Below, one piece after another: positions 1-64,000 of a stretch of 64,000 nucleotides of DNA (positions within the stretch are counted from its first letter, which is position 1; each line of letters begins with the position of its first letter). This stretch comes from an uncultured archaeon. Its GTDB lineage: Archaea; Iainarchaeota; Iainarchaeia; Iainarchaeales; JAAZKV01. A program made the translations under genes and the position numbers. The stretch covers positions 224,621 through 288,620 of the forward strand of contig CAZHNO010000001.1 of the NCBI GenBank assembly GCA_964534045.1. Reading direction: 5' to 3'. Under the pieces are notes generated by a model. The model saw only the letters and a program-made list of their open reading frames with translations, did no database searches and was not told the origin of the DNA.

Positions 1-225
1 AAACAAATATTTATCACTGGGCACTCAGAATACGATTCTAACACACTAAAAAAAGAATATGATAGAGATGTTGGAAAGGGATTGCAAATAAAAATACCAA
101 AAAATTATTACCCAAATGATGATCCAACAAAAGAACCAATTGTTCAATGGAAAGGACACTCACATTTATTATTTAGTAATTGGTTAAATTATTATGTTTA
201 CCAAGAAACTCCAACAAAATTATAA
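1..225 (+). CDS. metA: homoserine O-acyltransferase (MetA/HTS family), C-terminal fragment; 5' end lies outside the window
   Basis: Frame 1 from nt 1 to TAA at 223-225 reads ..[70 protein letters not shown]. This matches the conserved HTS C-terminal motifs (GH.EYD, LF.NWLNY.VYQ.TP). Confidence 0.5.
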
Positions 226-277
226 TTTACTTAAAATAAATTTCAATTCAGAAAAAATTAATTATTTAAAAAATTGC

Positions 278-922
278 TCACTCTAAAAATTTTTCTATTT
301 CTTCAAAGTTTTTTGTTATTAAAATTGGGTTGAATTTTTTTAATTGATATTGAGTGGAAATTCCTGTTATTTTTCCAATAAATCTTACTCCAGCCCTTTG
401 ACACATTAAAGCATCTTGAGTAGAATCTCCAATAAAAATAACTTCACTCTTTTTTAATTTCAATTTTTTCAAAGTTTTTTCTAATGGTTCCACATCTGGC
501 TTTTTATGTTCAACATCATCACTAGTAATAATAAAACTTAACAAATTTTTTGTTTTTTTGTCAAAAACTTCATTTAAGAAAACCCATCTTGAACCAGTAA
601 CAACTGCTAAATCATATTTTTTTGACATTTTTTCTAAGAAAGGTTTTGCATCAACAAACCACTGCTTCTTTTGTTTTTCTAATAATTTCAAAAAAACTTT
701 TCTTCTATAATTAATAAAATCATAAACATTAAACGAAACCTTTTCTTTATCCATAAAATAATAAGCAATATCTCTAGAGTGTAGCTGTGATAATTCTCTT
801 AATTTTTGATTTGAACATTTAAAACCAAAATGGTGAATTGTTTCCTTTACACTTTTTGTAATTAAAGGAATGGAATCAATTAGCGTTCCATCCAAATCCA
901 TTAAAATGGCTTTCAAAGGCAT
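278..922 (-). CDS. HAD-superfamily hydrolase (phosphatase/beta-phosphoglucomutase-like)
   Basis: Motif I ILMDLDGTLIDS follows the internal Met (ORF-track residue 28), and motif IV is IFIGDSTQDALMCQRAG. I trimmed the start to the Met of MPLKAILMDLDG. Confidence 0.6.
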   Translation of the reverse strand: MPLKAILMDLDGTLIDSIPLITKSVKETIHHFGFKCSNQKLRELSQLHSRDIAYYFMDKEKVSFNVYDFINYRRKVFLKLLEKQKKQWFVDAKPFLEKMSKKYDLAVVTGSRWVFLNEVFDKKTKNLLSFIITSDDVEHKKPDVEPLEKTLKKLKLKKSEVIFIGDSTQDALMCQRAGVRFIGKITGISTQYQLKKFNPILITKNFEEIEKFLE

Positions 923-1077
923 GCAAACATTACGAAACAAAGCAATATAAAGTTTAGCTGGAACAAATTTTCTAATCAAACCATCAAAGATAGTTTTATG
1001 CAATTGTTTAGTCAGAGTGGCAAGTTGTATCGAGCAACAGCGAAGATACTACCCAAATGCCGCCTGGCTGGGCAGGC

Positions 1078-1226
1078 GCCCCGATAGTGTAGTGGTTAAG
1101 CATACTGCCTTCTCAGAGCCTTGCTAAGGCTCGCGAAAGAATTTGGCTATTTTCAATAGCCAGAAAGCGAAAATTAGTAAAAGCTAGAATTAGGCAGTGA
1201 CTCGGGTCCGAATCCCGGTCGGGGTA
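1078..1226 (+). tRNA. tRNA-Glu (anticodon CTC) with a ~76-nt intron at the canonical 37/38 position (approx. 1116..1191)
   Basis: Manual cloverleaf: acceptor GCCCCGA/TCGGGGT (G1-U72 wobble), D-arm GTGT/GCAT with AGTGGTTAA loop, anticodon stem CTGCC/GGCAG, loop TTCTCA|intron|A, T-arm TCGGG-TCCGAAT-CCCGG, discriminator A. Exon sequence resembles archaeal tRNA-Glu. Confidence 0.6.
1116..1172 (+). repeat. conserved two-hairpin RNA element, copy A, inside the tRNA-Glu intron
   Basis: GAGCC-TTGCTAA-GGCTC hairpin, then CGAAAGAATT, then TGGCTATT-TTC-AATAGCCA hairpin. It is near-identical to 17488..17540, with three compensatory base-pair changes in hairpin 1. Confidence 0.55.
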
Positions 1227-1365
1227 TAAATACAACTAATTAAAAATAATGTGTGATTAAACAAAAGCAAATCCATTTTTTAAAGATTTTTTAGAAAAAA
1301 CCGTGTAGTAATAAACTACTTAAATTCATGGTTAAAAATATAAACCAGGATAACTCATTTACATC

Positions 1366-1542
1366 ATGAAAAAAAGAATTATAAAAGCTCCAAAATTAGG
1401 TGGCTCACTTACTGCTACTCAAAAGCAAAAATTTGTTCAAGTTGGAGGAAAGTTAGTGCCTGTACAAAAAGCTCTTGCAGATGCTAAAGCTAAAGAAGAA
1501 AAATTGAAAACGTGGAGAGCACAACATACAAGAAAACAATAA
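1366..1542 (+). CDS. small basic hypothetical protein (58 aa)
   Basis: ATG..TAA ORF MKKRIIKAPKLGGSLTATQKQKFVQVGGKLVPVQKALADAKAKEEKLKTWRAQHTRKQ sits in an otherwise empty 440-nt gap. It has no recognisable family and is below the ORF-track length cutoff. Confidence 0.2.
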   Translation: MKKRIIKAPKLGGSLTATQKQKFVQVGGKLVPVQKALADAKAKEEKLKTWRAQHTRKQ

Positions 1543-1673
1543 TAAATAAACTAAAAATATAGAAAAATAAAATAATTCATCTGCGCTTCAACTTTTCTAT
1601 TGAACTTTTAACAACAATACTAATCCAAATTATATAAAAAGTATTAAATATTAATTAAACACAAATATGTTAT

Positions 1674-2432
1674 ATGCCTGTTGGAAATAGAAGAAGTGAT
1701 TTTAGAAAACCAAAAAAAGTTTTGATTGTTGATGATTCTTCACATATTCAACATGGAATTTCTAGAACAAGGGGTATTGTTGAAAGAAGAGGACATAAAG
1801 TTTACTCAGCAGCCAATTATGAAGAAGCAGTTAGATTGATTAGAGAGCATAAGCCAAATATTGTTTTAACAGACTTTCAATTGAGTAATAGTGGCCCAAC
1901 TGGTTTGCATGTTGCTAGAGAAGCTAAAAAAGTTAATCCTGAAGCCAGGGTTAGAGTTCATTCATTAGCAGCACAAGATTTAAAAAAAGCAGAAGATATT
2001 TTATCTAAATTTGGTTTAAGAAAGAAAAATATTTATTCTAAATCTGGTTTAGGAAGGTTATTGTGGCTACCACGCGGAGAAAGAGTTTACTTTGCACCAG
2101 ATGTATTGGAAGCAATATCAAAAGATAGGAAAAATTTTCCAGGCGGGGTAATAAAATTTGGTTTTAATATTCAAATAGCTGATATTAAAGAAAAAGCCAG
2201 AAATGGAGAAGTAATTTTTGTTGGAAAAGAAGGCTCCATTACAAACGCATTGTCTAAAGTTTGTGGTATAATGGGAGTAAAATTTTCTATGACAGGAAAT
2301 ATTAGTGAAGCAATTGAATTAGCAAAACAAGGAAAAACTTTAATGACAATAGACATTGGTGGAAAAAATGATCCTAGTGGAGTAGCAAGACATGATGCAG
2401 GCCATATTCTAAACAGATTAAGAAGAGAATAA
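1674..2432 (+). CDS. response regulator receiver (CheY-like REC) domain protein with uncharacterised C-terminal domain
   Basis: KKVLIVDDS ... IVLTDFQLSNSGPTGLHVAREAKKVNP ... VHSL matches the REC phospho-acceptor architecture. Confidence 0.6.
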   Translation: MPVGNRRSDFRKPKKVLIVDDSSHIQHGISRTRGIVERRGHKVYSAANYEEAVRLIREHKPNIVLTDFQLSNSGPTGLHVAREAKKVNPEARVRVHSLAAQDLKKAEDILSKFGLRKKNIYSKSGLGRLLWLPRGERVYFAPDVLEAISKDRKNFPGGVIKFGFNIQIADIKEKARNGEVIFVGKEGSITNALSKVCGIMGVKFSMTGNISEAIELAKQGKTLMTIDIGGKNDPSGVARHDAGHILNRLRRE

Positions 2433-2476
2433 CTTTTTGGATTAGCTTTTTATATTACTTAAAAAATATTTTTCTT

Positions 2477-2707
2477 ATGAAGCATTTTGTTTTTTTCAAA
2501 TATTTTAGGCGTAAAAAGAGCAACTTAAAACCCATTACTGAACAAGCAAAGGTAAGATTAACTTCTTACAGAACACATTTGTCTGAAAAAGAAGCTGAAA
2601 GACTAGTTAGTTTAGAATTATCACATGAGCACAATATTCGTTTAAGAAAGTCAGATTATGCAGAAATGCTTGCTTTGAAAGAAAAGTTCAATAAAGCTGT
2701 TAAGTAA
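2477..2707 (+). CDS. hypothetical protein (76 aa)
   Basis: ATG-initiated ORF with no recognisable motif. Confidence 0.3.
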   Translation: MKHFVFFKYFRRKKSNLKPITEQAKVRLTSYRTHLSEKEAERLVSLELSHEHNIRLRKSDYAEMLALKEKFNKAVK

Positions 2708-2739
2708 CAAATATAAATTAAATTCAACTTATTTTAATC

Positions 2740-3432
2740 ATGTCAAAGAAAAAAAAGAAGATAAAAGCAGTTGAAAAAAAAATCTCTAAAAAAAGCAGTG
2801 TAAGTATTGTTGAAACACTAAAAGAAAAAAAGGGTTTCACAATCGCAATTATTGTTTTTGTAATTGCTCTAATTTTATTAGTTTTAATTTATGCTCTTCC
2901 ACAACAAAGTCTTTCAGAAGAGTATGCATATGCTGCTCTTTATTACCAAGAAAATGATGCTTATTTGAATGAAGTTATTGCACAAGCAGATATTGAGTTG
3001 CAAGGCACTTTGGAAGAAGAACTTGATGAGTATTATTTAAATTCAGTAAAAAGTGATATGATTTGGTTGAGAGAAAAAAATTTTGATTCTTTAAATTCAA
3101 GCGATGAATTATTTTTGAGAGTTGCAGCGACAACTGTTTTTATTGATAGAATTATTGAACTAAATGAAAACTTTTCAATTGATTTTATTGAACCCGATTA
3201 TGAAATAATGATTGAATTGGCAAGCGAAATTAAATATTCTTTACCAAGCATTATTGATGCAGAGCTGGAAGTAGAATTGAGTGAAAAAGAATTAAACATT
3301 GTTAATGAAACTTTTGACAAATTAGCAAAAGAATATTTTAATTTAAAAATTAACATAATTAATAATTCTATTGATATAAAAGAAAAATTTGTTGAATCAA
3401 AAAAAATAGTTTATTTTTATTCTCAAGAATAA
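2740..3432 (+). CDS. membrane-anchored acidic hypothetical protein
   Basis: Lys-rich N-terminus, one TM helix (FTIAIIVFVIALILLVLIYAL), acidic extracytoplasmic remainder. Confidence 0.35.
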   Translation: MSKKKKKIKAVEKKISKKSSVSIVETLKEKKGFTIAIIVFVIALILLVLIYALPQQSLSEEYAYAALYYQENDAYLNEVIAQADIELQGTLEEELDEYYLNSVKSDMIWLREKNFDSLNSSDELFLRVAATTVFIDRIIELNENFSIDFIEPDYEIMIELASEIKYSLPSIIDAELEVELSEKELNIVNETFDKLAKEYFNLKINIINNSIDIKEKFVESKKIVYFYSQE

Positions 3433-3443
3433 TAAATTCCAAT

Positions 3444-4085
3444 TTATTTTATTTTGTGATTAGTCATTTTAATTAATTGCTTTAGTGTTAAGCCACCAAC
3501 AAGCAGTTCATTGAGAAAAAATTTTCCTTGTTTTGGGGGAAATTTCCAAATTTTTTCAAATCCTTTTTTGTCAATTTCTTTAAAATATTTTTTTAATTCT
3601 TTGGAATATCTTTTTGACATTACAGAGTAATCTTTTGTTTCTTTCCTGAATAATTCACAAAAGGGATATTGCTCTTCATAACCCGGAACAAACATAAAAG
3701 GAAACAATTTACAAGGATATGGTCTTTGTGAATAAATTTTGCATTTATTTTTTTTATCTAAATAGCGACAAATTCCATCATTTCTTTTTAGTGATATTTG
3801 GGGCAATACAAAAAAGCTTGGCGGTAAATAAGACAAATCTGTTGAAAGCATTTCTCCAATTCGCTTTGGAAAAAATGTGGTTAGATAGGTTAGTAAGCCA
3901 GGCGTACTTTTTGGAAAAACTTTTACGAATAATTCACAATGTTCTTCTAAAAACTTTTTTCTAGAAATTTTTAAAATTTTAGCAATTTTTTCAACCTCGC
4001 TTGGAAGGATAGTTATTGAATAGCGCTTACAACATTCTCCACAAGAAAGGCAAATAATTGATTCTTGCTTTGGGCTTAATTTCAT
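3444..4085 (-). CDS. YkgJ-family (CxxCxxCC putative Zn/Fe-chelating domain) protein
   Basis: CLSCGECC motif plus downstream C.YL...C.IY..RP.PC..FP pattern typical of PF03692. Confidence 0.55.
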   Translation of the reverse strand: MKLSPKQESIICLSCGECCKRYSITILPSEVEKIAKILKISRKKFLEEHCELFVKVFPKSTPGLLTYLTTFFPKRIGEMLSTDLSYLPPSFFVLPQISLKRNDGICRYLDKKNKCKIYSQRPYPCKLFPFMFVPGYEEQYPFCELFRKETKDYSVMSKRYSKELKKYFKEIDKKGFEKIWKFPPKQGKFFLNELLVGGLTLKQLIKMTNHKIK

Positions 4086-4162
4086 AAAAATTTTGAAAAA
4101 GGAAGTCTTTAAAAAGTAATTAAACTGAAATTAACTATCAATGAACTAAAAGTTCACAATAT

Positions 4163-4234
4163 GCCTTCGTAGCACAGCGGTAGTGCACGGGTTTTGTAAA
4201 CCTGAGGCCGGGGGTTCAAATCCCTCCGAAGGCT
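4163..4234 (+). tRNA. tRNA-Thr (anticodon TGT), intron-less
   Basis: Acceptor GCCTTCG/CGAAGGC, D-arm GCAC-AGCGGTA-GTGC, anticodon arm CGGGT-TTTGTAA-ACCTG, T-arm GGGGG-TTCAAAT-CCCTC, discriminator T. Confidence 0.75.
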
Positions 4235-4284
4235 TATTTCTTAATTCTAAAAAAAACAACATTATTTTGGGAATGCAAACACTT

Positions 4285-4331
4285 ACCTGAAAGGGTAAAG
4301 GGTTTGCGGCGTTAAAATCCCTCCGAAGGCT
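4285..4331 (+). pseudogene. degenerate duplicate of the tRNA-Thr 3' half (att-like remnant)
   Basis: ACCTGA..GGCGTTAAAATCCCTCCGAAGGCT repeats tRNA-Thr positions 39-73. The last 17 nt of the tRNA plus 12 nt of downstream flank (TATTTCTTAATT, through 4343) are identical to 4218..4246. Confidence 0.5.
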
Positions 4332-4451
4332 TATTTCTTAATTTAATTGTACATTTAACTGAAAAAAACTAGTTCTAAAAATAATGTTTTAACTTTGATT
4401 AATGAGAAAAGTTTTTATTATTGGCTACCCTGTTTTTAAGGTTGGTTAATT

Positions 4452-5783
4452 ATGCGTGCTCAAGGAACAATTGAATATTTAGTTATTATTGCTGTTGTTG
4501 TGGTTGTTGCATTAATTGTTGTGGGTTTGCTAGTAACTTTAATGGATTCGGGCGGAGATATTTCTGGAACAAGCAATCAAATTAATTATAATACACAAAC
4601 TCTCGCTTTAAATGACTATATTGTTTCAACTGATGGAAACTTTTTATTAGAAATAAAGTCAAATGAAGTGGGAAACATAACAATAGATAACGTGTCTATT
4701 GATAATGAAGAACAAGATTTTACAACAAACAATACAATCAACCTTGGACAAGAAAGATTAATAAAAATAGAATCTAGCACAACATGTGAAGAAGGGCAAA
4801 CTGTGACAGCACAAACAATCACAATAACCTATACTTCAGCAAACGGATTAACAAAAAAACAAATTTACGAAAATGTATCAATTCCTTGTCAAAATTATAC
4901 AAATCCAAACCAAACCCAACTACTGGGTGGAACAACAACACAATCAGAAGAAGATGCAAGTTGTGATGATTATGCCACAACAGATGGAGAAGATATTACT
5001 GATGATGGAACATATTGCACGGCAGTGTTTTTATCAGATGGAACTTTTACCGCACTAACTTCATTTAACGCAGAAGTTCTTGTTGTTGCTGGTGGAGGCG
5101 GTGGTGGTGGACCAGTTCATGCAGGTGGTGGTGGAGCAGGCGGTCTTGTTTATGATGATTCTTATTCCATTTCTCCAGGAGAAATTGAAGTTGTTGTTGG
5201 AGCTGGTGGTGCTGGTGGTGAAGGATGGAACATAACAACGAGCCCGGGGGAGAATGGTTCAAATTCAATATTCGATTCTATTGAAGCAATTGGTGGTGGC
5301 GGTGGAGCATATTGGTATCAAGGTGCATCCACTGCAGGAATAGGTGGTTCTGGTGGTGGTGCTGCACCTGAGCCAGAGGCAGCAACTGGTGCTATAGGGA
5401 CGGATGGGCAAGGATATGCTGGTGGTGGATCTTATGGTAGTACTAATGCTGGTGGAGGCGGCGGGGCTGGAGAAGCTGGAGAAAAAGCAGTATCTGGAAA
5501 AGCTGGTGACGGTGGGGATGGTGTCGAATATGATATTTCAGGAGAATCTGTTTATTATGCTGGTGGAGGCGGCGGAGGTGTTCACGAAGGTACTGCTACT
5601 ATTGGCCAAGGTGGTTTAGGTGGTGGCGGTGATGGAGGCGGAAATACGGTTGGTACTGCAAATGGCAATGATGGAACTGCTAACACAGGAGGTGGCGGTG
5701 GAGGTGCAGGGGGGACATCAGGGAGTTCTTATGCTGGTGGTGCTGGAGGATCAGGAATAGTAATAATTAGATACTTAAAATAA
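4452..5783 (+). CDS. type IV pilin-like protein (class III signal peptide, QGTIEYL motif) with Gly-rich C-terminal domain
   Basis: N-terminus MRAQGTIEYLVIIAVVVVVALIVVGLL is an archaeal prepilin-type signal. The C-terminal ~250 aa are poly-Gly rich (GGGGGGGPVHAGGGGAGG...). The N-terminal ~163 aa are ~85% identical to the pilin-like protein at 31289. Confidence 0.6.
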   Translation: MRAQGTIEYLVIIAVVVVVALIVVGLLVTLMDSGGDISGTSNQINYNTQTLALNDYIVSTDGNFLLEIKSNEVGNITIDNVSIDNEEQDFTTNNTINLGQERLIKIESSTTCEEGQTVTAQTITITYTSANGLTKKQIYENVSIPCQNYTNPNQTQLLGGTTTQSEEDASCDDYATTDGEDITDDGTYCTAVFLSDGTFTALTSFNAEVLVVAGGGGGGGPVHAGGGGAGGLVYDDSYSISPGEIEVVVGAGGAGGEGWNITTSPGENGSNSIFDSIEAIGGGGGAYWYQGASTAGIGGSGGGAAPEPEAATGAIGTDGQGYAGGGSYGSTNAGGGGGAGEAGEKAVSGKAGDGGDGVEYDISGESVYYAGGGGGGVHEGTATIGQGGLGGGGDGGGNTVGTANGNDGTANTGGGGGGAGGTSGSSYAGGAGGSGIVIIRYLK

Positions 5784-5908
5784 ATACTAATTTCAAGAAT
5801 ATGGTGTATTAAGTGATTTTAATCTTGTTTACATATCATAAAAACACAAAACATTAACTTTTTCCAGTTAAAGAAAGGTTTATATATTTTGTTTTGGAAG
5901 TATATAGT

Positions 5909-6091
5909 ATGGCTGATAAAGAAAGTAGAGATATTCCTTATGGAATGATTGCAATAATCCTTTCAGTAATATTTTTGATTTCAAGCATGGATTTGTTAGA
6001 GTTTAGTATTTTTAGTAGAGAATTTTCTAGCTTGGCAGCATTTATTCTTGTTGGAATTGGTGCTTATTTAATTGGAAAAGATGGAAAATAA
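5909..6091 (+). CDS. small membrane hypothetical protein (60 aa, 2 predicted TM)
   Basis: The track ORF starts with TTG. I trimmed to the in-frame ATG (MADKESRD...). Confidence 0.25.
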   Translation: MADKESRDIPYGMIAIILSVIFLISSMDLLEFSIFSREFSSLAAFILVGIGAYLIGKDGK

Positions 6092-6155
6092 TTTTCTCTT
6101 TGAAAAAATTTTCTAAATAGTTATACTTAAATAGTCCCTAAACACTTATTCCTTC

Positions 6156-6293
6156 ATGCCTCAAAAAAAGACAAATTTTAATGTTAGAAGAAGTGCAATT
6201 AGTATAACTACTCGTATTCAACCAAGAAAAGTTCGTGAAAGAATACGAAAACAAAATGCTGCTCTTAAAGCAAAAGGAAGACTAAAAAATTAG
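6156..6293 (+). CDS. small basic hypothetical protein (45 aa)
   Basis: MPQKKTNFNVRRSAISITTRIQPRKVRERIRKQNAALKAKGRLKN, with no recognised family. Confidence 0.2.
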   Translation: MPQKKTNFNVRRSAISITTRIQPRKVRERIRKQNAALKAKGRLKN

Positions 6294-6307
6294 AAAAAAA
6301 TATAAAA

Positions 6308-6610
6308 TTAATATTTGTGCATAAAGTTATGCTTCACAACTTCTTCATATAATATTTTTTCTCTTGATTGAATCGTATATTTTAAGTTTTCTTTTCTAAA
6401 TATTGTTTCTGGATTTATTTCAGTTGTTAAAATTGCAATTCCCCTTCTTGTTTCGTGTTCCAAATGAATTTGAATTATATCATCATTCAATAATAAATAA
6501 TATTGTTTTTGCGATGTTTCTTCTTTTGAATTTGATTGGAAAGAAAATTCCACCAATAAAACTTCTTTGAAAGGAAGTTTTCCAAATTTTGAATCATACC
6601 ATTGTTTCAT
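6308..6610 (-). CDS. hypothetical protein (100 aa)
   Basis: ATG ORF immediately downstream of the radical SAM gene on the same strand. Confidence 0.3.
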   Translation of the reverse strand: MKQWYDSKFGKLPFKEVLLVEFSFQSNSKEETSQKQYYLLLNDDIIQIHLEHETRRGIAILTTEINPETIFRKENLKYTIQSREKILYEEVVKHNFMHKY

Positions 6611-6626
6611 CTTTTATCTTTCCCAT

Positions 6627-8285
6627 TTATTTAAAGTATTTGTTCCCATTGTAAGCATTTTTGTACTCTTCACTTTTTTCCAATTGATCTGGAACTCTTT
6701 TATATTTTGACAAAGGATCTTTTGCTTTTCCTTTCCAATTTGTTTTAAATTCACTCCATGAAACAGAGTATTGTTTTTGTACTTTATCTCTATAAAGTTC
6801 TGGAACAACATTGAATGCACAGAAAGGAACTATTCTTCCATCAGGCATTGAATAATGAATATTACACCTTTCTACCCTTTGCTGGTCATAATTATATGGG
6901 TCCATAAAGTGCATCATCCCAATAAATAAAGAGTTTGTATGGAATTCCCCAAGCGCAGAATAATCATGTTTTATTAGTGCATTAAACAATAGTTTTGCTA
7001 AGTTAATATTTTTTGGAGCTTTTTTTAAATTAATAAAAGAATTTATTTTTAATAATAATTTTGCTGATTCTATTTTTTTATTTGAACCATTTTTTATTGC
7101 TTCTGCTCTTTCTTTTAAAAAAGCAAATAATCCATCTACATCAACAAACTCTGGCAAGGGCATTATTTTGTTTTTTTCTTTATCTAAGAACACATATGTT
7201 GCTGCTCCGCAAGCAAAGTGATTGTCTAGTGAATATTGCACATTTTCTGTTAGTGCTTCAATAAAATCAGTAAATGATGAAACACAAGGTATTGCAAAAA
7301 AATCTTTTTCTTTTATTGCTCCTTTTGTTTGTTTTTCAATTTTTTCTATTGCCCCTGGAATAGTAATTCTTTGTTTTTCTCTTTGTGATTTTGGCATTCT
7401 TCCAACAAACGAAACTGGTTGGAAATCTATTCCTCTTATTACATCAATATTTTGTAATGCAAAATCAATTATATTCCCAATATCGTTATCATTTATTCCC
7501 TTAATTAAAGTTGGTACTAAAACTATCCCTATTCCTGCTTTTCTACATTCAGCAATTGTTTTTGGCATTTCATAATGATTTTTTGGATTCGTTTTCTTTG
7601 TTGTTCCATCAAAAGAAAGATATAAAGTTGCAACTCCTGCTTTTTTTAATTTTTGAGCATAACCCGGATTGAATGCAATAGTCATTCCTGTTGTGTTTAA
7701 TTGTATGTGTTCAAATCCTTCTTCTTTTGCAACTTTAATTATTTCAAATAAATCTTCTCTTAAAGTTGGTTCTCCTCCAGTAAATTGTATTGCATTACAT
7801 GGAACTGGACTTTCATTCTTCAAATTTTTTAGCATTAATCGTATTTGTTCAATACTTGGTTCATATATTGGGTCGCCTTCTTTTGCATAAAAGAAACAAT
7901 ACCAACAACTCAAGTCACATCTATTTGTTAGAGCAATATTTGCTAGTGCTGTGTGTGAGTGATGATTTAAACACAAACCACAATCAAATGGACAATTAGT
8001 TCCACTATTTTTTATTAAACCAACATTATTATTCAATAAGCCCCTATTTGGAGAAGCATATTTTCTTGCTCTTTCAAATTCTTTTTCTGATTCCCAATAC
8101 ATTTCATCAAAGATTCCATGTTCTGGACAATTTCTTTTTATGTAAACTTTTCCTTTTTTTGCATATATTTCAGCTTCAAGAGTTTTTTTACACTCTGGAC
8201 AAATAGAACGTGTTTTATAAGGCAATTTTTTTCCATACGTGTCTGTAACTACACTTCGTTTATTTTTTTCCAAAATAAAAGACAT
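6627..8285 (-). CDS. radical SAM protein with N-terminal zinc-ribbon (large archaeal-type, function unassigned)
   Basis: CPECKK...NCPEHG zinc ribbon, then CPFDCGLC, then the canonical CDLSCWYC (CxxxCxxC) with FTGGEPTL glycine-rich SAM motif. Conserved C-terminal DGRIVPFCAFNVV region. Confidence 0.7.
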   Translation of the reverse strand: MSFILEKNKRSVVTDTYGKKLPYKTRSICPECKKTLEAEIYAKKGKVYIKRNCPEHGIFDEMYWESEKEFERARKYASPNRGLLNNNVGLIKNSGTNCPFDCGLCLNHHSHTALANIALTNRCDLSCWYCFFYAKEGDPIYEPSIEQIRLMLKNLKNESPVPCNAIQFTGGEPTLREDLFEIIKVAKEEGFEHIQLNTTGMTIAFNPGYAQKLKKAGVATLYLSFDGTTKKTNPKNHYEMPKTIAECRKAGIGIVLVPTLIKGINDNDIGNIIDFALQNIDVIRGIDFQPVSFVGRMPKSQREKQRITIPGAIEKIEKQTKGAIKEKDFFAIPCVSSFTDFIEALTENVQYSLDNHFACGAATYVFLDKEKNKIMPLPEFVDVDGLFAFLKERAEAIKNGSNKKIESAKLLLKINSFINLKKAPKNINLAKLLFNALIKHDYSALGEFHTNSLFIGMMHFMDPYNYDQQRVERCNIHYSMPDGRIVPFCAFNVVPELYRDKVQKQYSVSWSEFKTNWKGKAKDPLSKYKRVPDQLEKSEEYKNAYNGNKYFK

Positions 8286-8380
8286 TTTTGCTCAACCCAA
8301 CTAATAAAACTAGCTATTAAGTGTTTAAAAATATTTCATATTAAAACAAAAGACTATTTGATTTCATAAAAAAGCTATTT

Positions 8381-11300
8381 TTATTTTATGCACTCATTTG
8401 ATGCTTTTTTAATTGAGTTAGCGATGGTTTTTCCTTCAGAATTCTCTTTTTCGTATAAATATTCCTCTGACCACCAATAAATTTCTCTATTGCCTAATTT
8501 AGATACACAAACGCTCTCATTAGAAACAGCATTCATTAAGCTTGTTATGCCATCAATTTGGTTTGTTATTGCTGCATCATTATATAACATTCCTTTTATT
8601 CCTTCCAATGGAATCAAACCTGATTCTTCAATTGAATTTGTTGTTTCAATTATCATTCCTTGTGGAAAAGCCAAACCATAAAATGCATCTGCTGGAGAAT
8701 AAGCCATTGTTTTTGTAAATACTTTTCCTGAATTTTCAGCAGGCAAGAAACCAAAACCATATTTATCTCCTATTCTAAAATCCGGTGTTTCGTTTATATA
8801 AGAAAGCATATTCGTTCCAAAAAAGTCTTTGCAATTTGGCATAGCTGTTAATAAAAATAAATTGTTTGTTGTTGCTTTCAAATCAGTTTTTTCTTTTTTT
8901 AGCCAATAATTCATTATTGATTCTTGCCCTTGATTTGCATTTAATTCAAATAATAATGGTGTTGCTATTGTTGGTGAAAAAATTGTTTTGCTCATTGAGT
9001 AATCCAACAAAACTGCTCTTTTTGAAGCAAAAGAATTTAAGTTCAAAATATTTGACTCTTTCTTTACATTTATTTTTGAAAAAGCATCCTTTTGATTATT
9101 TCCAAGAATCATTCCTTCAGCAATTTTTAATTCTGAACCACTATTCAATGCAGTGCCATAATATCTTCTATCATTTGCTGCATTCAAGCCAACTTTTCCA
9201 TCAAATGGAGTGTAATAAAAAGGACTATAATTTTCTTTTATTGGTTCTTTTAAATACAAATCAATAATAATATTTGAATTTGCTACCCCATTTTCTATTA
9301 TTGGAAATTCAGTAAAATCCGCAATTATTTTTACTGAATATAATCCAGCATCAGGAATAACAAAATCATATTCTGGTTTAAAATCAGTTGTTTCATTAGT
9401 GAAATAAAATTTCTTTGGTTGTTTAAAATAAATATACCATCCTTTTAGTGGGTCAGTAAAATTAGGGCTTGAATCAAGGAAAACTCGTGTATAATAATTT
9501 GTAAAATCACTTTGAAATTCTAAACCATAACCATCCCTTATCAATTGAACATCAAACTTTAATAAGTCAAGCATCTGTTCTGCACTACTTATCAATGGTT
9601 CATCAAAAAAGGAATCATAATATTCAGGCACAATTGCTTCTTGTGAAGAGTGATAATAAATCGCTGGTTTTCCATCATAATAGCGAGTTGTTAAAGGTAA
9701 GAAACATGAAGCTTCTTGTTGTAAAGCAAACTCTGTAGGAGTCATTCTTGTTAGTGCAAGCATTGCATAATTTTGTGGACAATTAGTTGCTGCTGAACTA
9801 ACAAACTCATTTAAAACGCCTAATTTTTTGGTTAATAAAATTGAGAATTGTGTTGCATCCAAATAATTTTCTTTTGCTGTTTCTGAATTAATTGCATCCC
9901 ACTTCCAATCCAAAATTATTTTTGGCAAAGCTTCTTTTCCAGTATCTCCAATCAAAGAAGCTTTTTCACAAGTAGCATTTGATTCACTTGAATAATCTTT
10001 TCTTGGTTTGACATTTACTTTAAAGTGATATTTTTGTTCAATTAATTCAACACTATCATCAGGAATATTAAAAGGACCAAATTCACCAGTAACATTCATT
10101 GTTGGAGAATGAATGTGCTTTTCTGCATTCAATGAAACTGTAGCATAAGTATTTTCTTTTATTCCAGCATTAGAAAATATTACTCCAACTTCTTGTTTAT
10201 CAAAAACTCCAAAAACTTGTGGATCAGTGAAAGACCAATAAGCTAAAACATTTGGATTTGATACAACAACTTTTTTTGCATCTTGTAACAAATTAATTTT
10301 ATAATCAACTAATTTTAATTTTACTCTGTTATCACAATCTTCTAATAAATTTGCTTCACTAAAAAATAAATTATTTTTTTTATTTTTGTTTTCTTCAAGG
10401 TTACCAAATACAGAAACATATAATCCTTGCATAGTGTTTTCTGTAGTATAAACTCCCCCATCATATGCTCCATTCACAAAACCATTACTAATTAATGTTC
10501 CAATCATTCCAACTAATTTTTCTTTATCATATTCTCCAAAATCTGCTGGAATGTTTAAAGAATCTAGATAAGTTGAAGCATCACTAGAAAGTTTCTCTAA
10601 CTCCGACAAATGTTTTGCAGCTTCAATTGCAGCATCCAAACTAGTATTAAAATTTGCTAATCCTAGTTGTAATTCATACAACACATCTGTCATTTCTGTA
10701 AACTTTGTCATAGCATTTATCAAATCACTCAAATAATTTGCATTCAATGCTTTGTATAATTCCCAGGCTTGATAAATATTATTTAGTGTTGATAATAGAT
10801 TAGCTATTTTTGCTATATTTGCTACTGTATTACTTTGGGCTGAAGCTATTGCAGTAATCGCAAATTCAGAAGATGCAATGAACATTGGACACATACAACC
10901 AGCATTACAATATGTACCATTACAACACGAAGCAAAATAAGACATTGCTGTTGCTTTTGCCAAAACCATTTCTGTTTGTGCTTCTGTTAAACTTGTTTGT
11001 ATTATTGTGGCTTTTGTTTCTAACACTCCTATTTGTGTTAATATTTGTTGCATTAGTTGTGCTATTGCAATTATTAATTCTTCTTCAGATGCTTCGGAAT
11101 CATCTTGCAAAGTAGTTAAATCATCTAAAGTTTCTAAATGTTTTTTTAGAGAATTATCTAAAACCATTTGTGCATTATCTGCATCACTTTTTGCTAAAAG
11201 CAAGTATTCATAAGCTTCAAAATCTTCTTTACTAGATGTTGACAAATCATTTATTGCAGCTGATTCAAGAGCTAAATCCAAATAATCAGATAAAGAAGTT

Positions 11301-13390
11301 AAATTATCTTTTAGCTCAATTAACATTTCATTTGTTTCCTCAGCATTTTCTCTAGCGGATTCTACATCAATTGAACTATTTTTTGCAGTAAGTGCTTCTA
11401 ATTGTTGATACAAACTATACAACTGACTAGCAGTGGCAACAAGTTGAGTAACATCAGCAGCATAAGTTTTTGTTGTTCCATTTGCAACCAACATTGATTT
11501 TAGTGATAATGATGAACTTCCCATTGCCGGAGCACATGATGCTGACAAATTAGTAGCACTTGTTACTGCAGCAGTTGCGGTATCAACATTAGTTGATAGT
11601 ATTATTGCATCTGCAGATAGTGCAGAAATGCTAGTAACCAAACTTAGTATTTGACTTGCTAATTGAGTTTTTTGTGAAGTATCCAAATCACCAAGTGAAT
11701 CTTCAACTTCTTTTAATGATTCTATCGCGTCATTTAATTCATCTAATGTTTCATTAATATAACCATCAAATTCTTTTCCTTCTAAATAAGCTCTTTTTAT
11801 TTTTTCATTTTCTTGTATTGATGTTGAATATGCTGTGCTTCTAACTGAATCAATATAAGGAATGGTTTTGAAAAACATTGATTGGTATAAACCATTTCCT
11901 GCATATCTTTCTGGATTGTTGTATAAATCATTAGTCCAGTTTTTTGAATTAGTGAACGTTCCTGTTAGTGGTAAACCTGAACCAATTTCTGCGCCTAGTG
12001 AACTTTCATACAAATTACAAATACTTGAATCAATTTCTATTTCTTCAGATAATTCATTATTCATTACTCTAATAGAATCTCTTGAACCCCTTTCAAATAA
12101 AGAAATTGAAAATTTATCAGGAACTAATAATTCATTTGTTGGTTTTACAAAAATTTCTTTTTCCCCAACAAAAGTCTTGTTTATTCCTGGCAAAGAAGCA
12201 TGCACTGTTAAACCATAAATTCCAGCCAAATCAACTCTGTTAATAGTAATTGTTTTTGTTGGAGAAGATTTTGTTAAAGTAAAAGCTGATGTGTTTAGTT
12301 CAATTATTCCTTCTTCTGCTCCTCCGGAACAACCAGCATCATTGTTACACAAAAAAATATTTATTTTTTCTGAATGACATTTACTTGAATTAATTGTTAT
12401 TGTTGCAGAATCATTTTCATTTTCTATTATTGCATCAACAACATCAATTTTTATACATTGTTCTAAATTTTCATTTGCTACTTCAAAATTTATTTTTTGC
12501 TCAGAATTGTCAATTTTTAATATAACAGAAAACTTTCCTTTTTCACCTTTTTTATTTGCTAAAGGAACATAATAAATTATTGCTTCATAATCACCAATAT
12601 TTGGGGCTGAATAAACTGATAATTCATCAGGAGTTAACAAAGAACCTTTTCCATTAGAAAAAATTATTTCTACATTTCCAATTCTTTCACTACCCCATTG
12701 AACACTTGCTTTCAAATCAGAGTAAGTTTCACAAGCAACCCTTAATTTTATTGGAGCTTCTAATAAGCCAGCATGAGTAGAATCAGAAAAAAATCCTTTA
12801 TTTACTAACAAACAACCCGTGCCAATAAATTCTTCAAAAAATATTTGATAAGGAATTTGTATTGTCATTACTTCAGAACCATCTTCTGATTCAAGAGTAA
12901 TAACAAAATTAAATTCAAAAAAATTCCCATCAACTAACTCTGAGTCAATTCCCAAATCAGCAAAATCAACTGTAAAAGTTACTGAACCATCTTCATTAAT
13001 TATAATAAATTCTGATGAAATGTTTGCAACAATTACCCCCTCACTGTTTGTTATCACCACATTAGTTGGTTTTAATTGTACTCCACCAGCATCCATTCTA
13101 AGCGTAATATTTCTAGAACTATCTTGTCCAGCATTAGTTATTATTGGCCTTCCAGGATTAGAAAAAGTATCAACTAATTCTCCATTAATTGTTAAGCTTC
13201 CTGTAAAAGCAATATCATTTTGATCTGGACTAGTTATTTTTATTCTATTAGTGCCTTGTGAAGGAAAAGCCAATAAGGCAATTAATAAAATAACTATTAT
13301 TGCAACAACTATTCCAATAATTATTCTCTTATCTGGTAAAGGACTTCCTGCTTTAGGTTCCTCTCTGTTATAATAACTTTCAACCTGCAT
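8381..13390 (-). CDS. giant membrane-anchored surface protein (1669 aa)
   Basis: N-terminal signal-anchor helix (IIIGIVVAIIVILLIALLAF). The first ~550 aa are beta-rich Ser/Thr/Asn-rich extracellular sequence. Residues ~560-900 are S/T/A/L-rich alpha-helical low complexity containing a Cys cluster CCNGTYCNAGCMCP. The remainder is a large C-terminal domain. No catalytic motif recognised. Confidence 0.6.
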   Translation of the reverse strand: MQVESYYNREEPKAGSPLPDKRIIIGIVVAIIVILLIALLAFPSQGTNRIKITSPDQNDIAFTGSLTINGELVDTFSNPGRPIITNAGQDSSRNITLRMDAGGVQLKPTNVVITNSEGVIVANISSEFIIINEDGSVTFTVDFADLGIDSELVDGNFFEFNFVITLESEDGSEVMTIQIPYQIFFEEFIGTGCLLVNKGFFSDSTHAGLLEAPIKLRVACETYSDLKASVQWGSERIGNVEIIFSNGKGSLLTPDELSVYSAPNIGDYEAIIYYVPLANKKGEKGKFSVILKIDNSEQKINFEVANENLEQCIKIDVVDAIIENENDSATITINSSKCHSEKINIFLCNNDAGCSGGAEEGIIELNTSAFTLTKSSPTKTITINRVDLAGIYGLTVHASLPGINKTFVGEKEIFVKPTNELLVPDKFSISLFERGSRDSIRVMNNELSEEIEIDSSICNLYESSLGAEIGSGLPLTGTFTNSKNWTNDLYNNPERYAGNGLYQSMFFKTIPYIDSVRSTAYSTSIQENEKIKRAYLEGKEFDGYINETLDELNDAIESLKEVEDSLGDLDTSQKTQLASQILSLVTSISALSADAIILSTNVDTATAAVTSATNLSASCAPAMGSSSLSLKSMLVANGTTKTYAADVTQLVATASQLYSLYQQLEALTAKNSSIDVESARENAEETNEMLIELKDNLTSLSDYLDLALESAAINDLSTSSKEDFEAYEYLLLAKSDADNAQMVLDNSLKKHLETLDDLTTLQDDSEASEEELIIAIAQLMQQILTQIGVLETKATIIQTSLTEAQTEMVLAKATAMSYFASCCNGTYCNAGCMCPMFIASSEFAITAIASAQSNTVANIAKIANLLSTLNNIYQAWELYKALNANYLSDLINAMTKFTEMTDVLYELQLGLANFNTSLDAAIEAAKHLSELEKLSSDASTYLDSLNIPADFGEYDKEKLVGMIGTLISNGFVNGAYDGGVYTTENTMQGLYVSVFGNLEENKNKKNNLFFSEANLLEDCDNRVKLKLVDYKINLLQDAKKVVVSNPNVLAYWSFTDPQVFGVFDKQEVGVIFSNAGIKENTYATVSLNAEKHIHSPTMNVTGEFGPFNIPDDSVELIEQKYHFKVNVKPRKDYSSESNATCEKASLIGDTGKEALPKIILDWKWDAINSETAKENYLDATQFSILLTKKLGVLNEFVSSAATNCPQNYAMLALTRMTPTEFALQQEASCFLPLTTRYYDGKPAIYYHSSQEAIVPEYYDSFFDEPLISSAEQMLDLLKFDVQLIRDGYGLEFQSDFTNYYTRVFLDSSPNFTDPLKGWYIYFKQPKKFYFTNETTDFKPEYDFVIPDAGLYSVKIIADFTEFPIIENGVANSNIIIDLYLKEPIKENYSPFYYTPFDGKVGLNAANDRRYYGTALNSGSELKIAEGMILGNNQKDAFSKINVKKESNILNLNSFASKRAVLLDYSMSKTIFSPTIATPLLFELNANQGQESIMNYWLKKEKTDLKATTNNLFLLTAMPNCKDFFGTNMLSYINETPDFRIGDKYGFGFLPAENSGKVFTKTMAYSPADAFYGLAFPQGMIIETTNSIEESGLIPLEGIKGMLYNDAAITNQIDGITSLMNAVSNESVCVSKLGNREIYWWSEEYLYEKENSEGKTIANSIKKASNECIK

Positions 13391-13463
13391 TTTGCTCTTT
13401 CATAAATAGTGAATTGTTATTTATAATACTTTTATATACTAAAAAATATCCATCAAATTAGCT

Positions 13464-14429
13464 TTAATCTCTATCAATAATTTTTGTTTTGTATTCTGAT
13501 TTTTTATTCTTCAACAAAACAATTCTTGAATTTTCTTTCTCACTCTCAAATTTATAAGAAGGCATTTTTTCTAACAATTTCTTTGAAAAATCTTGAACTT
13601 CAAAATGCGTAGGCATATTTTCTTTTTTCAATCTTTTACGCGAAAGACCAAGCCACATATAACTTTTGATTTCAACAAAATCTGCTTCTACTACTTCTAA
13701 AAGCTCAGCAAACTCTTCCAAATCTTTTTCTGAATCATTCATTCCTTTTATCAAAGTCAAACGAATTACTATTCGTGTTGGGAGTAACTTCAATAATGCA
13801 AGTGTCTTCAAATAATTCTTCCAACCATTTTTTTCTGTATTGCAAGAAATTTTTCTATAAATTTTTTCGTTTGGTGCTTGCATTGAAACGTATAATTGAG
13901 TTGGTAATGCATTTTCTTTCCATAATTTAATTAAAGCATTAGGGTTTTGTCCATTTGTTACTAAGAAAACTGTTTCTGTTGCAGGGCGAGCTTTCAATAA
14001 TTTAATTAATTTTGATAAGTGTTTGTAAAGGGTTGGTTCTCCACTCAATGAAATTGCCCAGTGTTTTTGTTGCATTGATTTATCAACAACTTCTTTATCA
14101 AGCGAACCATAAAAACCTTGTAATAATTTTTTTCTCTCTTTAACTAAATTTTCAATCATTTTTTCAGGGTTAACTTCTTTTCTTTTTTGCAACGACATAT
14201 ATTCTTTTGGACGCCAACAAAAAATACAAGCATTATTACACCAAAAAGTTGTGGGAGCAATTTGATGACAAGAAAGAGTGTCAGCTCCATAAAAGTCTTG
14301 TTTGTAACATTTTTCTTTTCCATTAGTGCGAAGAGCTTTCTTATTCCACTCACAAATCTGAATACTTGAATGTTCAAAAAAACCATATTGCTTTTTTTTG
14401 AAATCATTTATTAAAGAATCCAATTTCAT
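13464..14429 (-). CDS. taw1: tRNA 4-demethylwyosine synthase Taw1 (TYW1, radical SAM)
   Basis: QICEWNKKAL..CYKQDFYG..CHQIAPTTFWCNNACIFCWRP..AISLSGEPTLY..LVTNG..PTQLYVSMQAP..IKGMND..FVEIKSYMWLG aligns along the full length with archaeal Taw1 (e.g. MJ0257). Confidence 0.75.
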   Translation of the reverse strand: MKLDSLINDFKKKQYGFFEHSSIQICEWNKKALRTNGKEKCYKQDFYGADTLSCHQIAPTTFWCNNACIFCWRPKEYMSLQKRKEVNPEKMIENLVKERKKLLQGFYGSLDKEVVDKSMQQKHWAISLSGEPTLYKHLSKLIKLLKARPATETVFLVTNGQNPNALIKLWKENALPTQLYVSMQAPNEKIYRKISCNTEKNGWKNYLKTLALLKLLPTRIVIRLTLIKGMNDSEKDLEEFAELLEVVEADFVEIKSYMWLGLSRKRLKKENMPTHFEVQDFSKKLLEKMPSYKFESEKENSRIVLLKNKKSEYKTKIIDRD

Positions 14430-14481
14430 AAAAATTCAATAAAACAAAACTAATTTAAATAGAAAAAATCAAACATTAATA

Positions 14482-16029
14482 ATGAATAAAAAATTGAATA
14501 ATATTGCACAAGGAACAATTGAATATTTAGTAATTATTGCAATTATTATTGTCATTGGTTTACTTGTCGTTCAATTATCTTTGAGTTTATTTGATTCTGA
14601 AAGTGTTTCTAACACTAGTAATAAAATTGGTTCCAAAATTGGTTCTGGGAGCATTAGTATTTTAGAAGCAGTTGCTGATGATAATTCTTTAGTAATTGCT
14701 TTATCTTCAATAGGAACAGATGGAATAAATTTAACCAAAATTACTATTGATGGAGTAGAAAATTATTATGAAAATCAATACTTACTTAATGCTCGTAGTT
14801 TTATATTAACAGAATTATCAAACAATTGTGCCTGTTCTAGTATGCAGAGTTCTAGAACTTGTTCATTTCAATTCACTTACACTACAAGAAATGGTTTAAC
14901 AAAAACAACAGACCCAATAAACGTTACTATTAATTGTACAACAAACATAAATCAAGAAAATCCAAATTATACTCAACCAACAATACAAGATTGTTATGAT
15001 TTAACAGAAGATCCAATCCAAATTTGTACGCTTAGTGATTTGAATAAAATCAGAGATGATTTAAGTGCAAATTATCAACTAATGAACAATATTGATGCTT
15101 CATCTACAAACACTTGGAATAATGGAGAAGGTTGGGAACCAATCGGAGATGGAGATGAATATTTTACTGGAACATTTGATGGACAAAATTTTGAGATAAG
15201 TAATCTTTACATAAATCGAACAAATACTTATGTTGGCATGTTTGGTTGGACAAGTGGCCCAATTTCTAATGTTGGTTTAACTGATGTAAATATCACTGGA
15301 AGTAGTGGAATTGGCGGAATTTCTGGAAGAAATCATTCAACAATAAGTAATTCAAATGTTTCTGGAAATATTAATGGAAATAATAAAATTGGAGGCATTA
15401 GCGGTTTTAATTTTAGTACAATAACAACTTCACATTCAAGTGCAAACATTACTGGAACTTATGAAATTGGAGGAATATCTGGGTACATTGATGGAGGGAC
15501 AATTACTTTATCTTATTCAACAGGAAATATTACTGGAACTGGTGATAATATAGGTGGAATTTGTGGGCGTAATGAAACTGGTTCAATAACAAAATCATAT
15601 TCAACAGGGAATATCTTTGGAGAAGACAAAATTGGTGGTTTACTTGGTTATAATGATGGTGGAACAATAAGTAATTCTTATTCCACTGGAAATATAACTG
15701 CCAGTGGCAGTAGTGTTGGTGGGTTGATTGGCTCAACAACAGGTGGAACAATTAATTATTCTTATTCCATTGGAGAAGCAAGTGGAGTTAGTAATGTTGG
15801 CGGATTAGTTGGAAATAATATTTTAGGAACAGCAACAAATTCATATTGGAATGTTACAACATCAAACTTAGACACATCAGCACTCGGAGAAGGAAAAACA
15901 ACATCTGAGATGAAAACACAATCAACATTTACTAATGGAAGCTGGGATTTTGACACTATTTGGCAAATTCAAGAAGACACAACATATCCATATTTAATAG
16001 ATAATATTCAAAACCCATTACCCCAATAA
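14482..16029 (+). CDS. type IV pilin-like protein (class III signal peptide) with C-terminal GLUG-type repeats
   Basis: N-terminus MNKKLNNIAQGTIEYLVIIAIIIVIGLLVV. The C-terminal half is tandem ~22-aa repeats of the form IGGISG.N.STI.NS.S.GNITG / VGGLIG...GGTI.YSYS.G. Confidence 0.6.
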   Translation: MNKKLNNIAQGTIEYLVIIAIIIVIGLLVVQLSLSLFDSESVSNTSNKIGSKIGSGSISILEAVADDNSLVIALSSIGTDGINLTKITIDGVENYYENQYLLNARSFILTELSNNCACSSMQSSRTCSFQFTYTTRNGLTKTTDPINVTINCTTNINQENPNYTQPTIQDCYDLTEDPIQICTLSDLNKIRDDLSANYQLMNNIDASSTNTWNNGEGWEPIGDGDEYFTGTFDGQNFEISNLYINRTNTYVGMFGWTSGPISNVGLTDVNITGSSGIGGISGRNHSTISNSNVSGNINGNNKIGGISGFNFSTITTSHSSANITGTYEIGGISGYIDGGTITLSYSTGNITGTGDNIGGICGRNETGSITKSYSTGNIFGEDKIGGLLGYNDGGTISNSYSTGNITASGSSVGGLIGSTTGGTINYSYSIGEASGVSNVGGLVGNNILGTATNSYWNVTTSNLDTSALGEGKTTSEMKTQSTFTNGSWDFDTIWQIQEDTTYPYLIDNIQNPLPQ

Positions 16030-16092
16030 AAATTAAAACAAGTTTTATAAACAATTCAAACATAATTTTGTTAAAAAGATAAGGGTGATTCA

Positions 16093-16533
16093 ATGGAAGA
16101 ACAAATACAATTAATCGCAAATTATAAAGATTGGAAGGCAATCAAAAAAATAACTATAACAGAATTAACAGAGCCTTTAGTAATAGCAGAATTTTTGGCT
16201 AGCTTAACATATAGTGTGGATGGAAAAATAGAAGATAATTTGAGAAAAGTTATTGAATTAGATAAAGTGGATAAAGCAATTGCTGAGCTAAAATTAGATA
16301 AGGGCGATGTTGGAAAAGCAATTGAAGAAGTAAATTCAAGAACAGTTAGCAAAGTAATAAATGAAATCATCAAATTAGATAAATTTGCTGGACCAGTTCA
16401 AAAAGAGTTAATGCAAATGTGTAAAATTTACGCAACAAAAAAAGCAATTAACACATGTGGTTTGTTAGTTGAATATTATCAAGCAGATATCCCAACATTA
16501 AAAAGAGCAAAGAAAAATTCAGCAAAGGAATAA
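16093..16533 (+). CDS. hypothetical protein (146 aa)
   Basis: ATG ORF with upstream GGGTGA RBS; no recognised motif. Confidence 0.35.
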   Translation: MEEQIQLIANYKDWKAIKKITITELTEPLVIAEFLASLTYSVDGKIEDNLRKVIELDKVDKAIAELKLDKGDVGKAIEEVNSRTVSKVINEIIKLDKFAGPVQKELMQMCKIYATKKAINTCGLLVEYYQADIPTLKRAKKNSAKE

Positions 16534-16593
16534 TTTGCGAAACCTAAACCAGTATAAAATAAAATAATTTTTAGAAAATTAAAAAGTGTTTAA

Positions 16594-17442
16594 ATGATTG
16601 GAGAATTATTTGTTGGAGAATTACTTGTCAATCAATTTTTACAAACATTTATGCCAACTTTTAACTTATTTTTTCAAACAATAACTTTTTTTGGACACCC
16701 TGCTTTATGGCTTTTAATTGCAGCATGGTTATTTTGGTTAGGCAAAGAAAAAAAAAGTTTTACTCTGGTATCAATTGTATTATTTTCTTCTCTTATTTCA
16801 GGAGCATTAAAATTTATTATTGCTAGACCTCGTCCAGAAGGATTAATTGTTTTAGAAAAAACACCCACACAATTATCAATGCCATCAGGACACTCTGTTT
16901 TAGCTGGAACAATTTATTCTTTTTTTGAAAAAAAGGTTTATCCAAAAGAAAGAATTTTACTTTTTATTTTAATGATGCTCACTGCAATTTCTAGATTGTA
17001 TTTAGGAGTGCATTACATTAGTGATGTTTTTGCAGGATTGCTGATTGGTTATTTTATTGGAAAACTAATGCTTGTGCTTGAAAAGAAAATCAAAAAATCT
17101 TCTTTAAAAATAACAAAATTCAAAGAAGAAAAAGAATTATTTATTTTATTTATAGTTTCTATCGCATCACTTGTTTTGTTACCAGAGACATTTGCTCTTG
17201 GCTACTCTGTTTTAGGATACTACTTTGGTTTTGTGATTTATAGACACAACAAAATGAAAATAAAAAATTCTTGCAACCAATTAATACTTGGAACTTTAAT
17301 ACTAGCAATACTTGCATACTTTGCTTTTACTTTGGAAGGATATTATAGCTTTATTTTATTCTTCGTTGCTGGAATGTTTATTACAATAATCTGGCCTACT
17401 GCCTTTAATAAAGGCTGGCGAAAAGAATTTGACATTTGCTAG
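16594..17442 (+). CDS. PAP2-family membrane phosphatase (phosphatidic acid/undecaprenyl-diphosphate phosphatase-like)
   Basis: PAP2 motifs KFIIARPRP, PSGHS, SRLYLGVHYISD in a polytopic membrane protein. Confidence 0.65.
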   Translation: MIGELFVGELLVNQFLQTFMPTFNLFFQTITFFGHPALWLLIAAWLFWLGKEKKSFTLVSIVLFSSLISGALKFIIARPRPEGLIVLEKTPTQLSMPSGHSVLAGTIYSFFEKKVYPKERILLFILMMLTAISRLYLGVHYISDVFAGLLIGYFIGKLMLVLEKKIKKSSLKITKFKEEKELFILFIVSIASLVLLPETFALGYSVLGYYFGFVIYRHNKMKIKNSCNQLILGTLILAILAYFAFTLEGYYSFILFFVAGMFITIIWPTAFNKGWRKEFDIC

Positions 17443-17449
17443 TGCAAAT

Positions 17450-17561
17450 GCCAGAAAACAAAAAACTAAACTTTAAAAACACCCCCACGGCTTTGCTAAA
17501 GCCGGCAAAAGAATTTGGCTATTTTCAATAGCCAGAAAACAAAAAAACTAAACTTTAAAAA
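17450..17561 (+). repeat. ~1.5-copy tandem duplication (two 30-nt direct repeats GCCAGAAAACAAAAAA(A)CTAAACTTTAAAAA) bracketing copy B of the two-hairpin RNA element
   Basis: The sequences at 17450..17479 and 17531..17561 are near-identical. The intervening 17480..17530 carries CGGCT-TTGCTAA-AGCCG and TGGCTATT-TTC-AATAGCCA hairpins homologous to 1116..1172. Confidence 0.5.
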
Positions 17562-17940
17562 TACTCTCACTTCCATTTCTTAGTAGGATGAAATCCGAAA
17601 GGAAAAAGTCCGTGTTCCGAACGAAAGTGAGGAAGAGGGATTGCAAAAAGCAATCGCTCCCAGATGTGAACTGGCTGGGCAGTTCCCCCCTTAGTTTAGT
17701 AGCTAGAACGCTTGGCTGTAGTTCCTGCTTTTCTTTAGGAAAGAAAAGCTAGGTTACCAAAAGAAAATTTGGTGATTTAAAGATTTTAGAGCAATCTGAT
17801 ACAAGCATTCGGTTCAAACTGGTAAAAAAAGGAATTCTCTAAAGTGCTAGTGTAAATAGCACAAAGCGTGTTCCGGACCAGCCGATCGGAAGCGGCTACC
17901 GAGAGATCCCCGGTGCAACTCTGGGAGGGGGGATTTTTTT
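17562..17940 (+). ncRNA. structured non-coding RNA: candidate RNase P RNA (SRP RNA not excluded)
   Basis: No ORF. GGAAAAAGTCCG resembles the RNase P CR-I/P4 5' strand GGAAAGUCCGG. ACAAAGCGTGTTCCGGACC near the 3' end resembles CR-V ACARAA..CCGG with a complementary CGGAC. Possible P1 pairing TCTC/GAGA. Multiple hairpins. Ends in a T8 tract (17933..17940). An RNase P protein Rpp29 gene is present at 58960. Confidence 0.4.
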
Positions 17941-17962
17941 AAACAAAAAAATCTAAAAGAAC

Positions 17963-18739
17963 TTATTTTTTGCTTTTTGGTTCTAAATATAAATAACGTG
18001 GTTCGTTTGGAACACTGGGCATTAAATCAATCAAAATTAATTCACCAGTTTTTCTATTATACAAAACATTTCTTGTAGTAAAATCTCTTGCTCCAAAAAC
18101 TTCTCGCACAATTCTTTCAACTTTTAAAAATCTTTTATACACTGAACCACTTGTAGAAATTGTTTTGTTTTTTATTAATTTTTCTAAAATTATTCCTTCT
18201 TCAAACCTTGCAATAACCATTGAAGAATCTTTTCTATTCCAAGCATACTCATATTGCAACACCCTTGCATTAAATTTTCTTAAGTGCCCTTGTGCTTTAG
18301 CCATCAAATCATGTGTAATGAATTGTGATACTGCATCAGCAGGATAACCCAATACTTTAACATTTTTAACAAAAAACTTTTTCCCACCAATTATAGTTAT
18401 GAACAATGCATCATGATGTGCTGATTCATCTTTTGGATCAAAATATTTTAAATTAAAATATTTTCCATTAACACTTCCTCTTAATTTTGCTTGAGAAAAT
18501 AATTCAGAAATCCTTTTTGGAAAATCAGGGTGCTTTTTCAATAATTTTGCAAAAGAATCTGTTACTTGAACAGGCTTTATTGTTCCTGTGGGTGAGACAC
18601 GAACATTTTCTGCATAAAAGCCACGAGAAAATAAACTTGAAATAAAACCTTCTCTTTTCTTTTTCTCCAAACCAACAATTTTTGGATTTGCTTTTTTTTG
18701 TCTTTTCGTTTGTCTTTTAGGAAAATTTTTTGATTTCAT
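17963..18739 (-). CDS. atypical protein-kinase-like (RIO/Bud32-type) protein with basic N-terminal extension
   Basis: ARDFTTRNVLYN resembles the RIO/Bud32 catalytic loop HGDLTTSNMI, and GELILIDLMPS resembles the metal-binding IDFG segment. Basic N-terminus. Confidence 0.35.
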   Translation of the reverse strand: MKSKNFPKRQTKRQKKANPKIVGLEKKKREGFISSLFSRGFYAENVRVSPTGTIKPVQVTDSFAKLLKKHPDFPKRISELFSQAKLRGSVNGKYFNLKYFDPKDESAHHDALFITIIGGKKFFVKNVKVLGYPADAVSQFITHDLMAKAQGHLRKFNARVLQYEYAWNRKDSSMVIARFEEGIILEKLIKNKTISTSGSVYKRFLKVERIVREVFGARDFTTRNVLYNRKTGELILIDLMPSVPNEPRYLYLEPKSKK

Positions 18740-18818
18740 AAAATAATATGCTTCAAAGGAGAATAAAAAACATACTCAAAAACTAAGCTATAAATACCCC
18801 AAAACACTATTTCTAAGG

Positions 18819-20045
18819 ATGAAAAAAGTATTTTTTGTTGTGTTGTTAGTTTTATTATTGCTTTTACTTTTTGGTTGCTCTAGTCCAGAAGAAATAGCAA
18901 AACAAAATTCAACAATAAATAATTTTATTGAAGAAAATCCTGATGTTGAATTTAAGAGTATAAAAAAATTGTCTGAAGATGATTTTAGAGAAGAAAGAGA
19001 TTTTTGGGAGAGTAATTGTGATCAAAATATTTCTTTAGCAGATTATTACAAAATTATTTTTGAGGGGGCTGAAGTAAAATTAACTACTCTTTTTGAAACA
19101 AGTCAAATGAAATTAATTTGTGGAGTAATAGAAGGAAAGGCTGAAACAAAAGCAATAAATATCAACACAAATTCTAATACAAAAAACGATAATCCAAATG
19201 ACATGCCAGAACAAGCTGATGATGAAAATGCTTTGCCAAATAATGAAACTCATTTAACTGAAGAGCCAGAAGAATGTGAAGAAACTTGGATTTGCACTGG
19301 TTGGAGTGATTGTGTTGTTGGAAAACAAACAAGGAATTGTCAAAAAATAGTTGATTGTGGATATAATTCAGAAGAAGAAATTGAGCGAAGTTGTGATAGT
19401 GTATCAACTTGCACTGAAGATTGGAGTTGTACAGAATGGAGTTATTGCGAAGGCGCAAAATGCAATTCCTATGGCTGTGTCGGAGGAATCAAAACAAGAA
19501 CATGCTTAGATTTAGCAAATTGTGGAACAACTGAAAATAAGCCAGAAGAGTCCCAAAATTGTGAATGGGAAATAACTTGTGTAAGTAATGATAACACCTG
19601 TCATGAAGGATGCATATACCAAAATGATAATGATTGTGATTGTATTACTGATTCTGATTGCTTAACTAATGATTCAGATGCTGCGGCAATTTGTGACTCC
19701 GGATATTGCATTGATTCTAGTGTGCCCCAACCACTTCAAATTGGAGGAAACTTGGATGCATTCTGCACAGCATATATGAATAACTGCCAAGAATCCTCAA
19801 CGATTGATTTAATCGGAGGCACTAATGGTTTTGATAATTTGCAAGCACAGGTGTATGAACCAACTAATAATCCAGGGGAATGTAATATCAAAGTTCTTTG
19901 GGATAATGGAAACCAATACATTGTAAATTTTTGGGTTGATATCGGAGACTCTGTAGAGATTTGCAAACATAATGTTCCAATTTATTTTTATAATTCAGCA
20001 AATGAAATTTGCGGATCATTTCCTTGTTATGGGGAATTCCCTTAA
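18819..20045 (+). CDS. secreted Cys-rich (lipo)protein with repeated C-x-W-S-x-C modules
   Basis: Signal peptide with lipobox-like LLLLFGCSS. Repeated modules CTGWSDCVVGKQTRNCQKIVDCG / CTEWSYCEGAKCNSYGCVGGIKTRTCLDLANCG. 38 Cys overall. Confidence 0.5.
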   Translation: MKKVFFVVLLVLLLLLLFGCSSPEEIAKQNSTINNFIEENPDVEFKSIKKLSEDDFREERDFWESNCDQNISLADYYKIIFEGAEVKLTTLFETSQMKLICGVIEGKAETKAININTNSNTKNDNPNDMPEQADDENALPNNETHLTEEPEECEETWICTGWSDCVVGKQTRNCQKIVDCGYNSEEEIERSCDSVSTCTEDWSCTEWSYCEGAKCNSYGCVGGIKTRTCLDLANCGTTENKPEESQNCEWEITCVSNDNTCHEGCIYQNDNDCDCITDSDCLTNDSDAAAICDSGYCIDSSVPQPLQIGGNLDAFCTAYMNNCQESSTIDLIGGTNGFDNLQAQVYEPTNNPGECNIKVLWDNGNQYIVNFWVDIGDSVEICKHNVPIYFYNSANEICGSFPCYGEFP

Positions 20046-20108
20046 TTTCATAAAAACATTTAAATATAAAATAAGCATTAATAAATGAAGAAGTGTAAAA
20101 TTACACCG

Positions 20109-20133
20109 AACAGCTCTCAACACAGCTGTTTTT
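20109..20133 (+). terminator. hairpin plus T-tract, putative terminator of the 18819 gene
   Basis: AACAGCT-CTCAACAC-AGCTGTT followed by TTTTT. Confidence 0.35.
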
Positions 20134-20287
20134 AGAAAAATTCAATTAGAAATTGTTTGAGTAGGACTTGAACAAAATTGTTTGGATTTCAAAGTAATTG
20201 ACAAGTAGTGGTTTGTTTTCAATAAGAACAAGCAATATTAGTCAACTTGCACTTAAGTAAGATGCCTTTACAGGAATTAAGAGAGGG

Positions 20288-20653
20288 ATGATGATGAGTT
20301 TAATAACAATGACATTTAGTGGTTCGGATTCTGTTGCACAAGTTGCTGCAAAAGGAAGAATTAAAGTACTAAAATCTGATTGCTTTTTCGGAACCGAAGG
20401 AACTTGTGTAATTGGAAAGCTAATTGAAGGAGCTGTTGCAAAAGAAATGTTTGTTCCAGGGACTGAGAAAAAAATAATTAGCGTTGAAAGTAATTATGGA
20501 GAAAATTGTTGCAATCACAGAGGAGCACAAGTTGTTCTAATGGTTTCTGAATCAACAAAAGAAGAATTCTCAGTAGGACAAGAGATTAGTTTTGAAAAAA
20601 TACAAGCACTACAAGAACAAGCAAAACCAAAAGGGAAACTAATAATTGCTTAA
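20288..20653 (+). CDS. hypothetical protein (121 aa)
   Basis: ATG ORF with GAGAGGG RBS-like sequence upstream; possible small beta-barrel. No firm family. Confidence 0.35.
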   Translation: MMMSLITMTFSGSDSVAQVAAKGRIKVLKSDCFFGTEGTCVIGKLIEGAVAKEMFVPGTEKKIISVESNYGENCCNHRGAQVVLMVSESTKEEFSVGQEISFEKIQALQEQAKPKGKLIIA

Positions 20654-20697
20654 AAATTTTACAAAACAATTAAATTGTCTAAAGTATATTATCTTTT

Positions 20698-21249
20698 ATG
20701 CTTTTTGAAAATATTTTTGTGTCTAAGGAAAGAAATTTTTTTGTTTTCCAAAACAAAAATTTAAATGAATTTTTTGAAATAACTTTGTATGCAACAATAT
20801 TATTTGCTTTGCCTTTATTTCACACTAATCAACTAATTGTTGGAACCATTGTAAATGCTTTGCTAATAAAAAGTGCTTTAAATCATTCAATGAAAAAAAT
20901 GTTTTTTTTAGCATTTGTTCCTTCATTAGGAGTTATTGCGACTGGATTTTTATTTGCGGAGCTAACACAATTTGTTTTGCTAATGGTGCCCTTTATTTGG
21001 GCAAGTAATTTGCTAATTATTTTTGGAGTAAAAAAGTTATTTTTGGAAAATAAAAAGAATTATTTTGTTTCAGGAATTATTGCTTCTTTAGCAAAAGTTT
21101 TATTACTAAGCACAAGCGTTTTTGCTTTATTCACATTATCAATTGTGCCTTTTTCTTTAATTGCAATATTTAGTATTAACCAATTAATTACTGCTGAAAG
21201 TGGATTAATAATTGCTGGAATTTCTAAAATACAAAGGAATAAAAAATAG
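20698..21249 (+). CDS. polytopic membrane protein (possible ECF-transporter S-component-like)
   Basis: About 5 predicted TM helices in 183 aa; no catalytic motif. Confidence 0.35.
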   Translation: MLFENIFVSKERNFFVFQNKNLNEFFEITLYATILFALPLFHTNQLIVGTIVNALLIKSALNHSMKKMFFLAFVPSLGVIATGFLFAELTQFVLLMVPFIWASNLLIIFGVKKLFLENKKNYFVSGIIASLAKVLLLSTSVFALFTLSIVPFSLIAIFSINQLITAESGLIIAGISKIQRNKK

Positions 21250-21266
21250 CGTTGTGTGAATTAATT

Positions 21267-21992
21267 ATGCTTATTGAATTATTTTTAACATTATTAATTA
21301 TTTCACTAGCTTCGCTTGTTGGGGCAATAACAATTTCCATAAAAAAAATTGATAATTATCTAAATTTACTGGTTTCATTATCTATAGGAGCATTGCTTGG
21401 CGGAGCATTTATTCATTTAATTCCTGAATTGGCTGAAGAGGGTATTATTGCTGAAATGTCAATTTTTATTTTAACTGGAATAATTTTATTCTTCATTTTA
21501 GAAAAATTTGTTTTCTGGCACCACTGCCATCATTCAGAACACCAACACCTATGCTTTTCCTATATGAATTTAGTGGGGGATACTTTTCATAATTTTTTAG
21601 ATGGTATTTTGTTAGCTGGGGCCTTTTTGTTAAGTGCAGAACTGGGTTTTGTTGCAGCAATAGCCATATTTTTACATGAAATACCCCAAGAAATTGGTGA
21701 TTTTGGAGTATTACTAAAAGGTGGCTTTTCAAAAAAGAAAGCATTGCTGGCAAATTTTTTAATTTCTTTAACAGCTTTTGCAGGAGCAATATTTACTCTA
21801 GTGTTTAATTCATTCGTTGAAGGAGCTATTCCAATATTAGTTGCAATTACTGCTGGTGGTTTTATTTATATTGCAGGAACTGATTTGATTCCTGAATTGC
21901 ATAAAAATCCAAAATTGAAAGAATCTATTTTACAATTAGTTTTCATTTTAATTGGAATTGCATTAATGTTCGCAATAACCTTTTTGGAATAA
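21267..21992 (+). CDS. zupT: ZIP-family divalent metal (zinc) transporter
   Basis: HHCHHSEHQH His-rich loop, FHNFLDGILLAGAF and LHEIPQEIGDFGVLL ZIP signature motifs. The track ORF begins with TTG; I trimmed to the in-frame ATG (MLIELF..). Confidence 0.7.
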   Translation: MLIELFLTLLIISLASLVGAITISIKKIDNYLNLLVSLSIGALLGGAFIHLIPELAEEGIIAEMSIFILTGIILFFILEKFVFWHHCHHSEHQHLCFSYMNLVGDTFHNFLDGILLAGAFLLSAELGFVAAIAIFLHEIPQEIGDFGVLLKGGFSKKKALLANFLISLTAFAGAIFTLVFNSFVEGAIPILVAITAGGFIYIAGTDLIPELHKNPKLKESILQLVFILIGIALMFAITFLE

Positions 21993-22018
21993 ACTTTTTT
22001 GAATTAATCTAATGAAAA

Positions 22019-22612
22019 TTATTTTTTATTTTCATAATCACTAATTCTTTTGTGTAAATCTTTCAAAAATTCTTTGTTAGGTTTCACATGGGAATTCCTA
22101 AGAGCTTTCCCAAGCAAAGAATTTTTCCCACCATAATTATGCCCTGGCCACATTTTTATTTTTGAATCAAGAGTTTCTAATAAATTTAAAGATTCTTCTA
22201 GCTTTTCTTCATTACCACCATAATTAGTTGTGCCAACTCCTTTCACAAATAAAGTATCACCAGTAAACAAATTATTTTCAATTAAAAAGCAAACAGAATC
22301 TGAGGTGTGTCCAGGGGTAAAAATTACTTTAACCAATAATGAACCAACCATGAATCCTCGCTCTTTTAAGAAATCTTCATATTGCAAAAAAGGAATTCCT
22401 TTTGATTTGAAATAAGGAACAAATTCTGTATGATCTGGATGTCTGTGAGTAATTAGTTGTAATGTTACTTTCAAATTGTTTTTTTGAATTTCTTCTTCAA
22501 TAGCTTCTTTGTTTCCAGTAGCATCAATTAATATTGCTTCATTATTTTCTCCAACAACTAAATAAGAAAAATTATTATCAAAACCGCCAACATCAATTTG
22601 AATTACCTTCAT
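22019..22612 (-). CDS. metallo-beta-lactamase-fold hydrolase (glyoxalase II-like)
   Basis: THRHPDHT (HxHxDH) zinc motif and downstream H/D ligands. I trimmed the start to MKVIQIDVGG. Confidence 0.7.
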   Translation of the reverse strand: MKVIQIDVGGFDNNFSYLVVGENNEAILIDATGNKEAIEEEIQKNNLKVTLQLITHRHPDHTEFVPYFKSKGIPFLQYEDFLKERGFMVGSLLVKVIFTPGHTSDSVCFLIENNLFTGDTLFVKGVGTTNYGGNEEKLEESLNLLETLDSKIKMWPGHNYGGKNSLLGKALRNSHVKPNKEFLKDLHKRISDYENKK

Positions 22613-22721
22613 AACAAAAAATAACTTGCAAATATTCAAATACTTTTGTAAAAAAATAATTAATTTATACATAACTCAAACAAAAGCTTTAAATAGAGTT
22701 ATGAATAATAATTCATTACTA

Positions 22722-22743
22722 ATATTGAATTATAATTCAATAT
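22722..22743. promoter_or_regulatory. perfect 10-2-10 palindrome ATATTGAATT-AT-AATTCAATAT, candidate operator upstream of the DUF5320/DUF134 genes
   Basis: Read directly; lies ~60 nt upstream of the ATG at 22802. Confidence 0.3.
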
Positions 22744-22801
22744 AAGGGTTACTGAAAGTGCCCAAAAGTGTGAACCAATTTTGCGGTTCGGGAGAAATAT
22801 T

Positions 22802-22876
22802 ATGCCAAGAGGAGATAAAACAGGACCAGAAGGAAAAGGTCCAATGACAGGAAGAAAAAAAGGAAAGTGTAAGTAA
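22802..22876 (+). CDS. DUF5320-like mini-ORF (24 aa, MPRGDKTGPEGKGPMTGRKKGKCK), truncated tandem duplicate of the next gene's N-terminus
   Basis: ATG with GGGAGA RBS. The sequence parallels MPGRDGTGPQGKGPMTGRKLGPC of the downstream ORF. Confidence 0.3.
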   Translation: MPRGDKTGPEGKGPMTGRKKGKCK

Positions 22877-22917
22877 ATTAAGCTTACAAGAAATTAATTA
22901 AAAAGGAGGCGAAAATT

Positions 22918-23109
22918 ATGCCAGGAAGAGATGGAACAGGACCACAAGGAAAAGGTCCAATGACAGGAAGAAAACTAGGCCCTTGTAATAAAGAAGGCAA
23001 AGCAGAACCAATATATGGAAGAGGCTTTGGCTGTGGACGAGGCTTCGGAAGAGGTTTTGGAAGAGGACAAGGATTTAGACAAGTAGGAAATACAGAAAGC
23101 AAAGAATAA
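22918..23109 (+). CDS. DUF5320-family small protein (MPRGDGTGP...GRGFG repeats)
   Basis: Strong GGAGG RBS. N-terminal MPGRDGTGPQGKGPMTGR and C-terminal GRGFGCGRGFGRGFGRGQGF are typical of DUF5320 proteins that pair with DUF134. Confidence 0.5.
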   Translation: MPGRDGTGPQGKGPMTGRKLGPCNKEGKAEPIYGRGFGCGRGFGRGFGRGQGFRQVGNTESKE

Positions 23110-23133
23110 ATAAAATAAAAGCGTGATTATGAA

Positions 23134-23433
23134 ATGCCCAGACCAAGAATGATGCGAAGAATTGCTTTTGAACCAGGAATAACTTACTTCAAGCCACAAG
23201 GAATACCCTTACGTGAACTTGAAGAAGTTGTTCTTTCTTTTGAAGAACTTGAAGCACTAAGATTACAAAATATTGAAGAATTAGGGCAAGAAGAAGCTGC
23301 AAAAAAAATGAATGTAAGCCAACCAACCTATTTTCGTGTGCTGAAAGATGCAAGAAAAAAAATTACTGACGCCTTAGTAAATGGAAAAGCAATTAGAATA
23401 GAAAAAAGTAATTATTCAAAAATGAAGAAATGA
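23134..23433 (+). CDS. DUF134 (UPF0251) family predicted DNA-binding protein
   Basis: MPRPR..RIAFEPGITYFKPQGIPLRELEEVVLSFEELEALRLQNIEELGQEEAAKKMNVSQPTYFRVLKDARKKITDALVNGKAIRIE is a near-textbook DUF134 sequence. It lacks the usual N-terminal CxxC. Confidence 0.6.
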   Translation: MPRPRMMRRIAFEPGITYFKPQGIPLRELEEVVLSFEELEALRLQNIEELGQEEAAKKMNVSQPTYFRVLKDARKKITDALVNGKAIRIEKSNYSKMKK

Positions 23434-23485
23434 TTTTTTATTCATAAAAAAGGTTTAATAAGTTAATTTACATTGAGTTGATAGA

Positions 23486-24595
23486 ATGAAGAAAATAATT
23501 TTCGCACTATTTTTGCTTTTATTAGTTGGTTTTGTTAGTGCCCTAACAATAGACGAAATTAATTTACAAAGTGGAGACAAAACATCTGTTGTTTTTTTTA
23601 AAACAGAAACTTGTCCAAATTGTGCAGCAGTTGATGCTTGGTTGCAAGGAATAGAGCCAGAATATGATAATGTAATTGTTTATAGATTGTATCCAAATGA
23701 AGAAACTGAATTGTTAATGAAATTATATGATATTTACAATGTTCCCCTTAATGAAAGAAATTATGTTCCAATAATTTTTCTTGCAGACAAATATTACTTG
23801 GGAAGGGATCAAGCAATTAATAATTTAGAAAATGATTTCAAAAGTTTTACTGAAAAAAAAGAATTACTAACAAGCACAAATAATGGAAATGAAGAAAACG
23901 AGATAAATATTTTTTATGTTTTGTCATTAGCATTAGTTGATGCTGTAAATCCTTGTGAATTAGCTGTGCTAATAATTTTGATGACAGCAATCTTAACAAG
24001 ATTCCCTGAAAAAAAAGGAAAAGCTTTGAAAGCTGGTTTGCTTTTTACTTTAGCAATTTTCATAATGTATTTTATTTTTGGGTTATTTTTAGTTGAATTA
24101 TTTTCTTTTGTGTCAAACACATTTGGTTATGCATTCATGATAATTATTGCAATTTTAGCAATAATTTTAGGATTACTAAATATTAAAGATTATTTTAATT
24201 ATGGTGGCGGAGGGTTCATAATGGAAGTTCCACAAAAATGGCGTCCAAGAATGAAAGCAATAATTAATGGAACTACTTCACCAAAAGGAGCTTTTATTGT
24301 TGGTTTAATTGTTTCATTTTTCTTAACCCCTTGCACTGCTGGACCATATTTTATTTTCAGTGGGATAATGTCACAAATTGGTTTGTTAAATGCACTTCCT
24401 TATTTGTTAATTTACATGATAATTTTTATTTCACCAATGCTAGCAATAACTTTCATAACTTACTTTGGTTTTGCTCAAGTGCATGACATGGAAGAATGGA
24501 GAGGAAGAAACTTAAAAAAATTACATTTGATTGCTGGAATAATAATGCTTGCAATTGGTGCTTGGTTAATACTCACAACATTTGGAATAATTTAG
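23486..24595 (+). CDS. thioredoxin-like domain fused to a DsbD/CcdA-type transmembrane thiol-disulfide transporter domain
   Basis: Signal peptide, then CPNC redox motif in a Trx-like domain, then a polytopic domain with conserved NPCE and TPCTAGP cysteines (DsbD_2/CcdA pattern). Confidence 0.55.
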   Translation: MKKIIFALFLLLLVGFVSALTIDEINLQSGDKTSVVFFKTETCPNCAAVDAWLQGIEPEYDNVIVYRLYPNEETELLMKLYDIYNVPLNERNYVPIIFLADKYYLGRDQAINNLENDFKSFTEKKELLTSTNNGNEENEINIFYVLSLALVDAVNPCELAVLIILMTAILTRFPEKKGKALKAGLLFTLAIFIMYFIFGLFLVELFSFVSNTFGYAFMIIIAILAIILGLLNIKDYFNYGGGGFIMEVPQKWRPRMKAIINGTTSPKGAFIVGLIVSFFLTPCTAGPYFIFSGIMSQIGLLNALPYLLIYMIIFISPMLAITFITYFGFAQVHDMEEWRGRNLKKLHLIAGIIMLAIGAWLILTTFGII

Positions 24596-24797
24596 ATGGG
24601 CTTTTTCATAAGCAATTTAATTGGAATAGATTTTGCAAAATAAGTGAGCTTTTTAAAACTTCTTAGTTAAATTTTCTTTAATAACATTTGATACATGGGA
24701 AAAGCTTTATCAAACAAAGATAAAATAATACCAAATTGTTCCGAATGAAATGAAGAAGACACCAAAGGTGTCCGATTCAATGCAACGGAATGCCGTT

Positions 24798-24950
24798 GCC
24801 CTGATAGTCTAGTGGTTAGGATGCACCCCTGTCAACTCGCGCAAGCGAGGTAGGAAATCCAAAGTTTTCTTTGGGCTACCCTACACCTTTCTTTTCCTAA
24901 AAGAAAGGGGCGGTTCGGGTGCGACTCGGGTTCGAGCCCCGGTCAGGGCG
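24798..24950 (+). tRNA. tRNA-Asp (anticodon GTC) with an ~81-nt intron at 37/38 (approx. 24835..24915)
   Basis: Acceptor GCCCTGA/TCAGGGC, D-arm GTCT-AGTGGTTA-GGAT, anticodon stem CACCC/GGGTG flanking CTGTCA|intron|C, T-arm TCGGG-TTCGAGC-CCCGG, discriminator G. The intron folds into several hairpins including a CTCGC-GCAA-GCGAG tetraloop hairpin. Confidence 0.6.
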
Positions 24951-25002
24951 TGAATTAGTCAATTTATCAACATTTAATAACTTTCAAAACACAATCTTAT
25001 TT

Positions 25003-25725
25003 ATGCCTAAGAAAAAAGATATTTTTCGAAACAAAAGGTCAAGAGCAAAATTCGTTGCAAAAAAGATTGGAAATCTTGGTTTTTATGAAGCAATTACTAT
25101 TGCTTCTACAAGAGTTTATTTTAGAAAAAAATTATCTCCAATAAGTAAGTGGAAATTAGTTGGAAATAATGCTGGCGCAACTTTTTTTGAATTACCTAAT
25201 GGAAAAAAAATTGTTGTAAAACCAGATAATTGGAAGCCTTATCCTTTTAGTAAATTTGGTGTGAAAAATGGACAAAGAAGTTTAATTATTGTCCTTGAAA
25301 AAGTTTTAAGAAAAAAAATTAGGTTTGAAGTCCCATTAGGAAGAATAAAAACTGGTGACGGAAATTTTTATTTTGTTAGTCAAGCTGTAAAAGGAATGCA
25401 ATTAAACAAATGGTTAGCCAATGCAAACACAATTGACGCAATCAAAGTTGCACGAAATATGGGCGAATACTTAGCTGACATGCACAATAAAGGTGTTGTT
25501 CATTTAGAGGCAAGTGCTCCAAATTGGATTATTGATGGCTTGAAGCCCACACTAGTTGATGCAAAATATTTGGCTTTCAAAGAAGAGTATGATTGGCGTG
25601 GACAAAGCGGAAAAAAATATGCTTGGGAAGACGAATTAGTTAAAAATGTTAGAAGTAGTGCTATTTGGTTACCAAAAACAACTCAACAAATATTTTTGAA
25701 TGCGTATAATGAAAAGCGAAAATAA
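25003..25725 (+). CDS. atypical protein-kinase-like (RIO/Bud32-type) protein
   Basis: MHNKGVVHLEASAPNWIIDG..LVDAKYL resembles the catalytic loop and DFG region. The track ORF N-terminus overlaps the tRNA-Asp 3' exon, so I trimmed to MPKKKDIF. Confidence 0.35.
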   Translation: MPKKKDIFRNKRSRAKFVAKKIGNLGFYEAITIASTRVYFRKKLSPISKWKLVGNNAGATFFELPNGKKIVVKPDNWKPYPFSKFGVKNGQRSLIIVLEKVLRKKIRFEVPLGRIKTGDGNFYFVSQAVKGMQLNKWLANANTIDAIKVARNMGEYLADMHNKGVVHLEASAPNWIIDGLKPTLVDAKYLAFKEEYDWRGQSGKKYAWEDELVKNVRSSAIWLPKTTQQIFLNAYNEKRK

Positions 25726-26025
25726 AAATGCAAAATAAATAAGTTTTCAAAATAAACAAATTTTATTAGAATAACAAATGTTTAAATATTAGTTTTTCTA
25801 ATTTCTTTTGATGGATATCATAATGACTTCAGAATTAGCACTTGCTTTATTGCTAACTCTGGTCTATGCTGCGCTATTAGTTTTGGCTTTTATTTATTTT
25901 AGACAGGATCCAAAAAAGAAAAAAGAAATAAAAAAATAATTCCAAAAAAATACTTTTTTGAAAATGAATTTATTATTTAAATAAGAAAGTTAGTGTTAAA
26001 TAAAAAAATATTTATTAGAAAGTAA

Positions 26026-26259
26026 TTATTTTGATTCATTAATTATTTTTTTTCTTATTTGTTCTGATTGGATTGAACGCATTTGTCTTGCTAATGCTGA
26101 CAAATCTGATTCTACTTTTCTAATATCTGCTAGAATTTGTCTTTCATAAGCAGGATCTGTTAAGTTGAGTTTCTTTCTTCTTTCATAATTCTTTTTCAAG
26201 TTGTCAAGTATTCTTGATTGTCTTTCATAATCTAATTTTAACTCGTCAATTGAAACCAT
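26026..26259 (-). CDS. coiled-coil hypothetical protein (78 aa)
   Basis: Heptad-rich sequence. The track ORF starts at a TTG that would overlap the divergent gene, so I trimmed to the internal ATG (MVSIDELKLDY..). Confidence 0.3.
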   Translation of the reverse strand: MVSIDELKLDYERQSRILDNLKKNYERRKKLNLTDPAYERQILADIRKVESDLSALARQMRSIQSEQIRKKIINESK

Positions 26260-26310
26260 ACCTATTCTTTGAAAACAATCATTTAAAAAAAGAATTTTTG
26301 AAAGCTCTCT

Positions 26311-27198
26311 ATGAAGAAAACCTATTTTCCGCAAGAATTTATTGACAAATACTCTGCTTTTTTAGGAAATGAATGGCAAGATTTTTTTGAAACAATAAAG
26401 AAAAAACAACCCAAAAGTGCTTGGATAAACACCAACAAATGTCAAATTGATGAAATTTACAAAAAAATTGAAGAAAAAGACATTGTTTTTGGGAAATACT
26501 CTTTTTCTAAGCAAGCTTTTGAAATAGAAATGGAAAAACCTTCAGAATTAGAAGAATTTACCCAAGGGGAGATTGCATTACAAGAGAAGGCAGCAATGCT
26601 ACCTGCCATTGCTTTAGGTGTTGGAAAAGAGGATGCTGTGCTAGATGCTTGTGCCGCACCAGGAATGAAAACTATTCAATTAAGTAATTTTGCCAAAAAA
26701 GTTATTGCATGCGATGTTAATAGCACAAGAATAACTGCATTGCTACATAACAAAGCTAAATATAATTTAGATAATGTTGAGGTTAGAAGAGTTGATGTGA
26801 GAAATATAAAAGAAAAATTTGACAAAATTTTATTAGATGCTCCTTGTTCAAGTGAAGGATTAGTGCGAAAGAAAAGAGATGCTCTTAAAGGATGGTCACA
26901 AGCCCTTGTTGAAAGGAAATCAAAAGCACAAAAAGAATTAATTTTACATTGTTTTGATTTGTTAAAGGAAGGCGGAGAAATGATTTATGCCACTTGCTCT
27001 TTTGCAAAAGAAGAAAATGAAGATGTTGTAAATTTTTTATTGAAAAAAAGAAACGCCAAAATAATGAATGTTAATTTAGAAGGAATCAAAATCCGACCAA
27101 ACAAATTTAGTAAAAATTGTGTTAGACTTTATCCACAAGATAATAACACACAACAATTCTTTTTTGCGAAGATTAAAAAACTGCGGGAGCTTAACTAG
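26311..27198 (+). CDS. NOL1/NOP2/Sun-family RNA cytosine-C5 methyltransferase
   Basis: SAM motif DACAAPGMKT, catalytic LLDAPCSSEG and IYATCS motifs. Confidence 0.7.
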   Translation: MKKTYFPQEFIDKYSAFLGNEWQDFFETIKKKQPKSAWINTNKCQIDEIYKKIEEKDIVFGKYSFSKQAFEIEMEKPSELEEFTQGEIALQEKAAMLPAIALGVGKEDAVLDACAAPGMKTIQLSNFAKKVIACDVNSTRITALLHNKAKYNLDNVEVRRVDVRNIKEKFDKILLDAPCSSEGLVRKKRDALKGWSQALVERKSKAQKELILHCFDLLKEGGEMIYATCSFAKEENEDVVNFLLKKRNAKIMNVNLEGIKIRPNKFSKNCVRLYPQDNNTQQFFFAKIKKLRELN

Positions 27199-27201
27199 AG
27201 T

Positions 27202-27792
27202 ATGCAACTAATAAAAGCTGTTCAAAATAGGCATAGTGTCAGAGCTTTTGAAAAAAAGAAAATTCCAAAAAGTACAATCAAAAAATTAGTCAAACTGGCC
27301 ACAATGGCACCTTCAGCAGGAAATAGACAACCTTGGATTTTTTATTGCATAGATAATAAAAATAAAAGAAATCAAATATCAGAATTATTAAAATCAACAT
27401 TAGAAATTTTCAAGGAAGACATTGAAAAAAAAGAAAATAAAATCAAAAACATTATTTTGAGTTTTTATTCTGATTTAGGAGGATCCCAAAATTTAATTTT
27501 TATATTTAGAAAAAAAAGCAAAAAAGAAGAAGCACACACCTGCCCTAACGATATTGCAAGCATTTCTTGTGCTGCACAAAATATTATGCTTTGTGCACAA
27601 GAGTTTGGATTAGGCACTTGCTGGATTGGAAGTTTTAATGGACCACAAATTGAACCCAAACTAAAGACAATTTTGAATGCAAAAAATGATGAAGAACTAG
27701 TTTGTAGCTTAATAATTGGTTTTCCAAAAAAAGGTTTCAAAAAATTAAAAAGGACAAAAAAGAAATTAAACGAAATAATCAAATTTATTTAA
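27202..27792 (+). CDS. nitroreductase-family protein
   Basis: VQNRHSVRAFEKKKI...ATMAPSAGNRQPW is the canonical nitroreductase N-terminal signature. Confidence 0.7.
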   Translation: MQLIKAVQNRHSVRAFEKKKIPKSTIKKLVKLATMAPSAGNRQPWIFYCIDNKNKRNQISELLKSTLEIFKEDIEKKENKIKNIILSFYSDLGGSQNLIFIFRKKSKKEEAHTCPNDIASISCAAQNIMLCAQEFGLGTCWIGSFNGPQIEPKLKTILNAKNDEELVCSLIIGFPKKGFKKLKRTKKKLNEIIKFI

Positions 27793-27934
27793 GGAATTAT
27801 TTCAGCGCATCAAAATGTTCAAGAGAACATTGAGAAAGATGAAATAATCAAGGAATTATTTCGGCGCAATTATATTTTCCCGAGGAAATATAATAAAGCG
27901 AAATTATGGAATAATTTCGCAGCAATTATATTTT
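27791..27934. repeat. three imperfect direct repeats (~27 nt, GGAATWATTTCRGCGCAATTATATTTT) between convergent genes; the last unit includes a 9-bp inverted repeat
   Basis: Units at 27791..27809, 27850..27878, 27908..27934. Hairpin CGAAATTAT-GGA-ATAATTTCG at 27899..27919 overlaps the stop codon of the minus-strand radical SAM gene. Confidence 0.4.
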
Positions 27935-29025
27935 AAAAAGTCTAAATCTTTTTCATTAATTATTTTTTTATCTAAAAGTTTTTGAACTTCTGGAGCAATT
28001 CTTTCCATTTCTCTCAAAAGGTGTTTTATTGTTACACAAACTTCTTCAATTCCTTTTTTTGGCCATGTTGGATAATGATTTGAGTACAAACATCTGCCGC
28101 CACAAAGAGCATAATCAGAACATGAAAGACAAGGTTCTTGTATTTTCAATTTATTCGGAAGAGTGTTTGGTAAAGTGTGTTTTATGTCACCCAAATATTT
28201 TTCTCTAATGCCTTGCATTATTGGACAAGCACTAATTCTTCCATTAGGAAGAATAGTAAAATTTCCAACCCCTGAGCCACATCTTAATGAGTAGGCCTTG
28301 CCAAATAGAATTGTATTTAGAACACCAATGAAAGGGTAAAAACGCAATAAATGCCCTTTTTTTGCTTCATTTAACCAATATTCAGCTAATTTTGTTATGT
28401 CTTTGTTGTATTCTATGCTCCATTTTGAGAAGTTTCTTTTCTCATAATCATGCCACATATTCGCATCCAATTGCCAATGAACACTATTGAAAGGAAACTC
28501 TGTGTTTTCCACGAGAAAAGTAATGTCTTTGTAAAAATTGGTTGGTTCTTCTACCGCCATTCGAGCAATTACCTCTCCATTAAAACCATTTTTTTTAATT
28601 AATTTTAAATTAGAAATTACTTTTTCATAAGTGCCTTCATTTCTATTCTTATTAGTGGTTTCTTTATCACCATCAATTGAAACCAAAATAGTATGAAATT
28701 TATTTACAAATTTTTTATCTAATTTATCTAACAAAGTTCCATTTGTTTGAATTAAAAAATTGTCAACAATTCCAAGTATTTGTTTCGAAGACATTATACT
28801 TTCAATAAATGGAATGTTAAGCAATGGTTCTCCACCATAAAAAATAACACTTATTGGTTTATCATTATCTTTTGAAAAAAATTTTGCTAATTGCCCAGGC
28901 ATATAATTGGGGGCGGTTGGAACATTTTCAAATTTAATATCCGACTCTGGTTCATCAAAAGCTTTTTCACAACAATAAGCACAGCACAAATTGCACTCAG
29001 GGGTTGTAACAATGTGGTAAATCAT
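27904..29025 (-). CDS. radical SAM / SPASM-domain enzyme (anSME-like maturase)
   Basis: N-terminal CNLCCAYC (CxxxCxxC) in a TTPECNLCCAYCCEK context resembling the anSME SGCNLKCTYC motif. GGEPLL motif. C-terminal Cys-rich SPASM region CGSGVGNFTILPNGRISACP...CLSCSDYALCGGRC. Confidence 0.7.
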   Translation of the reverse strand: MIYHIVTTPECNLCCAYCCEKAFDEPESDIKFENVPTAPNYMPGQLAKFFSKDNDKPISVIFYGGEPLLNIPFIESIMSSKQILGIVDNFLIQTNGTLLDKLDKKFVNKFHTILVSIDGDKETTNKNRNEGTYEKVISNLKLIKKNGFNGEVIARMAVEEPTNFYKDITFLVENTEFPFNSVHWQLDANMWHDYEKRNFSKWSIEYNKDITKLAEYWLNEAKKGHLLRFYPFIGVLNTILFGKAYSLRCGSGVGNFTILPNGRISACPIMQGIREKYLGDIKHTLPNTLPNKLKIQEPCLSCSDYALCGGRCLYSNHYPTWPKKGIEEVCVTIKHLLREMERIAPEVQKLLDKKIINEKDLDFLKYNCCEIIP

Positions 29026-29062
29026 AGTATCTACTGAATTTGGAATAAGAAAGTGTTAAAAA

Positions 29063-29911
29063 TTAGAATTGCTTTTCAAAATTCAATCCTTTAGTATATT
29101 TCTCTAATCCTTTTCTTTCACCAATTTTTTCTTTCTTTGCACTTTTTCTATAACCTAAAACAGAATATTTTCTCATAAAAATTGGTATGTTTGAAGCAAC
29201 TCCATTTCCACCAATACAACCACCATCACAAAATAAAATATCATAAAATATTTTGTTGGGGTATTTTTTCGTTATTGAGTTGAGTTTGTTAATTCCATCA
29301 CTTGAAATTATTTCATTTTCGTTCAAAATATCTTTTGCATGCAAGGTTTTTGCCAAGCCTCCAGCAAGAGGATAAATTTTTGTATAATCATTGTAAAATG
29401 AATCAAATTTGTGAGAAACTTTTTTGACTCTTATTCTTTCTTTCAAAAGCACTTTTTTCATTTCTTTAAAAGTTATAACACAATCAATTAAACGAGAATT
29501 TTTTGCTTCAACTTTTTTTGCCACACATGGTGCTAAAAAAACTATTTTGTTTTTTGGATATTCTTTCTTCAAAATTTTTGCCATTACTATCATTGGCGAA
29601 TCAAAAGGTAACAAATATTTTACTAAGTCTGGATGTTTTGCTTTAATCAAATTAACACTTGCTGGACAAACAGAAGAAATGAACTTTTCCTGCTTTGATT
29701 TATTTTCCGAAATATATTTATGGTAAAGCTCATTAACTATTTTTGCTCCAAAAGTTAGTTCTGTTACTACATCAAAACCTATTGCTTTCATTTTTGGAAC
29801 AAATGTTTTGTAATCAAAATCAACTACAAAAGAAGGAGCAACCATCAAACAAACATTCTCTTCATGTCCAAGCAATTCTAACATTCTAATTTGATCATCA
29901 TTGTATTGCAT
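29063..29911 (-). CDS. compact [FeFe]-hydrogenase H-cluster-domain homolog (282 aa, no accessory ferredoxin domains)
   Basis: MVAPSFVVDF..GFDVVTELTFGAKIV..E aligns with the HydA H-domain start (MVAPSVR..GFD..FGAD). L1-like SSVCPAS (TSCCPGW with the proton-relay Cys replaced by Val), L2-like APCVAKKVEAK (MPCxxKxxE), DCVITFKEMKKVL (DAVITTRELAKMI), L3-like DILFCDGGCIGGNGV (ExMACxGGCxxGGGQ). Confidence 0.6.
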   Translation of the reverse strand: MQYNDDQIRMLELLGHEENVCLMVAPSFVVDFDYKTFVPKMKAIGFDVVTELTFGAKIVNELYHKYISENKSKQEKFISSVCPASVNLIKAKHPDLVKYLLPFDSPMIVMAKILKKEYPKNKIVFLAPCVAKKVEAKNSRLIDCVITFKEMKKVLLKERIRVKKVSHKFDSFYNDYTKIYPLAGGLAKTLHAKDILNENEIISSDGINKLNSITKKYPNKIFYDILFCDGGCIGGNGVASNIPIFMRKYSVLGYRKSAKKEKIGERKGLEKYTKGLNFEKQF

Positions 29912-29967
29912 TATTTTAAGAGGAAAGAGAAGTATTTAATTCTTGTTTAACTATTAAAAGCAAAAAA

Positions 29968-31236
29968 TTATTTATTCTCAACTAATTTGAAAACATTATC
30001 ATTTATTCTAACTCTTTCTTTTACTTTGATTCCAACCATGTCGCCTTTTTTTGCACTTGTTCTTTCTTTATGTTCTGTTTGCATTGACTCTAATTTCTGC
30101 TCTAAAAAAGTTGTTACTCCTTCAATAATTAATGAATCACCAATTTGCACAGGTGCAAGGACACGAACTTCTGCAACATTTATTTTCGCATAATACTTTC
30201 TAACAATTCCAACCTGGACTCTTTTTTGCTTTTGATTGCTTCCTTGAATATCAGTAATATCTTTTTCTGTTGGTTTTGAGAGGTAGAAGCCTGTTGAGAA
30301 TTTTCTATTATACACTTTCCCAAGCTCTGTGTTCCAATTAGCAATTTTTTCTTTAGTGAATGTTTTGCTTGCAACTGAATCAATTCCTTCTCTGTAAACT
30401 CTTGTTACATAAGAAACATAATCACTTGGTTTTGTTCTTCCTTCAATTTTCAAAGCACAAACTCCAGCACTAATTATTTTGTCTAAGAAGTCAATTGTTT
30501 TCAAATCTTTTGCTGAAAGAATTGTGTTTCCAAAAATTTCAACTTCTTTTTTTTCAAAATTTGGTTTATCACCATCAAGGAAAAAGGCTCTCTGCGAAGC
30601 ATTCCCGCGCGCGGATTTTTCCTCAAGGAAAAATGGGCGCCTGCAAGGTTGTAAGCATTGCCCCCTATTAGCGCTTCTTCCAAATAATTCGTGCGATAAA
30701 AAACATCTTCCTGAAATGCTTATGCACATTGCTCCGTGAATAAAAACTTCTATTCCCATTTTCAATTTGTTTGCTTTTGAAACAATTTTTTTTATTTGCT
30801 CAAGCGAAAGTTCGCGTGCAAGCACAACTCTTTTTGCACCCAATTTTTTGTATTGTTCTAATGCTAATGTGTTTGCTATTGATGCTTGTGTTGAAACGTG
30901 TAATTCTAATTTATATTTTTTTACTAAATACATTACTCCTAAATCAGAAGAAATTACTGCATCTACTTTTGCTTCTTTTGCTTTTTTTAAAATTTGTTCT
31001 ATTTTTTTTAATTCTTCATCAAAAGTTGTTGTATTTAATGCTAAATATCCTTTCACTTTATTTTCATGCAAATAATTCATTAATTTTTTTAATTCATTTA
31101 AAGTAAAGTTTGTTCCAAGGTCACGCATATTGAAACCTTTGATTCCAAAATAAACAGCATCAGCTCCATTTTTCACTGCTACAATCGCGGTTGTAAAATT
31201 TGCTATTCCTGTAAGAAGTTCTGGTTTGTTTTTCAT
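29968..31236 (-). CDS. peptidase-U32-family protein (RlhA/UbiU/TrhP-like Fe-S enzyme family)
   Basis: N-terminal TIM-barrel-like GADAVYFGIKGFNMR and signature E.FIHGAMCISISGRCFLS with a downstream RGQCLQPCRRP Cys cluster. I trimmed the start to MKNKPELL because the longer ORF runs into the divergent pilin gene upstream region. Confidence 0.7.
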   Translation of the reverse strand: MKNKPELLTGIANFTTAIVAVKNGADAVYFGIKGFNMRDLGTNFTLNELKKLMNYLHENKVKGYLALNTTTFDEELKKIEQILKKAKEAKVDAVISSDLGVMYLVKKYKLELHVSTQASIANTLALEQYKKLGAKRVVLARELSLEQIKKIVSKANKLKMGIEVFIHGAMCISISGRCFLSHELFGRSANRGQCLQPCRRPFFLEEKSARGNASQRAFFLDGDKPNFEKKEVEIFGNTILSAKDLKTIDFLDKIISAGVCALKIEGRTKPSDYVSYVTRVYREGIDSVASKTFTKEKIANWNTELGKVYNRKFSTGFYLSKPTEKDITDIQGSNQKQKRVQVGIVRKYYAKINVAEVRVLAPVQIGDSLIIEGVTTFLEQKLESMQTEHKERTSAKKGDMVGIKVKERVRINDNVFKLVENK

Positions 31237-31288
31237 AAAACAATTTAATAGCGAAACAAATTTAAATAAAAAAGAGAAACAATTTGTG

Positions 31289-32506
31289 ATGGCAAAAAAA
31301 ATTTTTGAAAAAAAAGCACAAGGAACGATTGAATATTTGGTTATTATTGCAATTGTTGTGGTTGTTGCATTAATTGTTGTTGGTTTACTAATAACTTTAA
31401 TGGGTTCTGGAGGAGATATTTCTGGAACAAGCAACCAAATAAATTATAAAACACAAACACTTGCTTTAAACGATTATTTAGTTTCAACAGACGGAAACTA
31501 TTTGTTAGAAATAAAATCAAACGAAGTTGGAAACATAACAATAGATAATATTTCTATTAATGGAGAAGACACACCCTTCACAACAAACAATACAATAAAC
31601 CTCGGACAAGAAAGATTAATAAAAATAGAATCCAGCACAACTTGTGAAGAAGGACAAAAAGTAGCCACACAAAACATAACAATAACATACACCACAACAA
31701 ATGGATTAACAAAAAAACAAACATACGAAAGTGTATCAATCCCTTGTCAAAATTATACAAATCCAAACGAAAACCAACTACTGGGTGGAACGACAAGCGA
31801 AGCATCTGAAGATGAAATTGATCCGGCCATAACCCAATTAAGAAGTGGTTTGGTTGGATATTGGCCACTTGATGAAACGAGCGGAACGACCGCTTATGAT
31901 AATTCAGGAAATGGGTATAATGGGGAATTAATTGACGGGGCAGTATTTGCTAGTGGTGGTTTAATTGAAGGCGCAGTAGATGTTGATCCAAGAAATACAT
32001 CCAATTATAAAAGAGTAATGATTGATATACCAAAACAAAATAGTTTTACATATCAAATTTGGAGTAAAAGATCTGTAACTGGACACCAAGAGCTTATTTA
32101 TAGAAGCAGTGATTCTACTTCTAGCCCATTATCAATGCTTGGTTTTGGAAATAACTCTCAATTTTTTATAAAACCATTTGGTTCGGAGCATTGGGGGCCA
32201 TCTGTTTCTTGCCCAGGCGATTATTGTTTTAGTAACATAGATATTTGGTATCACGTTGTAATAACTTATGATTCGGCAACTGGTGAACTTAAAAATTATG
32301 TTAACACTTTACCAATAATAAATCAGTCTGTTGGAGCCAGTCAAAGTGAAAGTGGAGACATACTCTTCTTTGGGGGAAGAAATACTAGTTGGGGTGGTCT
32401 AAGTGGACTAATTAGCGAAGCTGCGTTTTGGGATAGAGCATTAAGTTCGGATGAAATAGAATCACTTTATAATGAAGGAAATGGATTAAGCTTAAAAATT
32501 AGTTAA
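31289..32506 (+). CDS. type IV pilin-like protein (class III signal peptide) with C-terminal LamG/concanavalin-A-like lectin domain
   Basis: MAKKIFEKKAQGTIEYLVIIAIVVVVALIVVGLL. The N-terminal ~170 aa are ~85% identical to 4452. The C-terminus (GYWPLDETSGTTAYDNSGNGYNG...DIWYHVVITYDSATGELKNYVN...LISEAAFWDRALSSDEIESLYNEG) is a classic LamG-type jelly-roll pattern. Confidence 0.6.
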   Translation: MAKKIFEKKAQGTIEYLVIIAIVVVVALIVVGLLITLMGSGGDISGTSNQINYKTQTLALNDYLVSTDGNYLLEIKSNEVGNITIDNISINGEDTPFTTNNTINLGQERLIKIESSTTCEEGQKVATQNITITYTTTNGLTKKQTYESVSIPCQNYTNPNENQLLGGTTSEASEDEIDPAITQLRSGLVGYWPLDETSGTTAYDNSGNGYNGELIDGAVFASGGLIEGAVDVDPRNTSNYKRVMIDIPKQNSFTYQIWSKRSVTGHQELIYRSSDSTSSPLSMLGFGNNSQFFIKPFGSEHWGPSVSCPGDYCFSNIDIWYHVVITYDSATGELKNYVNTLPIINQSVGASQSESGDILFFGGRNTSWGGLSGLISEAAFWDRALSSDEIESLYNEGNGLSLKIS

Positions 32507-32588
32507 ATTATTTTAAAAAAAATAACCCTTAAACAACAAAATTCTTTTTCTCAATTAGCTTTTTAAAAAGAAGCTTGTGAATTTTTTT

Positions 32589-33017
32589 ATGTCAAAGGTT
32601 TATTTTTCGTTGCATGAAGCTAATGAGATGGTTCCAAAAATTAAAGGTAAAATTAATCGAATTATGCAATTAAGAGATGAGTTGGAATTATTAGATAATA
32701 CTAAAATAGAATTTGATGAAGAAAAATTAGAAAACTATTTATTAGAAGTTGAGTTGAACAAAAATTTTCATGAAAAAAGTTTAGAGCTTTATTCTTTGCT
32801 TGGAGAGTTAATAAAGCAGGGTTGTGTTGTTAGAAAGTTAGATAATTTGGAAGTGGATTTTTATTCTAGTTTAGATAATAGAGATATTGTTTTTTGTTGG
32901 CAACCTGGTGAAGGTAGAATAAATTATTGGCACTTGCCTCATGAAGGAAGTAATGTAAGGCGCCCTATTAAAGAAATTGAGAAAAAATACTTGGAAAAGT
33001 TGAATGAATTCAAATAA
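32589..33017 (+). CDS. hypothetical protein upstream of rpoH (143 aa)
   Basis: The track ORF starts with GTG; I trimmed to the ATG (MSKVYF..). No recognised family. Confidence 0.35.
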   Translation: MSKVYFSLHEANEMVPKIKGKINRIMQLRDELELLDNTKIEFDEEKLENYLLEVELNKNFHEKSLELYSLLGELIKQGCVVRKLDNLEVDFYSSLDNRDIVFCWQPGEGRINYWHLPHEGSNVRRPIKEIEKKYLEKLNEFK

Positions 33018-33219
33018 TTCAAAAAATTATTCAAACTTACAAAAATCAGCTTTTTTGGAACTTTTGTAGCAACACTTTTAAAGCTTTGCAAGCAAAAATT
33101 GATTACAATTTAGCGATTGTTTTCGCTTTGAAATTTTGTGGTGAGCTTGAGTACTTTAGGGTTATTTTTTTATTTGAAAAAAATTTTCCTTGACTTAACT
33201 TTACAAAATTCTAAAAGAA

Positions 33220-33462
33220 TTGCCTGGTGATTGGTTGGCTGATGAAAAAAGACACTATTTAGTTCCTGAACATGTACTTATCAGGAAAGAGAAAGCCGAC
33301 GAATTAATGAATGAACTAGGAATAAAAAAAGCTTCTTTGCCAAAAATTTCTAAACTTGATCCTGCTGTAAAAATTTTGAAGGCAGATAGGGGAGATGTTG
33401 TAAAAATTATTAGAGATTCTTTAACAGCTGGACAAACTACTTATTATCGGAGGGTTGTTTAA
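33220..33462 (+). CDS. rpoH: DNA-directed RNA polymerase subunit H (Rpo5)
   Basis: HYLVPEHVLIRKEKADELMNELGIKKASLPKISKLDPAVKILKADRGDVVKIIRDS matches the RpoH fold. The only in-frame start is TTG (first ATG is at residue 30). Confidence 0.7.
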   Translation: MPGDWLADEKRHYLVPEHVLIRKEKADELMNELGIKKASLPKISKLDPAVKILKADRGDVVKIIRDSLTAGQTTYYRRVV

Positions 33463-34934
33463 TGGCTGAACTTGGTTGGGAATTAATTGATTCTTATTTA
33501 AAAAGTAAAAGAATTGCACAAATGGAAATTGAATCTTTTAATCAATTTGTTGATACTAAATTACAAGATATTGTTGAAGAAAACAAGGATATTGTTCCAA
33601 AAATTGAAGAAGTTAAAATTGAATTAAGTAATATTGAAGTTGAAAAACCAAAAATAATTGAAGCTGATGGTTCTCCTAGAGAACAATTTTTACCAATGGA
33701 AGCTCGATTGAGAAATAGAACTTATGCAGGTCCATTGTATTTGACAATGAGACTTTATAGAAGAGATGTTGAACAGGACGCTAGAAGAACTTTTATTGGA
33801 GATCTTCCACTAATGGTTAAATCTGCTAAATGTTGGCTTGCTGAAATGAATGAAGAAGAATTAGTTGGAGCTGGAGAAGACCCAATGGATATGGGTGGTT
33901 ACTTTATTGTTAATGGTTCTGAAAAAGCACTAATGACACAAGAAGTATTGTCAAGTGATAGAGTACTAATTTCTGAAAGTGATAAGGGAGTTGCTGCTGA
34001 AGTAATTTCTACAAGAGGAGCTTTCAAAGGAAGAGTAAGAGTAACAAGAAGTCCTGAAGGATTATTGTATGGAACATTCCCAACAAGCCCAAGAAAATTA
34101 CCTTTATTTACATTATTCAAAGCACTTGGATTAAAAACACAAAAAGAAATTTTTGATGCATTCCCTGAAGAAATAGAAGTTCAAAATGATTTACACTTAA
34201 ATTGGGAAGAATGTGATATTAAAAAACAAGAAGATGCGTTGGATAAAATTGGAAAATATGTTGCACCAGGACAAGTAATTGATTATAGATTAAGAAGAGC
34301 AGGAGAAGTAATTGACGGATTTTTATTACCACACATTGGACAAGATGATCCAGCAAGATTAGCAAAAGCATATTACTTAGCAATGATGGCAACAAAAGCA
34401 ATTGAAAGAAGTTATGGTTTAAGAGGAAAAGATGATAAGGATCATTACACAAATAAAAGATTAGAATTAAGTGGAAAATTAATGGAACACTTATTCAGAT
34501 ACTCATTCAAATATTTTGTAAAAGATTTAAGATTCCAAATTGACAGAACAGTTACAAGAAGAAGAAAATTAAATATTTCTACAATTGTAAGACCTGGAGC
34601 TGTTAGTGAAAGAATTAGATTTGCAATGAGCACTGGTAATTGGATTGGAAGAAGTACTGGTGTAGCAAAATTCATGGATAGAGTAAATTATTTAGCTCCA
34701 TTAACTGATATGAGAAAAGTAAAATCACAATTAGCAAAAACTAGAGAACTTTATGAAGCAAGAGATGTTCATGGAACACACTGGGGAAGATTAGATCCAA
34801 TTGAAACTCCTGATGGACCACAATGTGGATTAGTAAAAAATTTATGTTTCATGGCTGAAGTAACAACAGAAGCAAGAGAAGAACCTATTGAGGATTTCTT
34901 ACATCAACAGGGAGTAAAATTAAAGAAAATTTAA
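33462..34934 (+). CDS. rpoB2: DNA-directed RNA polymerase subunit B'' (N-terminal part of split Rpo2)
   Basis: Full-length similarity to the archaeal Rpo2N pattern; start overlaps the rpoH stop (ATGs... TAATGG). Confidence 0.85.
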   Translation: MAELGWELIDSYLKSKRIAQMEIESFNQFVDTKLQDIVEENKDIVPKIEEVKIELSNIEVEKPKIIEADGSPREQFLPMEARLRNRTYAGPLYLTMRLYRRDVEQDARRTFIGDLPLMVKSAKCWLAEMNEEELVGAGEDPMDMGGYFIVNGSEKALMTQEVLSSDRVLISESDKGVAAEVISTRGAFKGRVRVTRSPEGLLYGTFPTSPRKLPLFTLFKALGLKTQKEIFDAFPEEIEVQNDLHLNWEECDIKKQEDALDKIGKYVAPGQVIDYRLRRAGEVIDGFLLPHIGQDDPARLAKAYYLAMMATKAIERSYGLRGKDDKDHYTNKRLELSGKLMEHLFRYSFKYFVKDLRFQIDRTVTRRRKLNISTIVRPGAVSERIRFAMSTGNWIGRSTGVAKFMDRVNYLAPLTDMRKVKSQLAKTRELYEARDVHGTHWGRLDPIETPDGPQCGLVKNLCFMAEVTTEAREEPIEDFLHQQGVKLKKI

Positions 34935-34961
34935 ATTGAGGATTATGTGGGTTGATTAAAG

Positions 34962-36776
34962 ATGGCACGATTAGCAAAAGTATATATTAATGGAAGATTA
35001 ATTGGTTTCCACGAAGATGCAGAAAAATTAACAGAAATTGCAATCAATGCTAGAAGAGAAGGTGCTTTGCCAACTCAAACAAATGTTGCTTTCCACAAAG
35101 ACACTAATGAAATTTATATTAACACTGATGCTGGAAGATTACAAAGACCATTAATAGTTGTAAAAAATGGAAAGAGTGCTTACACAAAAGAAATGGCAGA
35201 AAAAGTTGACAAAGGAGAATTAAATTTCCACAAATTAATTGAAATGGGAATTGTAGAATATTTAGATTCTGAAGAAGAAGAAAATGCATTGGTTGCAGAA
35301 AAAGAAGAGGATATTACTAGTGAACATACTCACTTAGAAATTAATGGTGCGGCAATATTGAGTGTTATTTCATCAATGGTTCCGTTCATCCAACACGACA
35401 TGGCAGGAAAAGCTTTGCACGGAGACAAGATGTTCAAACAAGCAATTGGAATTGGAACAATAAATTATAAATTAAGACACGATACTGAAGGATATTTACT
35501 TTACTACCCTGAAAAGAGTATTACTAAAACAAAAACAATGGATGTTTTAGAATTAGATAAGAGACCACAACAACAAAACTTTGTTGTAGCGATTATGCCC
35601 TATTATGGTTTCAATACAATGGATGCTTTAGTATTAAATCAAGGCGCTGTAGATAGAGGTTTGGCAAGAGCTTGTTATTTTAGAGGTTATGAAGCTAACG
35701 AGCAAAGATATCCTGGTGGACAGAGAGATAAATTTGAAATTCCAACAGAAGAAAAGGTTGGTTTTGTTGAAGAAGAAAAATACAATAAATTGGGCGCTGA
35801 TGGTTTATCAGAAGTTGAACAAATTGTTGCAGAAGGGGATGCTGTAATTGGAAGAACAGCTCCACCAAAATTCTTTGAAGAAATGAATGATTTTGGAACT
35901 GAACAAGAACAAAGAAGAGATGCTAGTGTTTTGGTAAGAAAAAAGAAAGATGGTGTTGTTGACACAGTAATGGTAACTGAAGGCCCTGATGGATCAAGAT
36001 TAGTAAAGGTAAAAGTTAGAACAACTTTGAAGCCAGCAGTTGGAGACAAATTAGCTTCAAGACACGGACAAAAAGGTGTTGTGAGTTATATTGTTCCTGA
36101 AGAAGATATGCCATTCACAATTGATGGAGTAAGACCTGATTTAATTTTGAATCCACATTCAATCCCTTCAAGAATGACAATGGGACACTTATTAGAAATG
36201 CTTGGTGGAAAAGCAGCAGCAGCAAACGGAAAAATTATTGACGGAACACCATTCAATTCAACAACACAAGCAGAAATGGAAGAAATATTAAAATCACACG
36301 GATTTAGAGAAGACGGAATGGAAACTTTTTACGATGGAATAACAGGAAAAAGAATTGAAGGAGCAATCTTTACAGGAGTAATCCCTTACCAGAAACTTTA
36401 CCACGTTGTTGCACACAAAATACAGGCAAGAGCAAGAGGACCTGTACAAATGTTAACAAGACAACCAACAGAAGGAAAAGAAAAAGAAGGTGGATTAAGA
36501 TTTGGAGAGATGGAAGGTGAAACATTAGTTGGTCACGGAGCAGCAATGCTATTACAAGAAAAAATGATTGAAGATTCTGATAAATTTGTAGCATTAGTTG
36601 ATGAAGAAACAGGAATGCTTGGATTCAGAGATGATATTAGAAAGAAAAATGTTACACTTGGAAGCAAAGGTGGAAAAATGTATCCAGTTGAAATGTCATA
36701 CGGATTCAAATTATTATTAGAAGAATTGAAAGCGTTAGGAATTTGGGCAAAAATAAAATTAGAGGATAAGGTGTAA
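34962..36776 (+). CDS. rpoB1: DNA-directed RNA polymerase subunit B' (C-terminal part of split Rpo2)
   Basis: Conserved GDK.ASRHGQKGV and hybrid-binding/anchor motifs. Confidence 0.85.
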   Translation: MARLAKVYINGRLIGFHEDAEKLTEIAINARREGALPTQTNVAFHKDTNEIYINTDAGRLQRPLIVVKNGKSAYTKEMAEKVDKGELNFHKLIEMGIVEYLDSEEEENALVAEKEEDITSEHTHLEINGAAILSVISSMVPFIQHDMAGKALHGDKMFKQAIGIGTINYKLRHDTEGYLLYYPEKSITKTKTMDVLELDKRPQQQNFVVAIMPYYGFNTMDALVLNQGAVDRGLARACYFRGYEANEQRYPGGQRDKFEIPTEEKVGFVEEEKYNKLGADGLSEVEQIVAEGDAVIGRTAPPKFFEEMNDFGTEQEQRRDASVLVRKKKDGVVDTVMVTEGPDGSRLVKVKVRTTLKPAVGDKLASRHGQKGVVSYIVPEEDMPFTIDGVRPDLILNPHSIPSRMTMGHLLEMLGGKAAAANGKIIDGTPFNSTTQAEMEEILKSHGFREDGMETFYDGITGKRIEGAIFTGVIPYQKLYHVVAHKIQARARGPVQMLTRQPTEGKEKEGGLRFGEMEGETLVGHGAAMLLQEKMIEDSDKFVALVDEETGMLGFRDDIRKKNVTLGSKGGKMYPVEMSYGFKLLLEELKALGIWAKIKLEDKV

Positions 36777-36778
36777 AA

Positions 36779-37015
36779 ATGAAAAAAAGCATGAAAACCA
36801 TTTGGATAATTACATTAATCCTAACAATAATTTTTGCAACACTTGGTTTTGTTTTCGCACCAATACTTTGTTCAAGCACAAGTTCTTGTGGAGCATTGTC
36901 CTTAATGGGCGTTGGATTTCTTTTACTAGCTGTGTTAACATTCATTTTGTTAATAGTAGAAACGGCTTACGTCATAGTCAAAAAAATTACAAGAAAAACA
37001 GGTGAGAAAAAATGA
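36779..37015 (+). CDS. small two-TM membrane protein (78 aa) embedded between rpoB' and rpoA'
   Basis: ATG 3 nt after the rpoB' stop; its TGA overlaps the rpoA' ATG (ATGA). Two hydrophobic helices. Confidence 0.35.
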   Translation: MKKSMKTIWIITLILTIIFATLGFVFAPILCSSTSSCGALSLMGVGFLLLAVLTFILLIVETAYVIVKKITRKTGEKK

Positions 37016-39612
37016 TAATGAAAAAGATTGGAAGTATTGAGTTCACTTTGCTTGGGCCTGAAATGATTAGAAAAATGAGTGCTGTAGAAATCAAGACACC
37101 TGAAACTTATGATAAAGATGGTTTCCCAATGGAAGCCGGATTAATGGACGCACATTTAGGAGTAATTAATCCAGGAATAAGATGTAAAACTTGTGGACAA
37201 ACAATGAGAGAATGCCCAGGACACTTTGGACATTTAGAATTGGAAAGACCAGTTGTTCATTCTGAGTTTGGAAGAAAAATAGAACTTTTATTGAATGCAA
37301 CTTGTAAAGAATGTGGACACATACTATTACCAAGTGAACAAATAAAAAAAATGCAAGAAGAAACACACGGAAGAGTAAAAGATTTTTCAAAAAGAATTGT
37401 GTTAAAAGCAAAAACAATGAAAAAATGCCCAAATTGTAATGCTGTAGTTGGAAAAATTTTATTAGACAAACCAACAAATTTTTATTTTAATAAAGAAAGA
37501 ATTTATCCAACACAAATAAGAGAATGGGTAGAAAAAATTCCTGAAGACCAATTAAAAATATTAGGTTATGACACAAACAGAATCAGACCAGAATGGTTTG
37601 TAATAACAGTGTTACAAGTGCCTCCAATAACAATTAGACCAAGTATTTCTTTAGAAGGTGGAATAAAATCAGAAGATGATTTGACACACAAGCTAGTTGA
37701 TATTGCAAGAATTAATGCAAGATTAAAAGATAACATTGAAGCCGGAGCACCACAATTAATAATTGAAGATTTATGGGATTTATTGCAATACCATATAACA
37801 ACTTACTTTGATAATAACACAGCCGGAGTTCCTCCAGCAAAGCACAGAAGTGGAAGGCCATTGAGAACAATTATACAAAGATTGAAAGGAAAAAAAGGAA
37901 GATTCAGATATAACTTAACAGGAAAAAGAGTAAATCATGCCGCACGTTCAACAATTGTTCCTGATCCATATATTGATATTTCAGAATTAGGTGTGCCAGA
38001 AGAAGCAGCAAAAGAATTAACTGTTCCTGAATTTATTACAGAATGGAATTTAGCAACAATCAAAAAACAAATAAAAGAAACTTCTGATCCTGTTTACATA
38101 ATTAGACCAAACGGAACAAGAAGAAAAGTTACTGAAGAAAACAAAGAAGAAATTTTAACAGAAATTGATATTGGATACAGATTAGAGAGAAATTTGAGAG
38201 ATGGAGATATTGTTTTATTCAACAGACAACCATCACTACACAGAATGAGTATGATGGCACACACAGCAAGAATAATGCCTGGAAAAATATTTAGAATAAA
38301 TCCAATCGTTTGTGCACCATACAACGCTGACTTTGATGGAGATGAAATGAACTGCCACGTTCCACAAACAGAAGAAGGAAAAGCAGAAGCGAAAAGATTA
38401 ATGTTAGTAAGAGATCAAGTAATTTCTCCACGATTCGGTGCGCCAATAATTGCCCCTGCAGAAGATGGAATTTCAGGAATGTTTGCACTAACAATGCCAC
38501 AAACAGAATTCTCAAAAGAAGAAGCAATGCAATTAATGTATGAAATTGGAGTAACAGAATTACCAAAACCTGATAAAGGAAAAAATTATTCAGGAAAATT
38601 AATTTTCTCACAATTATTGCCAAAAGATTTGACTATGGAATTTGATTCATTCACAGGAAAAATATTAAAGGGAGTTGGCGTAGAGCACGAAATTGGAGAA
38701 AAAGTAATAATTGAAAATGGATTTTTAAAACAGGGAACAATTGATGCAAATGCTTTGAGTGGAGGAAGAGGACAATTAGTTGATAAATTAGCTAGAGAAT
38801 ATCCAAGCGAAATAATAGAAAAATTTTATCACGGATTGAACAGATTAATGGCATATGTATTAACATCAAAAGGAATGACTGCATCATTAGAAGAATACAA
38901 AACAAGCGATGAAATAAAGAAAGTGAAAAAGAGAGCTGTTGATGAAGCTTTCAAAAAAGGAAAAGCATTGGTTGATTCTTATGAAAGTGGAAAAATGGAA
39001 ATTATTCCAGGAAGAACACTTGACCAATCATTTGAACAATACATGATGAGAGTTGGTTTTGAAACAAAAGAAAAAGTAGAGAAAGAAGTAACAAAAGAAA
39101 AATTATCTTATGTGACAACAGAAAAACCAAAACTAAATACAATTGCAATGATACTAGCAAAATCAAGAGGAAGTACAATTAACTTAATGAACATTGCAGG
39201 GTTCTGGGGCCAAGCGAGTGTTCGTGAAGGAAGACCAAGGAAAGGATTCACTAAAAGATTAATCACATCAAACAGAAGAGGCGATGTGGGATTAGCTGCG
39301 GGTGGATTCATTGATAATAATTTCTTAGATGGAATGACAGCAAAACAATACTTCTACCACGCAATGGGTGGAAGACAAGGAGAAGTAGACACTGGTGTTT
39401 CAACAAAAGTATCAGGATATTTATATAGAAGACTAGCAAACGCATTGAAAGATTTGGTTGCTGCTCCAGACGGCACAGTAAGAACTGCAGCAAATTCATT
39501 AATACAATACAGATATGGAGAAGATGGAATTTTCCCAAAAAGTACTCAACATGGATTAAGTGTTGATGTAAAGAAAGAATATGAAGAATTAAAAAGAACA
39601 GGAGGAATTTAA
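37012..39612 (+). CDS. rpoA1: DNA-directed RNA polymerase subunit A' (Rpo1N)
   Basis: Zn motif CKTCGQTMRECPGHFGHLEL and catalytic NADFDGDEMN. Confidence 0.85.
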   Translation: MIMKKIGSIEFTLLGPEMIRKMSAVEIKTPETYDKDGFPMEAGLMDAHLGVINPGIRCKTCGQTMRECPGHFGHLELERPVVHSEFGRKIELLLNATCKECGHILLPSEQIKKMQEETHGRVKDFSKRIVLKAKTMKKCPNCNAVVGKILLDKPTNFYFNKERIYPTQIREWVEKIPEDQLKILGYDTNRIRPEWFVITVLQVPPITIRPSISLEGGIKSEDDLTHKLVDIARINARLKDNIEAGAPQLIIEDLWDLLQYHITTYFDNNTAGVPPAKHRSGRPLRTIIQRLKGKKGRFRYNLTGKRVNHAARSTIVPDPYIDISELGVPEEAAKELTVPEFITEWNLATIKKQIKETSDPVYIIRPNGTRRKVTEENKEEILTEIDIGYRLERNLRDGDIVLFNRQPSLHRMSMMAHTARIMPGKIFRINPIVCAPYNADFDGDEMNCHVPQTEEGKAEAKRLMLVRDQVISPRFGAPIIAPAEDGISGMFALTMPQTEFSKEEAMQLMYEIGVTELPKPDKGKNYSGKLIFSQLLPKDLTMEFDSFTGKILKGVGVEHEIGEKVIIENGFLKQGTIDANALSGGRGQLVDKLAREYPSEIIEKFYHGLNRLMAYVLTSKGMTASLEEYKTSDEIKKVKKRAVDEAFKKGKALVDSYESGKMEIIPGRTLDQSFEQYMMRVGFETKEKVEKEVTKEKLSYVTTEKPKLNTIAMILAKSRGSTINLMNIAGFWGQASVREGRPRKGFTKRLITSNRRGDVGLAAGGFIDNNFLDGMTAKQYFYHAMGGRQGEVDTGVSTKVSGYLYRRLANALKDLVAAPDGTVRTAANSLIQYRYGEDGIFPKSTQHGLSVDVKKEYEELKRTGGI

Positions 39613-40914
39613 ATGGCAAAAGACGAATTTGAAGAGAAAGATATTGGCGAAGAAGTTGAAGAAGCCGAAACAGAAGAAGAGACTCCTGAAGAAGAAGCAA
39701 TTGAAGAAGTTGAAACTGAAGAAGAAAAAATTGATGCTAAAGAAGCAAAGGAATTAAAGAAAAAATCTAAAGATGATAAAAGAATTTATGAAGAAGAAGA
39801 AAGAAGTTGGGAACAAGTAGAAATGCCAAAAAAACTTGTTGAAGAAATTGTTGCAATATCAGAAGTGTTTGGATTAAATAAAGAACAAGCAAATACACTA
39901 GCAGATATTGTAAAAAATAAGTACGATGCGGGACTAGTTGAACCTGGAGAAGCAGTAGGAATCATAGCAGCACAATCACTGGGAGAACCCGGAACACAAT
40001 TAATGCTAAGAACAAAACACTTTGCTGGATCAGCAGAAGTTTCTGTAGGTTCAGGAATACAAAGAGTAGAAGAAATTGTTGATGGAAGAAGCAAATCAAA
40101 ATACCCAACAATGACAATTTACTTAAATGATGACATAAAAAAAGACAGAACAAAAGCAGAAAAGTTTTCTAAAGAATTAATTGATGTAAGAGTAAAAGAC
40201 ATTACAAAATTAAGCGAAAATTTTGAAGAATTAAAATTTGCAATAGAAATTGACAAGGAGAAGGTAAAAGAATTACGACTTGATTTAGACGAAATTGTAG
40301 AAGTAATAAAAGCAGGATTAAAAGATTTGAAGTCAAGGCAACAAGAAAACAAAATTTATTTACAAATTGATAAAAAATCTGATTTATTAAAAGTAAGAAA
40401 AGATTTACTAAAAATACTTGAAGAAAAAGTACACGGAATAAAAGGAATCGAAAAAACTGTTCTAGTTGAAGAGGATGGAGAATTTGTAGTAAAAACATCA
40501 GGAAGCAATTTGAAAGCAGTAATAAAATTGGAAGAAGTTAATCCAGAAAAAGTATTCACAAATGATATTATAGAAACATCAAAAATACTAGGAATAGAAG
40601 CAGCAAGACAATTAGTTGTACAAGAATTAAAGAAAGTTTTAGATGATAATGGAATTGCAGTTGATGTAAGACACATAATGTTACTAGCAGATTTGATGAC
40701 ATTTAGTGGAGAAATCAAAGGAATTGTAAGAACAGGAATCAACAAACTAAAAGCATCTCCTTTCGCAAGAGCATCATTCGAAGAAACAACAAAACACTTA
40801 CTTGATGCAGCATTCAAAGGAGAAAGCGAAAACCTAACAGGAGTTGTAGAAAACTTAATTGTAGGACAACCTGTAAAAGTAGGAACAGGAATTGTTGAAT
40901 TATTGATGAAATAA
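39613..40914 (+). CDS. rpoA2: DNA-directed RNA polymerase subunit A'' (Rpo1C) with ~70-aa acidic N-terminal extension
   Basis: GGAGG RBS. GEPGTQLMLRTKHFAG trigger-loop region. The N-terminus is poly-E/K (EEVEEAETEEETPEEEAIEEVETEEEK). Confidence 0.8.
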   Translation: MAKDEFEEKDIGEEVEEAETEEETPEEEAIEEVETEEEKIDAKEAKELKKKSKDDKRIYEEEERSWEQVEMPKKLVEEIVAISEVFGLNKEQANTLADIVKNKYDAGLVEPGEAVGIIAAQSLGEPGTQLMLRTKHFAGSAEVSVGSGIQRVEEIVDGRSKSKYPTMTIYLNDDIKKDRTKAEKFSKELIDVRVKDITKLSENFEELKFAIEIDKEKVKELRLDLDEIVEVIKAGLKDLKSRQQENKIYLQIDKKSDLLKVRKDLLKILEEKVHGIKGIEKTVLVEEDGEFVVKTSGSNLKAVIKLEEVNPEKVFTNDIIETSKILGIEAARQLVVQELKKVLDDNGIAVDVRHIMLLADLMTFSGEIKGIVRTGINKLKASPFARASFEETTKHLLDAAFKGESENLTGVVENLIVGQPVKVGTGIVELLMK

Positions 40915-40969
40915 TTATTTTCTTCAAATAACCAAAAAGAATATTAAATGGATAAACTAAGATAATTTC

Positions 40970-41185
40970 ATGGAAATAAAACTTCTTGGAGTATTAGCAA
41001 CATACTTCTTAGTTGTACTTTTTGAATTCTTTTACACTTTCCAATTAGGCTTTTTTGGAATAATTAATGAAAGGACAAGTGATTTGATAATTATTATAAC
41101 AACAATAGTCTTTTTAGCAACTTATATTTTAATTTGGAAATATCCAAAAAAACAGAAAAATGTGGGCCAAAATGATAAAAAATAA
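40970..41185 (+). CDS. small membrane hypothetical protein (71 aa)
   Basis: Two hydrophobic helices; sits between rpoA'' and L30e. Confidence 0.25.
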   Translation: MEIKLLGVLATYFLVVLFEFFYTFQLGFFGIINERTSDLIIIITTIVFLATYILIWKYPKKQKNVGQNDKK

Positions 41186-41546
41186 ATATTTCTTAATTTT
41201 AAATTTGCTTCTAATCCTCCTCTGTTTTGGCCTTCTTTTAATTGGAGATCTTATTTTTTCAGGAGTTATTATTGCCATTAACATAATAATTTTAACAAAA
41301 TTCCTCCAAGATGACAAAAACCAAATTCATAGAGAAATTAAAAAATATTCAAAAATAATAGTGCTCTTTTTTGCAATTATTTTTGTAAGTGCTATTCTAA
41401 AAGCTTTGTTAGAAGGAGGCAAACTTTCAAGCGGAATGCCTATAACCCAAGATTACATTTTTATGCTATGGAGTGGTTTTAGCTGGATTGGATTGATGGC
41501 ATCAAATATTTTGCTTTTATTTATAATTCTTAAAATCAAAAAATAA
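41160..41546 (+). CDS. membrane hypothetical protein (128 aa, ~4 TM)
   Basis: ATG-initiated; overlaps the previous ORF by 26 nt in another frame. Confidence 0.3.
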   Translation: MWAKMIKNKYFLILNLLLILLCFGLLLIGDLIFSGVIIAINIIILTKFLQDDKNQIHREIKKYSKIIVLFFAIIFVSAILKALLEGGKLSSGMPITQDYIFMLWSGFSWIGLMASNILLLFIILKIKK

Positions 41547-41666
41547 CCTTTATAAACCTTCTATTAAAGAATTACTTTAACCTTGAGAAGTAACAAATGT
41601 TACGGAGTAAGGAAAAACCTTATTTTGTAATTGTTAATTCTCAAAATAATTGGTGAGCTGAATAAC

Positions 41667-41966
41667 ATGGTTGTAGATACAGGAAAAGAAATCAGACGTG
41701 CAGTTGACACTGGAAAAGTAGTTTTCGGTTACAAGCAATGCCATAAAGAATTGCTTAAAGGTAACGGAGAATTAGTTGTTGTGAGTACAAACATGCCAAC
41801 AACTGAAAGAGAAAAATTAAAACACGTTGCTGAATTAGAAGGAAAAAAGTATTTTGAATTTGATAAAAATGGTTTAGCATTAGGAAGTATTTGCGGAAAG
41901 CCATTTGTAATTTCAGCATTAATAGTATTAGATGCAGGAAAATCAAAAGTACTGGAATTACAGTGA
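41667..41966 (+). CDS. rpl30e: ribosomal protein L30e
   Basis: MVVDTGKEIRRAVDTGKVVFGYKQCHKELLKGNGELVVVSTNMP..; GGTGAG RBS upstream of the trimmed ATG. Confidence 0.75.
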   Translation: MVVDTGKEIRRAVDTGKVVFGYKQCHKELLKGNGELVVVSTNMPTTEREKLKHVAELEGKKYFEFDKNGLALGSICGKPFVISALIVLDAGKSKVLELQ

Positions 41967-41972
41967 AATAAA

Positions 41973-42368
41973 ATGAAATTAAGCATGGATGAAATCCTGT
42001 TAATTAATGCTCTTGAAGAAGTTTCAAGAGTTCAAGCAAAGGATTGTATTGCAGAGGGCAATATGGTGACTTACTTGGTTAATGGAAAAGAAGTTGGCAA
42101 AGCCATTGGAAAAAAAGCAACAAATGTTAAATTGCTGGAAAATAAAATAAAAAAGAAAATAGAAATAATTGGTTCTTTTAAAGAACCAGAAGAAATTTTG
42201 GCAAAAACATTTGACGTAAAAATAGAAGAAAAGGAAAAAAAGAGTGGAAAATTAATTTTGAAATTAAGTGCTTTGGATAAGAAAAAGGTTTTTAGTAAAG
42301 CAAGTAGATTCAAAAGAGTAAAAGAATTAGTAGAGAGAAATTATGGAGTAGAAATGATTCTAAATTAA
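41973..42368 (+). CDS. nusA: archaeal NusA homolog (two KH domains)
   Basis: Conserved position after L30e; KH-like GKAIGKKATNVKLLENKIKKKIEII. Confidence 0.7.
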   Translation: MKLSMDEILLINALEEVSRVQAKDCIAEGNMVTYLVNGKEVGKAIGKKATNVKLLENKIKKKIEIIGSFKEPEEILAKTFDVKIEEKEKKSGKLILKLSALDKKKVFSKASRFKRVKELVERNYGVEMILN

Positions 42369-42403
42369 AAAGGTTTTGTTTAGAAAATTGATATGGTGAG
42401 CAA

Positions 42404-42835
42404 ATGGGTTATGGAGAATTCGCAGCTTTAGGTCTTGAAAGAAGAAGAAAAAAGTGGCGTAAGAAAGATAGAAGAGTGCTGAAAAAACAAAAAGCTCAAA
42501 CTGGCAGACATGATGACTTGCTTGAGGGTTCACCACAAGGAAAAGGAATTGTTTTAGAAAAAAGAGGAGTAACTGCTAAACAGCCAAACTCTGGAATTAG
42601 AAAATGTGTAAGAGTTCAACTTATTAAAAATGGAAAAGAATTAACTGCACTTGCACCAAAAGATGGAGCAATAAAGTTTATTGATGAACACGATGAAGTA
42701 ATTGTTTCAGGAATTGGTGGAGCACAAGGCGGTTCAATGGGAGACCTATGGGGAGTAAAATATAAAGTTACTCACGTAAATGGAATATCTTTAGAAATGT
42801 TAAGAAGCGGAAAGAAAGAGAAGTCAAAGAGATGA
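42404..42835 (+). CDS. rps12: ribosomal protein S12 (uS12)
   Basis: [46 protein letters not shown]..; GGTGAG RBS. Confidence 0.85.
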
Positions 42836-42839
42836 TTAA

Positions 42840-43670
42840 ATGGTTAAAGAAGAAGGAATTATTGAAAAAATTGAAAATGCTGTTGAAGAAATTGCTGAAA
42901 AAGTAAGTGAAGTGGCAAAAAACACTGAAGAAAAGCAAGCTCCAAAAAGATTTGAAAAAAGAAATAATTTTAGGGGCAGAGGAAGAGACAGAGATGAATA
43001 TAAAGAAAAATATGAACAAAAAGAGTTTACTAAACCAGTTTTTGTAAAAAAACAAACTCCATTTTCTGATTATAAAATGTTTAACAAATGGTCAGCAAAA
43101 GATGTTATTGTTTCTGATTTAAGTTTAATAAATTATATGAATTTGGATCCAGTAATAATCCCTCATACATTTGGAAAAAGAACAAGAGGAAGATTTAGTA
43201 AAACACAAGTAAATGTTGTTGAAAGATTAATTAACAAAGCGATGCGTTCTGGACAAGGAAAAAAGAAATTATCTGGAAAATATATTAGAGGAAGGGGAAG
43301 TTGTGGGAAAAAATTACAAGTAATGAATATAGTTGAAGATGCTTTTGAAATCATTGAAGAAAAAACAAAACAAAACCCAATACAAGTACTGGTTACAGCA
43401 ATAGAAAATTCAGCACCAAGAGAAGATGTAACAAGAGTAAAAAAAGGTGGAGTTGCTTATTCAATTGCAGTTGATGTATCTCCTTTGAAAAGATTAGATG
43501 CTGCAATAAAAAATATTGCATTAGCAGGATTTGGAAATTCTTTTAATAATAAAACTGATGCCGCAAGTGCATTAGCTGAAGAAATAATTTCAGCAGCAAA
43601 CAATGATATTAAAAGTATCGCAATTAAGAGAAGAGATGAAGTAGAAAGAATTGCAAGAGCAAGCAGATAA
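42840..43670 (+). CDS. rps7: ribosomal protein S7 (uS7), possibly with a 79-aa charged N-terminal extension (alternative start 43077)
   Basis: Conserved S7 core from MFNKWSAKDVIVSDLSLINYMNL onward. The in-frame ATG is 4 nt after the S12 stop, and there is no RBS before the internal ATG. Confidence 0.8.
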   Translation: MVKEEGIIEKIENAVEEIAEKVSEVAKNTEEKQAPKRFEKRNNFRGRGRDRDEYKEKYEQKEFTKPVFVKKQTPFSDYKMFNKWSAKDVIVSDLSLINYMNLDPVIIPHTFGKRTRGRFSKTQVNVVERLINKAMRSGQGKKKLSGKYIRGRGSCGKKLQVMNIVEDAFEIIEEKTKQNPIQVLVTAIENSAPREDVTRVKKGGVAYSIAVDVSPLKRLDAAIKNIALAGFGNSFNNKTDAASALAEEIISAANNDIKSIAIKRRDEVERIARASR

Positions 43671-43686
43671 TAAATGGGTGATAATA

Positions 43687-45879
43687 GTGGGACGAAAAGA
43701 AGACATGGTTGATTTGGTAGAAACTTTAATGGGTGCAAGAGAAAATATTAGAAATATTGGAACTGTTGCTCACATTGACCATGGTAAAACTACTTTGTCA
43801 GATTCATTAATTGCTGCTGCAGGATTAATTAATTCTGATTTATCTGGTGACGTTCAATTAATGGATTATGAAGATCAAGAACAAGATAGAGGAATCACAA
43901 TTAACGCCGCAAACATTTCACTTAACTTTGAATGGGAAGGAAAACAACACTTAATTAATTTAATTGACACTCCTGGACACGTTGATTTTACTGGAGAAGT
44001 AATAAGAGCAATGAGAGCAGTTGATGGAGTAATATTAGTTGTTGATGCTGTTGAAGGAGTAATGCCACAAACAGAAACAGTAATCAGACAATCACTAAGA
44101 GAATATGTAAGACCTGTTTTATTTATTAATAAAGTTGATAGAATAATTTCTGAATTAAATGCTACTGAACAACAAATGCAAGAAAAATTCATTAAAGTAA
44201 TCGCGCATGTGAACACTTTAATTGAAAGAAATGCTCCTGAACAATTCAAAGAAGAGTGGAAAGTTTCAATAGAAAAAGGAACTGTTGCTTTTGGAAGTGC
44301 AAAAAAGAAATGGGCTGTTTCAGCACCATACATAAAAAAATCAAAAGTTAGTTTTAAACAAGTTTATGAATACATGAAAAACGATAAACAAGATGAATTA
44401 GCAAAAGTTTCTCCAGTGCACGAAGCAGTAATGCAAATGGTTATTGAACATTTACCAAGCCCAATAGAAGCACAAAAATATAGAATTAAAAAAATTTGGG
44501 CCGGAGATGAAAATTCAGAAGTTGGAAAACACATGGTAAATTGTGATGAAGTTGCACCACTATCAATGGTTATTACTGATGTAAGTGTTGACCCACACGC
44601 AGGAGACGTTGCAACTGGAAGAATTTATTCAGGAACAATAAAACCAGGCGATGAAGTAAAATTATCATCAGTAAATCAAACAATCAAAGTTCAAAAACTT
44701 GGAGTTTATATGAGTGGAGACTTCTTAACAATTGGTTCAGCAAGAGCGGGAAATATTGCAGCAATTGTTGGGGCAAAAGACATTTATGCTGGGGAAACTG
44801 TTTCAACAACAGAAATAAAACCATTTGAAAGTTTCATGAGTAATGTAAAACCAGTAATGACAATTTCAATAGAAGCAAAAAATCCAAAAGATTTACCAAA
44901 ACTAATTGATGTTCTAAAAAGATTATCAAAAGAAGATCCAAACTTACAGGCAACAATAAATCAAGAAACTGGTGAACACTTGCTTTCAGGAATGGGAGAA
45001 TTACATTTAGAAGTAAATATTTATAGGATAAAAGTTGGAAATAAATTGGATGTAGAAACATCACCACCAATAGTTGTTTACCATGAAGCAATAAAAGGTG
45101 AAAGTGAAGTGCTAGAAGCAAAGAGTCCAAACAAACACAACAAGTTCAAACTAAAAGCATCAAAAATGCCAGAAGAAATTTTCAAAAATTTAGCAGAAAC
45201 AGATTTTAATGGAAAAATAAAACCAAAACATGCAGAGAGTGTAGAAAAATTAAAAGCACTTGGCTTTGACACAGATACTTCAAGAAAAGTATGGGCAATA
45301 ACAAATCAATGCGCATTAATTGATAGAACAAGAGGAATACAAGCACTAACAGAAATCAGAGAATTAGTAATACAAGGTTTCATGGATGCAATGAATGCTG
45401 GTCCACTAGCAAAAGAAAAATGTCAAGGCGTAATAATTGAATTAGATGATGCAACTTTACACGAAGATTCAATACACAGAGGACCCGCACAAATATTGCC
45501 TTGTATAACAAGAGGAGTTTATGCTTGCATGTTACAAGCAGGAACTGAACTTTACGAACCAAAACAATTACTAACAGTAACTATTCCAGAAGACCAAATG
45601 GGTGCTGCAAGCAGAGAATTAGGTTCAAGAAGAGTACAAATAACAGAAATGAGAACAGAAGGAGACTCTTCAATAATAATTGGAAAAGCACCAGTAAAAG
45701 AATTAATTGGATTTAGTAATGCAATGAGAAGTGCAACACAAGGAAGAGCAGTATGGACTGCTGAGTACTATGGTTATGAAAAACTTCCTAGCGAATTACA
45801 ATTACCAACAACTAAAGAAATAAGAAAAAGAAAAGGAATGCCTGAAGAAATCAAAACATGGCAATTCTTTTTAGAATAA
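43687..45879 (+). CDS. fusA: translation elongation factor 2 (aEF-2)
   Basis: GTVAHIDHGKTTLSDSL G-domain and full-length EF-2 similarity. The start is taken at an in-frame GTG (MGRKEDMVDL..); the ATG at 43705 is an alternative. The track ORF starts at an upstream TTG that overlaps S7. Confidence 0.85.
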   Translation: MGRKEDMVDLVETLMGARENIRNIGTVAHIDHGKTTLSDSLIAAAGLINSDLSGDVQLMDYEDQEQDRGITINAANISLNFEWEGKQHLINLIDTPGHVDFTGEVIRAMRAVDGVILVVDAVEGVMPQTETVIRQSLREYVRPVLFINKVDRIISELNATEQQMQEKFIKVIAHVNTLIERNAPEQFKEEWKVSIEKGTVAFGSAKKKWAVSAPYIKKSKVSFKQVYEYMKNDKQDELAKVSPVHEAVMQMVIEHLPSPIEAQKYRIKKIWAGDENSEVGKHMVNCDEVAPLSMVITDVSVDPHAGDVATGRIYSGTIKPGDEVKLSSVNQTIKVQKLGVYMSGDFLTIGSARAGNIAAIVGAKDIYAGETVSTTEIKPFESFMSNVKPVMTISIEAKNPKDLPKLIDVLKRLSKEDPNLQATINQETGEHLLSGMGELHLEVNIYRIKVGNKLDVETSPPIVVYHEAIKGESEVLEAKSPNKHNKFKLKASKMPEEIFKNLAETDFNGKIKPKHAESVEKLKALGFDTDTSRKVWAITNQCALIDRTRGIQALTEIRELVIQGFMDAMNAGPLAKEKCQGVIIELDDATLHEDSIHRGPAQILPCITRGVYACMLQAGTELYEPKQLLTVTIPEDQMGAASRELGSRRVQITEMRTEGDSSIIIGKAPVKELIGFSNAMRSATQGRAVWTAEYYGYEKLPSELQLPTTKEIRKRKGMPEEIKTWQFFLE

Positions 45880-45962
45880 GGTTGTCAATTTTTAGCACAA
45901 TTTTACAATTAATTGAATGATTTTAAAAAAAATTATTCATTAATCTCAACACAAAAATAGAG

Positions 45963-45978
45963 AAGCTTTATAAAGCTT
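45963..45978 (+). promoter_or_regulatory. palindromic TATA-box-like element AAGCTTTATAAAGCTT upstream of tuf
   Basis: AT-rich TATA consensus ~100 nt upstream of the tuf ATG. The distance is longer than typical, so confidence is low. Confidence 0.25.
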
Positions 45979-46075
45979 TTTTAATCAAAATAAGTTAGTG
46001 CGTTGCTTGGTGAACGGCTTAAAATCTCATAGTAGCGCCATTATCAATACAATATAGGAGATTGGAGGAATTGAA

Positions 46076-47341
46076 ATGGCAAATAAAGAATTAATTAATG
46101 TAGTTTTCATTGGACATGTAGATCATGGTAAGTCTACAACAGTTGGTAGATTACTTTATGATGGAGGAGCACTTTCTGAACAAGAATACAGAAAGTTAGA
46201 AGAGATTGCAAAAGAAAAAGGAAAAAGTACATTTGCTTTTGCTTACGCAATGGATAATTTGAAAGAAGAAAGAGAAAGAGGAGTAACAATTGATGTTTCA
46301 TACAAAAGATTTGATGCGAAGAAACACCAATTCACAATTATTGATGCTCCTGGACACAGAGACTTTGTAAAAAACATGATAACAGGAACTTCACAAGCTG
46401 ATGTTGCTGTATTAGTAGTTGCGGCAAAAGAAGGACCACAACCTCAAACAAAAGAACACGCATTCTTAGCACAAGTAATGGGAATAAAACAAATTGTTGT
46501 TGCTATTAACAAAATGGATGAAGTGGGTTATGAAGAAGCAAAATTTACTGCTGTTAAAAATGAAATGGCAAAAATGCTAAAAGGAATTGGATACAAAGAT
46601 GATAATGTAAAATTTGTGCCAATATCAGCATGGAAAGGAGATAACATTGTTAATAAAACAGATAACATAAAATACGCACCAAAAACATTGTTAGAAACTC
46701 TTGATGATATGCAAGCACCACCATCACCAGTTGATAAAGCATTGAGAATACCAATTCAAGATGTATACAACATTAAGGGTGTTGGAGCTATTCCAGTTGG
46801 AAGAGTTGAAACAGGAATTTTAAAATCAAATACACAAGTAATAGTAATGCCTTCAGGAAAGAAAGGTGAAGTAAAAGATATTGAAGAACACCACGAAAAA
46901 CTTGCTGAAGCAAGACCTGGAAACAACATTGGTTTCTCTATTAGAGGACTAAGTAAAGAAGACATGGGAAGAGGTGACGTTGTAGGACCAATTACTGCTC
47001 CACCAACAGTTGCTAAAGCATTCACTGCACAAATTGTTGTGTTGAACCACCCAACAGCTATACCCGTAGGATACACACCAGTATTCCACTTACACACTGC
47101 ACAAATGTCAATGAGTATAACTGAAATACAAAAGAAATTAAACCCAAATACTGGAGAAACTTTGGAAGAAAATCCAAAATTCTTGAAAACAGGAGATGCA
47201 GCAATAGTAAAAATTGTTCCAACAAAACCTGTTTGTGCGGAAAACTTTAAGGATTTCCCACAATTAGGAAGATTTGCAATAAGAGATATGGGACAAACAG
47301 TTGCAGCAGGAGTAATCCTAAGTATAGAAAAAAGAGAATAA
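46076..47341 (+). CDS. tuf: translation elongation factor 1-alpha (aEF-1A)
   Basis: [21 protein letters not shown] motifs; GGAGATTGGAGG RBS. Confidence 0.9.
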
Positions 47342-47424
47342 ATAAATTAAAAATTTGAATTTGGTGTGAGGGCTATTCTTCACATCAATTTTATATTTAA
47401 TATAAAAAAAGTAGGTGAAAAAAA

Positions 47425-47733
47425 ATGCAAACAGCAAGAATAAAATTATCAGGAACAAACTATACGACATTAGAAGAAATTTGCAGCAAAATAATTGAGG
47501 TTGCTGAAAGAACTGGAGCAAAACACTCTGGAAAAATTGCTTTACCTACAAAAAAACTAATTATACCAACAAGAAAAAGTCCTTGTGGTGGTGGAACAGA
47601 AACTTACGAAAGATGGCGAATGAGAATCCACAAAAGACTACTTGATATACAAGCAGATGAAAGAACTTTGAAAAGAGTAATGCGAGTAGAAATACCAGAA
47701 GACATTCACATGGAAATTGAGTTAAAGGCTTAA
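47425..47733 (+). CDS. rps10: ribosomal protein S10 (uS10)
   Basis: ARIKLSGTNYTTLEEICSKIIEVAERTGAKHSGKIALPTKK..; AGGTGA RBS. Confidence 0.85.
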   Translation: MQTARIKLSGTNYTTLEEICSKIIEVAERTGAKHSGKIALPTKKLIIPTRKSPCGGGTETYERWRMRIHKRLLDIQADERTLKRVMRVEIPEDIHMEIELKA

Positions 47734-47897
47734 ACAATTTCCACCCTTTGATGAAACCTTACATCAACAGATGAAAAAGTTTCTAGAAATTGAATTGAAA
47801 GCATAAATCTAAAAATCAATTTATAATTTTTAAAAATTCCAAATTTTTGTGACGCTAATTTTAAATACAAGAGTTGTATTATTTTGTTGGTGATTGA

Positions 47898-48329
47898 ATG
47901 CTTGGTTTTGGAAAAGGAAATATTAACATTGTTTTAGAAAAAACTAATTTTGGTTATGGAGAAACAGTGAGTGGAAGAGCAACAATGACTCTGAAAAAAA
48001 TAGTTAATGCAAGAGGAGTAAATGTTATTTTATTTGCTGAAAGAAAAGTTAATGATGGTGATGGAGGAACAAGAACTCAAAGAACTTATGAACAAGTAAT
48101 TAATCTGGATAAAGAACAAGAATATCCAGCAAAGGATTATCTGTATGATTTCAAATTACAATTACCATATGATAATAAGGCAAATGTTGAAGGAAAGGTT
48201 GGTGCTGTGTTGAATGCATTTAATGCACTTGGAAAAATGATGTCACCATTAAAATGGTATGTTGAAGTAAAACTAGATATTCCAAAAGGTTTTGATGTTT
48301 CAAAAAGAATACAAATAAGTGTTGCTTAA
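47898..48329 (+). CDS. hypothetical protein (143 aa)
   Basis: ATG with GGTGA RBS; no recognised motif. Confidence 0.35.
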   Translation: MLGFGKGNINIVLEKTNFGYGETVSGRATMTLKKIVNARGVNVILFAERKVNDGDGGTRTQRTYEQVINLDKEQEYPAKDYLYDFKLQLPYDNKANVEGKVGAVLNAFNALGKMMSPLKWYVEVKLDIPKGFDVSKRIQISVA

Positions 48330-48407
48330 AATTAAACACAAAACATGTTGCTACATAACAACACTTTTTTATTCTCTTATTTCTTTTAATTAATTGTTGT
48401 GGAAAAA

Positions 48408-49559
48408 ATGAATTCAAAAAAAGTAAAAATATTTGCTAATGTTGATGAAAATACTTTAAAACAATTCACTGATTGTGTTGAAGAAAAATTTGTTACAGAA
48501 GCAGCACTAATGCCTGATGCACATTTAGGATATGTTGCACCAATTGGCTCTGTGCTAATAACAAAAGGCTTTGTTGTCCCAAGTTGGGTTGGTTATGATA
48601 TTGGTTGTGGAGTAACTGCAATACAATTAAAAGGAAAAAATCTTTTGAAAAAAATTAGAGATAATTCTGGCAACATATTTGTTGCTGTGACAGAGGCAGT
48701 GCCAATGGGATTGGGAAAATTACGAGCGGAGCATAAATTAACCCCTGAAGGAAAGGAGAAATATGACATTTTATTAGGGAAGTTAGAGAAAAATAAGGTT
48801 GATGAGGAGTTATTTAAATGGATTAAAAGAAAGGCAAAAAGCAACATTGGCTCTTTAGGGCATGGAAATCATTTTATAGAAATTGATTATTCTGGAAAAG
48901 AAGTTTGGCTAATAATTCATTCTGGCTCAAGAAATTTAGGACACAAATGTGCTTCACATTATATGGAGAAAGCAATGGATGAAAATGGCGGAACAGGAAA
49001 TGAAGAGAAAACATATGCTTTGAAAGCTAATTCAAAAATTGGAAAAGAATATTTAGCTGTGCTAGAATTTTGTTTAGAAATTGCTTTGCTTAATAGAATT
49101 GAAATTGCAAAAGAAGTTATTTCACAATTAGAAAAAGTTCTTGGTGAAAAAATTAATCATGAAGTGTGGACAAATAAAAATCACAATCATGCTGAACAAA
49201 TTGGAAAAGGAAAATTCATTCATAGGAAGGGAGCAACTCCAAGTAAGAAAAATGAGAAAGGAATAATTCCTGGGAATATGCGAGATGGAACTTATTTAAT
49301 TATTGGAAAAGGAAATAAAGATTTTTTGAATTCTTCAAGCCATGGTGCTGGAAGAAGAATGTCAAAAACACAAGCAAGAGCAGAAATAAAATTAAAAGAA
49401 TTTGAAGAAACAATGAAAGGAATAAAAGCAAATGTTGGAATAGGAACAATTGATGAAAGTCCTTTTGCTTACAAAAACATTAATGAAGTTTTGAAAGCCC
49501 AAAACAAAAGTGTGAAAATTGTAAAACATTTAAAACCAATTATTAATTGGAAGGGATAA
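48408..49559 (+). CDS. rtcB: RtcB-family RNA ligase (compact form, ~383 aa)
   Basis: MPDAHLGYVAPIGSV...GYDIGCGV, GHGNHF, NHNHAEQ, SSSHGAGRR are RtcB metal/GTP-binding signatures. The track start is GTG; I trimmed to the ATG (MNSKKV). Confidence 0.7.
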   Translation: MNSKKVKIFANVDENTLKQFTDCVEEKFVTEAALMPDAHLGYVAPIGSVLITKGFVVPSWVGYDIGCGVTAIQLKGKNLLKKIRDNSGNIFVAVTEAVPMGLGKLRAEHKLTPEGKEKYDILLGKLEKNKVDEELFKWIKRKAKSNIGSLGHGNHFIEIDYSGKEVWLIIHSGSRNLGHKCASHYMEKAMDENGGTGNEEKTYALKANSKIGKEYLAVLEFCLEIALLNRIEIAKEVISQLEKVLGEKINHEVWTNKNHNHAEQIGKGKFIHRKGATPSKKNEKGIIPGNMRDGTYLIIGKGNKDFLNSSSHGAGRRMSKTQARAEIKLKEFEETMKGIKANVGIGTIDESPFAYKNINEVLKAQNKSVKIVKHLKPIINWKG

Positions 49560-49623
49560 TGAAAGCTTTAAATAGTTCTTAATTCTTTTAAATATCAAAG
49601 CAAAGGCAAAGGAGGTAATAACA

Positions 49624-50298
49624 ATGGATATTGGAAATGCAATGAGACGCCCTTTTGGTAATGTGACTAATTTAATCATTGGAATTATTTTAATGATAAT
49701 CCCAATAGTTAATATTATTACAATGCCAGGATATTTTATGCGAGTTGCAAGAACAGCTATGAACAAAGACAAAAAGCTTCCAGGATTTAACGATTTTGGA
49801 AACTTAATAATTGACAGTATTAAAGCTATAGTCGTTTTGATAGTACACTATATCGTTTTGATTATAGTTACAATCATATTGGCGTTGATCCCTTATTTGG
49901 GACCAGTGTTAGTTTTAATCTGGACAATAGTTTTCGTTTTCATAATGCTATCTGGATTTTTAACTCTAGCAAAAACCGGCGATATTGTAGAATCAATACA
50001 TATTCCTAATCTGGCTAAGAAAGCAGCTAAAGCAAATTTCATTATTGCAGTAATTGTGGCAGGAATTATTTCTATGATCATAATGGCAATAATAATGACA
50101 ATCATTTTAGTTGGACTTGGCGGAGCAATGCTACCTACACTAATGGCAACAATGACTACTGGAGTAGCTGACCCAATGGCAATAGTTAACATGTTTGGAG
50201 CAATTGTTGGCGTTGGAATAATTGGTGGAATTATAGCAGCAATAATAGGATATATATTGCAAATATTCTCAATAACGCTAATTGCTGAAGAATATTAA
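49624..50298 (+). CDS. polytopic membrane protein (DUF4013-like)
   Basis: GGAGG RBS; 5-6 TM helices; N-terminal ...IIGIILMIIPIVNIITMPGYFMRVAR pattern. Confidence 0.4.
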   Translation: MDIGNAMRRPFGNVTNLIIGIILMIIPIVNIITMPGYFMRVARTAMNKDKKLPGFNDFGNLIIDSIKAIVVLIVHYIVLIIVTIILALIPYLGPVLVLIWTIVFVFIMLSGFLTLAKTGDIVESIHIPNLAKKAAKANFIIAVIVAGIISMIIMAIIMTIILVGLGGAMLPTLMATMTTGVADPMAIVNMFGAIVGVGIIGGIIAAIIGYILQIFSITLIAEEY

Positions 50299-50308
50299 TT
50301 TGAACAGA

Positions 50309-50340
50309 GTGAAGCGAAAGCTTCACTTTTTTTCTTTTTT
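50309..50340 (+). terminator. stem-loop plus T-tract terminator
   Basis: GTGAAGC-GAAA-GCTTCAC followed by T6CT7. Confidence 0.5.
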
Positions 50341-50380
50341 TTTAAAAACATTTAAATAGTGTCTTAAATATCTATCTGTA

Positions 50381-51283
50381 ATGGACGCTGGAAAATCCCT
50401 TGAAAAAATAGTTTCTTTTTCTTTTATTGAGTGGATAAAAAATAAAAAAATGCAAAAATATTTAGCAATTTCAATTATAATTAATTTAGCAATGATGTTT
50501 ATTTCCATATTTTCAGCAGCGCATTTTTTCTCAGGAATCACAGATAATACCTCATTTATGGAAGTTATGCTAATTATTGTAAATTATACAATATTTTTTA
50601 TAATTTTAATTTTACCATTGCTGCTTGTGATGACGGCATTAAATTATTTAATAATTGCAAAAGGATTAGAACTATCAAAAAAGAAATACATTGGAGTAAA
50701 TTTAATTAGATTTGTCAAATACCTGTTTTATCCACTATTTTCAATGATTGTGGCAATGTTATCTTTATACAATTTAAAATTTTTAGTCATTGGAATTATT
50801 GGATTAATAATAATGCTTATTTCATTTTTGCTCATGCCAATAATTGGTTTGGGGGCAATTGCATTAACATTAATAGGAATGCTTGTTTTGTTTGTTTATG
50901 GAATTGTTGTAATTTACAACACATTCAGACTGATTGTTGGAGAAATTATTTTTATTGAAAAAGAAGAGTCAATAATGAAATCTCTAAAAGCATCTTGGAA
51001 TAAAACAAATGGTGAAGTTTTCAATATCATAGCTATGATGATAGTTTTTATTGTAATTACAATGATAATTAGTTTCATTGCACAAATCCCATTAACTATT
51101 TATTCAATTATATTTAGTTTAAGCAGCGAAATTGTTGGACAAACAATGAATGATATTACAATGATGACTGATCCAATATTCATAATTTTAATGATACCAA
51201 CTTACTTAGTGAGCGCTTATTTGATAATTGCTGGCAATTTAATGGTTGTTGGAATTTACAATTCTTTAAATTCAAAAAAATAA
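50381..51283 (+). CDS. polytopic membrane protein (300 aa, ~8 TM)
   Basis: Hydrophobic helices throughout; no catalytic motif. Confidence 0.4.
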   Translation: MDAGKSLEKIVSFSFIEWIKNKKMQKYLAISIIINLAMMFISIFSAAHFFSGITDNTSFMEVMLIIVNYTIFFIILILPLLLVMTALNYLIIAKGLELSKKKYIGVNLIRFVKYLFYPLFSMIVAMLSLYNLKFLVIGIIGLIIMLISFLLMPIIGLGAIALTLIGMLVLFVYGIVVIYNTFRLIVGEIIFIEKEESIMKSLKASWNKTNGEVFNIIAMMIVFIVITMIISFIAQIPLTIYSIIFSLSSEIVGQTMNDITMMTDPIFIILMIPTYLVSAYLIIAGNLMVVGIYNSLNSKK

Positions 51284-51407
51284 AGGAAATAATCTTTTTC
51301 CTTAAAACAAACTTTTTTCAAAGTATTTTTTAAAGACTTTTTAATACAATTAATGAATTATTAACGGAAGTGTAATAATAACTTGTTCCAGTTAAAAAAC
51401 GAAAAGC

Positions 51408-51416
51408 TTTTATAAA
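51408..51416 (+). promoter_or_regulatory. TATA-box-like element TTTTATAAA ~32 nt upstream of the surface-protein gene start
   Basis: AAGCTTTTATAAAGG context, followed by an AGGTG RBS and ATG 51448. Confidence 0.3.
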
Positions 51417-51447
51417 GGTTGTGTGGGAAAATATTATAGGTGTTGAC

Positions 51448-53331
51448 ATGAAAAATCTATGGATACTTTTAACGATAGTTTCAGTTTTATTTTTATTAAG
51501 CACAGCTAATGCTTGTAGTATTAGCATAGATGATTTTGCAGTTGATTTAAGAAGTACTGGAGATTATGGCAATAGTATTTCAGCAGAAGATAATGATGAT
51601 ATTGATATTAGAATAAATTTTACAATTGATGATATTTCAGGCACAGATTGTGCAAGTAATATAAGTTCAAGAGCGAGAGTCTATAGATGGGACGAAGATG
51701 ACGATGAATGGGACTTATTCAGAACAACAACTACTAAAAGTCAAACACTAGAAGAAGACACTTTTTCATTTATTTGGTCAAATGATTTCTCTGTTGATGA
51801 TCAATATGAAAGATATAAAATTGAAGGGGAAGTTTTAGAAGGAACAAATCAATTAGAAATTGATGATGCTTATATTGATATTGAAAATAATTCTTGTTCA
51901 GGAATAAATTTGGTTACAACAAACTTTGTTATTGATGAAGGAAGAACTGTAACAAAAACATTCTACATTGAAAATAATACAAACACTGATTTTGAAGTAC
52001 AAAATGCTGATGTTACTTTCTCAACAAACATTGTGACAAATGGCTCAGTAGATTATGATGACACAGTAAGAGATGGAACAACTGAAAATGTTAGTGTTGA
52101 ATTAGAAGGAGTATATACTTCATACGATAGAACAGCAACCGGAACATTCAAAGTTTCTGGTTATTTAGGAAGTCAATTTTGCTCAGACACCGCAATTGGA
52201 AGAAAAACATTCACTGTAACTGTTGAAGATACTGGTTCAAGTGGATCAAGTAGCACAAGCACTAGCTCTGATTGTGATGATTTAGAAATTAAAGTTAGAG
52301 ACATTACTGTAAGAGAAAATGAATCAACACAAGAAGTGTTTTATTTGGAAAATAATAACACTAAAAGATTTGAAATAACTGATGTTGAAGTTATTGATTC
52401 TGGTGTTGAAGTAACAGATTATTACTTTGAGAAATATGCATTTCCTAATGGGATTGCTGACATTGTAGTGCAAGTTAATGCAGGAAATGTAACAGAAAAT
52501 AAGTCTTATGAAAATACATTAAAAGTTAAGGGAGAGTTTAGTGATGGAAAAACATGCTCTTTTGACAAAATTGATTCAAAAAAATTTATTGTAATAGTTG
52601 AGAATACAAGTGGTTCTTTCTACAAAAATTGTGAAGGATTTAATATTGATATTGCAAGCACAGTAGCAATAGAGAATTTTGGAGAAATTAATTTTACAAT
52701 AACAAATAATACAAACGAAACTGCAACAATAAATGTTGAAAGTGATTTACAAGTAAGCCCTAGTCAAATAGTGCTTCCAGCAAATAGTGTATTGTCAAGA
52801 ACATTAAGTGTTAGTGCAAGTAAAAAAGAGGGAAATATTTATTTGAGAACAAACATTTCTGGATGCAATACTGAAACAAAAACAATAAAAGTTTACAATA
52901 ATGCTGAAGGAACACTATCAGGGATTGAAATTAATACAAGAATTGAAAGAGATGCAAATAAAGCTAGCCTGATTGTTGAGTTTAATAATTCTACGAATAA
53001 AACCTTTGTTGGAATATTAAGAATCAATGTTGAGGGACAAGTAATTAATGATAGAACAATATCAATTCCAGCCGGACAAAGTTTTACTGAAATTGATTTA
53101 AATCCAAATAATTTAGTTATTGGAAAGATTAGCTTTGTTTCTGAAGGCGAAGTAATTGAAAAAGAATTTGATGAAAGAACAAATTCATTAACTGGCCTTT
53201 TCATGTTAGGCGGAATTGAAACAGCATTTGGAATAATTTTACTAGCAATAGTAATTGCAATAGTAATAATTATTGTTCTTACAGAACCACAAAGAAGAAT
53301 TAGAGAAAGATGGGAAGTAAGGGAAGACTAA
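51448..53331 (+). CDS. secreted surface protein with repeated beta-rich modules and C-terminal TM anchor (S-layer-like candidate)
   Basis: Signal peptide MKNLWILLTIVSVLFLLSTANA; ~100-aa repeats (..F.IENNTN..FE..); C-terminal hydrophobic anchor GIILLAIVIAIVIIIVL plus basic tail. I trimmed the start from the GTG track start. Confidence 0.5.
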   Translation: MKNLWILLTIVSVLFLLSTANACSISIDDFAVDLRSTGDYGNSISAEDNDDIDIRINFTIDDISGTDCASNISSRARVYRWDEDDDEWDLFRTTTTKSQTLEEDTFSFIWSNDFSVDDQYERYKIEGEVLEGTNQLEIDDAYIDIENNSCSGINLVTTNFVIDEGRTVTKTFYIENNTNTDFEVQNADVTFSTNIVTNGSVDYDDTVRDGTTENVSVELEGVYTSYDRTATGTFKVSGYLGSQFCSDTAIGRKTFTVTVEDTGSSGSSSTSTSSDCDDLEIKVRDITVRENESTQEVFYLENNNTKRFEITDVEVIDSGVEVTDYYFEKYAFPNGIADIVVQVNAGNVTENKSYENTLKVKGEFSDGKTCSFDKIDSKKFIVIVENTSGSFYKNCEGFNIDIASTVAIENFGEINFTITNNTNETATINVESDLQVSPSQIVLPANSVLSRTLSVSASKKEGNIYLRTNISGCNTETKTIKVYNNAEGTLSGIEINTRIERDANKASLIVEFNNSTNKTFVGILRINVEGQVINDRTISIPAGQSFTEIDLNPNNLVIGKISFVSEGEVIEKEFDERTNSLTGLFMLGGIETAFGIILLAIVIAIVIIIVLTEPQRRIRERWEVRED

Positions 53332-53506
53332 ATTAGGTTCCTTTTTAAAGCTTTCTTTGAAAAAAATATATTAAATGTTATTGTTTAGCAGATGCTAAAT
53401 AATTATCGAGTAGACTGTACTTGACAGGTGAGCCGAGTATAAATGCTTGTTCAACTAATTTTGAATAAGCCAGTTCTACATAACAAGTATTATTTGAGTT
53501 GAAAAA

Positions 53507-54517
53507 ATGGCAAGTTACAATTTTCCAAGAAAGGGTTCAATGGCTTTTTACCCAAGAGTTAGGTCTAGAAAAGAAACTCCAAGTATAAAAGCTAGCGGAA
53601 AAGAAGCGAAAGCACTTAGTTTTTTAGGATATAAAGCTGGAATGACACAAGTTATTGGGAGCAACACCCACAAAGGAAGTCCTTCATTTGGACATGAGGT
53701 TGCAGTACCAGTTACAATAGTTGAATGCCCAGCAATAAAAGTAATGGGAATTAGGGCTTATGTAAAAGATGAAATTGGATTTGCTGCTTTGGGTGATGTT
53801 TTAGCCGAAAATTTTGATAAAGAATTAAAAAGAAAAATATTAAATTTTAAAGAAAAAAATGGGAAAGAAAATAAGAATAAAAAAATTAAAAAAGAAGAAG
53901 AAAAAATGAAGTTAGAAGATTTGGATAAGGAATTAGAAATCATAAAATATTTTACACTTTTAGTTTACACTCAACCAAAATCAATTGAATTAAAGAAAAA
54001 GCCAGACATTGTTGAAATAAATATTGGCGGAACAAAAGAAGAACAATTAGCTTATGCTAAACAAGTTTTTGGAAAAGAAATTAATATTGAAGATGTTTTT
54101 TCTGAAGGAACATTCCTTGATATAAAAGCAGTCACTAATGGAAAAGGATTTCAGGGAGTAATAAAAAGATTTGGAATTAAACAACAAAGGCCAAAATCAA
54201 AGAAAAGAAGAGTTGTTGGTTCAATCAGTCCTTGGCACCCACACACAGTAATGTTTACTGTTGCACGCCCTGGACAAATGGGTTACCACAACCGAACTGA
54301 ATGTAATAAAAAATTATTAAAAATTTCTGATAAAATTGATGAAGTAAATGGAAAAAGTGGTTTTTCAGGATATGGAAAAGTAACTGGAAAATATATACTT
54401 ATTTCAGGAAGTATTCCTGGCCCAAGCAAAAGATGCGTTGCAATTAGAAAAAGTGAAAGACCCGCAGCAGTTTCTAAAGTAAAATTAGATAATATTACAA
54501 AAATTTTGGTGAATTAA
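53507..54517 (+). CDS. rpl3: ribosomal protein L3 (uL3) with K/E-rich insertion
   Basis: FPRKGSMAFYPRVRS...GYKAGMTQV and C-terminal conserved block. Internal NFKEKNGKENKNKKIKKEEEKMK insertion. Confidence 0.85.
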   Translation: MASYNFPRKGSMAFYPRVRSRKETPSIKASGKEAKALSFLGYKAGMTQVIGSNTHKGSPSFGHEVAVPVTIVECPAIKVMGIRAYVKDEIGFAALGDVLAENFDKELKRKILNFKEKNGKENKNKKIKKEEEKMKLEDLDKELEIIKYFTLLVYTQPKSIELKKKPDIVEINIGGTKEEQLAYAKQVFGKEINIEDVFSEGTFLDIKAVTNGKGFQGVIKRFGIKQQRPKSKKRRVVGSISPWHPHTVMFTVARPGQMGYHNRTECNKKLLKISDKIDEVNGKSGFSGYGKVTGKYILISGSIPGPSKRCVAIRKSERPAAVSKVKLDNITKILVN

Positions 54518-54518
54518 G

Positions 54519-55466
54519 ATGAAAGCAAAAATAATTGATATGAGCGGAACAAGCAAAGGAAATATTGATTTGCCAAGCGTATTTGAAACTGAATACAAAC
54601 CAAAATTAATTAAGAGAGCAGTTTTAGCTTTACAAACAACACAAAAACAACCAAAAGGAGCAGACCAAAGAGCAGGATTAAAGAATACAGCAGTTTACGT
54701 TGGTGTAAGAGGACAACCAACTCCAATGCGAACAATCAATGTTGGACACGCAAGATTACCAAGATTAAAAAACAGAACAAATTTGCTTTATGGAAGGGTT
54801 GCAAAAGTTGCACAATCTGTTGGTGGAAGAAGCCCAACAGCACCAAAATCTTGGAAAGTTATTGTTGAAAAAATAAATAAAAAAGAAAGAAAGCTTGCAT
54901 TAGCAAGTGCTATTGCAGCAACAACAAAAAAAGAAATTGTTTCAAAGAGATTTATTTTTGACAATGAATTGCCAATAATAATTGATGATAAATTTGAAAG
55001 CTTAGCAAAAACAAAAGAAGTTGTAAATACTCTTGAAAAAATTGGCGTTGGAATGGATTTAGAAAACGCAAAAAATAAAACAAAAAATAGATCTGGAAAA
55101 GGAAAGGCAAGAGGAAGAAAAAAAAGAGTTAAAAAAAGTGTTTTGATTGTTTCTGGAACAAATTCCCCAGTATTAAAAGCTTCAAGAAATTTACCGGGCG
55201 TGGATGCAGTAACAATAAGTTCATTAAATGTTGAATTGCTTGCACCAGGGGCAGAAGCTGGAAGATTAGTTGTTTGGACAAAAAGCGCAATTGAATTTTT
55301 AGGAAAAGAAAAGAAAAAAATCAAAGTTAAAGAAGAAAAGAAAGAAGGAAAAGAAATTAATTTAAAAGATAAAAAAAAGGCAATTAAAACTAAAAATAAA
55401 GAAGCAAGAAAGAAAAAAGAAACAAAGAAAAAATCAAGAAAAACAATAAAGAGTGAAGATGAGTGA
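54519..55466 (+). CDS. rpl4: ribosomal protein L4 (uL4) with K-rich C-terminal tail
   Basis: Conserved uL4 core; ~60-aa KKE-rich C-terminus. Confidence 0.8.
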   Translation: MKAKIIDMSGTSKGNIDLPSVFETEYKPKLIKRAVLALQTTQKQPKGADQRAGLKNTAVYVGVRGQPTPMRTINVGHARLPRLKNRTNLLYGRVAKVAQSVGGRSPTAPKSWKVIVEKINKKERKLALASAIAATTKKEIVSKRFIFDNELPIIIDDKFESLAKTKEVVNTLEKIGVGMDLENAKNKTKNRSGKGKARGRKKRVKKSVLIVSGTNSPVLKASRNLPGVDAVTISSLNVELLAPGAEAGRLVVWTKSAIEFLGKEKKKIKVKEEKKEGKEINLKDKKKAIKTKNKEARKKKETKKKSRKTIKSEDE

Positions 55467-55472
55467 TTTTAA

Positions 55473-55859
55473 ATGGTTAAATTAAACGAATTAGAAAAGA
55501 AACAACAGGCACAAGAAAATGCTCCAAAAGAAGAATTAAAGGAACATAAAGAAGTTAAGGCAGTAAAAGAAAAGAAAGCAGAAAAAATAAATTTAACTTT
55601 AGATGATTTAAATGTTGTATTTTATCCACTTGTTACAGAAAAAGCAGTAAATATGATTGATACTGAAAACAAAATAACATTTGTTGTTAATGATAATGCA
55701 TCAAAAAATGATGTAACAAAAGTTATTGAAGAAGCATATAAGGTTAAGGTCGCAAAAATAAATATAATAAGAGATAGAAAAGGAAGAAAAAAAGCAATAA
55801 TAAAATTGAAAAAAGAATTCAAAGCACAAGATCTTGCAACCAAATTAGGAGTATTATAA
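55473..55859 (+). CDS. rpl23: ribosomal protein L23 (uL23) with charged N-terminal extension
   Basis: VVFYPLVTEKAVNMIDTENKITFVV...KVAKINII core. Confidence 0.8.
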   Translation: MVKLNELEKKQQAQENAPKEELKEHKEVKAVKEKKAEKINLTLDDLNVVFYPLVTEKAVNMIDTENKITFVVNDNASKNDVTKVIEEAYKVKVAKINIIRDRKGRKKAIIKLKKEFKAQDLATKLGVL

Positions 55860-55872
55860 TTGGTGAGTTAAA

Positions 55873-56583
55873 ATGGGTAAGCGATTATACAGCCAGAGAA
55901 GAGGAAGAGGAACAAATACGTTCAAGGCTAAACTTAAGGGAATTAAGTCAGCATACCTATTACAAAATAATGAATTAATGAATGGTGAAGTTATTGAATT
56001 TATTAAAGACACAGGGAGAAATGCAATAATGATGAAAGTTTCTTTTGGTGAAGGACAAGAAGAAATGGTAGTTGCACCAGAAGGAGCATACCTTGGACAA
56101 AAAATACAACAAGGAAGCGGAGCACAAATTGAAATTGGAAATGTTGCACCTCTTGAAACTTTACCTGAAGGTTGTCCAATATTTAATATTGAAAAAGTTG
56201 TAGGGGATGGGGGCACAATAGCAAAAAATTCAGGAGCTTACGCATTAATTTTATCAAAAGATAAAAACAAAGCAACAATAAAATTACCATCAGGAAAATT
56301 AATTGTATTACCATTAACTGGAAGAGCAATGATAGGAAACGCTTCTGCAGGTGGAAGAGAATCAAAACCATTTGTAAAAGCTGGTGCAAAATTCTATGCG
56401 ATGAAGTCAAAGAAATTATTCTGGCCAATTGTAAGGGGAGTAGCAATGAATGCTGTTGACCATCCTTTTGGAGGAGCACAACACCACCCAGGAAAATCAA
56501 AAAGTACTTCAAGGAATGCTCCAGTTGGAAGAAAAGTTGGTTCAATTGCATCAAGTCGAACAGGGAGAAGAAAGAAAAACTAG
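55873..56583 (+). CDS. rpl2: ribosomal protein L2 (uL2)
   Basis: GGAQHHPGKSKSTSRNAPVGRKVG C-terminal signature; GGTGAG RBS. Confidence 0.9.
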   Translation: MGKRLYSQRRGRGTNTFKAKLKGIKSAYLLQNNELMNGEVIEFIKDTGRNAIMMKVSFGEGQEEMVVAPEGAYLGQKIQQGSGAQIEIGNVAPLETLPEGCPIFNIEKVVGDGGTIAKNSGAYALILSKDKNKATIKLPSGKLIVLPLTGRAMIGNASAGGRESKPFVKAGAKFYAMKSKKLFWPIVRGVAMNAVDHPFGGAQHHPGKSKSTSRNAPVGRKVGSIASSRTGRRKKN

Positions 56584-56613
56584 CTTTGCTAGAAATTATT
56601 GCAGGTGTTATTT

Positions 56614-57006
56614 ATGGCTAAAAAAGAATTTACATTTCAAGGAAAAAGTTTGGAAGAATTACAATCAATGAGTTTAGAAGAATTTGCAAAACTTTGTAAT
56701 TCACGAGCAAGAAGAACTTTGAAAAAAGGATTTGATAAACATATACTAAAAAAAATAGGAAAAGCAAAAGGAAATGAAAAAGCAAAACCAGTAAGAATAC
56801 ATAGTAGAGATTTGGTTGTTATACCAGCAATGGTTGGAATAAGATTTGCAGTTTATAAAGGAAACACATTTGAAACAGTGGATGTTGAAGAAAAAATGCT
56901 AGGACACTATATTGGAGAATTTGTATTAACAAGAAAAAGATTACAACACGGAAAAGCAGGAATTGGAGCAACAAAAAGCTCAACTGCAATAACGGCAAGA
57001 GGATAA
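56614..57006 (+). CDS. rps19: ribosomal protein S19 (uS19)
   Basis: IHSRDLVVIPAMVGIRFAVYKGNTFETVDVEEKMLGHYIGEF. Trimmed from a TTG track start to the ATG preceded by AGGTG. Confidence 0.85.
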   Translation: MAKKEFTFQGKSLEELQSMSLEEFAKLCNSRARRTLKKGFDKHILKKIGKAKGNEKAKPVRIHSRDLVVIPAMVGIRFAVYKGNTFETVDVEEKMLGHYIGEFVLTRKRLQHGKAGIGATKSSTAITARG

Positions 57007-57022
57007 AATTAGAAGTGATAAT

Positions 57023-57496
57023 ATGGTTAAGAAAAATTATCAAGCAAAAGTTGGAAAAGAAAGCAAAACTGCTAAAGCAGTTATTACTAATGCAAACATT
57101 TCACTTAAATATGCAACAGAAGCAAGCAATCAATTAAGAGGAATGTATGTAAATAAGGCAATTGCTTGGTTGACAAGAATAATGAATAAGGAAGAATATT
57201 TACCATTAAAAAGATATCACAAAAAAGTAGCGCATAGAAAAGGAGAAGCAAAAAGCGGAGAAAAAGCAGGAAGATATCCACAAAAAGTTACAAAAACACT
57301 TATCGAATTACTTGAATCTGCAAAAAATAATGCTGATTTCAAAGGATTAGATTCAGAAAAATTAAATATCATACATATGTTTGCATCGCCAGGTTTGGGA
57401 AGATACAGTCACCAAAGTAAAGGAAAAATTGGTGGAAAAGCAAGAAGAACAAATGCAACACATGTTGAAGTAATAGTTTCGGAAGTGAAAGCATGA
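57023..57496 (+). CDS. rpl22: ribosomal protein L22 (uL22)
   Basis: Conserved uL22 core with an archaeal-type extended loop. Confidence 0.8.
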   Translation: MVKKNYQAKVGKESKTAKAVITNANISLKYATEASNQLRGMYVNKAIAWLTRIMNKEEYLPLKRYHKKVAHRKGEAKSGEKAGRYPQKVTKTLIELLESAKNNADFKGLDSEKLNIIHMFASPGLGRYSHQSKGKIGGKARRTNATHVEVIVSEVKA

Positions 57497-58443
57497 TTGA
57501 AAGAACATTTATAAAAAAGAATTTCAACAAAATGGACTTGGAAAATTATTTAGAAAAAAAATTAGATAGGGCAGGATTTAGTCATTTGGAAATTATTAAA
57601 ACTCCACTAGTAACAAGAATTGTTTTACACGTAGCAAAACCTGGTTTGGCAATAGGAAAAAGTGGAGCAACAATAAAAGAATTAACAGAAAAAATCGCAA
57701 CAGATTTCAATATTGACAATCCCCAAATAGAAATACAAGAAATAAAAAATCCAAATTTAAACGCAAAAATTTTAGTAAACAAAATGGCATCAATGATTGA
57801 TAAAGGATATGCATGGAGAAGTGTAGCATTTAGAATGATTAGAGACATAATGGGTTCGGGAGCACAAGGAGTAGAATTAGTTTTCAAAGGAGCTCTTGGA
57901 GGAAAAGGAGCAAGAAAAAGAAAACAAAGAATTGCTTTAGGATATATGAAAAAAATTGGTGATCAAGCAAAATATGTTGACAGAGCAAAAGCACCATCAA
58001 ATCCAAAATGTGGAGCAATAGGAATCAAATTAAGCATTATTCATCCAGAAGTTGTTTTCCCAGACAAAATTGATGTTAATAAAGTTGTTAGTGAAATTAA
58101 AAAAATAAAGCAAGAAACAAAAGAACAAGAAGAAAAAAATGCAGAAGCAACTGGAAAGAAAGAAGAAATTGTAACAAAAAAAGAAGAAGTAAAAGAAAAA
58201 GCTGAAAATAAAACAGAAGAAAGCACATCAAAAAAAGAAATAAAAACCGAACATAAAAAAGAAGAAAATAAAGAAGGACTTTTAGAAAAAATAGAACATG
58301 CTGTAGAAAAAGTTGAAAAAACTGCAGTAGAAGTAGTTGAAGAAGTAGAAGCAGCTGCAGAAAAAGTTGTTGAAAAAATTGAAGAAAAAATAGAACCAAA
58401 AGTAGATGCAAAAAAACACGAAGCAAAAAAAGGAAAAAAGTGA
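57493..58443 (+). CDS. rps3: ribosomal protein S3 (uS3) with ~110-aa K/E-rich C-terminal tail
   Basis: KH domain IVLHVAKPGLAIGKSGATIKEL; C-terminal EEKNAEATGKKEEIVTKKEEVKEK... low complexity. Confidence 0.85.
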   Translation: MIERTFIKKNFNKMDLENYLEKKLDRAGFSHLEIIKTPLVTRIVLHVAKPGLAIGKSGATIKELTEKIATDFNIDNPQIEIQEIKNPNLNAKILVNKMASMIDKGYAWRSVAFRMIRDIMGSGAQGVELVFKGALGGKGARKRKQRIALGYMKKIGDQAKYVDRAKAPSNPKCGAIGIKLSIIHPEVVFPDKIDVNKVVSEIKKIKQETKEQEEKNAEATGKKEEIVTKKEEVKEKAENKTEESTSKKEIKTEHKKEENKEGLLEKIEHAVEKVEKTAVEVVEEVEAAAEKVVEKIEEKIEPKVDAKKHEAKKGKK

Positions 58444-58450
58444 TTGAACT

Positions 58451-58651
58451 ATGGTTAAAGCAAAAGATTTAACAGGATTAAGCAAGAAAGAGCTTGAAGA
58501 AAAAATTGTTGAATTAAAACAAGATTTAACAAAGGAAAGAGCAACAATTGCTTCAGGAACAAAAAGCGAAAATCCAGGAAAAATAAAAAAAATTAGAAAA
58601 GATATTGCGAGAATATTTACAGTAATAAATACAAAAAAGGAGAGCAATTAA
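58451..58651 (+). CDS. rpl29: ribosomal protein L29 (uL29)
   Basis: LSKKELEEKIVELKQDLTKERATIASG pattern. Confidence 0.8.
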   Translation: MVKAKDLTGLSKKELEEKIVELKQDLTKERATIASGTKSENPGKIKKIRKDIARIFTVINTKKESN

Positions 58652-58953
58652 TGCAAGAAATTGATAAAATCAGTGGGTTGCCAAAAGATTTGTTTGATAT
58701 TACAAACATAACAAAAGAGCAACAAAAAATCAAAATTGAGGTGAAAAGAATTAGGTTCAAAAAAATGATGACAATAATTAGCGGCATTGATGATAAACAA
58801 CAAGCAAAAGAATTGGGAAAAGAAATGAAACAAAAATTTGCTTGTGGCGGAACTGTTAAGGATGGAATCATTGAAATTCAAGGGGACCACAAAAATAAAT
58901 TAAAAGAATTTTTAATAAAAAAAGGATATAAGGAAGATTTGATTGAAATTTAG
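58651..58953 (+). CDS. translation initiation factor SUI1 (aSUI1/eIF1 homolog)
   Basis: KIEVKRIRFKKMMTIISGIDDK...KQKFACGGTVKDGIIEIQGDH SUI1 fold signature. Confidence 0.75.
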   Translation: MQEIDKISGLPKDLFDITNITKEQQKIKIEVKRIRFKKMMTIISGIDDKQQAKELGKEMKQKFACGGTVKDGIIEIQGDHKNKLKEFLIKKGYKEDLIEI

Positions 58954-58959
58954 GGAGAG

Positions 58960-59217
58960 ATGATGATTAAAGGCAAAGGATATGAAATCAATGACAAAAA
59001 TTTTCTAAGCCATGAGATGATTGGTTTGAAATTGAAAGTTATTGAAAGTTCAGATCCTAGCAGAAAAGGAATAACAGGGAAAATAATCAATGAAACAAAA
59101 AACACTTTTATTTTGGAAGATGGAAAAATTCTTCCAAAAAAAGAATGTGTTTTTGAATTTATTGATATTGGAATTGTTGATGGAAAAAAAATTTTGAAAA
59201 GGCCGGAAGATAGGTGA
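58960..59217 (+). CDS. rnp1: RNase P protein component Rpp29 (Pop4)
   Basis: Canonical position between SUI1 and S17; [46 protein letters not shown] matches the Rpp29 barrel. Confidence 0.7.
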
Positions 59218-59222
59218 TTAAA

Positions 59223-59567
59223 ATGGTTGAAAAAAAGAAAGCAAAAAAAGTCAAGACTGACAAAAAAGATACAAGCAATATACCTAAGGCACCAGCAAAA
59301 GAAAAAAAATATCCAATCAGAGGGAATATACTTGAAGGAATTATAACATCTGCAAAAGCACAAAGAACTGTGACTGTTAAGAGAGAAATTATACATTATA
59401 TTTCAAAATATGAAAGATACAAAAAAGTATTTTCAAAAATAAAAGCACACGTTCCCGAAGGAATGATGGTAAAAGAAGGAGATAAAGTAAAAATTGGAGA
59501 AACAAGAAGAATTAGCAAAACAAAAAACTTTGTTGTTATTGAAGTGTTAAGTGGGAGAAAAGAATAA
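59223..59567 (+). CDS. rps17: ribosomal protein S17 (uS17)
   Basis: [30 protein letters not shown]...[20 protein letters not shown]. Trimmed from a GTG track start to the ATG after AGGTGA. Confidence 0.85.
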
Positions 59568-59582
59568 TTTTAGGTGAGATAA

Positions 59583-59981
59583 ATGAAAGCATTAAGCATA
59601 TCAAACAACAGAGCACTTACGCTAAAGAGTTATGCAACTTGTGCTGATAATAGCGGAGCAAAAGAAGTTTATGTTATAGGTGTGTTCAAATATACCACAA
59701 AGAAAAAAGGAAATCCACAAGCAGGAATTGGCTCAATGGTTAATGTTGTAATTAAAAAAGGAAAACCTGAAATGAGAGGAAAAATAGAGAAAGCGGTTAT
59801 TATAAGAACAAAACAAGCATTTAGACGACCAAATGGAATGAGAGTACAATTTGAAGACAATGCAGTAGTATTAGTTGATGCTGATGGATTACCAAAAGCA
59901 TCAGAAATTAAAGGATGCGTAGCAAAAGAAGTTGGAGAAAGATATCCAAAAATAGTTGGAATCGCATCAGTGGTTATTTAG
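59583..59981 (+). CDS. rpl14: ribosomal protein L14 (uL14)
   Basis: Conserved uL14 sequence; AGGTGAG RBS. Confidence 0.85.
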   Translation: MKALSISNNRALTLKSYATCADNSGAKEVYVIGVFKYTTKKKGNPQAGIGSMVNVVIKKGKPEMRGKIEKAVIIRTKQAFRRPNGMRVQFEDNAVVLVDADGLPKASEIKGCVAKEVGERYPKIVGIASVVI

Positions 59982-59991
59982 GTGAATTAAA

Positions 59992-60357
59992 ATGAAAACA
60001 AGCAAACCAAGAAAATCAAGAAAAAATGCATTTACTGCACCAAAACATATAAAATCAAAATCAATTGCCGGGCATTTGAGTGAAAGATTAAGAAAAGAAT
60101 TAGGAAGAAGAAGTATTCCTTTGAAAAAAGGAGATATAGTTAAAATTGTTAGAGGAAATTTTAAAGGAAAAGAAGGAAAAATAACAAAGGTAAATAGAGA
60201 AACAAAAAAGATTTTTATTGAAAAAATAATTCGAAAAAAAAGCGATGGAACAGAATTTGAAGTTGCAATAGACCCATCAAAAATAATTGTTAGAGATATT
60301 GACACTAGCGATAAAAAAAGAATAAAAAAGAAAACGAGTGTGAAAAAAAATGAGTAA
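59992..60357 (+). CDS. rpl24: ribosomal protein L24 (uL24, KOW)
   Basis: KKGDIVKIVRGNFKGKEGKITKV KOW motif. Confidence 0.85.
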   Translation: MKTSKPRKSRKNAFTAPKHIKSKSIAGHLSERLRKELGRRSIPLKKGDIVKIVRGNFKGKEGKITKVNRETKKIFIEKIIRKKSDGTEFEVAIDPSKIIVRDIDTSDKKRIKKKTSVKKNE

Positions 60358-61066
60358 TAAAGGTGAAAAGAAAAAAATTAAGGCATTAAATGCTCCAAAA
60401 GCAGTTAAATTAAAGCGAAAAGAACAAGCGTGGACAATAAGGACAAGAGCTGGAGCCCATAAATTAAATGATTCAGTTTCATTAGGAATGGTGCTAAGAA
60501 ATTATTTAGGTTTAGCCGGAACAATGAGAGAAGCAAAAACAATTTTGTTAGCTGGTGATATAAAAATAAACGGAAGAATTAGAAAAGATTATAGATTGGG
60601 TGTTGGATTATTTGACACTATATCAATTGAAAAACAAAAAAAGAATTACAGAGTTATTTTTGATAAAAAAAGAAGAATTCAATTAAAAGAATTAGAAAAA
60701 AATTCAAATGAAAAAATTAGCAAAGTTGTTTCAAAAAAAGCAACAAGAAAAGGAGTTCAAATAACAACAAACGATGGAAGAATATTTATTAACGATAAAG
60801 CAAAAGTTGGGGACTCATTGAAAATAAAAGATCCTGAAGGAAAAATTGAAGAAATTTTAGAAATGAAAGAAGGAGCATTAGCATATATAACAAAAGGAAC
60901 ACATTGTTCAGAAAAAGGAAAAATAAAAGAAATTGTAAAGGGAACAGCAAAAAGAGAAAAATTAGTAAAAATAATACAAGATGAAAATGAATTTGAAACA
61001 ATAGCTGAAAACATAATGGTTATTGGAGAAAAAGAAGAAGCAATAGGAGATTTGAAAAAAATATAA
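60350..61066 (+). CDS. rps4e: ribosomal protein S4e (eS4)
   Basis: LNAPKAVKLKRKEQAWTIRTRAGAHKLNDSVSLGMVLRNYLGLA conserved N-terminus. Confidence 0.85.
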   Translation: MSNKGEKKKIKALNAPKAVKLKRKEQAWTIRTRAGAHKLNDSVSLGMVLRNYLGLAGTMREAKTILLAGDIKINGRIRKDYRLGVGLFDTISIEKQKKNYRVIFDKKRRIQLKELEKNSNEKISKVVSKKATRKGVQITTNDGRIFINDKAKVGDSLKIKDPEGKIEEILEMKEGALAYITKGTHCSEKGKIKEIVKGTAKREKLVKIIQDENEFETIAENIMVIGEKEEAIGDLKKI

Positions 61067-61079
61067 ATAAGGTATTGTT

Positions 61080-61577
61080 ATGATGCAAGATATTATAATA
61101 GAAAAAGTTGTTGTCAACATGGGAATTGGTGCTGATCCTGAAAAAATGAAAAAAGGACAAAAAGTTCTTGAGTTAATAACTGGAAGAAAAGCAGTAAAAA
61201 CTTCAGGTAAAAAAAGAATACCTGACTGGGGAGTAAGACCAGGACTACCATTAGGATTAAAAGTTACTTTACGAGATGAAAAAGCAAAAGGATTTTTGAT
61301 GGAAGCGTTTAAAGCAAAAGAAAACAAAATGAAGGCTAAAAGCTTTGATAAGGAAGGAAACTTTGGTTTTGGAATAGCAGAACACATTGATTTACCAGGC
61401 GTAAAATATGATCCAAAAACAGGAATACTTGGATTTGATGTTTTAGTAACTTTAAAGAAAAAAGGATTTAGAGTAAAAGTAAGAAAAATAAAAAGTACAA
61501 GAATAGGAAAGAAACAAAGAATAACAAAAGAAGAAGCAATTGAATTTGTTAAAACTCTTGGAGTTGAAATAATATGA
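61080..61577 (+). CDS. rpl5: ribosomal protein L5 (uL5)
   Basis: Conserved uL5 core (FGFGIAEHIDLPGVKYDPKTGILGFDV). Confidence 0.85.
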   Translation: MMQDIIIEKVVVNMGIGADPEKMKKGQKVLELITGRKAVKTSGKKRIPDWGVRPGLPLGLKVTLRDEKAKGFLMEAFKAKENKMKAKSFDKEGNFGFGIAEHIDLPGVKYDPKTGILGFDVLVTLKKKGFRVKVRKIKSTRIGKKQRITKEEAIEFVKTLGVEII

Positions 61578-61729
61578 CGCAAGAAAAAGAATATAAGTTT
61601 GAAAGAAGAAAAAAAAGATGCAAAATGTGCGGTGTACAAAAGGGAGTTATTAGCAAATATAAATTAAATATCTGTAGAAGATGTTTCAAACAAAATGCTG
61701 AAAGGCTAGGTTTCAAAAAATTTGATTAG
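61574..61729 (+). CDS. rps14: ribosomal protein S14 (uS14, zinc-binding type Z, 51 aa)
   Basis: Below the ORF-track cutoff: MTQEKEYKFERRKKRCKMCGVQKGVISKYKLNICRRCFKQNAERLGFKKFD with C-x2-C...C-x2-C. The ATG overlaps the L5 stop (ATGA). Confidence 0.8.
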   Translation: MTQEKEYKFERRKKRCKMCGVQKGVISKYKLNICRRCFKQNAERLGFKKFD

Positions 61730-61737
61730 GTGTTAAT

Positions 61738-62130
61738 ATGAGTATGAATGATCCAGTAACAGATGCCCTGACAAAAATCAGGAATGCAGAAGCAGTATCA
61801 AAAAAAGAATGTATACTAAAACCTGCTTCAAAATTTTTAGGAGAAGTTCTAAGAGTGGCAAAAGAAAATGAATATATTGCAGAGTACAAAATAAATGATG
61901 AAAAAGGAATAATTACTTACAAAGTAACACTTAACGGAAAAATGAATGAATTTAAGGGAATTAAACCAAGATATGCAGTAAAAAATAATGAGTTTGAAAA
62001 ATATGAAAAAAGATATTTACCAGCAAGAGATGTTGGATTGATAATTGTATCTACCCCCCAAGGTGTGATGAGCCACACTCAAGCTAAACAAAAAGGACTT
62101 GGTGGAAGGTTAATTGCGTATATTTATTAG
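61738..62130 (+). CDS. rps8: ribosomal protein S8 (uS8)
   Basis: MNDPVTDALTKIRNAE...GLIIVSTPQGVMSHTQAKQKGLGGRLIAYIY. Confidence 0.85.
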   Translation: MSMNDPVTDALTKIRNAEAVSKKECILKPASKFLGEVLRVAKENEYIAEYKINDEKGIITYKVTLNGKMNEFKGIKPRYAVKNNEFEKYEKRYLPARDVGLIIVSTPQGVMSHTQAKQKGLGGRLIAYIY

Positions 62131-62138
62131 GTGTTAAT

Positions 62139-62726
62139 ATGACTACAAAAGAAATGATAGAAACAATAAAAATTCCAGAAGGAATAAATTTTGAAGTAAA
62201 TGGAAATACATTAACACTTAAAAGTGGTAAAGGGGAATTAAAAAGAGAATTCAAAAGTCATAGAATAAAATTTGAAAAAAAAGAAAGTGCATTAATTGTT
62301 ATTGGAACACCAGCAAATAGACAAACAAGTGCTCTTTTGAATACAATAGTTGCACACACAATAAATATGGTTAAAGGATTAAAATTTGGATTTAAATATG
62401 ACTTACAAATTTCTTACTCACACTTTCCAATGACAGCTGAATTAAAAAACAAAGAAATTTTTATAAAAAATTTTTTAGGAGAAAAATTTCCTAGAAAAGC
62501 AAAAGTGGTAGGAGATACAAAAGTAGAAATAAAAGGACAAGATGTTAAAGTTAGTGGACATAACTTAGAAGAAGTAAGTCAAACAGCAGCAAACATTTCA
62601 CAAGCATCAAAAGTAAGAGGAAGAGATATTAGAAGATTCACTGATGGAATTTATTTAGTTGAAAGAGGAACTATTGAAAAAGTTCCTGAGGATTTCAAAG
62701 TTGAAGTAATAAGAGGAAGGGAATAA
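62139..62726 (+). CDS. rpl6: ribosomal protein L6 (uL6)
   Basis: Two uL6 repeats; AGGTG RBS. Confidence 0.85.
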   Translation: MTTKEMIETIKIPEGINFEVNGNTLTLKSGKGELKREFKSHRIKFEKKESALIVIGTPANRQTSALLNTIVAHTINMVKGLKFGFKYDLQISYSHFPMTAELKNKEIFIKNFLGEKFPRKAKVVGDTKVEIKGQDVKVSGHNLEEVSQTAANISQASKVRGRDIRRFTDGIYLVERGTIEKVPEDFKVEVIRGRE

Positions 62727-62727
62727 A

Positions 62728-63360
62728 ATGACTGAAACAAAAAAAGCAACAAAGAAAAAAAATGCACACACAACTGAAACTAAAGAAAAAGTTTCAAAAA
62801 CACTTTCTGCTAAAGAACACCCTGCCCCAAAACATGAAGAAAAAACACATCTTGAAAAGAAGCATGAAACAAAAGCAGAAATTAAAAAAGAACACTCTGA
62901 AAAAAAACACGAAACAGAAAAAGAAGTTAAAAAAGAAATCAAAAAGAAAAAATTTATTTTGGAAGAAAAAAAAGAAAATAAAACAAAGAGTAAGGAAGCA
63001 AAAGAAATTCAAAAAACTTTAGACAAAAAAAGATTACCAACATTTAGAGGAAGATTTGGAAAGAAAAATATTAGAAGAAAAAGCAAAAAGAAATGGCAAA
63101 AATGGAGAAAACCAAGATCAATAGATTTGGATAGAGGATTACAACACGGATTTAGACCAAAAATAGGATATAGAACTAAAGCTGAAACAAGAGGATTACA
63201 CCCATCAGGATATAAAGAAATTAGAGTTGAAAACTTAAATGATTTAGAAAAAGTTAATATAAAAACTGAAGCAATAAGAATTGGCGCAACAGTTGGAAAA
63301 AGAAAAAGGAATGATATTGTAAAAAAAGCAAATGAAAAAGGAATTTGGATATTGAATTAG
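62728..63360 (+). CDS. rpl32e: ribosomal protein L32e (eL32) with ~95-aa K/E/H-rich N-terminal extension
   Basis: C-terminal WRKPRSIDLDRGLQHGFRPKIGYRTKAETRGLHPSGYKEIRVEN...TVGKRKR core. Confidence 0.8.
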   Translation: MTETKKATKKKNAHTTETKEKVSKTLSAKEHPAPKHEEKTHLEKKHETKAEIKKEHSEKKHETEKEVKKEIKKKKFILEEKKENKTKSKEAKEIQKTLDKKRLPTFRGRFGKKNIRRKSKKKWQKWRKPRSIDLDRGLQHGFRPKIGYRTKAETRGLHPSGYKEIRVENLNDLEKVNIKTEAIRIGATVGKRKRNDIVKKANEKGIWILN

Positions 63361-63368
63361 GTGTTATA

Positions 63369-63815
63369 ATGAATGGAAAAAAAGCAAAAGAATTGGCAGC
63401 AATAATCTTGAAATGCGGTGTTGGAAAAATATATCTTGATCCAACCCAAATGAACAAGATAAACGAAGCCATGACAAAGGATGATGTTAGAGGTTTAATT
63501 GCAGATAGAATAATTAAGAAAAGACAGGATAATTATCAAAGCAAAGGAAGAACAAGAGAGTTAAAAATAAAAAGAAAAAAGGGAAGAAAAAGAGGATTTG
63601 GAAAAAGAAAAGGAACTAAAAAAGCCAGAGTTGGAAAAAAAGAAACATGGATAAAAAAAGTAAGAGCACAAAGAGCAATGCTTAATGAACTAAAAAAAGA
63701 AAATCCAGAAGCTGTAAAAGCAGTAGGTTATTCAAACGTTTATAAAAAAATAAAGGGCGGATTTTTCAAAGGAAAAAAATACTTAAAAGAATATGTTGAA
63801 GGTGGCAAAAAATGA
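63369..63815 (+). CDS. rpl19e: ribosomal protein L19e (eL19)
   Basis: KCGVGKIYLDPTQMNKINEAMTKDDVRGLIADRIIKKRQ. Trimmed from a TTG track start to the ATG after AGGTG. Confidence 0.8.
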   Translation: MNGKKAKELAAIILKCGVGKIYLDPTQMNKINEAMTKDDVRGLIADRIIKKRQDNYQSKGRTRELKIKRKKGRKRGFGKRKGTKKARVGKKETWIKKVRAQRAMLNELKKENPEAVKAVGYSNVYKKIKGGFFKGKKYLKEYVEGGKK

Positions 63816-63864
63816 ACACGGAAAAATCAGTAATTTTTCCTATTAATTTTTTAGGTGATAAAAA

Positions 63865-64000
63865 ATGAAAGATAAAACATTCGAAGTAAAATTCAAGCGA
63901 AGACGACAAGGACGAACAGATTATTCAAAAAGATTAGCTTTAGTTAAATCTAGAAAATTAAAAATAACTGTAAGAAAAACAAATACCCAAATTATTGCAC
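63865..64000 (+). CDS. rpl18: ribosomal protein L18 (uL18), N-terminal fragment; continues past the window end
   Basis: MKDKTFEVKFKRRRQGRTDYSKRLALVKSRKLKITVRKTNTQIIA matches the uL18 N-terminus; AGGTGA RBS. Confidence 0.7.
   Translation, partial: MKDKTFEVKFKRRRQGRTDYSKRLALVKSRKLKITVRKTNTQIIA

What the first reader, a model, noticed from the sequence alone, without database searches (positions are those of the whole stretch)
14482..16029. Pilin-like protein with GLUG-type tandem repeats
The C-terminal half is ~12 tandem 20-25-aa repeats (IGGISG.N.STI.NS.S.GNITG / VGGLVGNN) resembling the GLUG motif seen in bacterial surface adhesins and IgA-protease-like proteins. They sit on an archaeal prepilin N-terminus, directly adjacent to the giant surface-protein locus.
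Basis: partly seen in the sequence, partly recalled or inferred. Interest (0 to 1): 0.5.

Follow-up and report, generated by a model that had tools for sequence, protein, structure and literature searches.

The report
Archaeal pilin carrying a GLUG beta-helix
This gene encodes a two-part surface protein of a tiny DPANN archaeon, an archaeal type IV pilin "handle" fused to a GLUG-repeat beta-helix that most likely acts as a sticky binding module; it is one member of a large family of such pilins with interchangeable heads, so it is a tidy but not surprising find.

Summary
Pfam GLUG (PF07581) matches at E 4e-17 in 7 stretches. The repeats number 7-8 with a 24-28 aa period, not about 12 of 20-25 aa.

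AlphaFold2 (pLDDT 91.8) gives three parts:
- an N-terminal helix (aa 12-37);
- a beta-sandwich (aa 58-152);
- a capped right-handed beta-helix (aa ~183-505).

There is no HExxH motif and no conserved polar residue cluster, so it is not a protease and probably not an enzyme.

The pilin module (invariant QGTIEYL) defines a family of at least 1194 clusters in Iainarchaeota-type DPANN MAGs. It is always N-terminal. In a 74-protein sample it carried GLUG (31 proteins), beta-propellers, lectin-like and Ig-like modules. Two paralogues in this window carry Gly_rich_2 and Laminin_G_3.

The gene sits in a conserved block next to a ~1650-aa coiled-coil membrane protein, with a Taw1 gene between them. No pilus machinery lies in the window.

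Best reading: a modular (minor or tip) pilin adhesin, the archaeal counterpart of bacterial modular pilins. It is a new member of a known kind, of modest interest.

The parts
14454..14461 (+). TTTAAATA, a TATA-box-like element about 21-28 nt upstream of the ATG. It implies a leaderless transcript. This is inferred only.
   Evidence: Read directly from the sequence. A similar TTTAAAT lies at the same distance upstream of the homologous pilin gene in L078. In a 30% GC genome such matches are common, so the evidence is weak.
14482..16029 (+). Whole gene: a 515-aa bimodular pilin with a GLUG beta-helix (stop codon included).
   Evidence: ORF list. An identical protein, P0001, is in the NCBI collection on a 314-kb contig. 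AF2 model mean pLDDT 91.8, pTM 0.79.
14482..14508 (+). Leader peptide aa 1-9 (MNKKLNNIA). The predicted prepilin-peptidase cut is after Ala9, giving Gln+1 and Glu+5.
   Evidence: The sequence itself, plus family alignments in which Q10 G11 T12 I13 E14 Y15 L16 are invariant and position -1 is A or G. The cleavage itself is inferred.
14509..14592 (+). Hydrophobic alpha-1 helix of the pilin module (aa 10-37): membrane anchor and filament-core helix.
   Evidence: AF2 helix 12-37. It aligns to the N-terminal helix of the Aap and P. arsenaticum pilins.
14593..14637 (+). Low-confidence Ser/Asn-rich connector, aa 38-52.
   Evidence: pLDDT below 50 for aa 38-52.
14638..14937 (+). Pilin head: beta-sandwich aa 53-152, with conserved Cys116/118/127/152 and a TYT..NGLTK motif.
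   Evidence: AF2 strands 58-152. Foldseek hits to archaeal pilins 6w8u, 6nav, 8tib, 8fk7 and 8q30. C118 and C152 are invariant in 17 homologues. The module is shared at 34-36% identity with two in-window paralogues.
14938..15027 (+). Inter-module linker aa 153-182, including the conserved DC..DPI.IC pair (Cys171, Cys182).
   Evidence: Alignment A1. Other domains (Big_7, Flg_new_2, PKD-like) are inserted at this point in homologues.
15028..15237 (+). N-terminal cap and first rungs of the beta-helix, aa 183-252 (resembles the C-terminal part of Peptidase_M26_N).
   Evidence: Sub-threshold Pfam PF05342 hit over aa 187-295 (15.8 bits). AF2 helices 184-215 followed by strands. Conserved across 120 homologues.
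15238..15876 (+). GLUG repeat core aa 253-465: 7 clear units plus 1 degenerate unit of 24-28 aa, forming the rungs of a right-handed parallel beta-helix.
15877..16026 (+). C-terminal cap aa 466-515 (NSYW...GKTTSEM...WDFDTIW...YPYL).
   Evidence: W456, W488, W494, Y502 and P503 are at least 90% conserved in 120 homologues. AF2 pLDDT above 90.
4452..5783 (+). Paralogous modular pilin: the same pilin module with a Gly_rich_2 cargo.
   Evidence: Pfam Gly_rich_2 E 6.6e-27 and Class_IIIsignal 21.3 bits. N-module 34% identical to the target.
31289..32506 (+). Paralogous modular pilin: the same pilin module with a Laminin_G_3 (ConA-like lectin) cargo. The likely start is ATG 31289, not the TTG at 31226.
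   Evidence: Pfam Laminin_G_3 E 1.4e-14 and Class_IIIsignal 24.6 bits, above the cut-off. Motif scan and alignment.
8381..13390 (-). Syntenic neighbour: a 1669-aa membrane-anchored protein with a ~440-aa alpha-helical stalk. Any functional link to the pilin is inferred only from conserved neighbourhood.
   Evidence: No Pfam hit. Twelve full-length homologues at 37-46% identity, all annotated hypothetical. Homologues sit next to pilin-module genes in L002, L052, L071 and L078 and on the P0266 contig. The AF2 model is of low confidence (pLDDT 62).

Best explanation
The gene encodes a bimodular archaeal type IV pilin.

Shown or predicted from sequence:
- A class III signal peptide and hydrophobic alpha-1 helix (aa 1-37) plus a small beta-sandwich head (aa 53-152) form a pilin 'carrier'.
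- A ~30-aa linker joins it to a ~320-aa capped right-handed beta-helix built from GLUG repeats, the 'cargo'.

Inferred mechanism:
- The precursor is inserted in the membrane.
- A PibD/FlaK-type prepilin peptidase cuts after Ala9.
- The alpha-1 helix lets the subunit join a type IV pilus-like filament, either as a low-abundance or tip subunit or in a short membrane-proximal stub.
- The non-enzymatic beta-helix is thereby displayed outward, where it binds a protein or glycan ligand on a surface or a partner/host cell.

It is one of many paralogous pilins of Iainarchaeota-type DPANN archaea that reuse the same carrier with different binding modules.
For: Architecture:
- AF2 model pLDDT 91.8 with helix 12-37, sandwich 58-152 and beta-helix ~232-457 plus caps.

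Cargo:
- GLUG E 4.3e-17, 7 stretches.
- In S. pneumoniae IgA1 protease this beta-helix is a non-catalytic domain. The N-terminal domain that contains it binds the substrate's Fab, and the helix gates the active site (PMC7695701).
- There is no HExxH motif.
- The columns at least 90% conserved across 120 homologues are almost only Gly or aromatic, with no polar cluster.

Carrier:
- The N-module profile hits only archaeal T4 pilins in the PDB, and Foldseek hits five archaeal pilus subunits.
- QGTIEYL is invariant.
- The profile finds 1194 clusters, with the module always at the N-terminus of proteins mostly 400-900 aa long.

Modularity:
- Of 74 full-length members from GTDB genomes, 31 carry GLUG, 10 SBBP, 8 Reg_prop, 7 Big_7, 5 Laminin_G_3, 3 Flg_new and 2 FG-GAP.
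- Three paralogues in this window carry three different cargoes.
- The nearest pilin module, L001 (46% identity), carries FG-GAP. Nearest neighbours share the cargo class only 69% of the time against 50% at random.
- The syntenic slot between Taw1 and DUF2666 holds a GLUG pilin here and on the P0266 contig, an SBBP pilin in L002, and nothing in L079/L080.

Link to filament machinery:
- In L055 a GLUG pilin abuts a T2SSE secretion ATPase.

Precedent:
- Bacterial modular pilins are tip adhesins, and the catalogue includes a pilin + Peptidase_M26_N architecture (PMC8179133).
- GLUG proteins are suspected adhesins in Methanimicrococcus (PMC9723798).
Against: - No pilus ATPase, platform protein or prepilin peptidase lies in the 64-kb window. 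Only 1 of 77 related loci has a secretion ATPase within 6 kb.
- Pfam Class_IIIsignal is below its threshold for this protein itself, and position -2 is Ile rather than the usual Lys/Arg.
- No ligand, no processing and no filament has been observed. The binding function rests on analogy with one characterised relative and on the absence of catalytic signatures.
- Whether a 320-aa C-terminal cargo sits at the tip, along the filament body, or never enters a filament cannot be decided from sequence.
Confidence: 0.6

Rival explanations
1. Surface display without a pilus. The class III signal and alpha-1 helix serve only to export the protein and hold it in the membrane, or in a short bindosome-like assembly as proposed for Sulfolobus sugar-binding proteins. 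The GLUG helix then acts as a cell-surface adhesin or receptor.
For: - The modular pilin genes are scattered among housekeeping genes, not in pilus operons.
- There are many paralogues per genome: 5 or more loci from contig CAZKBG010000001 and 8 from MAG JBBSVX.
- Archaeal class III-signal proteins that are not filament subunits are known. This is established knowledge about the bindosome, and it is mentioned in 10.64898/2026.04.22.720090.
Against: - The carrier is not just a signal and anchor. It includes a conserved beta-sandwich that matches the globular domain of assembled archaeal pilins.
- One relative is adjacent to a T2SSE ATPase.
Confidence: 0.25
2. Pilus- or surface-borne enzyme. The beta-helix is a polysaccharide lyase or hydrolase, like pectate-lyase-fold enzymes and phage tailspikes, that degrades a host or matrix glycan.
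Against: - No conserved Asp, Glu, Lys, Arg or His columns appear in 120 homologues.
- No CAZyme-type Pfam hit was found.
Confidence: 0.07
3. An IgA-protease-like (M26) peptidase.
For: Sub-threshold hits to Peptidase_M26_N (15.8 bits) and NCBIfam ZmpA (18 bits against a cut-off of 3000). Structural neighbours are IgA1 proteases.
Against: - The similarity is confined to the non-catalytic N-terminal beta-helix.
- The protein ends right after the helix.
- There is no HExxH motif and no M26 catalytic-domain hit.
Confidence: 0.01
4. A structural component of the cell envelope, an S-layer-associated spacer that works with the neighbouring 1669-aa coiled-coil protein, rather than an adhesin.
For: The neighbourhood with the giant membrane protein is conserved across genomes whose giant-protein homologues are only 32-46% identical to the window's.
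Against: - The cargo at the same slot is swapped for a beta-propeller or is absent in relatives. That fits a variable binding function better than a fixed structural role.
- Housekeeping genes (Taw1, a radical-SAM gene) are interspersed, so the synteny may simply be inherited.
Confidence: 0.05

Closest known systems
Bacterial modular type IV pilins (S. sanguinis PilB with a vWA module, PilC with a lectin module; catalogued architectures include pilin + Peptidase_M26_N, IPR012902-IPR011493) - Raynaud et al. 2021, PMC8179133
   Same: - An N-terminal pilin module is joined by a short linker to a bulky C-terminal module that is not specific to pili.
- The family shows many alternative cargoes on one carrier, including lectin-like (Laminin_G_3) ones and the M26 N-terminal region to which GLUG helices belong.
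   Different: - The carrier here is an archaeal-type pilin (QGTIEYL class III signal, beta-sandwich head like the Aap and Pyrobaculum pilins), not the bacterial N-methyl-Phe alpha/beta pilin.
- The cited analysis searched the bacterial-type pilin signature (IPR012902), and its text never mentions archaea.
- No experimental evidence exists for tip location or adhesion here.
N-terminal beta-helix of M26 IgA1 metalloproteases (S. pneumoniae 7jgj, G. haemolysans 7uvk) and BACOVA_03286 (3n6z)
   Same: - In IgA1 protease the helix is a non-catalytic part of the substrate-binding N-terminal domain.
   Different: - There is no protease middle or C-terminal domain, no HExxH, and no G5 or LPXTG elements.
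- The helix is attached to a pilin instead.
- The ligand is unknown.
Archaeal type IV pilins of solved filaments (S. acidocaldarius Aap 8q30, S. islandicus 6nav/8tib, Pyrobaculum 6w8u/8fk7)
   Same: - An N-terminal hydrophobic helix followed by a beta-sandwich.
- These are the only PDB sequences hit by the N-module profile, and there are Foldseek hits with TM(target) 0.39-0.44.
   Different: - Those are 130-142-aa major pilins with no cargo.
- Sequence similarity is marginal (best E 8.7e-4).
- The present module has a disordered connector (aa 38-52) and four conserved Cys.
GLUG-motif 'adhesin-like' proteins of methanogens and other archaea (e.g. Methanimicrococcus blatticola, Methanosalsum zhilinae P0098)
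   Same: The same GLUG beta-helix with its N- and C-caps, at 45% identity over the module for P0098. They are regarded as putative adhesins of unknown function.
   Different: - Those use ordinary signal peptides and/or C-terminal anchors.
- Here the helix is carried on a pilin.
- P0117 shows an independent fusion to a different archaeal pilin N-terminus (PF07790).

Membership tests
GLUG motif proteins (Pfam PF07581) | Sequence match to the GLUG repeat model above the gathering score, in tandem copies | tested here: met
   61.7 bits against a cut-off of 20.5, E 4.3e-17, 7 stretches. 7-8 units of 24-28 aa in register.
GLUG motif proteins (Pfam PF07581) | The repeats form the rungs of a right-handed parallel beta-helix, as in 3n6z and the M26 IgA1-protease N-terminal domain | tested here: met
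   [not shown]
GLUG motif proteins (Pfam PF07581) | Repeats conserved in orthologues | tested here: met
   P0002 (83% identity) keeps all the units. Seventeen full-length archaeal homologues and 120 GLUG homologues align through the module.
Archaeal type IV pilins / class III signal peptide proteins | Class III signal peptide: a short polar leader, a small residue at -1, then a ~20-aa hydrophobic stretch (Pfam PF04021) | tested here: inconclusive
   By Pfam alone this protein scores 12.6 bits against a cut-off of 23.7. In its favour:
- the motif A|QGTIEYL with Glu+5 is invariant in the family;
- one in-window paralogue passes (24.6 bits);
- 21 of 74 members hit at E 1e-3 or better.
Position -2 is Ile, not Lys/Arg.
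Archaeal type IV pilins / class III signal peptide proteins | N-terminal alpha-helix followed by a beta-sandwich globular domain, like assembled archaeal pilins | tested here: met
   AF2 helix 12-37 and sandwich 58-152. Foldseek hits to 6w8u, 6nav, 8tib, 8fk7 and 8q30. The profile hits only 8q30, 6w8u and 6nav in the PDB.
Archaeal type IV pilins / class III signal peptide proteins | Processing by a PibD/FlaK/EppA-type prepilin peptidase | not testable with these tools
   Requires N-terminal sequencing or mass spectrometry, or an in vitro cleavage assay.
Archaeal type IV pilins / class III signal peptide proteins | Assembly into a filament by a secretion ATPase and platform protein; genomic association with that machinery | tested here: not met
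   No T2SSE, T2SSF or A24 peptidase was found among the ORFs of at least 150 aa scanned up to 58443, and a Walker-A motif scan of the whole window found none. Only L055 of 77 related loci has a T2SSE ATPase next to the pilin. Stand-alone pilin genes are common in archaea (PMC4858521), so this weakens the case but does not exclude membership. Assembly itself is not testable here.
Modular pilins (sensu Raynaud et al. 2021) | A pilin module plus an additional module that is not specific to pilus biology, joined by a linker | tested here: met
   Domain boundaries from AF2. The cargo is found widely without any pilin. The carrier is found with many other cargoes.
Modular pilins (sensu Raynaud et al. 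2021) | The bacterial N-terminal methylation motif IPR012902, used to define the published set | tested here: not met
   No N_methyl hit in Pfam or NCBIfam. The leader is of the archaeal type. So this is an archaeal analogue, not a member of the published bacterial set.
M26 IgA1-specific metalloendopeptidases | Catalytic zinc-binding HExxH domain (Peptidase_M26_C) | tested here: not met
   No HExxH in the sequence. No M26 catalytic-domain hit. ZmpA scores 18 bits against a cut-off of 3000.
Pectate-lyase-fold carbohydrate-active enzymes / tailspike depolymerases | A conserved cluster of acidic or basic catalytic residues on the beta-helix | tested here: not met
   [not shown]

The most novel reading that the evidence does not exclude
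Iainarchaeota-type DPANN archaea maintain a dedicated, lineage-specific pilin carrier (QGTIEYL helix plus Cys-stabilised sandwich). Binding modules are repeatedly swapped onto it: GLUG helices most often, then beta-propellers, lectins and Ig-like domains, even at the same chromosomal slot. Together with the conserved neighbouring ~1650-aa coiled-coil membrane protein, this repertoire forms the apparatus by which these ultrasmall cells recognise and attach to partner or host cells. It would be a variable 'pilus-tip adhesin library', analogous to what type IV pili do for episymbiotic Saccharibacteria.
Probability: 0.25. Interest if true: 0.6.

Novelty: new member of a known kind. Interest (0 to 1): 0.3.

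Why it matters
How DPANN archaea find and hold on to other cells is largely unknown, and these organisms are mostly uncultured.

This gene and its roughly 1200-cluster family give concrete, expressible candidates: compact pilin-borne binding modules with confident structure models. They also suggest that the 'modular pilin' strategy described for bacteria was adopted independently on an archaeal pilin scaffold.

The finding also gives the poorly understood GLUG repeat a clearer context, as a non-catalytic, surface-displayed beta-helix. By itself, though, the gene is an expected kind of surface protein, annotated in databases as 'GLUG motif-containing' or hypothetical. It does not challenge current views.

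Tried and rejected
- **DNA-level tandem repeats:** none in the repeat region. The repeats are ancient and diverged, not a recent expansion.
- **PDB sequence search with the whole protein:** no hit at E up to 1. Fold comparison was needed.
- **Word-indexed homologue search with the N-module alone:** only 2 hits, a limitation of the index. The exhaustive HMMER profile search then found 1194 clusters.
- **Exact look-up of P0001 and P0007 contigs:** not on record. The rest of the 314-kb source contig, and any pilus machinery on it, could not be inspected.
- **N-glycosylation sequon enrichment:** 17 sequons against 13.7 +/- 3.0 in shuffles, p about 0.17. Not significant.
- **Strict Walker-A regex for PilB/ArlI ATPases in 77 loci and the window:** nothing. 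A relaxed regex found one true T2SSE ATPase, in L055.
- **afdb50 fold search:** the library was not available.
- **AF2 of the neighbouring giant protein (aa 470-1669):** low confidence (pLDDT 62, pTM 0.31). Its Foldseek matches to ClyA-family pore-forming toxins (AhlB, SmhB, MakA) have TM 0.1-0.36 and rmsd above 20 A. I treat them as generic long-helix matches, not evidence.
- **IgA-protease reading:** rejected. There is no catalytic domain.
- **The 129-aa gene in the pilin slot of L079:** tested as a possible cargo-less pilin. It has no class III signal, so the slot is simply empty there.
Full report
**1. Observation**

The window has an ATG-to-stop ORF at exactly 14482..16029 (+), 515 aa. 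Its product is rich in Gly, Thr, Ser, Ile and Asn.

In my own register there are seven clear units beginning [IV]GG[IL], at aa 277, 303, 329, 357, 384, 412 and 439. One degenerate unit lies at aa 253. Spacings are 24-28 aa.

- Pfam finds GLUG (PF07581) at E 4.3e-17: 61.7 bits against a gathering score of 20.5, in 7 stretches.
- Periodicity is well above chance. The autocorrelation at lag 55 (two units) is 1.39, against a maximum of 0.42 in 1000 shuffles.
- There is no nucleotide-level tandem repeat.

'Directly adjacent to the giant surface-protein locus' is also imprecise. A Taw1/TYW1 gene (13464..14429, -; Wyosine_form plus Radical_SAM) separates the two, and they are divergently oriented.

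**2. What organism**

The window is archaeal chromosome. It holds:
- split RpoB and RpoA subunits, EF-2, EF-1alpha, RtcB and ribosomal proteins;
- Taw1 and DUF2666;
- an intron-containing tRNA;
- about 30% GC.

Relatives of the pilin module come almost only from MAGs named Candidatus Iainarchaeum ('ainarchaeum'), Ca. Forterrea or 'archaeon'. This points to Iainarchaeota/Diapherotrites-type DPANN.

**3. Anatomy**

An AlphaFold2 model built on 120 homologues is confident: mean pLDDT 91.8, pTM 0.79. It shows these segments:

| Residues | Feature |
|---|---|
| 12-37 | helix |
| 38-52 | disordered connector |
| 58-152 | beta-sandwich |
| 153-182 | linker, with a conserved Cys pair |
| 184-215 | helical cap |
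| ~232-457 | regular three-stranded rungs |
| ~470-505 | C-terminal cap |

*The cargo module*
- Foldseek agrees.
- In the pneumococcal enzyme this helix (residues 781-1070) is non-catalytic. The N-terminal domain containing it binds the Fab of the substrate, and the helix moves as a gate (PMC7695701).
- The present protein stops right after the helix and has no HExxH.
- Among 120 homologues, the columns that are at least 90% conserved are Gly, aromatic, Ile or Pro only.
- It is therefore not a protease, and most likely not an enzyme at all.

*The carrier module*
- Pfam's Class_IIIsignal model is below threshold for this protein (12.6 against 23.7 bits).
- In 17 full-length homologues, Q10-G-T-I-E-Y-L16 is invariant and the preceding residue is Ala or Gly. 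This gives the classic small residue at -1 and Glu at +5.
- A profile of the module hits exactly three PDB sequences, all archaeal type IV pilins. They are S. acidocaldarius Aap (E 8.7e-4, with the alignment running into the sandwich), the P. arsenaticum pilin and the S. islandicus pilin.
- Foldseek aligns the model's first ~150 residues to five archaeal pilus subunits.

**4. Family context**

An exhaustive profile search with the module finds 1194 clusters at E 1e-3 or better, and 136 at 1e-30 or better. The module is always N-terminal, in proteins mostly 400-900 aa long.

A scan of GTDB representative genomes returned 77 loci, with many copies per genome. Of 74 complete proteins extracted from them, Pfam finds:

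| Cargo | Proteins |
|---|---|
| GLUG | 31 |
| SBBP | 10 |
| Reg_prop | 8 |
| Big_7 | 7 |
| Laminin_G_3 | 5 |
| Flg_new | 3 |
| FG-GAP, NHL and others | 2 each or fewer |

All of these are extracellular binding-type modules.

The window itself has two more members. One is at 4452..5783 (Gly_rich_2) and one at 31289..32506 (Laminin_G_3). They share the carrier at 34-36% identity.

Carrier relatedness only partly tracks cargo:
- the nearest carrier, L001 (46% identity), bears FG-GAP repeats;
- nearest neighbours share cargo class in 69% of cases, against 50% expected at random;
- the in-genome paralogue P0007 keeps the carrier (73% and 60% identity) but has diverged in the helix (41%) and gained a Big_7 insert;
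- GLUG is also fused to a different archaeal pilin N-terminus (PF07790) in P0117.

**5. Neighbourhood**

No pilus ATPase, platform protein or prepilin peptidase is in the window. Only L055 among the 77 loci has a T2SSE ATPase beside a GLUG pilin.

The local gene order is conserved, however:

HMPTM-type radical SAM / ~1650-aa protein / Taw1 / [pilin slot] / DUF2666 / PAP2

The slot is filled differently in different genomes:
- a GLUG pilin here and on the P0266 contig;
- an SBBP pilin in L002;
- a truncated pilin in L078;
- nothing in L079 and L080.

On the other side of the large gene, the window has the Gly_rich_2 pilin. L071 and L052 have a Flg_new_2+GLUG pilin abutting the large gene there.

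The large protein has an N-terminal anchor and a ~440-residue helical stalk. It has no Pfam hit and only 'hypothetical' homologues. Its model is too poor for fold assignment.

The recurrent adjacency hints at a functional link. It could equally be inherited synteny, since housekeeping genes are interspersed.

**6. Mechanism**

*Shown or predicted from sequence:* the bimodular architecture, the non-catalytic GLUG helix, the archaeal pilin-like carrier, and the family-wide exchange of cargo.

*Inferred:* cleavage after Ala9; incorporation through the alpha-1 helix into a type IV pilus-like filament, at the tip or as a minor subunit; and ligand binding by the helix.

The closest functional precedent is the bacterial modular pilins. 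Examples are PilB-vWA and PilC-lectin, and a pilin-M26_N architecture has been catalogued (PMC8179133).

The main rival is membrane or bindosome-like display without a filament. Enzyme, protease and structural-envelope readings are much less likely.

**7. Novelty and verdict**

GLUG proteins, class III-signal adhesin-like proteins in archaea and modular pilins are all known. I found no description of this Iainarchaeota carrier family or of the GLUG-pilin fusion in the searched literature.

It is best rated a new member of a known kind. Interest is about 0.3.

The most novel reading that remains tenable is a swappable pilus-adhesin repertoire for DPANN host attachment. I give it about 25% probability.

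Noticed in passing
window 4452..5783 (+) and 31289..32506 (+): Two further modular pilins share the AQGTIEYLVIIA carrier. One carries a Gly_rich_2 domain and the other a Laminin_G_3 (ConA-like lectin) domain. The second is listed as starting at TTG 31226 but more likely starts at ATG 31289.
   Followed up: yes
window 8381..13390 (-): A 1669-aa protein with an N-terminal membrane anchor, a long alpha-helical stalk and no Pfam domain. It has 12 full-length homologues (37-46% identity), all annotated hypothetical. It repeatedly neighbours pilin-module genes in other genomes. The AF2 model is of low confidence, and its weak Foldseek matches to ClyA-type pore-forming toxins are not reliable.
   Followed up: partly
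window 29063..29911 (-) with 27904..29025 (-): A 282-aa protein consisting only of the [FeFe]-hydrogenase large-subunit C-terminal domain (E 3e-40), next to a radical-SAM gene. It may be one of the 'minimal' archaeal [FeFe] hydrogenases reported for DPANN lineages. The paper (PMC11216029) was seen in a search list only and was not read.
   Followed up: no
window 24798..24950 (+): Rfam finds a tRNA spanning 153 nt, presumably intron-containing. ARAGORN missed it. It overlaps the start of the GTG ORF at 24919..25725, which may therefore be mis-called.
   Followed up: no
P0057, P0067, P0068; L001:5833, L008:5932, L027, L037:5932, L052:91, L076: Many family members have a partial duplicate of the cleavage motif in an extended leader, for example 'NNKAQGTIAPSKRASIAQGTIEYL' and 'LIAQGTIEEFFGKKFNKKSIAQGTIEYL'. 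The motif sits ahead of the true QGTIEYL helix. Its significance is unknown; a decoy, a second processing site or a start-codon artefact are all possible. The window protein lacks it.
   Followed up: no
L055 5830..7770 (+) and 7850..10126 (-): In a Ca. Iainarchaeum MAG, a GLUG pilin lies tail-to-tail with a 758-aa T2SSE-family secretion ATPase (PF00437, 68.9 bits). This is the only link to filament machinery found among the 77 loci.
   Followed up: partly
L012:1476-1841, L014:4826-5137, L015:12305-12469: Small (~100-120 aa) proteins with an 'AQGAIEYLLIIG' class III signal lie near modular pilin genes. They are candidate major pilins of the same lineage. None is present in the window.
   Followed up: no
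L016 4125..10504; L027 231..5474; L026 1710..5495: Tandem arrays of two or three modular pilin genes. L016 has three GLUG pilins in a row. L027 has two non-GLUG pilins followed by a GLUG one. This suggests local duplication and cargo diversification.
   Followed up: no
window 18819..20045 (+): A 408-aa Cys-rich secreted protein with a lipobox-like N-terminus (LLLLFGCSS) and no Pfam hit. It is another uncharacterised surface protein close to the pilin gene.
   Followed up: no
L049 (CAYTIW010000030.1): One pilin-module locus sits in a MAG labelled 'uncultured Planctomycetales bacterium'. Its protein is identical in length and N-terminus to the one in archaeal contig L051, so this is probably a binning contaminant rather than a bacterial occurrence.
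   Followed up: no

Follow-up and report, generated by a model that had tools for sequence, protein, structure and literature searches.

Gene block and its boundaries

Three open reading frames lie head-to-tail on the minus strand of the window, by which the whole analysed stretch of 64 kb is meant, at positions 27904-29025 (373 aa), 29063-29911 (282 aa) and 29968-31236 (422 aa). Coordinates and intergenic gaps (in coordinate order 37 nt, then 56 nt) were reproduced as given in an earlier note on this DNA. The genes encode, in the same order, a TIGR04084 (AF0577-type) radical SAM/SPASM enzyme (rSAM), a protein most probably belonging to the group E [FeFe] hydrogenases and consisting of the H-domain only, and a U32-family [4Fe-4S] protein. 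Of the profile searches proposed earlier, those with Radical_SAM, Fe_hyd_lg_C and Peptidase_U32 gave matches far above chance. The length of the U32 protein is counted from an ATG; the mechanical open reading frame reaches a TTG at 31434, and homologs begin with MK(N)KPELL. The block is bounded on both sides by plus-strand genes, a convergent nitroreductase gene and a divergent pilin-like/LamG gene.

The stretch that separates the rSAM gene from the convergent nitroreductase gene (27793-27903, no strand assigned) is structured. It contains two 18-nt direct repeats, exact or near-exact, each part of a hairpin, where none was expected, and its RNA fold has a z-score of -4.37. The minus-strand block closes here at its 3' side, possibly with a terminator region. 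An Rfam scan of positions 25000-34000 gave no match. The two AT-rich gaps within the block hold TATA-like and oligo-T strings, which are uninformative at 30% GC, and the three genes may or may not be co-transcribed in this genome.

The 282-aa protein has the domain and fold of an [FeFe] hydrogenase

The 282-aa protein matched Pfam Fe_hyd_lg_C (PF02906) with an E-value of 3.3e-40 over profile positions 2-244 of 245, which bears out the earlier description of an end-to-end homolog of the H-cluster domain. PF02906 was the sole domain detected (residues 19-235), and about 45 residues follow the L3 motif up to the C-terminus; accessory Fe-S domains are missing, as had been noted. Every motif named before was found: VAPS at residues 24-27, SSVCPAS at 79-85, PCVAKKVE at 128-135 and FCDGGCIGG, the L3 motif, at 227-235. 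The protein has six cysteines in total, four of which are cluster ligands by alignment. In the HMMER alignment C82, C129, C228 and C232 fall on C300, C355, C499 and C503 of CpI. They are the predicted ligands of [4Fe-4S]H, and C232 would form the bridge to the [2Fe] subsite. The same alignment places V81 on the relay cysteine C299 of CpI, in agreement with the reported exchange of this cysteine for valine next to four intact cubane cysteines. The canonical proton-relay residues are absent altogether, the positions of C299, E279, S319 and E282 of CpI being occupied by V81, L62, L101 and K65. K132 is equivalent to the CN-binding lysine K358 of CpI, and A25-P26-S27 to its APS motif.

Conservation of the cubane cysteines in orthologs had been set as a test, and all four, together with K132, were invariant in 28 homologs. 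Position 81 was occupied by residues other than cysteine across the homologs. Residues of the [2Fe] site, namely K132, the APS motif, Y/F-P-x-x-G-G and C232, showed little or no variation within the family. The structure prediction suggested in the earlier note gave a confident hydrogenase fold (AF2, pLDDT 90.4), and the 50 best-ranked Foldseek PDB matches listed were all [FeFe] hydrogenases with TMq values of 0.65-0.78. A pseudogene or chance open reading frame was ruled out by the full-length domain, the confident model and more than 1000 homologs.

Assignment to group E

Group E [FeFe] hydrogenases are defined by a mean length of 286 aa and by DPANN hosts (Greening et al., Cell 2024, PMC11216029). 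The family member from Ca. Forterrea multitransposorum (Fm; CP045477.1, locus L077) binds an H-cluster, with [2Fe]adt in defined FTIR states, and catalyzes bidirectional H2 turnover biased to H2 production, an activity that was obtained using synthetic cofactor (PMC11216029). The window protein was 42% identical to Fm over residues 1-281 (E 7e-75). In an exhaustive search it belonged with a separate set of proteins of 256-310 aa at 140-333 bits, under which lay a plateau at about 110-136 bits, made up mostly of proteins of 360-1000 aa mixed with short fragments. The missing relay cysteine is common to the whole short-protein family. In an NJ tree that is rough, rooted at the midpoint, free of support values and built without the published group reference set, the window protein fell with Fm inside the short-protein clade, apart from the relatives of 360-1000 aa. 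Full-length identity and this rough tree thus both group the protein with Fm and apart from groups A-D.

The length of 282 aa, the H-domain as only domain and the full set of cysteine ligands also agree with group E. A host of the group E kind (Iainarchaeota, Micrarchaeota, Nanoarchaeota) is indicated by the split rpoB, archaeal class III signal peptides and GC content of about 30% in the window, and by the Iainarchaeota/Diapherotrites labels of the nearest homologs of all three genes. Taken together, we consider it about 85% probable that the gene product is an [FeFe] hydrogenase of the "ultraminimal" group E and that its host is an Iainarchaeota-like archaeon of the DPANN. The idea of an undescribed minimal hydrogenase must be given up, as the protein belongs to a published family in which the lack of the relay cysteine and of the maturases has already been reported.

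The neighboring genes

The U32 protein matched Peptidase_U32 (PF01136) with an E-value of 2.8e-78. The cysteine cluster seen in it before is present (residues 171-198, C171-x6-C178-x15-C194-x3-C198) and is typical of the family, in which CX6CX15CX3/4C is the [4Fe-4S] motif (PMC6747719). Its C-terminus resembles the beta-barrel of EF-Tu domain 2 and U32_C; the Pfam U32_C model gave no match to the window proteins at E 0.01. The protein is probably an enzyme of the O2-independent hydroxylase type. It shares the U32 domain and the CX6CX15CX3C motif with the O2-independent hydroxylases UbiU/UbiV, TrhP and RlhA, and differs from them in its archaeal lineage. Its scores for TrhP (221) and UbiU (175) fall short of the respective equivalog cutoffs of 534 and 440.

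The rSAM protein matched Pfam Radical_SAM (E 6e-15) and the full length of TIGR04084 (297 bits, cutoff 225, profile positions 1-347 of 347). It carries CX3CX2C at residues 11-18 and the seven-cysteine SPASM pattern (C249-x12-G-x4-C267; C299-x2-C-x5-C-x3-C312; plus C330); the Pfam SPASM model gave no match at E 0.01. The radical SAM/SPASM assignment made earlier was therefore right, and the term "anSME-like" proved loose, the anSME models TIGR03942 and NF010321 giving 62-64 bits against cutoffs of 349-441. Models of known RiPP maturases such as PapB were likewise far below their cutoffs, anSME and peptide maturases being only distant relatives, and no precursor-peptide gene was evident near the rSAM gene. 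A literature search for TIGR04084/AF0577 returned unrelated matches only, and the main text of PMC11216029 mentions neither radical SAM nor U32 proteins.

Both families are widespread in the absence of a neighboring hydrogenase gene. TIGR04084 is a broad archaeal family, and no hydrogenase lay close to the rSAM homologs (45-51% identity) of Aenigmarchaeota, Iainarchaeota and Bathyarchaeia, the count being 0 of 80 in Bathyarchaeia-type loci. U32 homologs at 49-60% identity had neither hydrogenase nor rSAM neighbors. A functional system of the three genes is unsupported, and the rSAM and U32 proteins are most likely unrelated housekeeping-type enzymes that share a lineage-conserved neighborhood beside the RNA-polymerase gene cluster of the window.

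The two flanking genes could instead form an ancestral pair whose products share a translation-related substrate, and the hydrogenase gene would have entered between them in one Iainarchaeota lineage. Among characterized U32 enzymes are hydroxylases of rRNA and tRNA (PMC6747719), the window protein has an NCBIfam match to TrhP, and the U32 gene stands beside an RNA-polymerase/ribosomal-protein cluster both in the window and in locus L089. Dph2 is found directly upstream of the rSAM gene in L083 and of the U32 gene in L089, and a stand-alone U32_C-like beta-barrel open reading frame lies 0-6 kb from the rSAM gene in 15 of 80 Bathyarchaeia-type loci. These are a handful of contexts, however, the Bathyarchaeial synteny may again reflect lineage inertia, and the U32 and rSAM genes are apart in L081, L085, L087 and L088. 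We regard such a pair as unlikely. In L088 a radical SAM gene lies near U32; on testing it proved not to belong to TIGR04084. Dph2 was found neither in the window nor in the 80 hydrogenase loci described below.

Proposed function

H-cluster binding and H2 turnover are known for Fm only, and we infer them for the window protein by analogy. As in Fm (PMC11216029), the protein would bind a [2Fe] subcluster at C232, its solvent-exposed cubane would take electrons directly from reduced ferredoxin, and fermentative reductant would be disposed of as H2. Protons would arrive via a non-canonical route, again following Fm. Alpha and beta subunits of 2-oxoacid:ferredoxin oxidoreductase flank the hydrogenase gene in 14 of the 50 loci from outside clade A, the Iainarchaeota clade described below. 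In the 64-kb window itself, neither a ferredoxin nor a 2-oxoacid oxidoreductase gene was detected, so the electron donor is a proposed one.

It is improbable that the H-domain fold never receives a [2Fe] subcluster and serves as a Nar1/NARFL-like or sensory [4Fe-4S] protein. The absent relay cysteine and Glu/Ser/Arg proton path would suit such a role, as would the Fe-S enzyme neighbors in the window lineage, the SUF operon beside Fm, and HydEFG, which were not found in the window and are missing from most archaeal genomes with such genes. Against it stand the [2Fe]adt binding and H2 turnover of the family member Fm (PMC11216029), the conservation of the [2Fe]-site residues across the family and the coupling of relatives' genes to ferredoxin-reducing oxidoreductases. 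The sensory role that had been considered for the protein finds no support either, since it has no PAS or other signaling domain.

Gene order in relatives and maturation

Three open reading frames with CX3CX2C are present in the 64 kb, the TIGR04084 rSAM, Tes (716 bits) and TYW1 (333 bits). Two P-loop open reading frames were found, one of which reads by eye as EF-1alpha from its N-terminal sequence, the other being without NCBIfam match. Given these identities, neither HydE nor HydG was detected in the window, which spans 64 kb of the roughly 314-kb contig, and a HydF-like GTPase was not recognized there either; the absence reported earlier for this stretch was reproduced. HydEFG are missing from most archaeal genomes with [FeFe] hydrogenases, and an alternative maturation pathway is explicitly expected (PMC11216029).

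Gene order was compared in 80 hydrogenase loci, 30 from clade A (Iainarchaeota, species-level genomes) and 50 others including Fm. The order U32-hydrogenase-rSAM was kept in 25-27 of the 30 clade-A loci, down to 52% hydrogenase identity. The synteny that had been predicted for related genomes thus held within clade A and failed outside it, the trio being absent from 49 of the 50 other loci, Fm included. U32 was found in none of these 50 and rSAM in one (the distant locus L058), where a TIGR04084-like rSAM gene (40% identity) directly adjoins the hydrogenase gene in convergent orientation, about as often as expected by chance. Unrelated neighbors were kept to the same degree in clade A, RsmB/F in 26 of 30 and DUF2203 in 21 of 30 loci. 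Junctions of at most 300 bp were seen for hydrogenase and rSAM in 19 of 28 cases, for U32 and hydrogenase in 19 of 27, and for the divergent DUF2203 and U32 in 17 of 21. Opposite-strand open reading frames lie between hydrogenase and rSAM in at least six clade-A loci and between U32 and hydrogenase in at least four, and one clade-A locus (L008) is without rSAM. When the enlarged gaps between hydrogenase and rSAM in relatives were searched for a precursor-peptide or ferredoxin gene, only opposite-strand K/R-rich open reading frames and unrelated genes were found. Linkage across divergent lineages and tighter than that of unrelated neighbors, as in a conserved operon, was not observed. Given their common direction and gaps of 37 and 56 nt, the three genes could still form a single transcript in this genome.

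A functional module, in which the TIGR04084 rSAM, perhaps with the U32 protein, would mature or modify the minimal hydrogenase independently of HydEFG, is very improbable: the common strand and short gaps, the clade-A gene order, locus L058 and the missing HydEFG speak for it, but the order is confined to one clade, is no tighter than that of DUF2203 and U32, and is split by inserts, and TIGR04084 genes in Aenigmarchaeota, Bathyarchaeia and another Iainarchaeota genome stand in unrelated contexts. The "novel Fe-S/peptide-modification module" of the earlier note is not upheld by these data. HydE and HydG are radical SAM enzymes, as is the TIGR04084 rSAM, but its SPASM-type architecture differs from theirs. 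That the rSAM, possibly with U32, helps to install or substitute the [2Fe] subcluster without HydEFG in the clade keeping the trio is hardly to be expected.

To our knowledge, no hydrogenases smaller than those of group E have been described, and these enzymes attract attention both as streamlined H2 catalysts and as a way to understand DPANN fermentation. The window adds one sequence from a well-populated Iainarchaeota sub-clade and leaves the overall picture unchanged. It touches on an important question, the maturation of archaeal [FeFe] hydrogenases where HydEFG are missing. The neighborhood evidence does not point to the adjacent rSAM as maturase, and that a "maturase next door" is now unlikely is useful in itself.

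Comparison with known hydrogenases

The group E hydrogenase proposed here shares with Fm a single H-domain of similar length (282 versus 286 aa), the four cysteines, the lysine and the APS and GGC(I/V)GG motifs, and both are without accessory clusters and relay cysteine in a DPANN host without HydEFG (for the window protein, none found within the 64 kb). They differ in the relay position (V in the window protein, N in Fm), in sub-clade and in their neighbors, U32 and rSAM in the window versus TYW1 and a SUF operon around Fm.

With group A (CpI of Clostridium pasteurianum, CrHydA1) the protein shares the fold, the four cysteines and the equivalents of K358, APS and P324. Identity is only about 20%, the TSCCP relay cysteine and the E279/S319/E282/R286 path are missing, loops are condensed and F-domains are lacking. 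Membership in group A was rejected, since SSVCPAS stands in place of TSCCPxW and TIGR02512 gave 67 bits where its cutoff is 406; the "minimal" group A1 (mean 363 aa) was likewise ruled out, given the protein's motif and NCBIfam scores and its similarity to Fm.

Groups B, C and D, comprising the monomeric B1 and putative sensory HydS types, are the nearest non-minimal relatives. The best NCBIfam match of the 282-aa protein was TIGR04105 (B1) with 144 bits, below the cutoff of 450. Membership in the sensory groups C/D was excluded, as the protein has neither a PAS/signaling domain nor an N-terminal Fe-S domain. Most group B/C/D enzymes likewise have no CC relay. What sets them apart is an additional N-terminal domain of some 60 aa, presumably of the ferredoxin-like 2[4Fe-4S] type, often together with a long C-terminal extension, and their total length is 480-1000 aa.

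Gene arrangement and host

The three genes lie on the minus strand with intergenic gaps of 37 and 56 nt, and the ORF listing agrees with the coordinates given for them in the earlier note. They encode a TIGR04084 radical SAM/SPASM protein (rSAM; 27904-29025, 373 aa), an H-domain [FeFe] hydrogenase (29063-29911, 282 aa) and a U32 protein of 422 aa. The U32 ORF extends from 29968 to 31434, and homologs begin at the ATG at 31236 (MKNKPELL...), the start that had been assumed. All the motifs quoted earlier were found in the three proteins. The block is flanked by plus-strand genes on both sides, namely convergent nitroreductase and RsmB/F methyltransferase genes below it, and a divergent gene for a pilin-like LamG protein, DUF2203 and the rpoB/rpoA cluster above it. 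The split rpoB, class III signal peptides and a GC content of about 30% indicate that the host is an AT-rich archaeon.

The region that separates the convergent genes for the rSAM and the nitroreductase (27785-27905) has two copies of GCGCYGAAATAATTCCTT, with 0 expected by chance, and each copy forms part of a GAAATAAT/ATTATTTC hairpin. This intergenic region may be a bidirectional terminator, since its RNA fold z-score was -4.4. The pilin-like N-terminus QGTIEYLVIIA (archaeal class III signal) is common to the plus-strand ORFs 4452-5783, 14482-16029 and 31226-32506, the last of which carries a LamG (concanavalin-like) domain as well and is divergent to the adjoining U32 gene.

No HydE, HydF or HydG had been visible in the 64 kb, and this was borne out: apart from Tes and TYW1, no further CX3CX2C protein was found in the window, and no HydF-like GTPase was identified there. 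Tes, the tetraether lipid synthase, is a 552-aa radical SAM protein (6627-8285, minus strand; 716 bits, cutoff 450). DPANN archaea are generally considered to be without lipid biosynthesis, which makes its presence noteworthy. A 1669-aa ORF (8381-13390, minus strand) between Tes and TYW1 begins with a hydrophobic stretch, by eye a putative transmembrane segment.

Flanking radical SAM and U32 proteins

The 373-aa protein matched Radical_SAM of Pfam (E 6e-15) and the NCBIfam model TIGR04084 for AF0577-type rSAM/SPASM proteins (297 bits, curated cutoff 225). Assignment as an anSME or RiPP maturase was rejected, the corresponding NCBIfam models scoring far under their cutoffs. The public NCBI-sourced protein for this gene has 361 aa. 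The deposited start is probably too short, because the 373-aa start (MIYHIVTTPECNLCC) agrees with homologs and gives the CX3CX2C motif its first Cys. The 422-aa protein matched Peptidase_U32 (E 2.8e-78), and its cysteine cluster, C171-x6-C178-x15-C194-x3-C198, fits exactly the recurrent [4Fe-4S] motif CX6CX15CX3/4C of U32 families.

TIGR04084 homologs with 45-51% identity were found in one Aenigmarchaeota, another Iainarchaeota and one Bathyarchaeia genome, in purine-biosynthesis, Dph2 and MFS/polyprenyl-synthase contexts; neither a hydrogenase nor a U32 gene was found beside these three. A hydrogenase was present in none of 80 Bathyarchaeia-type metagenomic TIGR04084 loci, and neither a hydrogenase nor the rSAM was found beside U32 homologs with up to 59-60% identity.

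In one of the loci gathered by homology searches (L083), Dph2 (diphthamide synthase; 5062-7116) immediately precedes the TIGR04084 rSAM gene in the same orientation, and in a second one (L089; 5348-7188) it precedes the U32 homolog in the same way. These positions hint at an older Dph2-U32-rSAM neighbourhood or at a shared translation-related role. Furthermore, 15 of the 80 Bathyarchaeia-type loci (L095, L098, L116, L117, L121, L123, L126, L128, L130, L135, L141, L145, L150, L154 and L156) carry, at a distance of 0-6 kb from the rSAM, a free-standing ORF (about 90 aa) with homology to the C-terminal beta-barrel of U32 (EF-Tu domain 2-like; Peptidase_U32_C, E 6e-6). A long-standing partnership of U32 and TIGR04084 on a translation-related substrate has weak support from the Dph2 genes, found upstream of each in different genomes, and from the barrel ORFs, and is rather unlikely; it would concern the neighbours of the hydrogenase only.

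Assignment of the 282-aa protein

Fe_hyd_lg_C was found in the 282-aa protein with an E-value of 3.3e-40 over nearly the entire Pfam profile. In the HMMER alignment to CpI, the group A reference enzyme of Clostridium pasteurianum, C300, C355, C499 and C503 correspond to C82, C129, C228 and C232, and K358 to K132. The relay residue C299 is replaced by V81, and the positions of E279, E282 and S319 are held by L62, K65 and L101. This agrees with the earlier description of a full H-domain protein that lacks the relay Cys and keeps the four ligating cysteines. Among 28 aligned homologs, the four cysteines, K132, A25-P26, S105-P106, Y180-P181 and G184-G185 were invariant; position 81 was V, T, P or A and in none Cys. 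The AlphaFold2 model was confident (pLDDT 90.4, pTM 0.90), and all 50 best PDB matches listed by Foldseek were [FeFe] hydrogenases (TMq 0.65-0.78).

More than 1000 homologs were retrieved in a word-indexed search. The best 120 had lengths of 213-351 aa, nearly all 270-330 aa, with PF02906 as sole domain, and every name given among them was DPANN. When 1.84 billion representatives were searched exhaustively with HMMER, about 30 short ones (256-310 aa) scored 140-333 bits; a clear break followed, and then a plateau at about 110-136 bits, consisting mostly of proteins of 360-1000 aa together with short fragments. The match in these longer proteins starts near residue 60-75; they are, judged on sequence, relatives with an extra N-terminal domain. 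A midpoint-rooted NJ tree also set the short proteins apart from the long ones, and placed the window protein within clade A, a sub-clade of Iainarchaeota nested in the short family, to which the enzyme of Ca. Forterrea multitransposorum (Fm) belongs as well.

Fm belongs to the group E 'ultraminimal' [FeFe] hydrogenases, defined for DPANN archaea (Iainarchaeota, Micrarchaeota and Nanoarchaeota) by Greening et al., Cell 2024 (PMC11216029). These consist of the H-domain only and average 286 residues, with the ligating cysteines kept and the proton-transfer residues altered. Fm contains one [4Fe-4S] cluster. On binding synthetic [2Fe]adt it shows defined FTIR states, and its H2 turnover is biased toward H2 production. 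Based on the identity to Fm, the length and score break, the NJ tree and the confident hydrogenase fold, the 282-aa protein was assigned to group E, and the clade-A enzyme is predicted to be a variant of the characterised kind. An undescribed hydrogenase system had been suggested as one possibility, but the protein's missing relay Cys, lack of accessory domains and lack of HydEFG are published group E traits. A Nar1-like or sensory protein other than a hydrogenase is improbable, as the biochemistry of Fm and the conserved [2Fe]-site residues speak against it.

Gene order around the hydrogenase

A scan of GTDB species genomes gave 274 relatives of the 282-aa protein, and the best 80 loci, 30 of clade A (hydrogenase 52-71% identical to that of the window) and 50 others, were used in a synteny test. 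In clade A the rSAM was present in 27/30 loci and U32 in 25/30, along with the convergent RsmB/F methyltransferase (26/30), DUF2203 (21/30) and rpoB (16/30); the entire block of about 10 kb is syntenic. Counting gaps of ≤300 bp as tight, the hydrogenase-rSAM junction was tight in 19/28 and the U32-hydrogenase junction in 19/27 loci, which is not tighter than the divergent, presumably unrelated DUF2203-U32 junction (17/21); the rSAM-RsmB/F junction was tight in 10/25. Six or more clade-A genomes have a K/R-rich ORF on the opposite strand that separates hydrogenase and rSAM, four or more have an opposite-strand gene between U32 and hydrogenase, and the rSAM is missing from one clade-A locus (L008). 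The trio is thus not kept as one transcription unit across clade A. The insert between hydrogenase and rSAM (L001 3478-3930, L003 1645-2262, L009 10895-11425, L010 4721-5281, L014 12140-12760, L016 10857-11168) is very basic, fast-evolving and 100-206 aa long.

The other 50 loci were from Nano-, Woese- and Pacearchaeota, contigs labelled CPR bacteria, and Fm. In none of them was a U32 gene near the hydrogenase; the rSAM was near it in one (L058), tail to tail and roughly at chance level. The alpha and beta subunits of 2-oxoacid:ferredoxin oxidoreductase were neighbours in 14/50 loci each, in agreement with the fermentative, ferredoxin-coupled role proposed for group E (PMC11216029). Two further neighbour clusters were provisionally read from sequence as an ADP-forming acetyl-CoA synthetase (10/50) and a metallo-beta-lactamase/RNase Z-type protein (18/50).

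Since the neighbourhoods seen from the hydrogenase, the rSAM and the U32 side agree, the most plausible account of the linkage is synteny specific to this lineage, the Fe-S enzymes being unrelated and located beside the cluster of RNA-polymerase genes. That the rSAM, with or without U32, matures or modifies the hydrogenase is very unlikely, with one ancestral arrangement and one convergent adjacency in its favour. The observation of the earlier note thus stood, as did its reading of a real H-domain protein; the proposed three-gene system was not supported, its linkage being limited to clade A, its junctions no tighter than that of a presumably unrelated pair, and its genes interrupted by opposite-strand inserts in several clade-A genomes.

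Comparison with known group E hydrogenases

Fold, ligands and family membership of the 282-aa protein are established at the level of alignment and predicted model. By analogy with Fm, C82, C129, C228 and C232 would ligate a solvent-exposed [4Fe-4S]H cluster, with C232 as the bridge to a [2Fe] subsite, which K132 and the APS and GG motifs would keep in place. Reduced ferredoxin would be the direct electron source, protons would travel by a non-canonical path, and the outcome would be fermentative H2 evolution. The 64-kb window yielded neither a ferredoxin nor an oxidoreductase gene. Of 130 archaeal genomes with an [FeFe] hydrogenase, no more than 5 were reported to have a full HydEFG set, and an alternative maturation pathway was considered likely by the authors (PMC11216029). 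The remaining value of the locus lies in this question of maturation and in the clade-A enzyme as a variant of group E.

H-domain-only relatives with 39-48% identity were also observed on contigs labelled CPR/Patescibacteria (Dojkabacteria, Saccharibacteria) or 'bacterium' (L041, L054, L066, L068, L069, L072 and L075; also L044, L061 and L070), which suggests DPANN-CPR gene transfer or mis-binning.

The hydrogenase gene of locus L077, one of the 274 relatives, on the complete Ca. F. multitransposorum chromosome CP045477.1, was taken to be that of Fm because one hydrogenase per genome is reported and the 286 aa encoded fit the reported 33-kDa tagged protein (PMC11216029). It is neighboured by TYW1 on one side (8974-9987, immediately upstream) and by a SUF operon (NifU_N, SufD, SufB, SufC) on the other; TYW1 is also present in the window (13464-14429, minus strand). 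Fm and the window protein are 42% identical over residues 1-281 (E 7e-75), and the relay position is occupied by Asn in Fm and by Val in the window protein.

Follow-up and report, generated by a model that had tools for sequence, protein, structure and literature searches.

The gene examined here lies in a stretch of 64,000 nucleotides (the window) from an uncultured low-GC archaeon, and raises the question of whether its product is an adhesin displayed on a pilus and, if so, what this adhesin binds. DPANN-type archaea with small genomes are thought to live attached to other cells, and the molecules used for this attachment are mostly unknown. LamG proteins and pili have been mentioned separately as candidates (PMC7414124, PMC9563170). 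The gene unites both of these candidates, a LamG domain and a pilin, in one polypeptide, and no description of modular pilins in archaea was found in the open-access papers searched. The GC content of the window is roughly 30%. In a sequence-only reading of the window, the gene had been proposed to encode an archaeal type IV pilin-like N-terminus fused to a LamG/ConA-like jelly-roll domain, with a suggested role as a carbohydrate-binding adhesive pilin tip.

Results

Gene and domain organization

The coordinates given in the sequence-only reading correspond exactly to one open reading frame, which begins with ATG at 31289 and ends with TAA at 32504-32506, and the three motifs quoted there are all present in its translation. 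Initiation at the upstream TTG 31226 would extend the frame into the divergent gene for a U32 peptidase, the start of which lies at 31236. A public protein record (P0001) is identical to the product and likewise begins with MAKKIF. The same gene also occurs in Logan run SRR11845625. The gene and the divergent U32 peptidase gene have a gap of 52 bp in common, and this gap contains a TATA-like box (Table 1). A leaderless or near-leaderless archaeal transcript would be expected from the position of this box.

Table 1. Positions in the window of the gene, its domains, its two paralogs and the segment shared with paralog 1
Feature	Position	Strand	Basis or remark
TATA-like box TTTAAATA	31261..31268	+	Read from sequence; ~24 nt upstream of ATG
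CDS, 405-aa modular pilin-like protein, stop included	31289..32506	+	ORF translation
Leader peptide MAKKIFEKKA, aa 1-10; predicted cut after Ala10	31289..31318	+	PF04021 match, family conservation
Mature N-terminus QGTIEYLVIIAIVVVVALIVVGLLITLMG, aa 11-39; hydrophobic alpha-1 helix, Glu +5, Tyr +6	31319..31405	+	
Pilin globular domain, aa 40-155; short helix aa 44-55 and 7-stranded beta-sandwich	31406..31753	+	
Linker, aa 156-187, N/T/S/E-rich	31754..31849	+	Paralog similarity stops here
LamG/ConA-like jelly-roll, aa 188-397	31850..32479	+	Pfam Laminin_G_3 part: aa 248-390, 32030-32458
Paralog 1, same pilin module and glycine-rich domain	4452..5783	+	Gly_rich_2 PF21722, E 6.6e-27
Paralog 2, distant pilin module (35% identity) and GLUG-motif domain	14482..16029	+	Glug PF07581, E 4.3e-17
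Pilin-module cassette common to the gene and paralog 1	31316..31814 vs about 4458-4956	+	85% nt identity over 499 nt

When the structure of the protein is predicted by AlphaFold from the single sequence, the N-terminal third alone is folded. In a second run, alignment A2, which consists of 27 full-length two-module homologs and was checked column by column, was used as the input. The resultant model (mean pLDDT 78) consists of a disordered leader, a helix at residues 13-39, a short helix at residues 44-55, a beta-sandwich, a linker and a jelly-roll. The first helix is hydrophobic and roughly 28 residues long. The ~115 residues between this helix and the LamG domain, which are absent from the sequence-only reading, form a separate beta-sandwich pilin domain. 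The beta-sandwich itself (residues 58-153) is modelled with a pLDDT of about 90 and is flanked by the conserved Cys119 (31643-31645) and Cys153 (31745-31747). The linker, which is roughly 30-50 aa in size, is partly of low confidence, with a pLDDT below 50 at residues 164-173. The C-terminal region is predicted to form a two-sheet jelly-roll, in agreement with the fold claimed for it, and a Cys308-x4-Cys313 pair sits in a low-confidence loop of this domain. Thus, the protein has the modular layout of the type described by Raynaud et al., with a pilin module (residues 11-155), a linker (residues 156-187) and a PF13385 domain, a domain type that is not confined to pilus biology.

N-terminal pilin module

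The protein begins with a class III signal motif, KKA/QGTIEYLVIIAIVVVVALIVVGLL (the slash marks the predicted cleavage site), in which a short charged leader with a small residue at -1 is followed by Gln at +1, Glu at +5 and ~20 hydrophobic residues. The Pfam family Class_IIIsignal (PF04021) matches residues 8-31 with 24.7 bits against a cut-off of 23.7, which is marginal, being 1 bit over, and 15 of 76 family members pass in this family at E <= 1e-4. No Pfam match to an N_methyl-type (IPR012902-like) family is obtained at E <= 10. Identity as an archaellin was rejected, with no archaellin Pfam match and with Gln at +1 as a pilin-type motif.

Among 153 family members, position -1 is always occupied by Ala (103) or Gly (50), 57% have Lys or Arg at -2, and the leaders have a median length of 12 aa. 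Gln at +1, Glu at +5 and Tyr at +6 are invariant in these 153 members, and this invariance is by construction, because the set was chosen by the QGTIEY string itself. The segment from Gln11 to Leu17 is also invariant in the independent alignments A3 and A5, and the conservation begins exactly at Gln +1. Tyr at +6 is also found in bacterial Flp pilins, as part of their 'EY' motif.

The sequence of the N-terminal module (N-module) matches only two archaeal pilins in the PDB, and both matches are weak (E about 0.006-0.007); 6w8u is retrieved at E 0.0059 when the single protein is used as a query, and 8q30 at E 0.0074 when the family profile is used. When the fold of the N-module, a hydrophobic helix and a globular domain, is compared, the best structural matches include solved archaeal pilins. 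The claim of an archaeal type IV pilin-like N-terminus is borne out by these results, in that PF04021 is marginally over its cut-off and the helix and beta-sandwich resemble those of solved archaeal pilins.

C-terminal LamG domain

The Pfam family Laminin_G_3 (PF13385) matches residues 248-390 at E 1.2e-14, with 55.2 bits against a cut-off of 27.6. This score, well over the cut-off, upholds the assignment of a LamG/ConA-like domain. The Pentaxin family of Pfam also matches, weakly (E 0.0038). When the A2 profile is searched against solved structures, LamG, pentraxin, neurexin and toxin-HCN chains are retrieved at E 1e-28 to 1e-13, with 4qvs (1.5e-28) and 5hon (8e-24) at the top, followed by neurexin, pentraxin and toxin HCN. 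The resemblance to LamG domains is far beyond chance. Within the LamG/ConA-like superfamily, the C-terminal domain most likely belongs to the binding modules that lack catalytic activity. Domain 4 of AbnA (5HON), the S-layer domain protein 4QVS, clostridial toxin HCN and pentraxins are non-catalytic LamG/ConA-like domains, none of which is joined to a pilin module.

Pilin-module family

In the first homolog search, about 65 archaeal proteins match the first 150-165 residues only, and bacterial proteins match the LamG domain only. When species-representative genomes are scanned with the peptide QGTIEYLV, 130 relatives are obtained, all but one from uncultured archaeal metagenome-assembled genomes (MAGs). 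The MAGs with names among these are Ca. ainarchaeum, Iainarchaeum and Forterrea, and the labels of homologs also include Diapherotrites and, in one case, Woesearchaeota. When the N-module profile is searched against 1.84 billion cluster representatives, the family comprises 1666 representatives at E <= 1e-3, 875 at E <= 1e-10 and 258 at E <= 1e-30. The N-module is invariably N-terminal in its host proteins, which vary in size from 149 to 1790 aa. The members start with QGTIEY, preceded by Ala or Gly, and are either short pilins of ~150 aa or long proteins with diverse C-terminal domains. Up to 7-8 family genes per MAG are present in the retained loci, and this number is a lower bound.

GLUG (16) and Laminin_G_3 (9) are found as C-terminal domains among 76 complete members, together with Lcl_C, beta-propellers, FG-GAP, NHL and glycine-rich domains. 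LamG heads are recurrent, being present in 1-6 copies in 16 of the 67 first matches, 10 of the 93 GTDB loci and 24 of the 117 representatives. Short members (149-190 aa), which consist of the module alone, account for about one in six at the GTDB loci. They align end to end with residues 1-155 of the query and end just past the second conserved Cys, at the position where the linker of the query starts. The short subfamily gives 312 matches at E <= 1e-5, the best 120 of which are all 148-172 aa in size, and some of its members are titled 'class III signal peptide-containing protein' in NCBI. The helix is nearly identical in the short and long members.

Many members have long leaders (among them P0008, P0043, P0053, P0058 and those at L072 231-5477, L025 5902-7710 and L033 5917-8409), in which the true QGTIEYL is preceded by between one and three degenerate versions of the cleavage motif (AQGTIE.., AQGLH.., GQGLS..). 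Two family members, at L014 (JBAYMA010000069.1) and in P0030, are encoded by short contigs binned as Candidatus Shapirobacteria and Sphaerochaetaceae; these contigs are probably archaeal and mis-binned into bacterial MAGs.

Linkage to pilus assembly genes

Genes for a pilus ATPase, a platform protein or a prepilin peptidase are not present within the 64-kb window. The neighbours of the paralogs in the window encode radical-SAM enzymes, a wyosine enzyme, PAP2, U32 peptidase, DUF2203, rpoH/B/A, elongation factors and ribosomal proteins. Among the best 120 matches of either search, neither pilus machinery nor a short pilin was found on the source contig (314,134 bp). A prepilin peptidase (A24) was not found by a GxGD regex in the window or in the fetched loci. 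The Walker-A regex used for pilus ATPases detects L018 alone and misses the ATPase of L047, which was found by Pfam.

Short members of the family are linked to pilus genes in other genomes. In a locus of a related MAG (L047), the genes for a T2SSE ATPase (PF00437, E 5e-32), two T2SSF platform proteins and then two short family pilins are arranged on a single strand. The divergent strand of this locus encodes an 879-aa protein, which combines a class-III-like start (RA/QSSIETL) with Laminin_G_3, and four small proteins whose N-termini are also class-III-like. The small-gene set of L047 recurs in L079, and in L018 a distance of about 2 kb separates a short pilin gene from those for an ATPase and a platform protein. 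Two ATPase homologs are located on contigs of 305,976 and 946,135 bp, and two family-pilin contigs have the same sizes. A combination of one ATPase and two platform genes defines the Epd/Tad-like 'system 1', which has been assigned to methanogens and DPANN (10.64898/2026.04.22.720090). As a separate observation, the region 660-11665 of L047 represents a complete Epd/Tad-like pilus locus, and its 879-aa protein represents a second, independent fusion of a class III signal and a LamG domain.

Paralogs in the window

The window contains two further genes for proteins with the same N-terminus (paralogs 1 and 2 in Table 1), which are absent from the sequence-only reading. All three paralogs are scattered among housekeeping genes, across a distance of 27 kb. 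The Class_IIIsignal score of paralog 1 is 21.3 bits, which is under the cut-off of 23.7 bits. The GGN-rich coding of this paralog probably explains the local rise of the GC content to 0.38. Paralog 2, which begins with AQGTIEYLVIIA, is the third class III signal protein of the window, and its GLUG domain is the commonest head of the family.

The cassette shared by the query gene and paralog 1 extends from the codon for the Ala at -1 into the linker. Outside this cassette, the two genes are unrelated in their leaders, in their upstream regions and promoters, and in their heads. At the protein level, they are 84% identical over residues 9-175 and show no similarity beyond. Several within-MAG pairs elsewhere have N-modules that are 62-89% identical and C-terminal regions that are unrelated or only about 26-34% identical. 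This pattern of like modules and unlike heads fits either module-level recombination or a much stronger constraint on the module. As a tentative proposal, the QGTIEY module may be a common scaffold on which DPANN-type archaea shuffle binding heads by recombination, with crossovers at the invariant 5' segment and in the linker. If this is true, each small genome would encode a combinatorial repertoire of pilus-borne adhesins, with no fewer than 3 genes in the window and 7-8 or more in some MAGs, and this repertoire could set the hosts or surfaces to which the cell attaches. Tandem arrays of two or three modular pilin genes are seen elsewhere (L069 4128-10510, L072 231-5477 and L075 5063-9198).

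Discussion

Proposed function and alternatives

On the basis of the domain architecture, the family structure and the link of the short members to pilus genes, we propose with moderate confidence that the gene product is a modular archaeal type IV pilin that acts as a pilus-displayed adhesin. According to this proposal, a class III (EppA/TadV-type) signal peptidase would cleave the protein between Ala10 and Gln11, and the helix would then leave the membrane and pack into the core of a pilus of the Epd/Tad-like type, in which short QGTIEY pilins would predominate. The LamG head would be exposed on the linker, projecting from the filament at its tip or side, and would bind a ligand; a glycan carried by a surface or by another cell is the most likely one. 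With several such pilins with different heads (LamG, GLUG and glycine-rich) encoded by the genome, one filament scaffold would provide many binding specificities. The role of a carbohydrate-binding adhesive pilin tip, as suggested in the sequence-only reading, is one that we infer in the same way. Lateral display could be achieved through the linker of roughly 30-50 aa, and a location at the tip is plausible by analogy with Streptococcus sanguinis PilC, a lectin-bearing pilin that binds glycans (PMC9934059).

The ligand of the head is not deducible from the sequence, because glycans, proteins and lipids are all among the ligands of LamG/LNS domains. The protein may be displayed on a pilus as proposed and bind a protein or lipid, for instance a protein in the S-layer or envelope of a host cell. 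This possibility is raised by the A2 profile, which also matches neurexin LNS, pentraxin and clostridial toxin HCN, all of them binders of proteins or lipids, and sugar-binding residues were not identified in the LamG head. However, the closest fold matches of the head are carbohydrate-binding modules, namely domain 4 of AbnA, the lectin domains of trans-sialidases, CBM40 and PilC. A protein or lipid ligand is considered to be rather unlikely.

Alternatively, the protein may be displayed at the cell surface without a filament. In this case, the class III signal and the helix would function only as a membrane anchor that is processed, or would form a short pseudopilus comparable to the bindosome of Sulfolobus, and the LamG domain would be located at the cell surface. 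The bindosome proteins resemble the query in that their binding domains are attached to a class III signal peptide and are encoded apart from the assembly genes, and no pilus machinery is linked to the query gene in the window. The bindosome proteins are solute-binding proteins of ABC transporters without a pilin beta-sandwich. Against display without a filament, the module of the query is a complete pilin with a helix and a sandwich, which is more than a signal. This module is also common to stand-alone short pilins located in a pilus operon, and the near identity of the helix in the short and long forms is expected if both forms are packed together. Display without a filament is therefore considered to be unlikely, and display on a pilus is preferred.

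It is very unlikely that the ConA-like domain is an enzyme, such as a GH16-type glucanase or a lyase, attached to the pilin, rather than a lectin; GH16 enzymes rank below the LamG-type chains when the A2 profile is searched against solved structures, and a GH16-type catalytic motif was not seen in the jelly-roll on inspection by eye only. An N-terminus that acts as an ordinary Sec signal or signal-anchor, with a coincidental likeness to pilins, is extremely unlikely, although a basic n-region and a hydrophobic h-region are generic and the PF04021 match is marginal. In 153 members, the invariant QGTIEY coincides exactly with the n/h boundary and is preceded by Ala or Gly every time, the fold resembles those of solved archaeal pilins, and the short members are linked to T2SSE/T2SSF genes. 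The pilus-displayed adhesin is the reading that is compared with known systems below.

Comparison with known systems

The closest functional analogue, which is also a structural match, is S. sanguinis PilC (PDB 7OA7/7OA8), a minor type IV pilin of modular build that carries a ConA-like lectin module. PilC differs from the query in that it has a bacterial alpha-beta roll pilin module, the IPR012902 N-methylation motif and an extra Ig-like module, whereas the query has an archaeal pilin module composed of a helix and a beta-sandwich. The two proteins are 12% identical in sequence, indicating that their architectures are similar by convergence and not by orthology. According to Raynaud et al. (2021), PF13385 is among the commonest modules grafted on bacterial IPR012902 pilins, and a GLUG/M26-type architecture is also listed (PMC8179133). 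GLUG is also found as a head in the archaeal QGTIEY family. The survey of Raynaud et al. was seeded with the bacterial motif IPR012902, and archaea are unmentioned in it (PMC8179133). The query is an analogue by convergence rather than a member of this bacterial set, because it lacks the bacterial motif and has a PF04021-type motif and an archaeal pilin fold.

In the DUF361 pilins of Methanococcus maripaludis, which are processed by EppA, the leader ends in a small residue and is followed by Gln at +1 and Glu at +5 (PMC3875500). The query shares all of these features with the Epd pilins (DUF361/PF04021), and its leader is similarly short; the Epd locus of M. maripaludis resembles L047 in being of the Epd/Tad-like 'system 1' type, with one ATPase and two platform genes. 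In contrast, the major pilin of M. maripaludis has neither a globular domain nor Tyr at +6, whereas the QGTIEY family has Tyr at +6, a beta-sandwich and, in its long members, extra modules. The archaeal pilins with solved structures (Pyrobaculum 8FK7 and 6W8U, S. acidocaldarius Aap 8Q30 and S. solfataricus 8FJS) are stand-alone major pilins of Thermoproteota, which differ from the query in that they have no C-terminal module and have a different signal motif. [quoted passage not shown]

The gene extends to archaea, apparently by convergence, the bacterial strategy in which a binding module is grafted on a pilin. A single gene of this kind would not surprise a specialist in pili; the expanded family with swappable heads in small-genome archaea is a more useful lead. 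This family of pilin modules, which is unnamed and comprises at least 875 representatives at E <= 1e-10, has members that differ mainly in their heads, and these members provide clonable candidates for the recognition of hosts or surfaces.

Other features of the window

The gene at 23486-24595 (+) encodes a secreted protein in which a thioredoxin-like CPNC motif is joined to a membrane domain of the DsbD_2/SfLAP type. This protein could represent an extracytoplasmic disulfide system, which would bear on the conserved Cys pairs found in the pilins. An open reading frame of 1669 aa at 8381-13390 (-) has an N-terminal transmembrane segment and no Pfam match, and may encode a large surface protein. 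A 153-nt match to tRNA in Rfam (43 bits) at 24798-24950 (+), which is not reported by ARAGORN, is probably an intron-containing archaeal tRNA. The region 33220-40914 (+) contains an archaeal RNA polymerase operon, in which rpoB (33462-34934 and 34962-36776) and rpoA are both split. RpoB', RpoA', EF-1alpha (46076-47341, +) and L3 (53507-54517, +) each form a singleton cluster at 90% identity, indicating that the collection searched contains no sequences from a close relative of the organism.
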